35,160 nt of DNA, taken from a virus (taxonomy: Duplodnaviria; Caudoviricetes). Both the position numbers and the translations under genes were made by a program. The notes under the pieces are model-generated. The model was not told where the DNA came from, ran no database searches, and saw only the letters and a list, made by a program, of their open reading frames with translations. The stretch covers positions 1-35,160 of IMG/VR virus record IMGVR_UViG_3300038314_000589; one strand, 5' to 3'. Numbering within the stretch: position 1 is the first letter of the stretch; each line of letters begins with the position of its first letter. This document shows positions 1 to 35,160 of the stretch, one piece after another.

Positions 1-11
1 GTATTTGCCAT
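1..11 (-). CDS. 5' end of next structural gene (MANT...), truncated by window edge
   Basis: ATG at 11-9, 4 nt after the stop of the upstream ORF; only the first codons are visible. Confidence 0.4.
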
Positions 12-15
12 AATT

Positions 16-249
16 TTATCCTAATGCTATTGCTAGAGCTGTTGCTTCTTCTGATACAGCCGCTGACGTTGGGGACTTCGTAGAATCGTTGATAACTTTA
101 ATTGTATCATCACTATCCTTAAAATATAGCCTGCTGACATCAGCATGATAATTAATAGCTATTTCGCCATAATCTAAATCACCAGCACCTGGGGCTGCAC
201 TTGTCGTAGAATTCCTCTTAAGATGAAGAATCTTATTAATACGAGCCAT
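16..249 (-). CDS. short tail-fibre-associated protein (Mtd_N-like N-terminal motif, C-terminal ALAIALG)
   Basis: HLKRNST..AP...LDYGEIAIN...RLYFKD motif typical of fibre attachment domains; AGGAG RBS. Confidence 0.7.
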   Translation of the reverse strand: MARINKILHLKRNSTTSAAPGAGDLDYGEIAINYHADVSRLYFKDSDDTIKVINDSTKSPTSAAVSEEATALAIALG

Positions 250-263
250 ATGCTACTCCTTTA

Positions 264-1259
264 CTAGTATGTTCCGCCATCAAGTGTAGCACTTTCTACA
301 GCACCACAAATAAGTGTCGCTAACGCATACCCAGTTGCAGCCTCATTTATAGTCGTACTAGGTTCTGCACTTGATCCTGTGAAAAGCGAATACTTTCCAT
401 CTGACGCATCTCTAAATATTCCTGTATATTCAGTCCTTGCATCGCTTGAATCGTAATAAGCTCCGTAGAAGCCTATGTCAAGAGCATCACCTGCAGTAGA
501 CGTTGTGTTGTCTTTTGCTAGGCTGATTAGAGGATCTTCTACAACTAACGTAGTTGATTCCACAGTAGTTGTATCTCCATTTACCGTCAAGTTTCCAGTA
601 ATGGTAACATTATCTGGAAGACCTACGGTAATAGTTCCACTACTCTCAGCAACTGTTATTTCATTAGAAGTACCACTAAAAGTAATTGCACTCCCTGGAG
701 TTATATTGGTTGAGTTTGATCCATCCGTTACAGAAACTGCAGGCCCCGAAAGCTTTGAATTTGCAATAGAACCTGCGAGCTGAGTATTGGAAACACCAGA
801 AGTAGCAATTGCTACTGCACCTGATGTAACTGTAAAGTCAGCGGATGCAAAAGACGCTACACCTTTGGCTGTTGTGGATGCGTTATCTCCTGCTATAGTA
901 ACCGTTGTGCCTGCTGCCGAACTATTAAGGCCCGATCCCCCAGCCACTGTGAGAGTTTCTGAATCAAGATCAATATCAATAGTTCCACTATCTGAAGTAA
1001 GATCTAGATCTTCTGCTGTTACTTTATCGTCTACGTATTTCTTGATTGACTGCTGGGTTGCAAGAGATTCGTCACTATCGCTCCCCATATTGTTTTCATC
1101 AAGAATAGGTGCTCCTATCCAAGATTTAGTTGTAGCATCTGTCGCCACATAGAACTTGCCATTATCCGTACTGAATAAGGGTTCACCTGCGACCATGCTG
1201 CTAGAGGGAGCTGCGTCATCCAGTCCTCGTCTAATCTGTATTTGGTTTACTCGTGGCAT
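264..1259 (-). CDS. tail fibre / spike protein
   Basis: N-terminal IQIRRG...GEPLFSTDNGKFYV fibre motif; T/S/G-rich beta repeats; GNLTVNGDTTTVESTTLVVEDPLI motif seen in marine phage fibres; ends DGGTY. Confidence 0.8.
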   Translation of the reverse strand: MPRVNQIQIRRGLDDAAPSSSMVAGEPLFSTDNGKFYVATDATTKSWIGAPILDENNMGSDSDESLATQQSIKKYVDDKVTAEDLDLTSDSGTIDIDLDSETLTVAGGSGLNSSAAGTTVTIAGDNASTTAKGVASFASADFTVTSGAVAIATSGVSNTQLAGSIANSKLSGPAVSVTDGSNSTNITPGSAITFSGTSNEITVAESSGTITVGLPDNVTITGNLTVNGDTTTVESTTLVVEDPLISLAKDNTTSTAGDALDIGFYGAYYDSSDARTEYTGIFRDASDGKYSLFTGSSAEPSTTINEAATGYALATLICGAVESATLDGGTY

Positions 1260-1286
1260 GATTATTTCCTTGTTGTTTTGTTATTA

Positions 1287-1592
1287 TTAATAGGAACCAC
1301 CATCTACAGTTCCTGATACGGCAGTGACGACCTCATTCCATGAGTCTTCATCCCTAGCGTAAAACTTGTCATCATCTGTGTCGTACCACAGATCTCCTTC
1401 CGTGACTCCCGTAGTGGGAGCAGCCGCTTGGCTAAATTTTTCTAGTGCTAACTCTTCAAGAGCAGCCTGTGCTGTAGAAGCAATCAAGTCACTAGTACTA
1501 GGATCTATTGTAATCGAACCTGCACTAGCTACTGTACTAACTGAAACCTGAACTGTTCCTTCTTCTGTAACTGTTATTGTATTCTCTGCCAT
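1287..1592 (-). CDS. small fibre/structural module protein
   Basis: APT..TEGDLWYDTD motif of phage fibre modules; ends DGGSY; TAATG-coupled to upstream gene. Confidence 0.7.
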   Translation of the reverse strand: MAENTITVTEEGTVQVSVSTVASAGSITIDPSTSDLIASTAQAALEELALEKFSQAAAPTTGVTEGDLWYDTDDDKFYARDEDSWNEVVTAVSGTVDGGSY

Positions 1593-1936
1593 TAGAAACT
1601 CGTTGTATCTGTTATTGTATCTTGCACTGTTATTATCCCTGTTACATATCTTCTAATAACACCCCCATATGACGAAACCAGGTCATATAATAGTTTACCT
1701 ACTGGCAACCCTCTAGTTGTAGAGGCTGGCATAGAAACCTTTACTGCTCCAGTAGCAGCATTTGTTATAGCGGTAGTAAATGTAGCTGCCACCCCTGTTG
1801 ATGATTTTCTTCTAGCTTCTGCCTTGAATGAATAGCCTGTTACGTTAATTACTTCACCATCGGCATCTTTAAGCTCAAGGGTCATCTCAAAATCTACGCC
1901 CTTTTCTATTGTGATATTATGAGTTCCAGCTGACAT
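1592..1936 (-). CDS. BppU-N/LtfC-like beta-sandwich tail/baseplate protein
   Basis: NITIEKGVDF..TL....G..INVTGYSFKAEAR...YDL pattern; TGATG overlap. Confidence 0.7.
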   Translation of the reverse strand: MSAGTHNITIEKGVDFEMTLELKDADGEVINVTGYSFKAEARRKSSTGVAATFTTAITNAATGAVKVSMPASTTRGLPVGKLLYDLVSSYGGVIRRYVTGIITVQDTITDTTSF

Positions 1937-2340
1937 CAGTAACTATGTTGGGCAATATAATAACTTGTCCCATCCTTATCTTTATTAGCGTGCTGCTTAC
2001 CACGTTTTAACGTATCTTGCCATTCCGCTCTCCAATACCTTGCTCCAGAAAGATCACCTTTCCTAGCCGACAACTTTTCCAAAACTCTAGAGACGATCCC
2101 TTCGTGGAATTGTTCAGGTATGTTTGGAGGTGTTGAAAGCGTTGTATCAAACTTGGTTGCTTTTTTGTAATAATGGATTCTGAATGAGTCCGCTGTCTGG
2201 ATATCATCCGTTCCGAGTGATTTAACTTCTTTTTCTTTGTCATATCTACCTACCAAATACTTACCAAGATGCAACTGTTCATCCTTCAACCACCATACGA
2301 CCTGATAATCACCAGCCTTAGTTGTAGATCCTTTAGCCAT
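1936..2340 (-). CDS. head-tail adaptor-like protein, C-terminal half
   Basis: IHYYKK.......P.IPEQFHEGIV..VL..L....GD...A.YW pattern of the C-terminal half of podovirus-type adaptors. Confidence 0.6.
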   Translation of the reverse strand: MAKGSTTKAGDYQVVWWLKDEQLHLGKYLVGRYDKEKEVKSLGTDDIQTADSFRIHYYKKATKFDTTLSTPPNIPEQFHEGIVSRVLEKLSARKGDLSGARYWRAEWQDTLKRGKQHANKDKDGTSYYIAQHSY

Positions 2341-2645
2341 TATGTCATATCCTCATTAGCAATCATACCAGCAAACCTGGGTATAGGGGTATCTGTACTC
2401 TCCGAATCATCAACCCAATCAACTTTGTAAATTTCTAGAACATCATCTGCGTCAGTTATTCCAGAAAAATCAGTTAAGTCATATACTCTTTTATCTAAAG
2501 TAGCACTTACAGTACTACTCCCAGTAAGTATCCTGGTCTCAGAAGTAAACTCATCAAGAACACCATTCAAAAGAAGACGCAATTGAGTCTCCCCAACATC
2601 AGGGTGAGAAATTTGCACCATTTCTATCATCTGTTGCTGAGTCAT
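2340..2645 (-). CDS. head-tail adaptor-like protein, N-terminal half
   Basis: MT.QQMI..V.......L..LLN..L.EF...T.IL.........YDL.....LEI..V pattern of the N-terminal half of adaptors. Confidence 0.6.
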   Translation of the reverse strand: MTQQQMIEMVQISHPDVGETQLRLLLNGVLDEFTSETRILTGSSTVSATLDKRVYDLTDFSGITDADDVLEIYKVDWVDDSESTDTPIPRFAGMIANEDMT

Positions 2646-3079
2646 TATGGTGTAGCCATTACTTCAACGGCAATAGCCCCGCTTGATGAAGTTCCTGTTA
2701 ATACTGGTGTATCGGCTACTGCAAATGGTAATATAATTGCATCCCCCGCTGCTAATACAGCAAATTGATTTCCACTTTCCATTACAGACAGGGTTGAAGT
2801 AGTGGCTGTAGTTAATGCATCTTCCTCAAACCCACTATGCTTTATAAAAACAAACTTAACGCTTGAAAATGTTCCTAAGGATGTGGCACTTGTTACGATT
2901 GCATGGGCTGGGTCTCCAGCTGTATAACCTACGGTTGTACCCCAAGTGCAAGCAACGCTACCGCTACCGCCTAAACTTCTGTTTACATCAGCAGCGATTG
3001 TATCAACCTCTACATTTTCTCCCGCCGCCACCGTAACAACTGGTGTAGCACTTACTGCAAAATCTACTCTACTTGCCAT
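2645..3079 (-). CDS. putative virion structural protein (beta-rich, A/T/V-rich)
   Basis: 144 aa ORF inside the morphogenesis operon, coupled to neighbours; no family recognised. Confidence 0.6.
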   Translation of the reverse strand: MASRVDFAVSATPVVTVAAGENVEVDTIAADVNRSLGGSGSVACTWGTTVGYTAGDPAHAIVTSATSLGTFSSVKFVFIKHSGFEEDALTTATTSTLSVMESGNQFAVLAAGDAIILPFAVADTPVLTGTSSSGAIAVEVMATP

Positions 3080-4727
3080 CTTGTTTACCCCCTTCAGGTA
3101 ATTTATATTGTTGCACGAAAAATTCTAGTCCCTGTCTATATTGTCCCTGCAAGATCTGTAACTCCTGGATCATTGCGCCATGTTTAGTGAACTCTGTGTC
3201 AATTTTTTTGTTATATACACCGAAACCAGATTGAAACTCCTGGCTTCTATTGGATATATCTGAAGTATAACCTCCTAACTTCTGCGTAGCCTCCTCTCTC
3301 CATAGTGTTACTTCTTTACTTAACTCATTTGTTGTATAAACAGTAACCTCTTTATTCACCTGAGCTTGATAATCATTCACATCAGCTGAATACTTAGAAA
3401 TTTTAGATTGATACTCCTGAATCTGCTTTTGGAGATCTGATTGAGCATCTTGCTGAGCCTTTGACGATAAAGCAGACAGGTCACCAGTCATTTTAGCCAC
3501 CTTGGCCTGATATTCAGAATTTGCAGCATTAAACTCTGACAACTCGTTCTGTATATCAGACTGGTACTGTCCCATATCATCATTCCTCTGCTGTTGCCAC
3601 TTGGATAGGGAATGACTTAAATTATTATTTACCCATTCCTGAACTGCCTGATTAACCTCTGCCTGGTACTTCTGAATCTCATATGAATACTTCTGGAGTT
3701 TCTGACCATCATCGCTGGAAGCAAGTCTTGCATTCTCTATAGACTTCTGTAGCTGTGCCTGATATACAGCATTCTCTTTATTAAAGGTATTTACCGAATC
3801 CTGCACCTCAGAACTAAATTTCTGTAATTTTAGACTTACTTTATTCAACTCAGCATTAGCAAGCTCCACATCCTCATCTGTCTCGATAAATGACTTAGCT
3901 TTTGAAAACTCAGCTGGATTGACAGGAGAAGTATAAGTAGGAACGGTTTGAGTGAACGATATTGAATTGTCAGCCAGAGCTGGAGCTGCAGGAGCTACCA
4001 TTCCAATACTAAGAGCTGTAATAGTAGGAGCGTCAGTAAGAGATAAAACTGGCTTAGTGTACGAAGGCGGAGAACTTGGCAATGAAGCTGCAGCAGTTGC
4101 TACGACTGGAGATGAGAATACAGGTTCTTCTGGTTTTGTAGGTGCACTAACTGATACAGACAAGTCCGATATAACAGGAACTGCTGGCAATGTTAAAGAA
4201 GGTAGGGTGTAAGTTGGAACTGAAATATCCTTTACACCATCTCTCAGTTCCTCCAACTGCGACATTCTGGCTCTTATGGCTGTACCATACATAACAAGAT
4301 GCTTAACTTCATCTGGGACGCCAGTGAAATCTGAGTCATCATAGTCTATAGTAGGATAACTTACATAATGTACTTTTGCGTCATTTCCGTTAGGAATCAT
4401 ATAAATCTTTCCACCCTCTCTATAAAATACTGGAGACTTTGTAGATCTATAATGTATTGAACCTGTATCTGAAGCTCTCGAAGCATCGGATGCGTTTATT
4501 TCAATAGCTCTATAAGATGCATTTGCAGCATATAGAAACTTCCCAGTAGTAAGGGTAACCCCAGACCCAGTATCTGGAGTAGATGTAGACACTGTCCAGA
4601 GTACATCGTTAGGTAATATTGAAAGAACTTCCTTAGCTGCATCTGATGCCCATTGGGTTACAGCCTCTGAGTTCTCTATCTCACCTACTAGATCTTCTAC
4701 TCTTGATTCTACCGATTGTGAAGCCAA
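3069..4727 (-). CDS. adaptor-like domain fused to Pro-rich linker and repeated coiled coil
   Basis: TTG start with AGGAG RBS; first ~160 aa adaptor-like (P.FY...GKIY.IP...HYV.YP....VP.E..HLV.YG); P/S/T-rich aa ~170-270; Q/E/K heptad repeats afterwards. Confidence 0.65.
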   Translation of the reverse strand: MASQSVESRVEDLVGEIENSEAVTQWASDAAKEVLSILPNDVLWTVSTSTPDTGSGVTLTTGKFLYAANASYRAIEINASDASRASDTGSIHYRSTKSPVFYREGGKIYMIPNGNDAKVHYVSYPTIDYDDSDFTGVPDEVKHLVMYGTAIRARMSQLEELRDGVKDISVPTYTLPSLTLPAVPVISDLSVSVSAPTKPEEPVFSSPVVATAAASLPSSPPSYTKPVLSLTDAPTITALSIGMVAPAAPALADNSISFTQTVPTYTSPVNPAEFSKAKSFIETDEDVELANAELNKVSLKLQKFSSEVQDSVNTFNKENAVYQAQLQKSIENARLASSDDGQKLQKYSYEIQKYQAEVNQAVQEWVNNNLSHSLSKWQQQRNDDMGQYQSDIQNELSEFNAANSEYQAKVAKMTGDLSALSSKAQQDAQSDLQKQIQEYQSKISKYSADVNDYQAQVNKEVTVYTTNELSKEVTLWREEATQKLGGYTSDISNRSQEFQSGFGVYNKKIDTEFTKHGAMIQELQILQGQYRQGLEFFVQQYKLPEGGKQDGK

Positions 4728-4749
4728 TTACTTCTCCTATTAAATTTTG

Positions 4750-4773
4750 CCTGACCCTTTTTACGGGGTCAGG
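4750..4773 (-). terminator. GC-rich hairpin after major capsid gene (weak terminator or mRNA stabiliser)
   Basis: CCTGACCC/GGGTCAGG 8-bp stem 13 nt after the MCP stop; no clear U tract on the minus strand. Confidence 0.55.
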
Positions 4774-4786
4774 ACTTTACGGTTTG

Positions 4787-6163
4787 TTACGCCCACTTCA
4801 TGACAGCATGAGTTTCAGGCAATGAGATTTCAAGACCGCATTCTGTCAGGATCATATCCTGGCGGCCATCCGTATCATTATTCTGAACATTTGTCATGAG
4901 GAAGGTATCACGGTTCACACCATTTCCCACTAGGGGACGATATGCCACGTTCTTTAGATCAACTGCAACAGCGAAATCATCATACATTCCACGGAGCAAA
5001 GGCTCCTGAACGAAATGAAGATCGCCAAAAATAGTTGTCACCTTAGTCACTGCATGCCCGAAAGAACCTTTGATGTTTTGTACATCAAGATTATACGAGG
5101 ATTGAGCGACTGAAGCATCTAAGAAACCTGCATTGGAACCAAGTTTTTGGAACCAAGCTAGGACTTTCCTAGAAGCGAGAACTAGTTTTGAACCAGAGTT
5201 GCCAGATTCAGGATGAAAGAAATCTTCCATCGTATCCACGAAAGCATCATAGCCACTATCTTCATAGGTGTAGTTATACACTCCACCACTCTTTCCATAG
5301 GCTCTGGTGTAGGGAATAATACCCCACGTATGCCTTTGCGGGCCTGAACCAGACTCGTCCGCTTTGCCAACACCATACAAGAGAGCTTGCTCAAGATCCA
5401 TCTTGTGCTCCATTAGCTTTTCCTGCCACACTCTGCGATACTCATTCGGGATTGCCCGATACTGAGTTGCCATAGATGTGCCAGAGAACAAACTAATTGC
5501 AGTTTTGAAGATCTGAGTATAGCCTTCTCTGTCATACAGCTCGTCACGCCAGGATTCAGGTTTCCCTGTTCCCTCAGCCCATGACGAACCAATAACCATA
5601 CAGTTCGCATTATCTGCGATATCTACATCAGTGTAACCTGCCACTGTTCCACTAGAAGCCATTGTAACGCTTCCAGCTTTGGCAACAGAGTCAACTTCTA
5701 GCTGCATTGTAGTCTTGCCAGAAGCAATAGTAGGTGCTGAGTAGATATAACCTGTCAACTCAATCACAGCGTCACTATCTCCAGCATCGGTTGCTGAGAG
5801 AGTTACACGCTGATTTTCGAGCAAGAACTCAGGTGCTGTTTCGGTAGAAGTACTTCTGCCGTCTTTTGTGACATTGCAGTATACTTCAATACTACCTACC
5901 GTAGCATCTGAGGCCAGGTTTATGGTACTGATTGCTGTTTTGACTTTGAAATGGCGTCTCTGCCATTGATGTCGTTGTTCTAAGAACTTAAACACAGGAT
6001 CGTCAGTGGGTTTCTTTCCGACTTTCGACAGGTAAGCAAAGAAAGGTGACTGCTGGGGAGCAAGCTCCGCAATCCGTTCACCAAAATTGAATACTCTGCG
6101 ATTATCATCAATAGAAACGCCCTGAACCGCATTACCTGGGACTGGACTATAAATAGTAGCCAT
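4787..6163 (-). CDS. major capsid protein (HK97 fold, SU10/DUF5309-like)
   Basis: EG...P.......GYTQIFKT, L.EHK.DLE.ALLYG, LTECGLEI..PETHA motifs; position after portal and scaffold; AAGGAG RBS. Confidence 0.88.
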   Translation of the reverse strand: MATIYSPVPGNAVQGVSIDDNRRVFNFGERIAELAPQQSPFFAYLSKVGKKPTDDPVFKFLEQRHQWQRRHFKVKTAISTINLASDATVGSIEVYCNVTKDGRSTSTETAPEFLLENQRVTLSATDAGDSDAVIELTGYIYSAPTIASGKTTMQLEVDSVAKAGSVTMASSGTVAGYTDVDIADNANCMVIGSSWAEGTGKPESWRDELYDREGYTQIFKTAISLFSGTSMATQYRAIPNEYRRVWQEKLMEHKMDLEQALLYGVGKADESGSGPQRHTWGIIPYTRAYGKSGGVYNYTYEDSGYDAFVDTMEDFFHPESGNSGSKLVLASRKVLAWFQKLGSNAGFLDASVAQSSYNLDVQNIKGSFGHAVTKVTTIFGDLHFVQEPLLRGMYDDFAVAVDLKNVAYRPLVGNGVNRDTFLMTNVQNNDTDGRQDMILTECGLEISLPETHAVMKWA

Positions 6164-6183
6164 TGGTAATTACTCCTTGTGGA

Positions 6184-7182
6184 TCAAGTCCACGGGTTTT
6201 GACGTTCATAGTCAGTTACCATAGCGTCCATAAGCTTATCCTCAACATCAGGTTCTTGAGCAGATTCCGCTGGTTGAACAGCAACTGGCTCTGGCATCTT
6301 AGCCTTTTCCTTCTGACGTCTCATTTTCTCAGCTTTACGCTGATTTTTGAGAACCTCTTCTGGTGGGGCACTCTTGATCTTATCAAGAGTAACAAGATTA
6401 TCCAAAGTAACACTAGTGGGGTCTGAATACCGCTCAATAAAATCTTCAGCGGCATCTGGAGCATAGTCAAAGGTATTTACTAACTGTGACTTTACATTCT
6501 CCACATACTGTTGGTTTTGCTGTTGTGCAGCTTGATTCTGCATACGCTGTTGCATAACATCATTCTGGGCTTCATAAAAATCAATCATCCCATCTCGATA
6601 GTCTTCAACTGATTCCCGATATTGATAGGAATTTGACTCAGGATCGCTATACGCATCTACAGGGTCATAGTTCGCTGGCTTGGCAGGTCTTTCAGGCCTT
6701 TGTAGTGATTGACTCTCCTGTCCACTTTGGGCTTCAGGAACAGTGCCACCACCTGACAAGTGATCTTCAACAGTCCTCAATACATTGGGATTGTTTTGAA
6801 TGTATCTAGCAATAGGTGCTAATTGTTGCATTCCCTCAAGCTCTTGACGAGTTTGATTAAGTTCACTCTGCGACTTGTCATACTGACTTTGCCAGTATTG
6901 GAATGAGTCTGGATTACCCTTATCAACATCCTGTTCAGAAGACGTCCCTTCTGCAGGAGCTGACTCAGCTGCAACAGTCTCATTAACCTCGACTCCCCCT
7001 GTGGGAGCAGGTTCATCCACAAATGCCCAATCCATCTTATCCTGTTCAAATAACTCGGAAAATGGGTCTAGCTCCTGAGGTACCGAATTTGGATCGGCGC
7101 TCACATCGGCTACGACTGGTTCTTCCGCTATCACTCCGTCAGGTATAGCTTCTTGGGACAATACTTCTTTTTCTTCAGCCAT
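6184..7182 (-). CDS. capsid scaffolding protein
   Basis: Acidic, Q/P-rich, helical; YWQSQYDK motif; between portal and MCP; AAGGAG RBS. Confidence 0.75.
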   Translation of the reverse strand: MAEEKEVLSQEAIPDGVIAEEPVVADVSADPNSVPQELDPFSELFEQDKMDWAFVDEPAPTGGVEVNETVAAESAPAEGTSSEQDVDKGNPDSFQYWQSQYDKSQSELNQTRQELEGMQQLAPIARYIQNNPNVLRTVEDHLSGGGTVPEAQSGQESQSLQRPERPAKPANYDPVDAYSDPESNSYQYRESVEDYRDGMIDFYEAQNDVMQQRMQNQAAQQQNQQYVENVKSQLVNTFDYAPDAAEDFIERYSDPTSVTLDNLVTLDKIKSAPPEEVLKNQRKAEKMRRQKEKAKMPEPVAVQPAESAQEPDVEDKLMDAMVTDYERQNPWT

Positions 7183-7202
7183 CGTTACTCCTTCGATCTC
7201 CC

Positions 7203-9458
7203 CTAGGCTTCTGCTTTTCCGCCCACAGGTTTAACCATTTGTTTTTGTAATGCAAGTTGATCGTTCAACCTGGCGTCATAAAGTTCTGAAGCTTTCTTGA
7301 CAGTACCCTCTGCATCTTTCAGGCCTGTCTTAAATTTTTCTACTTCCAGTCTCTTCTTCGCATGAACCTCTTCACGCTCAACAGTCTGGAGATCCCCCTT
7401 AAGTTTTTTAATTTCTTCTTGAGCCCCCTGTAATTCTTGTTGTAACTGTTGCACAAGTGCCGTCCTTTGTAATACACCCTCAGTATCCACAACCTCAGTC
7501 TTTTTAAGAACTTCAATTTGATCAATAAGACCAGATTGATACATCTGCATATAGACTTCAAGTTGTGCCCACCTATTAGACGGCATAGTAGACCCTGCAA
7601 CTGGTACAATATCGTATTTCCCGACACTGACATCATGAACTTTTCCAATCTCCTGATTGGTAAACTCATCGTAGAGTGGGATATTAATTCCCGTTTCCCT
7701 TACTGTCCCATCTGGTTGTACAAGCCTTATGATCTTTTCTTCCGTATGGATCTGCTGCATCATAGGTACTGCCACTTTAAACATTTGCTTGAGGAAATGT
7801 TCCACATCTGCTTGCCTAGACTTAGATCTCCTTTGCCCATATTCGTCAATAGCAACCGTCCCCCTGAATGTAGCTGGGGCATTCTCTGATGCTCCCATCA
7901 TAATGTCATGAACACCAAAACCATATTCCAGGTCATATTTTGCATCAGACTCATTCTTATATAGTTCATTAGGTAGAGGAACTGGCCCAGCAACAACTGG
8001 CTGACCAACCTCAGCATCAAACTCAATAACAGAAGTTCCTGCTCTCCCCCACTCCTCTTCTACCTGCTTTTTATTGACAGAACCTCTTGGAATGAGAAGT
8101 TTCACATTCGTAGAAGTAGAAGCATGTGCAATAATGAGAGATCGGATTTTATTGATATATATCTGAAGAGGTTTATATATCATAACATCACTAAGAGGGT
8201 AAGGATTTCTATTATGAACATTTGTTAATGGTATTATCGGATAATCTTCGCACGGAAGCTCTCTAACATACATCAACTTGGTACCGACAGAAGCAATCAC
8301 CCTTATTCTAGCTTCTTTGATACTGTTGACAAGAATCTTATCGCGATCCACTAACTCACCTTTGCTGGTAAGCTGAAATACTACAGTTGAACCTGGAATA
8401 GCACTGTTATCACCTTCCTCGCTTCCAGCAGCCATACTTGGAGGGGGTTGTATTGGTTGGCCAGTCTGAGGATCTGTAACAGCTTCGGGCTGAGTCATAT
8501 GAATGATTGATCCAAATTCCTCAATAATCTGCCCAATCTCATATAGACCCTCTGGTTCAGTTACGTATGTTTCAGTACCATCAGCCTTCTGGATTACAAT
8601 AGCCTGATTCGCCCGATACTCTTCATATTCCTTTTTATCATATGTAACATCATATCCAGTATCAGGTTCAAAAATATGGTATCGTTTATTAATAACTCTT
8701 GTATACCGCTCAATATATTCCCTCTTCTTGTGGTGCATATCTTGAAGATCTTCGAGAAACACCTCTCCCTGCGTAGCTTTTAAATCTGTAGATGGATAAT
8801 GTGTCATATTTGATTCTTCAGCAGATCTAATGACATTTTCATAATCTTTATATGTTTTCATGGCCTGCTCATCAGTCATAAGCTTTACAATCAAAATATG
8901 AGCAGAATCACTAAAATACGTATCTCGAGAGTTTGGATCTACATATACATCAAGAGGGTACACATTTTTTATAAAAACCTCTCCTTTTCCCATATCGGCA
9001 TGGGGGTCTTGATAAACTAACCCATATCCCATGCCACCGACATAATAATCATCAATTATAGTCTTAAGGTGCTCATCGCCATTGGAAACCTCCCAAAGCC
9101 ATTGAGCAAGATCAGCAAATATCTTAGAAGTCCTTCTATCGGAGTCTTCTCGTCCAGTTGATCTGAATTGTGGTTTATTAAATGTTAGGAGTGCTTTTGC
9201 TGTTTCTACAATAGGATGTATACGATTTACTACAATAGGAGCCTGACCCCTCTTCCTGAGTTGGGCAACTTGCTCTGTAGTCCACTGAACACCTGATCTA
9301 AATTGCTGACTCTCTTTAAATTGTTGCGCCCACTCTTCTCTGTGACGCTTATACTCCTCAAAGACCTCTAAAGACTCCTGAACCTCTTTATGTATCTTCT
9401 TTTGCCCTGGGCCACCTTCTGTAATAGTTTTTAGCACATCCTTAGGATCGCTAGCCAT
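7203..9458 (-). CDS. portal protein (P22-like)
   Basis: F.SG.QW...L..RGQAPIVVNRI.P.V; GGMGY; VYVDPNS..D; P.Q..INK..S; GKYDI; C-terminal coiled coil. Start moved to ATG 9458 (GAGGAG RBS) from GTG 9491. Confidence 0.9.
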   Translation of the reverse strand: MASDPKDVLKTITEGGPGQKKIHKEVQESLEVFEEYKRHREEWAQQFKESQQFRSGVQWTTEQVAQLRKRGQAPIVVNRIHPIVETAKALLTFNKPQFRSTGREDSDRRTSKIFADLAQWLWEVSNGDEHLKTIIDDYYVGGMGYGLVYQDPHADMGKGEVFIKNVYPLDVYVDPNSRDTYFSDSAHILIVKLMTDEQAMKTYKDYENVIRSAEESNMTHYPSTDLKATQGEVFLEDLQDMHHKKREYIERYTRVINKRYHIFEPDTGYDVTYDKKEYEEYRANQAIVIQKADGTETYVTEPEGLYEIGQIIEEFGSIIHMTQPEAVTDPQTGQPIQPPPSMAAGSEEGDNSAIPGSTVVFQLTSKGELVDRDKILVNSIKEARIRVIASVGTKLMYVRELPCEDYPIIPLTNVHNRNPYPLSDVMIYKPLQIYINKIRSLIIAHASTSTNVKLLIPRGSVNKKQVEEEWGRAGTSVIEFDAEVGQPVVAGPVPLPNELYKNESDAKYDLEYGFGVHDIMMGASENAPATFRGTVAIDEYGQRRSKSRQADVEHFLKQMFKVAVPMMQQIHTEEKIIRLVQPDGTVRETGINIPLYDEFTNQEIGKVHDVSVGKYDIVPVAGSTMPSNRWAQLEVYMQMYQSGLIDQIEVLKKTEVVDTEGVLQRTALVQQLQQELQGAQEEIKKLKGDLQTVEREEVHAKKRLEVEKFKTGLKDAEGTVKKASELYDARLNDQLALQKQMVKPVGGKAEA

Positions 9459-9513
9459 CCTCTCCTCAAGACCCGATTTATATTGCGGCACTTATTAGGT
9501 TCCCATCATTTTG

Positions 9514-11004
9514 CTAAAGAATTGCCCAATCGTACAATTTCTCATTTGTATGCCCAGACTTGGTGGCTGGAGACGTGTTTTGTGAGGTGATGTGAGGCTT
9601 ATAAGCCCCCTTCATCGCATAATATAGTCCATCCAGCAAGTCATCATGTTTACCACGAGGATACAGTAAAAGTTCCCCCACAAGACTATCCATGTCCTTT
9701 TTTATCCAAACCTTCTTCTGAACAAAGAATGGCTGCATACTTTCAAGCCTGACACTCTTCTGAGTCCTCGGATTGTTCTTTAACTCTATCCCTGGTATAA
9801 ATATTCCTAATTCTTCACTCTTTGTGCGTAAATAGTCCCTTAACATCTCTTGATACCCAACAGTCTCTATCCTAGTCTTCATAGGATTGTATCGTCTCCA
9901 ATAAGCAATAACATTATCAGCAAGTTCCATAGGTTTGACTCTGTAGCGGTAAAAAGGTAAAACATAGCGATTATTATTAGTGTCAACAGCAACAGGCACA
10001 ATTGTCGAATAATCAGCGTGCTGCTTGGTACTTGATGCTGGGTCTACCCCCATAAATACGAAAACTGGGATATCTCCCTCATATGGATAGGTCATTCTAA
10101 GCGTCATTAGCTCAGAATCCTCATTGGGCAGCAAATGACCATCATAATACTGAATATCGTCCTCTTTGAACATTTGCTCCTCATCTCCAACGATCTGGCA
10201 CATATATTCCCTATAAAACATGGAAACACGTCCAATTGACTCTAAATCTCCCTTTTCAGACAATAATTTCTTTTTTGACCATACTTCTGGCCACAAAACA
10301 TCCTCACCGTCATCAGACATAGCCTGATAATGTTTTGTCGTCCATCCTCCCATCTGCGGGAGAGTCTCAACAATGCACCTTTGGTGCTGAGGAGTCCCAA
10401 TCACAAGTATCCTACCCTTCATTGCATCTAAGCCAGGAAGAACCTGCGTCAGTAACCATTTCAGGTTTTGCTCCATTGCTTCATCTGTTTTTGTATTATT
10501 GATATCTTCTGGGTCATCAACGACAAATAGCGTGGGTCTTTGATCGCCATGCTTCAATCCGATGACCTGCTGACCAGTACCTCTTGTGGTAATCAAGGTA
10601 CCATCCTTTAACACAACCTCATATTTCGTCCATGCCCTTGCAGTATGAGACCCCCAATAACCAAAAATAGCTCTAAAGCGCTTAGAATACTCAAGAACAT
10701 TCTTAATTGTATCAAGAAGTCTAACAGCGTGCCCTAATGTCTTTGAGGAAAGAACAACTAATTTGGGCCCCTCATCAAAGCATATATGAAAGAGAGGAAA
10801 CACACACGCACCAATGGAGGACTTGGCGTGATGACGAGGAGCCACTACACAAATCTTTTTATTATCAGAATCTGCCATTAACTCATAAAGCTCATGATGG
10901 AAAGTAGCAGACGGTGCTGTAAACATACCAGGCATCGTAGCCTTCCCAAACAGACCCATGTCATTTTTTAACTTATTACGTATCTGTGTTAAAGATTCTT
11001 TCAA
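9514..11004 (-). CDS. terL: terminase large subunit
   Basis: Walker A APRHHAKS, Walker B LFVVDDPE, coupling motif IGTP, RNase H-like GVDPA...DY and HDDLLDGL. Confidence 0.95.
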   Translation of the reverse strand: MKESLTQIRNKLKNDMGLFGKATMPGMFTAPSATFHHELYELMADSDNKKICVVAPRHHAKSSIGACVFPLFHICFDEGPKLVVLSSKTLGHAVRLLDTIKNVLEYSKRFRAIFGYWGSHTARAWTKYEVVLKDGTLITTRGTGQQVIGLKHGDQRPTLFVVDDPEDINNTKTDEAMEQNLKWLLTQVLPGLDAMKGRILVIGTPQHQRCIVETLPQMGGWTTKHYQAMSDDGEDVLWPEVWSKKKLLSEKGDLESIGRVSMFYREYMCQIVGDEEQMFKEDDIQYYDGHLLPNEDSELMTLRMTYPYEGDIPVFVFMGVDPASSTKQHADYSTIVPVAVDTNNNRYVLPFYRYRVKPMELADNVIAYWRRYNPMKTRIETVGYQEMLRDYLRTKSEELGIFIPGIELKNNPRTQKSVRLESMQPFFVQKKVWIKKDMDSLVGELLLYPRGKHDDLLDGLYYAMKGAYKPHITSQNTSPATKSGHTNEKLYDWAIL

Positions 11005-11014
11005 TTATTTCTTC

Positions 11015-11866
11015 TTACGCAAAGACCCCTTTATCCACTTCCTCTTTGACTTGCTCGTCCTTGGTTTTTTCTGTTTTCGCGTTCTCGGCTTTTTTCTGCG
11101 GTATTTTGCCATTTTTTAGTTCCTTACGATCTTCAGACCCAATAAGCTCTGATATATCATCAATTTCAGTCCCATAAAGAGCATCTATCTCCATATTGTT
11201 TGGTTTTTGATATTTTGCCCCTATTCCCATGATTTCTTTCAAATTTTCAGCCACACGAGTGATATTTCCTGGATCTCCCTTCTTTTCAGCAAGATCAGCA
11301 GCTTTCATGAATAAATCATAAACCGTTTGATGGGTTATCCCATATTCAGCTAATTCTTGGTCTAATTCCTGATCCACTATCTCTTTTATGTATTTCTTCT
11401 TAAGAAGATTTCTGGCAGTAGCGACTGGGTTTTTCTCATTCTTGGAGTAAATTCGTCCAAGGAGTCCATAATCGACTGAACCTCCGAGAAACATCTTGAC
11501 ATATGCTTTTGCAAATCGCTTATATCGTCCTGTGTTCTTTTTTTGCTCCCACCATGGTTTGGGGCTAACGCAGGAGAAGTTTCCTGTTTCTTTGTGTTTA
11601 AGGTATTCAAGCTTTCCATGTTTGCTGGCGAATTGACTTCCAAACGGGAAAACGATGTAATCACTCCGTTTGGTAACTCCTCTTTTGAGGCAGACAGACA
11701 CGTAACCGTCATCGGAGAGGCCAAAATCGCCTTTTGCACAGTTTTTCCATCCTTTGTACTCGATTCCGAGCTTATCAGCTTCTGCTTTGTCGTAGATAAA
11801 GTACTCTTGGTGGTAGTAGCCCCACTTTTTGCCCTTTTTGACATGTTTTCTGATGATTTTGTCCAT
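11015..11866 (-). CDS. terS: probable terminase small subunit with N-terminal extension
   Basis: Immediately upstream of terL; A.NLLK...IKE.V......GIT...V......A..KGD.....AE.L..I.G helical pattern of TerS. Confidence 0.55.
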   Translation of the reverse strand: MDKIIRKHVKKGKKWGYYHQEYFIYDKAEADKLGIEYKGWKNCAKGDFGLSDDGYVSVCLKRGVTKRSDYIVFPFGSQFASKHGKLEYLKHKETGNFSCVSPKPWWEQKKNTGRYKRFAKAYVKMFLGGSVDYGLLGRIYSKNEKNPVATARNLLKKKYIKEIVDQELDQELAEYGITHQTVYDLFMKAADLAEKKGDPGNITRVAENLKEIMGIGAKYQKPNNMEIDALYGTEIDDISELIGSEDRKELKNGKIPQKKAENAKTEKTKDEQVKEEVDKGVFA

Positions 11867-11888
11867 TTATCGCGGTTTTCCCCAGTTT

Positions 11889-12113
11889 TCATAACTCAAT
11901 AACCTCATAACCCTTAGGTAAGTTCCTAATCAGTACTATATCCAGATCCTTATAAAAGTCTTTATCACCATACTTATCCATACTTATCCTGTTTATGCAC
12001 ATATCCCCAAGGATATGTGCTGTACTAAGTCCCTTCTTAGTAAGAGTCTTAGTATTAGTACTAGATCTAGTCCTCATCAAAGACGATATCAAGTTCTTCA
12101 TAGACATTTCCAC
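11889..12113 (-). CDS. hypothetical protein (start uncertain; overlaps palindrome-rich DNA)
   Basis: ORF fills the gap between the Zn-finger gene and terS; sequence is rich in repeats, so coding status is doubtful. Confidence 0.35.
   Translation of the reverse strand: MEMSMKNLISSLMRTRSSTNTKTLTKKGLSTAHILGDMCINRISMDKYGDKDFYKDLDIVLIRNLPKGYEVIEL
11968..12071. repeat. cluster of short direct and inverted repeats
   Basis: CCATACTTAT x2 (11968-11987); GCACATATCC-CCAA-GGATATGTGC (11997-12020); TACTAAG-N6-CTTAGTA; TTAGTA x3; palindrome ACTAGATCTAGT (12060-12071). Confidence 0.75.
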
Positions 12114-12273
12114 ATGTTGTACATTTCAATATTTGGCTGGATTCCTTACTATGGCCATTCTTTTCCTTTTTCCTCGGAGATACCCAGATTTCCCTGGTGA
12201 GAAATAGATTACATTCATGACAGAGAGGTGTAGGCCTATCTAATGATTCTACTTCTTGTATGGATAGTTCCAT
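12067..12273 (-). CDS. small zinc-ribbon protein
   Basis: CHEC...CTTCG; first gene of the leftward operon. Confidence 0.6.
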   Translation of the reverse strand: MELSIQEVESLDRPTPLCHECNLFLTREIWVSPRKKEKNGHSKESSQILKCTTCGNVYEELDIVFDED

Positions 12274-12355
12274 ATACTATAATATCCCACAATATAGGCT
12301 AAAGTTCCTAAAGAAATACTTAAAAGTCAAGTTTTTTTTAAAAATTATACTGTTA
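12274..12355. promoter_or_regulatory. divergent promoter region between late and early operons
   Basis: AT-rich; TTGACT on minus strand (12330-12325) without a good -10; TATACT on plus strand (12346-12351) just before the structured leader, without a good -35. Confidence 0.45.
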
Positions 12356-12464
12356 ATGTGAGTGTGAGGTATATCTATACCCTAACCCCCTCGGATAATG
12401 GGTGCTGGGCTTGTATTTAGTTGAGAAATCGGGCTCAGTACCATCAATAAATCACACTCAACAT
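12356..12464 (+). ncRNA. structured 5' leader of the early operon
   Basis: TGAGTGTGA(12359-67)/TCACACTCA(12452-60) closing stem; inner GGTGCTGGGCTTG/CGGGCTCAGTACC 13 bp with 4 G-U pairs. Confidence 0.6.
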
Positions 12465-12483
12465 AAATAAGGAGAGTAACATT

Positions 12484-12870
12484 ATGTTATTCGCAAAAGA
12501 AACTAAAGAGACCGATTCCCCAACTAAATCCGATCCCATCCTTAATCCTGATACGGTGGAGAAAGTCAAAGCTAAGTTCACCCCATCTAACGAAGAGGTA
12601 ATAGCCCATTTCGATATGTATGGTGGTAAGCCAGGCGAATTGGAGCCTGTTGAAGATCTAGTGGATGCCGATTTAGTGACGGTACCGAGGCGTCATGATG
12701 ACCGTGATAAGGAGATGACCAAGCAACAGGCTCTCCAGGTAAGGGACGCTATTGGGTTCAAGGGTAATGTCTCAGCATCAGATTCAGGCAAGTCTTGGTG
12801 CATTTACAGGTCAAGTGACGGCGGTGGTTATAGGCATACGCTTACTATACCAGCCCCTACTTCAGCCTGA
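12484..12870 (+). CDS. first early gene, hypothetical protein
   Basis: AAGGAG RBS, 128 aa ORF, higher GC than downstream genes. Confidence 0.8.
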   Translation: MLFAKETKETDSPTKSDPILNPDTVEKVKAKFTPSNEEVIAHFDMYGGKPGELEPVEDLVDADLVTVPRRHDDRDKEMTKQQALQVRDAIGFKGNVSASDSGKSWCIYRSSDGGGYRHTLTIPAPTSA

Positions 12871-12880
12871 TCTGATAAGA

Positions 12881-13108
12881 AATGAACAACATCAGCACAT
12901 AATGCGATTAAATGACACTTGGAATACTAATTATAGACCGCCAAGTACAGCATTATGTGTTGTTCATTCACTGAGACTACGTCTATGGAAGGTTAGTGCA
13001 CCCAGCATTAACCTTTCATAGACTCGGACATAAAAAAAGGTTATACTGCACACAGGTTGGGAACTGGGAGAGAACAGTATTCAACTCCTAATCTGTGTTG
13101 TAGTACCT
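12881..13108 (+). ncRNA. three tandem long RNA hairpins
   Basis: 12881-12968; 12981-13023 (19-bp stem, 2 G-U, 5-nt loop); 13038-13108 (about 20 bp with 3 G-U). Confidence 0.7.
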
Positions 13109-13132
13109 AATAAATTGCAAACTGGAGGTACT

Positions 13133-13552
13133 ATGAGTATCAAACTGTATTCCGCTGTTTTCTTTAAATCAGGATTGCACATGACCTATGATTTCAATCC
13201 CGAACATGCTGTGTTGCCTGATGGTATAACATCTGGCGATAGACAATCAGTTCTCATTAAAGGTGTATCAATTCTAAATTCATTTGGTGTGTTATCATGT
13301 GAATGCGAGAACAAAAGACACGATGGTGTTATGAAATATCAAGAAAATGGAGTTACACCACTTCATATTACTTTGTATACTCATAAGAAGACTGAACCAA
13401 AAGAGGCTGGAACATTTCTTGAGTTGAATGTCGCAAGAGAGCCTTTTATGTCACCTTGCCGTTTATTTGGTAAGTGGGGCTTCATGAGAGCTAATGGTAA
13501 GATTGATTATACACCGTCAATGGAAGCAAATTTTGCTTCTACTATTATTTAA
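13133..13552 (+). CDS. 2H phosphoesterase family protein
   Basis: Two HxT motifs, LHMTY (H16) and LHITL (H78), followed by P.EAG.FL; 139 aa from ATG 13133 with GGAGG RBS. Confidence 0.75.
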   Translation: MSIKLYSAVFFKSGLHMTYDFNPEHAVLPDGITSGDRQSVLIKGVSILNSFGVLSCECENKRHDGVMKYQENGVTPLHITLYTHKKTEPKEAGTFLELNVAREPFMSPCRLFGKWGFMRANGKIDYTPSMEANFASTII

Positions 13553-13562
13553 GGATACTAAT

Positions 13563-13733
13563 ATGGCTAAATCAAAACATCATAAAAAGAAGAGACCTAA
13601 TTCAATATGGATTAAACAGCAAGGTAAAAGACGGTCTTATACTCAATGGTTTAATGGAAAAAAGAGGACTAAGAACCGTTCAGGTACATCACTAATTCAA
13701 GGACTTAAGAACAATATAAGGAAAAAAGGATAA
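13563..13733 (+). CDS. small very basic protein (56 aa)
   Basis: AAGGA RBS, ATG 13563, K/R-rich, TAATG coupling to next gene. Confidence 0.6.
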   Translation: MAKSKHHKKKRPNSIWIKQQGKRRSYTQWFNGKKRTKNRSGTSLIQGLKNNIRKKG

Positions 13734-14194
13734 TGAAAAGGATAACTTGGAATCTAAGGAAACAGAACCCGTATTGGCATACATTCTTACATATAGGTAA
13801 ACAACGGATACATTGCTTATGGAGTTCATTTATGCAGATTGATCTTCATGGATATGCTGTAACTATTGCAGTAGGTAGATATAAAGTAAAGTTCTGGAAA
13901 GGATGGTGGAAAAAAGATATATTGTCCAGGATAGAGACATCTAATAGACTATTGGATGGGCCTACTTATATGAGATTAAAAGACGAAAACCCATATAATC
14001 CATCTAATTCTGGTACTCGACTCAAAGATTATGCAGATCATCCTTACTTTACTGATCTAAGATCAAGATATAATAAGAGTCAATCAGCAGAGTCATACAG
14101 AACAAGACAGCGTTCGAGATGTGATTTATCTCTTAATACTCAAGAATATAGCAGGATAAAAGAAGAAATAACTAATAGGATGACTCAAATATGA
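13733..14194 (+). CDS. hypothetical protein, Trp-rich N-terminus
   Basis: ORF with stop/start overlaps on both sides. Confidence 0.7.
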   Translation: MKRITWNLRKQNPYWHTFLHIGKQRIHCLWSSFMQIDLHGYAVTIAVGRYKVKFWKGWWKKDILSRIETSNRLLDGPTYMRLKDENPYNPSNSGTRLKDYADHPYFTDLRSRYNKSQSAESYRTRQRSRCDLSLNTQEYSRIKEEITNRMTQI

Positions 14195-14523
14195 AGTATA
14201 CTCAAGATGGCTGGAAACAGTTACAGCAGAAGACACAACCAGACAGAACAGCTCTATTCTTAGAACAGATACTTGTACCAGTAGGACAACAGATGTTTAG
14301 AGAGATGGTGGATAAAAACAGGAAGGATATAAAAAAGATAGAGTCCAGCATCTTTAATCGTAGAAGAAGAAAAGTAAACATAAGCTCAGTATTTAAAGCA
14401 TTAAGTAAAACACCAAATGAGCTTAAATCAGACACTGTACTTAGAGAGTCAGTTAGACTATATTATAAAGGACTTAGACTGAAAAGGTTACTGCAAACTT
14501 GCAGTTTGCTACAAAGGAGCTGA
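14191..14523 (+). CDS. hypothetical basic protein
   Basis: ATGA overlap with upstream gene. Confidence 0.7.
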   Translation: MKYTQDGWKQLQQKTQPDRTALFLEQILVPVGQQMFREMVDKNRKDIKKIESSIFNRRRRKVNISSVFKALSKTPNELKSDTVLRESVRLYYKGLRLKRLLQTCSLLQRS

Positions 14524-14524
14524 T

Positions 14525-14809
14525 ATGAGAACTAAAAAAGACATTCAAGGTGTTATTAGGTCTTATACTGCTAATGCAGTATCAGTAACAAAAATAGGTG
14601 GATTTAATAGCAATAATCATATGGAAACATATTTAGCAATGATAAAGATACTATTATGGGTAATAGAAGAAAAAGGTGGATATGATGTACCAGAACATTA
14701 TTTGGAAGGTGATCCACATTGTTTATTTCATGGCCCAGAAAAGGATAAAGAAAAGACATTGTCAGTTACTGAAGAAGATATAGTATCATTTACAGAGCAA
14801 ATGATATAA
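14525..14809 (+). CDS. hypothetical protein
   Basis: AAGGAG RBS; operon context. Confidence 0.75.
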   Translation: MRTKKDIQGVIRSYTANAVSVTKIGGFNSNNHMETYLAMIKILLWVIEEKGGYDVPEHYLEGDPHCLFHGPEKDKEKTLSVTEEDIVSFTEQMI

Positions 14810-14812
14810 ATT

Positions 14813-15070
14813 ATGACAAATAAAAAGAGGACAAAAATGAAATATACTTGCATAGCCTGCGAATTTAAATACCACGCAGATGATATGGATGTAGATGAAC
14901 GGATGTGCTATAACTGTCTTGAAGAGAGTAAGGTTCATGAAAAGATAATAAGGATTCTTGACAGGTGTAACCTTTACGATCTCAGAACAATACAGGAAGC
15001 CCTTTATGAGATGGGGTTCAGAGAGAAGACGATGAGAAATTGGAAAAAGATGAAAAGGAGTTTAGTATGA
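14813..15070 (+). CDS. small zinc-finger protein
   Basis: CIAC...CYNC; true start may be the second Met (after AGAGG). Confidence 0.65.
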   Translation: MTNKKRTKMKYTCIACEFKYHADDMDVDERMCYNCLEESKVHEKIIRILDRCNLYDLRTIQEALYEMGFREKTMRNWKKMKRSLV

Positions 15071-15480
15071 CTACAAAACGGAAATATGTTAAAAAGACCG
15101 AGAAAGAACGTGAAGATATATTAAATACTGGCAATTATGCTGTAACTAAATGGTTAGATAAATCAGATGTGCCCTGGTTAAGAGCTGAACAGGCAAGACT
15201 TACTAAGAAAGGTTGGGACGTTACTGTGGAGAATAACCACGGATCTTATAGATTATTTGTAATCAGCAAGAATAATACTGTTAAAGAAGAAGAGTTACCG
15301 AAAACAAAAGTACTTGTTACTATGTATACAGGCTCAGAACTTTATGAGTTAAGGACTTGGCCTGATAGTCACGATATAATGGGTGATTATGGATGGAATC
15401 AGGTTGTAATATCCAGTAAGGACTTAGAACAACCAGCATACATTAAGAAAGTAACAGACTATCTCTTTACAGATGTATAG
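15067..15480 (+). CDS. hypothetical protein
   Basis: AAGGAG RBS and ATGA overlap give start 15067 (MTTKRK). Confidence 0.7.
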   Translation: MTTKRKYVKKTEKEREDILNTGNYAVTKWLDKSDVPWLRAEQARLTKKGWDVTVENNHGSYRLFVISKNNTVKEEELPKTKVLVTMYTGSELYELRTWPDSHDIMGDYGWNQVVISSKDLEQPAYIKKVTDYLFTDV

Positions 15481-15862
15481 TAACGTAGCACTTCACCTTA
15501 AAATAGATGGGAAAAGAAAGTTTGTAGGTAAACATATTGGGAATACTATTTATCGTGATTTCCCATTTAGTAAGGCTAAGTTAAGAAAAGGTGATGCCTT
15601 AGGCTCTGATATGAGATTATTAGAGTATGCAAGATATCATAATATAGCTGGTTTTGTCTTTACAGATCCTAAAAAGAAGGTATCATTTGCGATTTCTATG
15701 GATAACCTGGAAAAGTATTACTTTGAGTCACAGGAAAATCCTAAGGAAGGAAGACAATTCAGAGTTAATATGGAACATCTAAAGGAAATTAAATATATTA
15801 AGACAGATTACACTAATTTTGAAAGGGAGATACGAGATGGAATCACATATGAAAAAGTATAA
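15473..15862 (+). CDS. conserved-looking phage hypothetical protein
   Basis: G.HIG..I.R....ALG.D..LL.......F.D....F......G.QF.V pattern resembling an uncharacterised phage family. Confidence 0.65.
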   Translation: MYSNVALHLKIDGKRKFVGKHIGNTIYRDFPFSKAKLRKGDALGSDMRLLEYARYHNIAGFVFTDPKKKVSFAISMDNLEKYYFESQENPKEGRQFRVNMEHLKEIKYIKTDYTNFEREIRDGITYEKV

Positions 15863-16472
15863 TTGTGACAAATGTAATGATACTGGTAAGTACTTACAAG
15901 GTAGCGTTACAGGATTTAATGATGAGACAGAACAAGAAGAAGAAGAGTTCTGGTGGGAACCTTGTGATTGTATGTATAATACAGCATTTAATATGAAAGT
16001 AACAGCCAGTACAAAGCGAGCTAAAATAGCCCCTACCTCAAAGGAAGATAATATATACACAGATGATACAGTTGTTCCCAAGATCAATAATATTGATAAA
16101 GATGTTAATACAGAGAAATTCAATGAAGTAGCTAAAAAAATAGTATCAGGAAACTTTGGTAAGAAAAAGATTAATACTACATATCGTAAAGGTATCTTCT
16201 ATGATGAAAAAGGAGAGATTATTAGTAGAATAGTAGAAGATAAAAAACCACCAATTAACAAGACACATAAAGGTAACAATAAAAGAATATTAAAGTATAT
16301 TGATAGTCGAATGGATGAAGGTATCAAAAAGTTTGGACAAGAGATGCCGTTAGGGTTCTATACTGTTAATGATATATTGGAAGAAGTAGTAGATGCTTGT
16401 ATTTATGCCTCATCTTTATTAATTAAGATAGATGGAGCATATAAACGTATATTAAAAGAGGAAAACAAATGA
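15849..16472 (+). CDS. zinc finger fused to MazG-like (all-alpha NTP pyrophosphatase) domain
   Basis: N-terminal CDKCNDTG...PCDC; C-terminal R...GIKKFG..M......ILEEVVDACIY with EExxD; start ATG 15849. Confidence 0.6.
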   Translation: MKKYNCDKCNDTGKYLQGSVTGFNDETEQEEEEFWWEPCDCMYNTAFNMKVTASTKRAKIAPTSKEDNIYTDDTVVPKINNIDKDVNTEKFNEVAKKIVSGNFGKKKINTTYRKGIFYDEKGEIISRIVEDKKPPINKTHKGNNKRILKYIDSRMDEGIKKFGQEMPLGFYTVNDILEEVVDACIYASSLLIKIDGAYKRILKEENK

Positions 16473-16669
16473 ATACATTTATTATGATTGTAATAGGATT
16501 AACTTTTGGTTGGCTGTTTGTTATTATGCATAGATATTTATTATATAGACAAGAAGAACAACTGGAAAGTATTGTTCAAGAAGCAATAGTTCAGATTAAA
16601 CGACATCAAAAAAACTACTTTGATGCTGATCCATTATTTCGTAAATATAATGAGAGAAGAGGGCTATGA
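16469..16669 (+). CDS. small single-pass membrane protein
   Basis: Hydrophobic N-terminal helix FIMIVIGLTFGWLFVIM; GAGG RBS; ATGA overlap. Confidence 0.7.
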   Translation: MNTFIMIVIGLTFGWLFVIMHRYLLYRQEEQLESIVQEAIVQIKRHQKNYFDADPLFRKYNERRGL

Positions 16670-16884
16670 AAGAACCTCCAATAGAATATATTGCAAAGAG
16701 AATTAGAAAAGAGGAACCACCTTATGATCTTCAGATAATAAAAGAACTACTTATTAGAGCATATCGAGGACTTGATGGTGGTGCTATATGGATGGATTAT
16801 CCTGAATATTTCAAAGAATATCAAGCTGAACTATTGTTTGGTGAAAATGGAGAATGGCTTGCAAAAAGTGATACCTACGATTGA
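16666..16884 (+). CDS. hypothetical protein
   Basis: ATGA overlap; operon context. Confidence 0.65.
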   Translation: MKEPPIEYIAKRIRKEEPPYDLQIIKELLIRAYRGLDGGAIWMDYPEYFKEYQAELLFGENGEWLAKSDTYD

Positions 16885-17086
16885 TTTTAAAATACTTCAA
16901 AAAGACTATAAAGATCTAAAAGAAAAAGCAGATTTTATTGAAGAATGTCTTTCTTATACCGAAGATATATTAGATGAAATATCGTCTGAATCCAATCCTT
17001 CCTATTTAGATAAACTTGCAGAGAATTATTATAAATGGAAATGTAATAAGAAATTGAGAGATATTAATAGAAAGACAGCTGGATAG
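16868..17086 (+). CDS. small coiled-coil protein (start GTG 16868 or ATG 16847)
   Basis: Heptad pattern LQKDYKDLKEKADFIEECL; last gene before the hairpin cluster. Confidence 0.6.
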   Translation: MIPTIDFKILQKDYKDLKEKADFIEECLSYTEDILDEISSESNPSYLDKLAENYYKWKCNKKLRDINRKTAG

Positions 17087-17087
17087 A

Positions 17088-17438
17088 TATTAGAGATAGA
17101 TGCTCCGTTAATAACGGGATGAAACGTCAACAGTTAATGTTGTTTTCATGCCACCGCGAGCTGGAGATTTATCTCTAATAAATTATGGATGGTCACCGAT
17201 GAGCCGAAAGGCAAAATTGCTGAACACCTCTAATAGGTAGTTGCCGTAATAAATCTAGAGTCCTATTAAGTGTTAGACTATAAACATACACGGTTAATAC
17301 TCTGTTTTCTGAAGGACGCCAATGTGCGGTAAAGTTCAGAGCGGAGTAAGGGGCTAACCATCCATAAATATTTGAGGGGACTTGGTATTCCTTTTTAGTG
17401 TCAAGGAATAGCGGGATTGACCGCCCATGCCAAGTCCC
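17088..17438 (+). ncRNA. three tandem multibranched structured RNA elements
   Basis: Closing stems TATTAGAGATAGAT/ATTTATCTCTAATA (17088-17180), TTATGGATGGT/ACCATCCATAA (17183-17367), GGGACTTGG/CCAAGTCCC (17377-17438); no ORF of 60 aa or more in the 382-nt gap. Confidence 0.72.
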
Positions 17439-17468
17439 ATCTAATTATTTAAAGAGAGGAATAACAAT

Positions 17469-17711
17469 ATGAAATATATTGGGAATGATCCCACAATTGA
17501 GTCATTAAAGGAAGTTCTTGCAAGGCTTACAAAATTAACATTAATAGGTGGAGAAGCTACAGATGTAGATTGTCCTGAATGTAATAAAAAGTTAGTAACT
17601 GCTGAATTTGGTGATGCTAATTCAGATATAAGTGTATTGGGACTACAATGCGATGATTGTGGTTATACAGAAGAAATAATACATAAGGAGAGAGAAGATT
17701 ATGGGCTTTGA
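17469..17711 (+). CDS. zinc-ribbon protein
   Basis: CPEC...CDDCG; GAGG RBS. Confidence 0.75.
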   Translation: MKYIGNDPTIESLKEVLARLTKLTLIGGEATDVDCPECNKKLVTAEFGDANSDISVLGLQCDDCGYTEEIIHKEREDYGL

Positions 17712-18201
17712 TATATATGGAGTTAATCCAACAAATGAACATAATGGTGTGTATTTTAGAAATAATGTATGGTGGTGGAGACCATTATGGGAATATGTTT
17801 GCAAGGAATGCAAAGATTTTTTAACAGAAACTGATATGCAAAAAGGAGGAAATAATTCTGGAAAGAAAATATCAAAGACTAAAGCTTTAAAAATAGGTAA
17901 ACGACTTAAATCTTTAATAGCTACTGGTGAAACAGTAATGCATCAAATAAGTAGAGCTGATTATATAAAGAATCTACCGTTAGAAGATTGTGATATATGT
18001 GATGGTACAGGATATAGAAAAGAACCACCACTTACAGGAGCTGGACATAAAAACTGTAATGCTTGTAATAATGAATTTAAACAAGATGATGTACCAATTG
18101 GTAAAAGAAAGCATCGGGATACAAATTATCCATTCAATATAGCAAATGTAGCAGAATTTGCAGAATTTTGTCTACATAGTGGTGGATTTCAGATCTGGTA
18201 A
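17701..18201 (+). CDS. phage protein (MGFD...YFRNNVWWWRPLW...SGGF.IW type) with DnaJ-like zinc finger insert
   Basis: Recognisable N- and C-terminal motifs; CDICDGTG...CNAC; AAGGAG RBS. Confidence 0.75.
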   Translation: MGFDIYGVNPTNEHNGVYFRNNVWWWRPLWEYVCKECKDFLTETDMQKGGNNSGKKISKTKALKIGKRLKSLIATGETVMHQISRADYIKNLPLEDCDICDGTGYRKEPPLTGAGHKNCNACNNEFKQDDVPIGKRKHRDTNYPFNIANVAEFAEFCLHSGGFQIW

Positions 18202-18212
18202 AAGGAGAGAAT

Positions 18213-18410
18213 ATGAAAGAACGATTTATTATATTTAAACTAATACTTGAAATAAAACGTAGGAACTCAGGTAGTTTCAGTTACTTACAGTTATTCAAGT
18301 TAGCCTTGGCCACATTATCAAGAGAGTTAGACTGGATGAACCAGATAGATGAAAAAGACAAAACAGATGTAAGATTTCATACCTCATTTACAGAAGGAGC
18401 ACAAGCATGA
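18213..18410 (+). CDS. hypothetical protein
   Basis: AAGGAG RBS; ATGA overlap with AAA gene. Confidence 0.7.
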   Translation: MKERFIIFKLILEIKRRNSGSFSYLQLFKLALATLSRELDWMNQIDEKDKTDVRFHTSFTEGAQA

Positions 18411-19456
18411 GTGACACAAGTTTGCCAGGAATGGCCCATATAGAAGAACAATTAAAAAAGATGATTGAAGAAAAACTAGCAGAGAGCCAGAGTGGACAAG
18501 GAGTAAGTCCTGAAACAGTTAATGTTGAACAAGCCTCTGCTAATGAATATAGTATAGAGACTAAAGAAGTAGCAAAAGAAGAAGAAGTTACTCCTTATAG
18601 TGAAGGATACTTTGAAAAAGAAATAAAAATACACAGTATTCCAGAAGACAGCGTTGGGCCTATGTTTAGATTTAATGATGAGAATACATTCCATTTTATG
18701 TTAAGAAATATAGCAAGGAAGGAATGGATGCTTGTTATGGGGCCCACAGGATGCGGTAAATCGTACTTAGCAGAGGTTTTAGCTAAAACTGTAGGTCATA
18801 ACCTCATTAAGATTAATTTTGGCGATACAAGCAATCCTAGCGCTAAATTAATGGGTTATACAGCATATACACCAGAGAAGGGTACTCATTTTGTTAAAAG
18901 TGAGTTTATTAGAGCTTTAGAATCAGAAGAACCAACAATGGTGCTTTTAGATGAGGTGACCAGAGATAGAACGCAAGAACTACAGAATATATTAGTACCA
19001 TTATTAGATGGACAGAAACAGTTAGTTCTTGATGAGACAGATCCACCAGAAACAATAAAGATATCAGATAATGTCTACTTTTATGCAACAGCAAACATAG
19101 GTAGACAGTATATAGGTGCTACTTCTACAATAGATAGAGCCTGGAAGGATAGATTTACTGGTGGAATGTATAAATTAAACTATCTTGACCATGATATGGA
19201 AGTAGGTCTATTGTTAAGTAGATTTGATATATCAAAAGAGGATGCCTCTAAAATATGCAAGTTTGCAAATAAACTAAGATCTCTCTATGAAGCAGATGAA
19301 ATAAGTACTCCAGTTTCAACTAGAATGACTTTAGCAGCAGCAAGTATGGTGTATGATGGCGTTGAGTTGCCATTAGCATTAACACACGTAACAAGTCCAT
19401 TCTTTGATAATGAGGACGATAAAGTGAAAATACATCAGGTAATACAATCATCATGA
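18407..19456 (+). CDS. MoxR/CbbQ/CobS-like AAA+ ATPase
   Basis: Walker A GPTGCGKS, Walker B VLLDE, sensor I ATAN, DRA..DRF arginine finger, sensor II STR. Confidence 0.9.
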   Translation: MSDTSLPGMAHIEEQLKKMIEEKLAESQSGQGVSPETVNVEQASANEYSIETKEVAKEEEVTPYSEGYFEKEIKIHSIPEDSVGPMFRFNDENTFHFMLRNIARKEWMLVMGPTGCGKSYLAEVLAKTVGHNLIKINFGDTSNPSAKLMGYTAYTPEKGTHFVKSEFIRALESEEPTMVLLDEVTRDRTQELQNILVPLLDGQKQLVLDETDPPETIKISDNVYFYATANIGRQYIGATSTIDRAWKDRFTGGMYKLNYLDHDMEVGLLLSRFDISKEDASKICKFANKLRSLYEADEISTPVSTRMTLAAASMVYDGVELPLALTHVTSPFFDNEDDKVKIHQVIQSS

Positions 19457-21687
19457 CACAAACAGATCTATTTGATAAAACAGAAGAACTAGTAGTAGGT
19501 GCATCATATAGCCCGTGGTGGAAAAAATGGTATGAAAAGAAGAATACTGGTAGGAAAACTAAAAATAAGGGTTTATCCAGTATGTGGGATCAATATACTC
19601 CACAGTATGGCAATAGAAAGAAAGCAGAGAAATATTTCAAGATATTTGTTAATACTAATAATGTTCTTAAAATATTAGATCCGTTAATAAAACATAGATT
19701 AAAAGTGGATAGTATTGGAAATTATTCGCATAGGTCTAATAATTCTGGTAGAGTAGCAGGATATGCTAATAGAAATACTAAAGTTATTACATTAACGGAA
19801 GGGATTTTAAGATTGCCAAATGCAGATCCAGCTATAGGAGTAGCAATACATGAAAAATTACATTTAATGCATACTCCTGAGGTATCAGAATGGTCTGATC
19901 AGATTATGGAAAAGATATCTCCGCCCAAACAAACAAGAGCTGAGAGAGCAGAAAGTAGAGATACTGGTGTAATTGAAGAATCAAAAGAGATGCTTATGAA
20001 ATCTATTTGGTGGCAATTGCATAATTTACTTGAAGATGAACGTATTGAGAGTAGATTGCATGAGAATTGTCCTGGATATGTAGCTTTTGTTGTAGCTGCA
20101 AAGGATCATTTAATAGGTAAATCATTTGAAGAAATGAAAGTAATAGATTATGGTGAAACACAAAGTGATAGACTTATCTATGCTGTTATGTTATATATCC
20201 GACATAAAAAATCACTTCAAATAATGATTGAAGCTTGGCCCTGGTTAAAAGATAAGCTTCTTAGAATGAAACATAATCTAGATGAATGTTTATCTGCAGC
20301 TAGAGAAAATAACTTAACTGCATATAAATGGTTTTCTCAAGAAGTCTTTTCTGATCTTATTAAAGAACTTACTAATTTACCTGAAAATGAAGGGGATTTT
20401 GCTAATCTTTCAAATAAAATTGTGGCTGATCCTTCTAGAGGTAGAATTAAAGATATGATCAAAGACTTAATGAAAAGATTAAGTGGAGAAGCTACAGATA
20501 GTCAATATAGAAGTGAAGAAGAAGATGAATTAGCTATTGTTAGATCAATAATTGATAGAAATCGTGTTCAAGATAGTATTGGTAATATCATTGCACCTCC
20601 ATCTGATCCACAAGTATCAACCAGGACAAATAATACACTTAAACAAATAGCAAATGAAGCTGGTTATGATATGACTAATGGTGAATATCATTCAGTACAG
20701 ACTCTTAAAAGAGATATGAATGATCCAAATGGTAAAAAGTATCCACCATTGCCTTCAAGAAAATCTCTACAATCATCAATGGTTAAACTCAAAGATGAGG
20801 ATATGAATTATGTAGATATCAAAAAGGCAATTCAAAAACAAACTCAAGATGGAGTAGGCGGATGGTCTGATGATCCATTAATGGATACTATTGTATTAAG
20901 TCCTACCTCTGAAATAACAGATGAAAATAAGGCTAAATATGTCAATATAGTAGCTCAGAACAGTGGCATTATCGGCAAATTAAAACAAGCTATACAATTC
21001 AATGAGAATATTGCTGATATGGATATCAAAAACCAAATCAAAGGTTATATTGATAGAAAGAAACTACATAAAATTCCTATTGGAGATAATAAAATCTTTA
21101 AAAGGACTATTAAGAAAAATAAAAACAGTCTTTGTGTAGGGATTCTTGCTGATGCATCTGGTAGTATGGCTGGTAGCATGGAAATAGTATCATTAGTATC
21201 TATAATATTCTATGAAGCTTTGATACAATCAAATGATACTAAATTATGTGTAATGTCACATACTGCTGATTTATTAAATCAAGGTGTTACAGTAATAACA
21301 GAGTATTATGTTGAGGGGAATGATAATAGTACAGCAATGGCTAATATGAAATCAACAGGATGTAATAGAGACCATGTAGCTATTAGTTATATGGCAGACA
21401 AGCTTAATGAAGTAGCTTTACCTGAATCTAAAAAGATAATCTTTATTATATGTGATGGTAGACCAGCAGCACGGGGTTATGTTGATGAAGATCATGGACT
21501 ATTATGTGTAAGAGAGACAGTAAATCAGCTAAAACAGGAAGGTATTGCGATTATAGCTTTAGGTGTAGGTGATTATATTAAGGAATATCAATTAGAATCT
21601 ATGTATGATCACAGTATTATGGTAAAGGATATAAGAGAATTACCTAAAATGGTAACTACCATAGCTGAGAAAATAGCTCTGACATAA
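19453..21687 (+). CDS. vWA-domain protein with N-terminal HExxH metallopeptidase-like domain (CobT/NorD-like)
   Basis: AIHEKLH and NLLEDERIE; MIDAS DASGSM and ICDGRP; coupled to the AAA gene. Confidence 0.88.
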   Translation: MTQTDLFDKTEELVVGASYSPWWKKWYEKKNTGRKTKNKGLSSMWDQYTPQYGNRKKAEKYFKIFVNTNNVLKILDPLIKHRLKVDSIGNYSHRSNNSGRVAGYANRNTKVITLTEGILRLPNADPAIGVAIHEKLHLMHTPEVSEWSDQIMEKISPPKQTRAERAESRDTGVIEESKEMLMKSIWWQLHNLLEDERIESRLHENCPGYVAFVVAAKDHLIGKSFEEMKVIDYGETQSDRLIYAVMLYIRHKKSLQIMIEAWPWLKDKLLRMKHNLDECLSAARENNLTAYKWFSQEVFSDLIKELTNLPENEGDFANLSNKIVADPSRGRIKDMIKDLMKRLSGEATDSQYRSEEEDELAIVRSIIDRNRVQDSIGNIIAPPSDPQVSTRTNNTLKQIANEAGYDMTNGEYHSVQTLKRDMNDPNGKKYPPLPSRKSLQSSMVKLKDEDMNYVDIKKAIQKQTQDGVGGWSDDPLMDTIVLSPTSEITDENKAKYVNIVAQNSGIIGKLKQAIQFNENIADMDIKNQIKGYIDRKKLHKIPIGDNKIFKRTIKKNKNSLCVGILADASGSMAGSMEIVSLVSIIFYEALIQSNDTKLCVMSHTADLLNQGVTVITEYYVEGNDNSTAMANMKSTGCNRDHVAISYMADKLNEVALPESKKIIFIICDGRPAARGYVDEDHGLLCVRETVNQLKQEGIAIIALGVGDYIKEYQLESMYDHSIMVKDIRELPKMVTTIAEKIALT

Positions 21688-21692
21688 ATGAA

Positions 21693-21910
21693 GATTACCG
21701 TGATATATACTGATTACCGTGACACATCCTGACACATTTGAATCCGTCACTACTGTCGACAAATGGAAATTAGCGGGAGAAGTTCAAAATTAATTTGCAA
21801 TAGTGCAAATTTCTTTGTATCTTATATTAGTTATTAACTCTCTGTGAGAGTTAATAACTAAGTACTTAACACACACTTTGAATAACTTGGGAGACTACCG
21901 TGATAGATAT
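21693..21910. repeat. direct repeats plus perfect inverted repeats upstream of the replication genes
   Basis: GATTACCGTGA at 21693 and 21712, variant GACTACCGTGA at 21893; TGACACAT x2; AATTTGCA-N4-TGCAAATT (21792-21811); perfect 16-bp inverted repeat 21827-21861. Confidence 0.75.
21795..21823 (+). promoter_or_regulatory. sigma70-like promoter for the replication module
   Basis: TTGCAA-17 nt-TATCTT with AT-rich upstream sequence. Confidence 0.55.
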
Positions 21911-22766
21911 TTCAGTAAGAAAAGTTAGTACAGATTGGTCTGAGATGCCTTCAGGATTAACCTGGTATTTTATAGGCCAGCCTAAAACATGGAAAACAAG
22001 TGCAGTTAGCAAATGGAGTAAAGATGGAGCCGATGGAGTATTGTTAATAGATACTGATTTGGGTGCAGACTTTGCAGATTCGGCTAATGTAGTAACAGCA
22101 ACTTGTTTAAATCCACCTGTTGAACCAGTTAAAGTAGATGGTAAAATGGTAGTGGATAAGAATGGCCAGCAAAAGATGAAAGTAATCCCACCTGAAAAGA
22201 GAGGATATTCTTATAGATCTGGTAAAAAGAAAGGTAAGCCTATGGCTGTCTATTCATTGGCAGAGATTTATACCTGGTTAAGTAAAAACTGGGAAGACTT
22301 ACCATATAATGCAATAGCAATTGATACTGTTGACGAAATTAATAAATGGATTGAGACTATTGTATGTAATGAATTGGGTATACAAGCTATGGGTGATGGA
22401 GAATGGGGAGCTGATTGGGGAAGAGCAAGGAAAAAGAATGTAGATCTTATAGTAAGACTACAAAAACTAGTTAAGAAACATGGTGGTGATCTTATTTTAG
22501 TTTCCCACGCTAAACAAACCCAGATAACAGATGGTAAAACACAGTTAAGTCCTGAATTACCAAGAGGTCTTGCTTATAGTTTAACTGCGAAAGCTGATGT
22601 CATAGGCTATTCAACCATTGATAAAGAAGATGGAAAAGCATATGTTTCATTCAAAAGCTATGATGAACGAGCTGTAGGCTCAAGACTAAAACCACTTTCA
22701 CAAGAAAAGGTACCATTTGAGTACGAATCAGTCAGAAAACAGATAATTACATACAAGGAGAAATAG
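21900..22766 (+). CDS. AAA_24 / Sak4-like RecA-fold ATPase (recombinase / annealase)
   Basis: GQPKTWKTS Walker A, LIDTD.G, IAIDTVD Walker B, LVSH, ADVIGY; followed by SSB-like gene; GTG start. Confidence 0.8.
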   Translation: MIDISVRKVSTDWSEMPSGLTWYFIGQPKTWKTSAVSKWSKDGADGVLLIDTDLGADFADSANVVTATCLNPPVEPVKVDGKMVVDKNGQQKMKVIPPEKRGYSYRSGKKKGKPMAVYSLAEIYTWLSKNWEDLPYNAIAIDTVDEINKWIETIVCNELGIQAMGDGEWGADWGRARKKNVDLIVRLQKLVKKHGGDLILVSHAKQTQITDGKTQLSPELPRGLAYSLTAKADVIGYSTIDKEDGKAYVSFKSYDERAVGSRLKPLSQEKVPFEYESVRKQIITYKEK

Positions 22767-22769
22767 ATA

Positions 22770-23426
22770 ATGCCTTTAACATTAGGTAAAACTCAGTTTG
22801 GTCAAAATAGCAATGATAGTTTCGTTGGTGATGCTATATGGATTGAAGAAGCTGAGATTAAAAAAGTAGAAGATGAGTCTGGAAAAGATGTAGAGATGAA
22901 AGATGGTAACACGTTTAGAAATGATCTTCGTGTTAATGTTGAACTAATTCTTACTGGGCCAGGTTGGGAAGCTAACTTTAGCACTGGTGGGAATTTAAAG
23001 AAAGGTACAGGTGGCAAATCTAATTGGGGTGGAGCATTTAAAGTGCGAGACTTTTTTCAGGCTTGCCTGGAAGATAGCGATCTTGAACCAGCCCTTCCAG
23101 AAATGGAAAAGGGAATTATTCCTAAAAACTTACTAGCAAAAGCCGAAGGAAAGAAGGTCTTTGTTCTTAGATACAAAACTAAACAAGGAAAGACCAAAAC
23201 TTGGAATCAAGTAGCATCTACTGATACTGAAAGAACGGATTTTAAAGAATATTTCCAAAATTCAGTATCTAAAGGTTGGACTAGGATTGATTACGATCCT
23301 CATTATAGTTCAAATTCCGAATCTAAACCTAACAATAAGCAAATGAATGGGCCATGGGATAAGAAACCAGAACAAAGCCAACTTAATGTTAGTGGATTAG
23401 ATAGCGAAGACCTTACAACGCTGTAA
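22770..23426 (+). CDS. putative single-stranded DNA-binding protein
   Basis: Position after Sak4-like gene; beta-strand-rich N-terminus; disordered acidic C-tail (LDSEDLTTL). Confidence 0.55.
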   Translation: MPLTLGKTQFGQNSNDSFVGDAIWIEEAEIKKVEDESGKDVEMKDGNTFRNDLRVNVELILTGPGWEANFSTGGNLKKGTGGKSNWGGAFKVRDFFQACLEDSDLEPALPEMEKGIIPKNLLAKAEGKKVFVLRYKTKQGKTKTWNQVASTDTERTDFKEYFQNSVSKGWTRIDYDPHYSSNSESKPNNKQMNGPWDKKPEQSQLNVSGLDSEDLTTL

Positions 23427-23437
23427 ATAGGCAAAGA

Positions 23438-23506
23438 ATAGATCCTGGGCCAAGTTTAACCTACCTCGGCTTGACTACCACCCACGCTAACTTGGCTCAG
23501 GACTAT
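23438..23506 (+). ncRNA. long-stem hairpin with 32-nt C-rich loop
   Basis: TCCTGGGCCAAGTT/AACTTGGCTCAGGA 14 bp (1 G-U) plus ATAG/CTAT; ends just before the primase RBS. Confidence 0.7.
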
Positions 23507-23522
23507 ATTTAAAGGAGAGAAT

Positions 23523-25316
23523 TTGGAAAATAAATATGTAGAACTGGCTGTTGGGAGTCCAGGCAACAGAGGAATTATAGTTCCCGTTAAAGATATAGGT
23601 ACTGAACTAAGCAAATACAATTCAGTACCAGTGTTTAGAAGCTATTATATGGTTGATGATTCAATTTTAAAACATATACAAGGCGGAAGAAGAACTTTAA
23701 GAGGATATAAAGGCGATTATTACCTAGATAGAATCTTATTTGATATTGATAAAGGATCTGACAGTAATGAAGAATGTTTAAATGCTGCCAGAAACTTTTA
23801 TCATATTTTAACTGAAACTCATAGTATTTCTGAAGACTGTATTCATCCCTGGTTTAGTGGGACTGGATATCATATAGTAATTCCTAATATATTTGGCTTT
23901 GAAGCATCTCATGAACTACCCAGAACAGTAAAATACACAGTAAAACATTATTTTCCTGAAGCAGATGCTATTTATGATGGTGCAAGACTTATTAGATTAG
24001 GATTTACACCAAATGAAAAGACGCTTTCACCTAAACTGTATAAAGTGCCTGTAAGTCCAAGAGAATTATTACATGAAGACCACATATATATCATGAAAAA
24101 GGCGGAAAGTGTTAAAAACCTTGAAATGCCAACACGATTCCCTGAATGCGATGTTCTTTTAGATCCAATTGTACCTAAAAAGAAGGAAGTTAAGCCTCAC
24201 GTTCCTATTCAGAATCCAAGTAAGATAGCTACTTGTATACAAACAATGATTGCTGAAGGCCCGATTAAAGGTAGTAGGCATCATAAAGTATTAAGAGTAG
24301 CATCATATATGAAAAGTAAGGGTTTACCTGAACAATTTGTATCAGAAAGTCAAATTGCCTGGGCTACAAACTTAGAAGCAGAAGAGGTAATAAGGCTTGT
24401 ACATGACGTATATAGTGGCGGAGATACTAATAATGGTTATAAATATGGATGCAACGATTGGCTAATGGATAAATATTGTGATTCTAAATGCATTTATTAT
24501 CCAGCAAAACAAGAAGGTGGAGACATATTAATACCTATATTATCCGTAAAAGAGCTTGAAAAGAGAGCTAGATTCAATATAAAGAAGGATTTAACTGATG
24601 TAACTATCAATTTAAATGATTTTTGGGCTTTAGGTAATGACTATTTCATCTTACCTGGCCAGTTAGTAATGATTGGTGGAGAAACAGGCATGGGAAAGAC
24701 TGCATTTGCTCAAAATATATGTATGTTATCTAAAATAAAGACTTTATATTTAACACTTGAAGTAGAACCTGAACTTATTACACGAAGATTCCAACAAATG
24801 GTGCATAATATGAGTGCTAAAGATGTGCTTAAACACTGGAAAGACGATATGAGTGATAAGTTGCATAAAGGTTTAGAACATTTAGATATAGGTTGGTTTC
24901 CACCTAAGCTGCATGAATTAAAAGAACTCGTAGCATACCATGATCCAGCAGTTTTAGTGCTTGATACAATAGATATGGTAAAAGTTAGCAAGTATATTCA
25001 TAACCAAATTGAAAAAATAGATACTATTATTGAAGAAATGAGATCTATAGCTACTAATCAAGATATAATAGTAATGGGTATCTCTCATATTTCCAAATCG
25101 GAAGGAAGATCTGGAATATTAGATGTACACTCATTTAAAGGTAGCAGCACAATAGAGCAAAAGTCAGATAAAGTTATTATGATAGATGGGGTTGCTAATA
25201 GTCCAGCCAGGATGGTAAAAAGTCATAAGTCCAGAGATGAATCAGGGTTTGTTGCAAATCTTATATTCGATCCAAGGACATTCAAATTCAAAGATGAGGT
25301 AAAAAATGGAAGATAA
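23523..25316 (+). CDS. AEP primase(-polymerase) fused to SF4 (DnaB-like) helicase
   Basis: AEP motifs FDID, FSGTGYH, RLIRL; PriCT-like GSRH helix bundle and Cys cluster; helicase GETGMGKT, LTLE, VLDTID, ISH, KGSSTIEQKSD, KSR; TTG start with AAGGAG. Confidence 0.88.
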   Translation: MENKYVELAVGSPGNRGIIVPVKDIGTELSKYNSVPVFRSYYMVDDSILKHIQGGRRTLRGYKGDYYLDRILFDIDKGSDSNEECLNAARNFYHILTETHSISEDCIHPWFSGTGYHIVIPNIFGFEASHELPRTVKYTVKHYFPEADAIYDGARLIRLGFTPNEKTLSPKLYKVPVSPRELLHEDHIYIMKKAESVKNLEMPTRFPECDVLLDPIVPKKKEVKPHVPIQNPSKIATCIQTMIAEGPIKGSRHHKVLRVASYMKSKGLPEQFVSESQIAWATNLEAEEVIRLVHDVYSGGDTNNGYKYGCNDWLMDKYCDSKCIYYPAKQEGGDILIPILSVKELEKRARFNIKKDLTDVTINLNDFWALGNDYFILPGQLVMIGGETGMGKTAFAQNICMLSKIKTLYLTLEVEPELITRRFQQMVHNMSAKDVLKHWKDDMSDKLHKGLEHLDIGWFPPKLHELKELVAYHDPAVLVLDTIDMVKVSKYIHNQIEKIDTIIEEMRSIATNQDIIVMGISHISKSEGRSGILDVHSFKGSSTIEQKSDKVIMIDGVANSPARMVKSHKSRDESGFVANLIFDPRTFKFKDEVKNGR

Positions 25317-25854
25317 GAAGACAACATATGATCTTGTTGGTAATTATATAGATCTTATGACAGAACATGAATTAGGAACATTAAGTGATGAAGAAGTGAA
25401 ATCATTTGATAAAGATATTGCTGATATTGAATCAGAATTAATTCAAAAGAAGGATAATCTTCATTGGGTAATGACTAATTGTGATGAACAAAAGTCATCT
25501 ATAGAGGGTATGATGGATATGCACGATGAAAAGATCCAGAAATTAAGAAAGAAAAGAAATGCTATTCAGAATACTACCAATAGAATCAAAGAGTTGACTA
25601 TGTTAATAGTGGATACACTAGGTAACAATAATAAAAATGGTAATAAATGTATACTGATCAATGGTGAAAAGTATACCAATATTATGGTTAATGGAAGTCT
25701 TGAGCTAAAAGTAGACGAAGAAGACTTACCTGATGAATTTAAAGAATATCACATGAAAGTGAATAAGTCTAAAGTAAGAAAACATGTTATTAAGAAAGGT
25801 GGTGAAACTAATTATGCCAAAGTCGATAAGAAGAGGTCATTAAGAATAACATGA
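25306..25854 (+). CDS. Gp157-like coiled-coil protein
   Basis: YDL...Y..L; L..K.DN; EKI..L..KR.......RIKE; DEEDLP.EF.......K; SLRI C-terminus. Confidence 0.75.
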   Translation: MEDKKTTYDLVGNYIDLMTEHELGTLSDEEVKSFDKDIADIESELIQKKDNLHWVMTNCDEQKSSIEGMMDMHDEKIQKLRKKRNAIQNTTNRIKELTMLIVDTLGNNNKNGNKCILINGEKYTNIMVNGSLELKVDEEDLPDEFKEYHMKVNKSKVRKHVIKKGGETNYAKVDKKRSLRIT

Positions 25855-26054
25855 TGGATCTAATTTTTAGAATAACCAGGGTTTCAGTAAAAGATACACA
25901 TGGCATTAAAATTACTTTACTAAATTGTATCGGTACCAATATATATTTTAATACAGATAGGGGAGAACATATATCCATAGGATTATTTATAGGTTTTATG
26001 GAAATAGCAGTTCAATTATCAATATGGAGGTTAGGATGGCTGAAAACTTCGTGA
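25851..26054 (+). CDS. small hydrophobic protein
   Basis: ATGA overlap; alternating hydrophobic strands. Confidence 0.6.
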   Translation: MMDLIFRITRVSVKDTHGIKITLLNCIGTNIYFNTDRGEHISIGLFIGFMEIAVQLSIWRLGWLKTS

Positions 26055-26311
26055 CAGATGATAAACAAAAGGATCTTATAATTAAAATCCTATTAATTGC
26101 AAGATTTGCCGCAGAGCAATTCAAATTTATGGGAATAGCTAAAGAGTTGGATATCATCTTAAGAGGTGTTTCATTTCAAAAACAAGAAATGGGAGAAAAT
26201 GAAGATATTAAGAAATTATCAAAAGAAGAGTATAATAAATGGATGCAAAAAGAAATACAAAAGTCGCAAGGAACTTTTGTAGCAGGATGTAAAGGAGATG
26301 ACTGTGATTAA
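26036..26311 (+). CDS. hypothetical protein
   Basis: GGAGG RBS gives ATG 26036. Confidence 0.65.
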   Translation: MAENFVTDDKQKDLIIKILLIARFAAEQFKFMGIAKELDIILRGVSFQKQEMGENEDIKKLSKEEYNKWMQKEIQKSQGTFVAGCKGDDCD

Positions 26312-26696
26312 CAGAAGTCAAATAGGCAAAAGAAACAGACAAAGAGGAGCGGAGCTCCAAAGAGCCATGGTAAATCTTGCGAAGAAATTCAAGCTAGTGG
26401 CTCATAACAGAGACAGGGGAGGGGCACAACACCCTGATGGGGATATAGAAATCAATAACCTATGGTTTGGGTGTAAACGCAAGAAGCGTTTACCTAAGTA
26501 CCTTTTCCCTGAAAAGTCGGAGAAAGGTGTCTTTATAAGATCTGACAGAAAGAAACCTATGATAGTCATTAGTGCAGAACTATTTATGATGCTATACTCT
26601 TCCTGGGAAAAAGACCGTAAAACAAAACTAAGTTATTTAATAAGTAATGGACATCCACCTATAGAAACAGACGGAACAACAAATGAAGAAGAATAA
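26298..26696 (+). CDS. Holliday-junction-resolvase-like PD-(D/E)xK protein
   Basis: NRQRGAELQR, GDI, xCKR, R.DRK.P.IVI pattern of Hjc-like phage resolvases; AAGGAG RBS. Confidence 0.65.
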   Translation: MTVINRSQIGKRNRQRGAELQRAMVNLAKKFKLVAHNRDRGGAQHPDGDIEINNLWFGCKRKKRLPKYLFPEKSEKGVFIRSDRKKPMIVISAELFMMLYSSWEKDRKTKLSYLISNGHPPIETDGTTNEEE

Positions 26697-26976
26697 CATG
26701 AAAAGAATCAGAAGATTGGATAGTTTACCATCTATGTCTCATTTTGAAACAAGTTACGGAGCAAGAGGTATACTACTTAAGAAAGATGACATGCAAAATA
26801 TGGTTTGGTGGTATTATCAACCACCTACAGACGATAAAACAGTACGAGAATACTATTTAAGGAACAATCCCATGGGAATAGCTGGTGGAACACAGATTAT
26901 CAGAATAAGAAAGAGAAAGACAAATATCCCAACAAAATGGCTAAAAAGAAATGACAAGACTGGAAATATTGTTTAA
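26683..26976 (+). CDS. hypothetical basic protein
   Basis: ORF overlapping neighbours in the operon. Confidence 0.6.
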   Translation: MKKNNMKRIRRLDSLPSMSHFETSYGARGILLKKDDMQNMVWWYYQPPTDDKTVREYYLRNNPMGIAGGTQIIRIRKRKTNIPTKWLKRNDKTGNIV

Positions 26977-27109
26977 ATTAGTACTGGACTTCTTTGAATC
27001 TAAACATGTGATGATAATGAAAGACTTTGATATACTAATGACCGAATCACAAGATCTGTATGATAAAGATCATCCACCTGAGGAAATAGTTCAGGAAGAA
27101 ATATTTTAA
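26951..27109 (+). CDS. small acidic protein (52 aa, not in ORF track)
   Basis: ATG 26951 to TAA 27109: MTRLEILFKLVLDFFESKHVMIMKDFDILMTESQDLYDKDHPPEEIVQEEIF; stop abuts the hairpin cluster. Confidence 0.55.
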   Translation: MTRLEILFKLVLDFFESKHVMIMKDFDILMTESQDLYDKDHPPEEIVQEEIF

Positions 27110-27398
27110 GAGGTGGGGCTATTATTAGGGTTTTTAGCAAGTTGCAATTCTCTCACAAGATACCAATTCTTTACATTCTTTTTTGGTTGGTAACTTGGGA
27201 CTTGCGAGCCTACCTAATCCCACCTCTCTCCATTGAAAGGGCTCTATGATACCTATGTTGTACATGTTTTTCATGTTATGTACAGAATTACAAAATTATA
27301 GAGCCCTTTATTTTGGGAGAAATGGAGCATCTCTCAATGTCTATAGCAGTAATTGGGAAACCCAACCATATTGGAGCATCTTTTGCTGACTATAGACA
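27109..27398 (+). ncRNA. four tandem RNA hairpins at the 3' end of the early/replication operon
   Basis: AGAGGTGGG/CCCACCTCT (27109-27227); AAAGGGCTCTATGAT/ATTATAGAGCCCTTT (27236-27309); TTGGGAGA/TCTCTCAA (27313-27337); TGTCTATAG-CAGTAA/TTGCTG-A-CTATAGACA (27338-27398). Confidence 0.7.
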
Positions 27399-27578
27399 AC
27401 TTTTCAAAAACTTACCAAAAAACAAATAGCCGATTCTCGAATTTGATTTTAAGCTAATTCAACCTTTTTTTTAAAAAACCGTTGAGAAAAAGCATGCGAG
27501 CTGATAAAATAGATGAAGTAGGTTATTAAGGGCCACCTTGGGCCACATATAAGGGGTAGAATGCCATTCTAAGCCCGT

Positions 27579-30500
27579 TTAATATATACTTGGATACTTA
27601 GTCTCAGTTGACATAGGATAAGGCGTCCTCGTGGCTGTTATGGGCTTTTCCCGCCTAAAATACTTGGTGGCACCACGTTGGAATTGATGTAAAGGCACTC
27701 CAACCAATCTTTCTGTTGCCATAACAGGATTATAGATCAAACCATGCTCTGGTTTAAACATATCTCTTGCTATCCTACCAAATGGGAACCAAGTCCATAC
27801 ATGATAAGAAGCAAATCTATCCCAATCTTTGGATAACATAGATTTGATAGGTGCTAAGGCATATCTAGCTACAGGTGGAGCAAACATCTGAGCTGGCCCC
27901 ATACCAAAGAAAGCTCGTTCCTTCTCAGGCTCAGAACCAAAGAACCAATCAGCTAAATCCTCAAAATATTGGTAAGGTTGAGGAAGAGTAGCCTCAAACA
28001 TAGAAGCTGGGAAAATAGTAGCAAGAGCATACATAAATAGATCAGCAGTTACCATACTCTGTAATCTCTTATACTCTGGAGTCCCAGGATCATACCCTAC
28101 TATCTTAGCTCGTCTTATTAATTCCTTACGGAATCTAATAGAGTTCCATGACCAAAGCTGAAACCTTGCAAAGATACGACCAAGATTTGTCCTTGCAAAT
28201 GCTGGTCTATTAGCATTATTGTACAAGAACTGAGTACCATACACACCCTGGTTTGCCATTTTAATCAACCAAGGATGTTCAAAGTCCATAACAAATCCAT
28301 TAGCCTCTAATGCATCTCTTGCATTAATATAATGAGCAAGGAAAGCCTGCTTCCTTAATTTTCTTTCCGATACCCGCATAAACCATGCAGCTTTATTAAA
28401 AATTTCTTTAGTTACACCATTTCTTTGAAATATCTCAAACACAGTTAGATCATTAGACTCTGGGTCTTTTCTAATCTGTTGTAAAGCTTCTCGTATAGAC
28501 TTTCTTAATTTAGGATCTTTCCATGCACCAGTAAGCCTAGCCTCTGAAACAATCCATGATTCAACAGCTCCCACACTCTCAGTCCAATCAGACCAATCCT
28601 GACTTGTCTTAAACTTAGGATTAACATAGTTGGCAAGATATTTAATAGAAAGAGAGTTCTTCCATGGAGTAAATCCAGCATTTATAATCGTATTAGTACT
28701 ACCACCATACATATTGTTAGCAAGGGATTTGCTATGTGCAAGTAGCGTAAGCATCTCCCATTTTGCTTCCAAATTAGAGAGATGTGCTAACTGCCTATGT
28801 AATAATCTAGATTTCTCTTTTGCAAGCCCACGATTACCATCAAAATACTTCTTTGCTATCCTACCTACTACTTCCTTTTCAAAAGCCTCATCACTAAACC
28901 AATAGTAAGGAGTAATCTTAACAGGAAGCTTATCTACATCAGTTAAGAATGCTCTAGGAAATGTGCTACCATAACCTAAATTATCTCTGTTATAAAGTTT
29001 CATGAATCTTGCCCACTGCCTAGTATGCTTACCCATCGCTTGAGTATTTTCAAATCTTTTTACCAGCCTGTATGAAATAGCAGACGCTAAGCTATTGTAA
29101 CGTGCTGTAATAATCTGACTAGCATACCTCTCAAGAGCATCCCAGTTTCTTTGCCAGCCTGGTAAAGGGCCATCTTCTCTAGAGCCACGTCTAAGAACAT
29201 GTCCAGGCCTTGAGTGTAATCCAAGTAAGGAAAAATCTCTTTCAGAGATTTCATCAGACATCATAGCTTCTGCATGTGCTTCACCAAGGCCAAGATCATT
29301 TAGCTTTTCTTCTGCCATAATAATCTTATGTCTATACTCCGCCTCTGCTAACTGAGTCTCATCCGCACCCTCTTTAGCTAATCTCTCAAGCCTTTCCTGT
29401 AATACACGTTTAGATACTTTCTTACCCCATCCTCCATGAGGAAAGAACTCACTAAAAGTAACTTGTCCTATACCTCTGAACCCAGGATTCTGAGAAACAG
29501 AACCATCATCAGCTGCAACTGTAATGTTACCCTTACCTGTAATCCTAGTCTCCTCACCACCCTTCCACATCTCTTTAAATTTAATTCTTAATTCAGTGGG
29601 CATCTCCTTTACATCCACTATATCCTCTCGCCAGTCAAGCGTCCTACCACTAGTAGATTTAACACCTTCTTTATTTAATCTTGTAGCAATATCTATAATC
29701 TCATTGTTCTTTATATTCAGCATATCAACACGCATCTCATTTAATATAATATCAAATGAAAGTTCTAGTTGCTGTTCAAGTGGAATAATATATGGCTTAG
29801 CACCTACATCCTGTTCTCTAGCTAACTTTCTTAAAGTCTTACCTATATCTATTTCCTTACCATGCTTAGTCTTATTCCAAACAAATTCTTTCTCAGCAAA
29901 TTCTTTATTACTTACATGTACTTTATAAAAGGACTCAAACCAACCAGTAATCCTATCGTTCATAACTTCACGAAGCTCTTCTGCCCTTATCTTCTGCTGT
30001 TCACCTTCGAGAGTAATAGTATACTCTTTCCCAGCAAACTCTTTATTCCATATCTTCTCAGCCTTTTCCCATTCCTTTTCGTACAGTCTATTTCGGTCAT
30101 TCTCAAACTCATCCTTGCCCCTGTTACGTTCTCTGTACGCTATAATATTATCCATAAATCTTGACTGATCAATATCTTTAATAGTATCTAAGGGTTCTCT
30201 TACAGAAGCAAGGTCTTGTAATCCTTCCTCATATTTTCTAGGCTCACCCTCTGGACTAGTTCTATGCACAATTCTATTGATCTCTACCTGTTTCCATTTA
30301 TCAGCAGTAGTCCAGAACTGATGCATCCTACCAAAGTGACTCATTGGTACAGCAACCTGTTTAAATACAGGGCCAGAAGGAGTGACAACAGGGCCTTCCA
30401 TCCAGAATGGAGACATGTCATAACCTAAATTCCTACGCCCTATGCTCTCAGGCCACATCATAAAATGCCACCACTTAACAGGAGTCCCATCAGGCATTTT

Positions 30501-33500
30501 ACCTGTCTTAATAAAAGAACGGAGAGCATTCTTAGGAGTGAAACCTTTAAATGAATTGATAAAGACTCTTAAATCTTGCTTGGTAGCTATCCTTGGCGAT
30601 GTACCAAAGACTCCAAAATTCATTAAAGTACCCTCGAACATTTCCTGAAAGTTTTCTCTTAATTGAGGATACATCTGAACAATATCCTGCAAGTCACTAT
30701 AAAGCTGTCTCTCTTCTTGACTCATCTTGCTAACATCGACATGTTCTGCATCTTTAATATGATTACGCCAGAAATGATCAGCGTACTCTGCTAATTTATT
30801 AGCTTGGTTAGTATCACTTGTTCTTGGAACAGCTCTATCCAATGCTGGAGACTCTAATGGATCTGACCTTAATATAACCCGTTGCATTTCTGCATCAGAT
30901 AGCTCCCTACCTGTTAATTCATGCAATCCACGATAAGTATCAAGCCACTTCTTTACTGAAGTCCGTGGAAGTACATCTGTACCAAAAGCAAATGCATCTA
31001 ATCCAGAATTATGATAATCACCCTTAAGACTAGAAATCTTATCCTGTTCTCTATTCATATTCTTAGTAATTGTCTCATAATCCTTCTGATAATCTTTAGT
31101 ACCACCCTCCAATAAGTCACGATTTTTTATAAGAGTCTGAATATTTTTCTCGTGCAAAGAAACCTTCTTATGCATATCAGTGACAGAAAAAGGATGCCTT
31201 CTAAGACTAGATAATAAGAAAGCATCATATAATTCTTGTTGAGCTTTGGGAAGACCATCTCTATACTCTCTCATCTTCACTCTTAACTCAGAATTAGTAA
31301 CATATGCAGGCATATTAACTCTCTCATGTAAGGCGACTGCTCTCTTAACATTAATATTATTATAATATGACATTTTATGAGCTTGTGCCTGGTTAAGAAT
31401 ACCTTCAGCGACAACATGGAAACTCTCAATATCCTCACCATACTCAGAGAATGCTTTCCTGTATGCACCAGATACCACCAATACAGATGTCCTATCTGCA
31501 CTATCCTGCGAAACGAAATCTCTAAGTTTAGCTCTACCCTCTGGAGTACTCATCAAAGTCTTAAATTCTTTTTTATCCCAGAACTTTTCCTGTGTTATAA
31601 TCTTCTCACGAAACAACATACTTAATACATCTGGATTCTCATCAAGTATCCTATTGAACTTCCTTCCAAACTTCTGGTATTCTTTATTATTGAAGAAATG
31701 TCTACCCCTTTGATACTCATCACTTACTTGTAATATATTAACAAGCTCTTCAGAGACTACTCTACCCCATACACCAGGAATTTCTACATCTCTATCGGTA
31801 AGATATTTTACTTCAGTAGAAAGTCTATCTGAAATATCATTCATACTCCATGCTCTACCTTCATCCCAATTCCTGCTTGCTATTAGATTATCCATCCTTG
31901 TTAGCCTACCATATATAGTATCATATACACCAGCCATGGCTTTATTGCTGAGTATATCACCATATACTTTGCCCTTACTATCGTAAACAATGGCACCTCT
32001 AAATGCCTTACTTATTAATAGATCTATTAACTGATGTCTGTTAAGCATACCAGCATAATCCCCTGCATCAGCTGCAAAGTTCAAAGCATCTCGTGCATAG
32101 TATCTAAATTCTTCGCCATTATCTTTGGAAGCTTGCCACTTAACATAGAGTTTATCAGCTTTAATAGGTTCTTTCTTTCCCTTTATCCTTCTTGCGTTAA
32201 TGCTAGCCAATGTTTCAGGAGATAATTCTTCAACCCACTCACCACCTTTCTTTGCATTAACAAAAGAAAACAATGAATGGATACGCCTTCTGGCGTTTGC
32301 AGCAACACCCAATAATTTATTACCAGCACGCGACCCCATGGAAACTTCCCATAAAGTTAAAGGATCAAACATACCAGGAACACCCTTCTGCTCTTCTCTT
32401 AATTCTTTAATATTAAAGTCCTCTAGATTAGTTTTTACATCTCTAAGGATACCCTTCTTATCCACCCATTCGTTTCTATTGTTTCTAATAGCTTTCATGA
32501 ACCCCCTGTCCAACCCATGGTAAAAGAATGCAGAGTCACTATCAAGATCAGCACCACCAGAAGCTATCATATCCTTATTATGAATAATCATGCCAGCTCC
32601 TTGTCTTCCAGTAAATCCCTTAAACTTTAAAGATCTCATACCAGAAATAGAATCTGATGGAACACGAATAATGCCAAAAGTAAGTTGTTCTTCCAGGTCT
32701 GCTAGCTTAGCAGGGTCTCTCTTCTCTAAATCTTTTCTTACTCCCTGATAATGCTTCCACGCTGACTCTAAACTCATTCTCTTGCCTTCATATGTGATCT
32801 TAAACTTTTTAAGAGCATCATTGAAATAAAATTCACCTGGCTTCAAGTCCAGTCTCCTCATTAACCATGGGTCAAAAGGGTTTAGAAATGCCTTACCACT
32901 CGAAGGCATAATAGGTCTTATAGCTTTATTGACTAGGTAATTTCTTAAGACAGTATCAGTTAATTTTTTAGTAGGCTTAAACTCTATCATAGATGGGGAT
33001 CTACCGCCTATTTGTAGTATCCTATCAGCAGAGCTATAAAATTCATCCAGCATTTTCTGCTCAGCAACTCTCTGAGCTACATCAAATTCTACTATAGTCT
33101 CACTATCTTGATCTAACAACCCTCTCTTACCAAGTTTTAACATATGATCCCATAGCTTTCTATATAGAGGACTGTCAGAAACAGTAGTTTTACCCTCTTT
33201 GCCACCAGTAACAATAGCCATAATAATATTATGATCTAGCTTATCTACATCTATATTCTCAACAAGCTTCTCTAGCTTAGCTATATCCTTAGAGGTAACA
33301 TTCTTTCCAGCAGCTTCTAACTCAAGAAACTTGTGAGCACGCTTATTATTAACTGGATCACCCCTTACGGACGTAAGTAAGATATCAGTATAGATTCTAT
33401 CAATAATCTTAGGGTCAACCTGCTCTGCAAATAAATTAGTAAGCATCTGCCTGACTGCCATAACCTCTTTCATGGCCCCACCAAATGTAGGATTATCATA

Positions 33501-35159
33501 TACCTGCAAATTGAGAGTAACATCCTCAAGAGGAATCTTATATGTCTCTGGTGTCTTGACATATTTACCTGTAGACTCATTATAATATCTCATCTCATAC
33601 TTGTCTTTACCCCTCCTATGCAACTTCCAGTCATACTTTTCCCTCAACCCTAATTGCTTTACAGCAGTATTATATAATATTCCGTGCACAGGATCAGACA
33701 TGCCTGCCATATGTGCAGACTCTGCCTTTCCAGCCCTGAAATAAGCATACTTACCTAAGATCATTCCACGATCTATTTCAGATGAATGCATAAATCCTTT
33801 TAACATATTACCCTTAACAGGAAGGCCACCGTCCTCTATCATTCTATCAAAGAAATCAGCACGTACCGAAAACACCCCATCTAAATGATGCTCAGCTAAG
33901 AAATTCTCCACAGCCTTGGTAAGCTTACCGCCCTTACCTTGTCGATACCTCTTCATCATTATATTTTTCTTGCCAGCAACATAGTTTCCTACAGAAGAAG
34001 GTGCAGAATTTGCGATGACAATATTCATTGCTGGTCTACCATCTACAGAAACACCAAGATCAGGTATATGATCTTGGTACATATTAATATCAAGACTAGG
34101 CTCTCCAGAATTAAGTATCTGCATACGTTTATTTAGAGATACTGGATCAGAAAGAAACTTATCAGGGTTCTTTGCTATAACACCAATGTCCTTAATCTTT
34201 TCCATTGTAAGCCTAGCGTGGATATTGGATACTACCATATGAGCGTAAAGAGCTTCAGCCTGTTCTGCTGGCATCCCAACCTTCTTCATAAAAGAACTAA
34301 ATACATTTCTATGTTTCTTGTAATCAGAATGTGCCTTTACTTTTGGATTAGCTTTATTAATCCTAGACATATACTGTTCAGCAATGGTTACAAAATTATC
34401 TCCAGGCCTACCCTGTACTAATTCAGCATAGATCTGCTTGTCTTGGTCTTTTACACCAGCAAAGAAATATCTTCCCTTTGCTGCTGCTGCTGCAAATACC
34501 TCTGCAATCTCCCCAGATCCCATATCCATATCAAATATACTTTGCACAACACTTCTATCTCTATCAGGGTTAACAACCTTAGTCTTATTTTCAAATCTTT
34601 CTACAATCCACTTCCATTGTCTCCCAAAAACCTTATCAAGAAATGAATCTGGTGTCATTTTTAATACATTTTTACCAGCACCATCTAAGTCTCCAGACTT
34701 TTCTAATAATAATGGGTCATCACTCCTTACAAAATGACCTTCATTAAGACGAGTATTCTCAGCTGTTCTTACCCAGTAACTCCTTAAGCCTTGATACATC
34801 CTAGTATTACGATCAATAGCAACGCTAAATTCAGAGGATATATCCGCAAGGAAGCTATTCCAACCCTCTTTACCCCCTGTTGAAAGATTGCTTTTAGCAA
34901 TCTCTGATACTCTTTCTTTAACAAGTCCTCTATTAGGTATATTGGGATCAGTGCCAGCAACAATCTGCTCCACTATCATATCTAAAGGCCGAGCCAAATG
35001 TAGAGTGGAATCATGTTCATTAATCACCTCTGATGTTTGAACGGACTCACTCTTTTCCGAGGTAGGGAGTTCAAGCATGGGTTCTTTAGGTATACTTGGC
35101 TCGACTACAGGCTTGCCTATTAATTCAAATTGAAATTGTTTATAGCCATCTTTTTTAAG
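27579..35159 (-). CDS. giant virion protein containing a single-chain two-barrel RNA polymerase (5'-truncated)
   Basis: Frame is open to the window edge (27 more codons upstream of ATG 35078). Ordered motifs LDG, LKG, YNTAVK, RQMLTNL, LKPGE, IRVP, GGADLDSD (32535-32549), LLGVAAN, AAD. Confidence 0.8.
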   Translation of the reverse strand, partial: LKKDGYKQFQFELIGKPVVEPSIPKEPMLELPTSEKSESVQTSEVINEHDSTLHLARPLDMIVEQIVAGTDPNIPNRGLVKERVSEIAKSNLSTGGKEGWNSFLADISSEFSVAIDRNTRMYQGLRSYWVRTAENTRLNEGHFVRSDDPLLLEKSGDLDGAGKNVLKMTPDSFLDKVFGRQWKWIVERFENKTKVVNPDRDRSVVQSIFDMDMGSGEIAEVFAAAAAKGRYFFAGVKDQDKQIYAELVQGRPGDNFVTIAEQYMSRINKANPKVKAHSDYKKHRNVFSSFMKKVGMPAEQAEALYAHMVVSNIHARLTMEKIKDIGVIAKNPDKFLSDPVSLNKRMQILNSGEPSLDINMYQDHIPDLGVSVDGRPAMNIVIANSAPSSVGNYVAGKKNIMMKRYRQGKGGKLTKAVENFLAEHHLDGVFSVRADFFDRMIEDGGLPVKGNMLKGFMHSSEIDRGMILGKYAYFRAGKAESAHMAGMSDPVHGILYNTAVKQLGLREKYDWKLHRRGKDKYEMRYYNESTGKYVKTPETYKIPLEDVTLNLQVYDNPTFGGAMKEVMAVRQMLTNLFAEQVDPKIIDRIYTDILLTSVRGDPVNNKRAHKFLELEAAGKNVTSKDIAKLEKLVENIDVDKLDHNIIMAIVTGGKEGKTTVSDSPLYRKLWDHMLKLGKRGLLDQDSETIVEFDVAQRVAEQKMLDEFYSSADRILQIGGRSPSMIEFKPTKKLTDTVLRNYLVNKAIRPIMPSSGKAFLNPFDPWLMRRLDLKPGEFYFNDALKKFKITYEGKRMSLESAWKHYQGVRKDLEKRDPAKLADLEEQLTFGIIRVPSDSISGMRSLKFKGFTGRQGAGMIIHNKDMIASGGADLDSDSAFFYHGLDRGFMKAIRNNRNEWVDKKGILRDVKTNLEDFNIKELREEQKGVPGMFDPLTLWEVSMGSRAGNKLLGVAANARRRIHSLFSFVNAKKGGEWVEELSPETLASINARRIKGKKEPIKADKLYVKWQASKDNGEEFRYYARDALNFAADAGDYAGMLNRHQLIDLLISKAFRGAIVYDSKGKVYGDILSNKAMAGVYDTIYGRLTRMDNLIASRNWDEGRAWSMNDISDRLSTEVKYLTDRDVEIPGVWGRVVSEELVNILQVSDEYQRGRHFFNNKEYQKFGRKFNRILDENPDVLSMLFREKIITQEKFWDKKEFKTLMSTPEGRAKLRDFVSQDSADRTSVLVVSGAYRKAFSEYGEDIESFHVVAEGILNQAQAHKMSYYNNINVKRAVALHERVNMPAYVTNSELRVKMREYRDGLPKAQQELYDAFLLSSLRRHPFSVTDMHKKVSLHEKNIQTLIKNRDLLEGGTKDYQKDYETITKNMNREQDKISSLKGDYHNSGLDAFAFGTDVLPRTSVKKWLDTYRGLHELTGRELSDAEMQRVILRSDPLESPALDRAVPRTSDTNQANKLAEYADHFWRNHIKDAEHVDVSKMSQEERQLYSDLQDIVQMYPQLRENFQEMFEGTLMNFGVFGTSPRIATKQDLRVFINSFKGFTPKNALRSFIKTGKMPDGTPVKWWHFMMWPESIGRRNLGYDMSPFWMEGPVVTPSGPVFKQVAVPMSHFGRMHQFWTTADKWKQVEINRIVHRTSPEGEPRKYEEGLQDLASVREPLDTIKDIDQSRFMDNIIAYRERNRGKDEFENDRNRLYEKEWEKAEKIWNKEFAGKEYTITLEGEQQKIRAEELREVMNDRITGWFESFYKVHVSNKEFAEKEFVWNKTKHGKEIDIGKTLRKLAREQDVGAKPYIIPLEQQLELSFDIILNEMRVDMLNIKNNEIIDIATRLNKEGVKSTSGRTLDWREDIVDVKEMPTELRIKFKEMWKGGEETRITGKGNITVAADDGSVSQNPGFRGIGQVTFSEFFPHGGWGKKVSKRVLQERLERLAKEGADETQLAEAEYRHKIIMAEEKLNDLGLGEAHAEAMMSDEISERDFSLLGLHSRPGHVLRRGSREDGPLPGWQRNWDALERYASQIITARYNSLASAISYRLVKRFENTQAMGKHTRQWARFMKLYNRDNLGYGSTFPRAFLTDVDKLPVKITPYYWFSDEAFEKEVVGRIAKKYFDGNRGLAKEKSRLLHRQLAHLSNLEAKWEMLTLLAHSKSLANNMYGGSTNTIINAGFTPWKNSLSIKYLANYVNPKFKTSQDWSDWTESVGAVESWIVSEARLTGAWKDPKLRKSIREALQQIRKDPESNDLTVFEIFQRNGVTKEIFNKAAWFMRVSERKLRKQAFLAHYINARDALEANGFVMDFEHPWLIKMANQGVYGTQFLYNNANRPAFARTNLGRIFARFQLWSWNSIRFRKELIRRAKIVGYDPGTPEYKRLQSMVTADLFMYALATIFPASMFEATLPQPYQYFEDLADWFFGSEPEKERAFFGMGPAQMFAPPVARYALAPIKSMLSKDWDRFASYHVWTWFPFGRIARDMFKPEHGLIYNPVMATERLVGVPLHQFQRGATKYFRREKPITATRTPYPMSTETKYPSIY

Positions 35160-35160
35160 G

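Follow-up and report, generated by a model that had tools for sequence, protein, structure and literature searches.

A predicted two-barrel RNA polymerase within a giant cysteine-free protein encoded in the virion operon of an uncultured marine phage

The locus and the extent of the giant gene

The window (the whole stretch of DNA analysed, 35,160 nucleotides of IMG/VR record IMGVR_UViG_3300038314_000589) belongs to an uncultured marine phage of ~50 kb. Its packaging and virion genes share the minus strand with a giant ORF, and a putative early/replication operon runs towards the latter on the plus strand (Table 1). The window edge cuts the giant gene. ATG 35078, from which a preliminary description numbered its residues, is not the protein start, as it lies within a frame that runs on and is still open at the edge, giving 2526 aa inside the window. 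Residue numbers in this text count from that codon (minus-strand ORF 27579-35078). The whole protein of near-identical relatives has 3011-4150 aa, and the giant ORF corresponds to residues 498-3011 of homologue P0001 (94% identity), 735-3260 of P0204 (97.4%) and 1625-4150 of P0208 (99.7%). Polymerase-family proteins are single chains of 2600-4600 aa. The lineage is not an isolated oddity, as 573 clusters at 50% identity matched the family profile.

Table 1. Features of the window and of the giant ORF
Feature	Position (nt)	Strand	Details
Packaging and virion genes, on the strand of the giant gene	264..11866	minus	large terminase, P22-like portal, SU10-type major capsid protein, adaptor, tail-fibre-like genes
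Convergent block, putative early/replication operon	12484..26976	plus	AAA ATPase and vWA pair, Sak4-like, primase-helicase, Gam/gp157-like, RusA-like
Giant ORF	27579..35159	minus	5' end open; 2526 aa within the window, 0 Cys
All-helical C-terminal region, aa 1820-2499	27582..29621	minus	conserved; PLxRFG-like part nt 27984-28412
Middle region, aa 1131-1819	29622..31688	minus	poor conservation; most homologues show a gap here between BLAST blocks
Predicted two-barrel RNA polymerase core, aa 200-1130	31689..34481	minus	AF2 pLDDT 83.5, pTM 0.85
Predicted trigger-loop base, helix aa 985-1003 ending in D1004 (FAAD)	32067..32126	minus	D1004 in 60/63
Predicted bridge helix, aa 906-942	32253..32363	minus	37 residues, holds LLGVAAN; model helix 707-743
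Second double-psi barrel, beta'-type, aa 724-868 (predicted)	32475..32909	minus	model residues 525-669
Catalytic loop D844-L-D846-S-D848	32535..32549	minus	Asp 189/189; aligns with gp66 DFDID
RxP "Pro-gate" R805-V-P807	32658..32666	minus	R and P 63/63; placed opposite gp66 RIP by hhalign
Helical connector between barrels, aa 531-723 (predicted)	32910..33488	minus	~190 aa; model secondary structure
First double-psi barrel, beta-subunit type, aa 342-530 (predicted)	33489..34055	minus	invariant D400, K427, K443, K474
N-K-R-x-Q helix ahead of the first barrel, aa 316-320	34119..34133	minus	K317, R318 63/63; Q320 58/63
End of variable inserted domain	35103..35159	minus	common to P0204 and P0208; absent from P0001

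Shine-Dalgarno signals precede 12 of 24 genes. Flavobacteriia and Bacteroidia are not known to make general use of Shine-Dalgarno sites, and a host from these groups fits poorly because the phage genes show the signal. Two GTDB matches fell in one Bacteroidota bin and one Rhodothermales bin; binned phage contigs are no proof of host. Promoter repeats sought in the window and in the early regions of four relatives gave only ribosome-binding-site-like and chance families, and the plus-strand block yielded no promoter motif in common. It was likewise uninformative that 80 Sigma-70-like sites occurred, as shuffles had 71.6 +/- 9.8.

A crassvirus identity was considered and rejected. Crassviruses are delimited by genomes of ~97-192 kb, a crAss-type capsid module and a family A or B DNA polymerase (PMC10136315), whereas the relatives (95-100% complete) have 46.9-56.4 kb, the capsid protein is an SU10_MCP with six phage matches, none of them crAss, family A DNA polymerase (PolA) was found in none of four complete relatives, and there is no gp66 orthology by sequence.

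The predicted polymerase core and its active site

The AlphaFold model covers aa 200-1150 and places both barrels in one chain. The preliminary description had proposed a hidden single-chain two-barrel polymerase at 32040..33900. Its location holds, but the modelled core is wider, reaching from about nt 34481 to 31690, and the fold was supported by the model and by two structure searches, in which both suggested references, gp66 of phage phi14:2 and QDE-1, were matched. In Foldseek, gp66 came first (E 3.3e-7) and QDE-1 next (9e-6), and all among the matches listed were RNA polymerases, with TM-scores of only 0.28-0.36 and identities of 9-12%. The VIA search of 48,161 chains returned QDE-1 (Z 15.4, rmsd 5.9, 524 residues aligned), gp66 (Z 12.9, rmsd 4.7, 594 aligned), RDR2 (Z 12.7), and gp96 (11.5) and gp62 (11.4) of phage P23-45. 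The alignments span QDE-1 573-1186 and gp66 661-1813, and the bridge and trigger-loop helices lie inside the aligned range. Model residues 140-331 matched stand-alone barrel domains (Z 5.0-5.5), and residues 525-669 matched VAT-N, designed double-psi barrels and the largest subunits of cellular RNA polymerases; the Z of 5-7 of each barrel segment against stand-alone barrels is weak taken alone. The connector of gp66 and QDE-1 has ~140 aa (10.1101/2020.03.07.982082). The giant ORF is thus predicted from the model to hold two barrels, a connector, a bridge helix and a trigger loop in the gp66/QDE-1 arrangement.

Sequence searches found next to nothing. The core matched no Pfam family at E<=0.01, no PHROG and no NCBIfam model, PDB sequences searched by phmmer and with profiles returned nothing for it, and tblastn of the core and the C-terminus against 50,697 phage records (INPHARED) gave no match and no cultured member. 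Hmmsearch did not match gp66; hhalign aligned 69 columns with it at E 0.05, with RxP and DxDxD in register. The literature searched held no description of the family; the Yutin crAss papers and the Supplementary Data 3 alignments of PMC10770324 (23 RNAP families) lie outside that search and could hold members. The supplements of PMC10770324 that were examined contain no uncultured or prokaryotic-dsDNA virus entry. The enzyme class is already known, and family databases miss this group of members.

All nine motifs of the preliminary description occur in the order given there: LDG (aa 399-401, nt 33884-33876), LKG (426-428), ILYNTAVK (467-474), VRQMLTNL (542-549), LKPGEF (745-750), IIRVP (803-807), GGADLDSD (841-848, nt 32558-32535), LLGVAAN (922-928) and FAAD (1001-1004). 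In an alignment of 63 sequences, whose members are 20-27% identical to the window protein, D400, K427, K443, K474, R805, P807, D844, D846 and D848 were invariant (63/63). DxDxD was kept in all 189 homologues that reach the site, so the three aspartates are conserved throughout. RxP and DxDxD also fit the filter used in Supplementary Data 4 of PMC10770324. The motif by itself is weak evidence because the loose pattern [RK]xP x20-100 DxDxD arose in 191 of 1000 shuffles of the giant protein; a stricter pattern, composed after the sequence had been seen, arose in one of 1000. A motif census of 80 viral loci was excluded as evidence, since the loop is one of its search patterns. It is the invariance of nine residues at 20-27% identity, together with the fold match, that places the finding above chance.

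Several residues can be paired with those of QDE-1. D400, K427, K443 and K474 would map to D709, Q736, K743 and K767, by order and spacing rather than by an inspected superposition. The N-K-R-x-Q helix is likely the counterpart of R671/Q673 (residues per PMC9508822; mapping from order), D1004 is likely that of D1116, and we infer the position of the bridge helix relative to N1087/R1091. The QDE-1 counterparts of the active-site residues are essential by mutagenesis (PMC9508822).

The preliminary description gave weight to the serine of DLDSD as a further variant, which the homologues do not sustain. Among the 189, the fourth loop residue is Gly in 125, Ile in 48, Ser in 9 and Ala in 7, with at least 24 switches on the tree, and DxDSD reappears in a separate 8-member clade. 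Known RNA polymerases vary here too (DQDPD, DNDKD, DVDID; PMC10770324 Supplementary Data 4). DLDSD was accordingly ruled out as a distinctive variant. The gp66 crystal shows a loop distorted by the non-Gly residue at this site, and gp66, with Ile, is active (10.1101/2020.03.07.982082). Sister proteins with DLDGD, DLDID and DLDSD form a natural series in which the non-glycine-loop self-inhibition proposed for gp66 can be tested.

Flanking regions, cysteine content and gene order

The PLxRFG-like part of the C-terminal region matched model NF032893 at E 1.2e-7, under the cut-off. This model was matched by 57 of 59 members at E<=0.01, with scores of 30.6-33 bits (E 1e-7 to 2e-8) that lie far under the curated cut-off of 100 bits. 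As judged from these matches, consistent in 57/59, the region reads as a distant relative of PLxRFG proteins. Its conservation (29-40%) exceeds that of the polymerase core (20-27%). Its structural model is poor (pLDDT 63, pTM 0.44), and Foldseek and VIA searches with it gave only helical-hairpin noise and no basis for a new fold. Its ESM Atlas neighbours are LPD39/LPD38, which we regard as a lead; an LPD38 protein of phi24B was detected in virions and is a proposed ejection protein.

At the other end, near-identical polymerases bear exchangeable N-terminal modules, and the segment at the window edge appears, from its distribution among homologues, to mark an exchange site directly upstream of the polymerase. 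The inserted domain to which it belongs gave no more than a weak ASCH hint (E 0.95). SLOG, 2OG-Fe(II), NADAR, helicase and macro-like domains are among those inserted in front of the polymerase.

The lack of cysteine in the giant ORF compares with an expectation of 22.7 residues from the other ORFs of the window, or 11.9 from the structural ORFs. Cysteine was also absent from 155 of 164 full-length homologues, from the proteins of upstream clusters c4 (38/38) and c6 (26/28), and from T7 gp15 and gp16. In the other nine homologues the few cysteines are scattered over deciles 2-9 of the chain and do not stand singly at its ends. Cysteine suppression is a mark of the Schitoviridae ejection operon (PMC11445570). 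The trait is not specific: the scaffold-like, the 552-aa and one tail-fibre ORF are Cys-free as well.

The virion (late) operon ends with the giant gene, which is preceded by two shorter Cys-free genes. In L107, a near relative (92-96% nucleotide identity), Cys-free ORFs of 294 and 463 aa are followed by the whole 3011-aa gene. The nearest upstream ORF is co-oriented with the giant gene in 70/70 loci; downstream genes are mostly opposite in 65 of 66, with a primase-helicase there in 50/66. Hydrophobic segments were marginal only, in five of six proteins scanned (best 19-residue mean 1.5, in P0001). Profiles of the N-terminus, the C-terminus and the upstream genes, compared with T7 gp14-16, phi14:2 gp65-75, CRP-810 and Kuura, gave weak, composition-driven matches only, among them those of c4 to T7 gp15 and to internal virion protein D of CRP-810. 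The place of the giant gene as the last of the late operon, the absence of cysteine and the PLxRFG-like C-terminus suggest a virion-delivered protein.

Interpretation and comparison with known systems

We consider it likely, at a probability of roughly 80%, that the giant ORF contains a two-barrel RNA polymerase, its active site conserved in full, and that the protein serves for ejection, is packed in the capsid, enters with the DNA and transcribes the early genes. That the convergent early operon would be its template follows the analogy to phi14:2. The gene would be expressed late and its product packaged unfolded or inactive, as in the analogous phi14:2 gp66 and N4/DEV vRNAP. The two upstream proteins may build an outer-membrane pore and a periplasmic tunnel, and the N- or C-terminal helical regions of the polymerase would fix it to the inner membrane. 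With single-stranded or melted DNA as template, the polymerase would then transcribe the plus-strand block, with D844, D846, D848 and D400 predicted to hold two Mg2+ and R805-P807 to read the ribose 2'-OH; transcription may help to draw the genome into the cell. The SLOG, 2OG-Fe(II), NADAR, helicase and macro-like domains could travel along as day-one cargo.

A virion-delivered polymerase might have another job, namely RNA-dependent synthesis, as in RNAi RdRPs, or the making of short RNA replication primers, with the host RNAP transcribing the early genes. The Z scores are nearer QDE-1/RDR2 (15-16) than gp66 (12-13), the closest cluster with a name in the ESM Atlas is RdRP PF05183 (0.79, a low value), and PolA is missing from the four complete relatives. 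Nevertheless, gp66 tops Foldseek and aligns over 594-675 residues against 506-532, QDE-1 itself prefers ssDNA (10.1101/2020.03.07.982082), K427 agrees with the Lys of DNA-dependent Pol II at a site where, by the mapping above, QDE-1 would have Gln, and this dsDNA phage has its own primase-helicase. We thus hold this alternative to be unlikely.

It is quite improbable that the enzyme is a non-virion middle- or late-gene polymerase that sits in the structural operon by chance. Such enzymes exist: SPbeta YonO is a stand-alone non-virion single-subunit RNAP, P23-45 gp64 is another non-virion polymerase, and the structural matches include the non-virion RNAPs of P23-45/P74 (Z 11.4-12.1). The genomes of five relatives showed no second protein with RNAP-like motifs, so late transcription needs some enzyme. 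However, solved non-virion enzymes have ~600 aa, whereas this gene lies inside the late operon and encodes 3000-4000 aa with no Cys and a PLxRFG/LPD-like end.

We see even less reason to take the core for a catalytically dead fold that binds DNA as part of the ejection channel, with Ser847 as a sign of decay. The distorted gp66 loop and the better conserved C-terminal region would agree with it, but no metal ligand or nucleotide-contacting residue varies within the family, gp66 works with Ile, and DxDSD has recurred in a separate clade. A PolD-like two-barrel DNA polymerase standing in for the missing PolA is highly improbable, since PolD, though among the structural matches (Z 5.9), falls far short of the RNA polymerases in score, the 2'-OH-reading arginine of RxP does not vary, and the gene lies in the virion operon and not in the replication block.

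With this family, the two-barrel enzyme type extends beyond Crassvirales to compact phages, where its three-gene cassette has the layout known from N4-like phages, although the N4-like polymerase is unrelated in fold. For the proposed phage origin of eukaryotic RNAi polymerases the family supplies further candidates, and it is a predicted source of small single-chain polymerases. A bolder reading, which we regard as doubtful, is that eukaryotic RNAi polymerases have their closest phage kin in these ~50-kb phages, with crAss gp66 more distant, and that these phages mark the lineage that gave eukaryotes their RdRP; that the polymerase is a constant chassis built into a T7-like ejectosome and acts as a transcription-driven DNA pump, with a whole N-terminal delivery-and-cargo module swapped between near-identical phages; and that the repeated exchange of Gly with Ile, Ser or Ala in the loop is a tunable self-inhibition switch.

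Like the giant protein, phi14:2 gp66 (6VR4) holds both barrels and the connector in one chain, is nearly Cys-free (2 in 2180 residues), and is encoded by a large gene of the leftward late block, towards which the replication genes run. Identity is ~10%, with no significant profile match, and the loop reads DLD[G/I/S/A]D here against DFD[I/V]D in the crassvirus gp66 type (10.1101/2020.03.07.982082). One chain with a PLxRFG-like C-terminus stands in place of separate gp67, gp66 and gp65; the N- and C-terminal profiles matched neither gp65 nor gp67, each a single sequence and hence an insensitive target. The genomes (47-56 kb against ~100 kb), the SU10-type capsid protein, the missing PolA and Shine-Dalgarno use (0/22 genes in phi14:2) also differ.

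QDE-1 (2J7N, 7Y7P-T) and RDR2 (7W84, 7ROZ) gave the top structural Z scores (15-16 and 13-15, respectively) and share the D1 auxiliary helix, two barrels, Pro-gate, bridge helix and trigger-loop Asp in the same order. DLDGD, the commonest loop in the phage family, is a further likeness to the RNAi polymerases. Unlike them, the phage protein has no PF05183 match, a virion-operon context and large N- and C-terminal extensions.

In N4 (gp50), DEV (gp71) and T7 (gp14-15-16), as here, a giant Cys-free protein comes last behind two smaller Cys-free genes, and N4 and DEV share the succession of N-terminal region, central polymerase and helical C-terminal region with fused cargo domains. The likeness to N4 and DEV is one of layout, and the terminal regions had no sequence match to T7 gp16. 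An N4-type vRNAP identity was rejected, as the N4 vRNAP is a T7-type right-hand polymerase (PMC13434306) and our model a two-barrel fold.

Large polyvalent proteins of the PLxRFG/LPD38/LPD39 type are likewise giant podophage proteins with plug-in enzyme domains; in the part of PMC5512222 consulted, the sole polymerase fused in them is the N4-type RNAP. Finally, Thermus phage P23-45 encodes two-barrel RNA polymerases in gp96 (vRNAP and tape measure) and gp64 (8H2M, 8F72), with Z of 10-12. In gp96, too, a two-barrel RNAP is hidden inside a giant virion protein, but that protein is a long-tail tape measure, whereas the context here is short-tailed (P22-like portal). Moreover, gp96 has no clamp region and aligned only to model residue ~850, whereas QDE-1 and gp66 align up to ~927.

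Predicted fold and active site of the polymerase core

We consider it likely, at a probability of about 0.8, that the giant minus-strand protein is a virion-delivered, DNA-dependent two-barrel RNA polymerase (RNAP) and the large component in an ejection cassette of three genes. For the fold and the active site we have a prediction and conservation; how the protein is packaged and anchored in the membrane, and which template and target genes it uses, we infer.

The AlphaFold2 model of aa 200-1150 (numbered from ATG 35078) had pLDDT 83.5 and pTM 0.85. It was calculated from alignment A2, for which an IMG/VR scan gave 214 related stretches, 80 of which were kept; A2 holds the window and 62 of the 80, with redundant, short or N-containing loci removed. 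Two of the polymerases to which the preliminary description had likened the core, the phi14:2 virion RNAP gp66 and the RNAi polymerase QDE-1, were matched in Foldseek and VIA. Foldseek placed gp66 at the top (E 3.3e-7), then QDE-1 entries and beta' subunits. The wide VIA search gave QDE-1 (Z 15.4, rmsd 5.9, 524 aligned), gp66 (Z 12.9, rmsd 4.7, 594 aligned), the RNAi polymerase RDR2 (Z 12.7), the P23-45 RNAPs gp96 and gp62 (Z 11.5 and 11.4) and PolD (Z 5.9), and a second structure comparison gave Z 15.9 for QDE-1 (506 aligned) and 12.1 for gp66 (675 aligned). The double-psi barrels of the proposed fold were found in two regions of the model (see table); the matching stand-alone barrels included molybdoenzyme domains, which we take to be double-psi barrels.

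The best BFVD matches, at E 2.5e-32 and 8e-25, were unnamed proteins; below them came a mixed tier in which crAss-phage proteins stood beside unnamed ones. The unnamed viral members of this tier (E 1e-7 to 1e-14, about 11% identity) lie between this family and crAss gp66 and point to more hidden two-barrel RNAP families.

The hhalign comparison with gp66 placed RVP on RIP and the catalytic loop DLDSD (D844-D848) on DFDID, at an E value of only 0.05. Judged by order and spacing, the QDE-1 residues (PMC9508822) would correspond, in sequence, as follows: R671/Q673 to R318/Q320, D709 to D400, Q736, K743 and K767 to K427, K443 and K474, R962-P964 to R805-P807, D1007/9/11 to D844/6/8, N1087 to N928, and D1116 to D1004.

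Conservation of the catalytic loop

The motif by itself is little proof, since a loose RxP...DxDxD pattern turned up in 191/1000 shuffles. The search with aa 380-1050, which is without loop-pattern selection bias, found 54 proteins (7984 candidates scored), nearly all of 2400-4100 aa; DxDxD was present in 54/54 and a functional name in none. In A2, K317, R318, D400, G401, K427, K443, K474, R805, P807, D844, D846 and D848 were invariant (63/63); sampling favours conservation of the loop here, because the loci were partly found by the loop pattern. The A2 profile matched 573 clusters at 50% identity, 362 with E ≤ 1e-30; 150 listed clusters, together with the 54 proteins, gave 198 distinct homologues. 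The predicted retention of the three Asp held in all 189 that reach the loop, the other nine stopping before it. The core had no match in Pfam, PHROGs, NCBIfam, PDB sequences or 50,697 phage records, and no description of the family was found in the open literature; supplements outside that search may name members.

Serine at the fourth loop position, presented earlier as a further variant, proved ordinary within the family. The 189 homologues carry Gly (125), Ile (48), Ser (9) or Ala (7). A FastTree tree of 176 cores, built after removal of the loop columns and without the homologue P0001, ten proteins with short flanks and three that the pattern missed, required at least 24 changes (shuffled, 56), a rough count because long branches were flagged; well-supported branches alone forced 15 changes involving Gly. 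The window's sister was P0002 (DLDID), within an Ile-rich set of 50, and DKDSD fell in a separate clade of eight. The position also varies among known RNAPs (PMC10770324, Supplementary Data 4). Its lability is of interest because Ile there is tied to an inactive loop conformation in gp66 (10.1101/2020.03.07.982082).

Extent and N-terminal modules of the giant gene

All nine motifs of the preliminary description lie where it placed them, within a minus-strand ORF that ends at 27579. ATG 35078, from which it numbered the residues, is internal: the reading frame stays open as far as the edge of the window, giving 2526 aa, and the window is the complete 35,160-nt virus record. The homologue P0001 (3011 aa) aligns to the ORF from its residue 498 at 94% identity; P0204 (3260 aa) and P0208 (4150 aa) cover all 2526 residues at 97.4% and 99.7%. 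The window edge falls within an insert common to P0204 and P0208, of which positions 35103-35159 are part.

In the window's 90% cluster, P0204 and P0209 differ in an insert at residue ~504 of P0001. The first 503 residues of P0001 had no match in P0208, which begins with about 1520 unrelated, Cys-free residues including a phrog_2072/phrog_335 domain. A chimera is possible but is argued against by P0211, from a second record, which matches this alternative N-terminus at 96%. Across these five proteins the polymerase chains are 92-99.7% identical, which suggests that a delivery or cargo module is exchanged within one phage population. Accessory Pfam domains (cpYpsA, 2OG-Fe(II), NADAR, SF1 helicase, DUF1848, DUF7831, HhH) occurred in 10 of 27 homologues scanned, picked mostly for length.

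Proposed ejection cassette and genome context

The giant ORF has no Cys in 2526 aa (expected 22.7 from other window ORFs, 11.9 from structural ORFs). Cys-free too were 155/164 full-length homologues, 38/38 members of upstream gene cluster c4 and 26/28 of c6. This absence is suggestive only, because Cys is likewise missing from some virion proteins here that are not ejected. In L107, a locus 92-96% identical to the window, the complete giant gene comes after two Cys-free ORFs (294 and 463 aa), which are themselves preceded by a tail-fibre-like gene. For N4-like phages, PMC11445570 describes Cys suppression across a three-gene ejection operon and proposes that the ejection motor is the vRNAP.

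The C-terminal region is all-helical and poorly modelled, and a search for a fold match found none. It matched NF032893 (PLxRFG) in 57/59 members, below cut-off; its nearest annotated ESM Atlas neighbours were LPD39 and LPD38 clusters. PLxRFG marks 495-kDa podophage proteins (PMC9505181), and for the LPD38-bearing virion protein gp47 of phi24B, ejection has been proposed (10.64898/2026.04.10.717836). Many relatives (L009, L031, L036, L043, L061, L070 and others) carry an extra co-oriented gene of 300-760 aa after the polymerase gene, which the window lacks; one cluster of such genes, c22, is Cys-free in 7/7, and the product is possibly a fourth ejected protein.

Positions of features in the polymerase model, the window and related loci
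Feature	Position	Observation
First barrel	model residues 140-331 (about aa 342-530)	stand-alone barrel matches
Second barrel	model residues 525-669 (aa 724-868)	stand-alone barrel matches
CbbQ/NirQ/CobS-like AAA ATPase, then vWA protein	window 18407-21687 (+)	MoxR-vWA chaperone pair
Inverted repeat	window 12406-12538	31 nt, 81% complementary, arms 71 nt apart
Inverted repeat	window 27220-27325	within 600-nt gap of converging gene blocks
Short G+C-rich hairpin	window 27530-27545	within the same gap
Integrase gene	L097:2370-3281 (genome G005)	directly behind giant gene; phrog_1, E 7e-32
Giant gene as two ORFs	L023:6842-16018; L057:8078-12772	whole in near-identical L032, L041

Genes for a terminase, an adaptor, a P22-like portal and an SU10-type capsid protein occupy the window's minus strand. 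On the plus strand lies a block that includes primase-helicase, Sak4-like and Gam-like genes and runs towards the giant gene, the same convergent layout as in phi14:2. The nearest upstream ORF was co-oriented in 70/70 loci, downstream genes were mostly opposite in 65/66, and a primase-helicase lay downstream in 50/66. Gene order was conserved in five contigs examined whole. All 7 of the relatives tested, on contigs of 46.9-56.4 kb, had the capsid protein, at 43-97% identity; identity to the six nearest isolates, none crAss-like, was about 25%. No family A DNA polymerase (PolA) was found in the four complete ~50-kb relatives (G002-G005) or among the ORFs selected for a PHROG scan; these phages may use the host replicase. 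Twenty sequencing runs, from 13 studies, contained 50% or more of the words sampled; omitting two studies with possible source rows, 11 bear marine, seawater or hydrothermal vent labels, one coded.

The ATPase-vWA pair was not found in the five relatives' contigs compared. The repeat that sits where the terminase side and the first plus-strand gene diverge is a candidate promoter hairpin, origin or genome-end signal; the repeat and hairpin in the convergent gap are possible terminators. Some family members may be temperate, given the integrase, and the two-ORF giant genes are probably assembly frameshifts. A Shine-Dalgarno (SD)-like motif precedes 12/24 window ATG genes (control 3) and 85/150 in G002-G005 (control 12), compared with 0/22 in phi14:2. 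Certain Bacteroidota classes are generally SD-less, and this usage hints at a host outside them.

The working mode of the predicted RNAP is likened to that of gp66, whereas loop, sequence and genome set the protein apart from the Crassvirales gp66 orthologues. The layout resembles that of the vRNAPs of N4 and DEV (Schitoviridae), but their polymerase fold is the other one.
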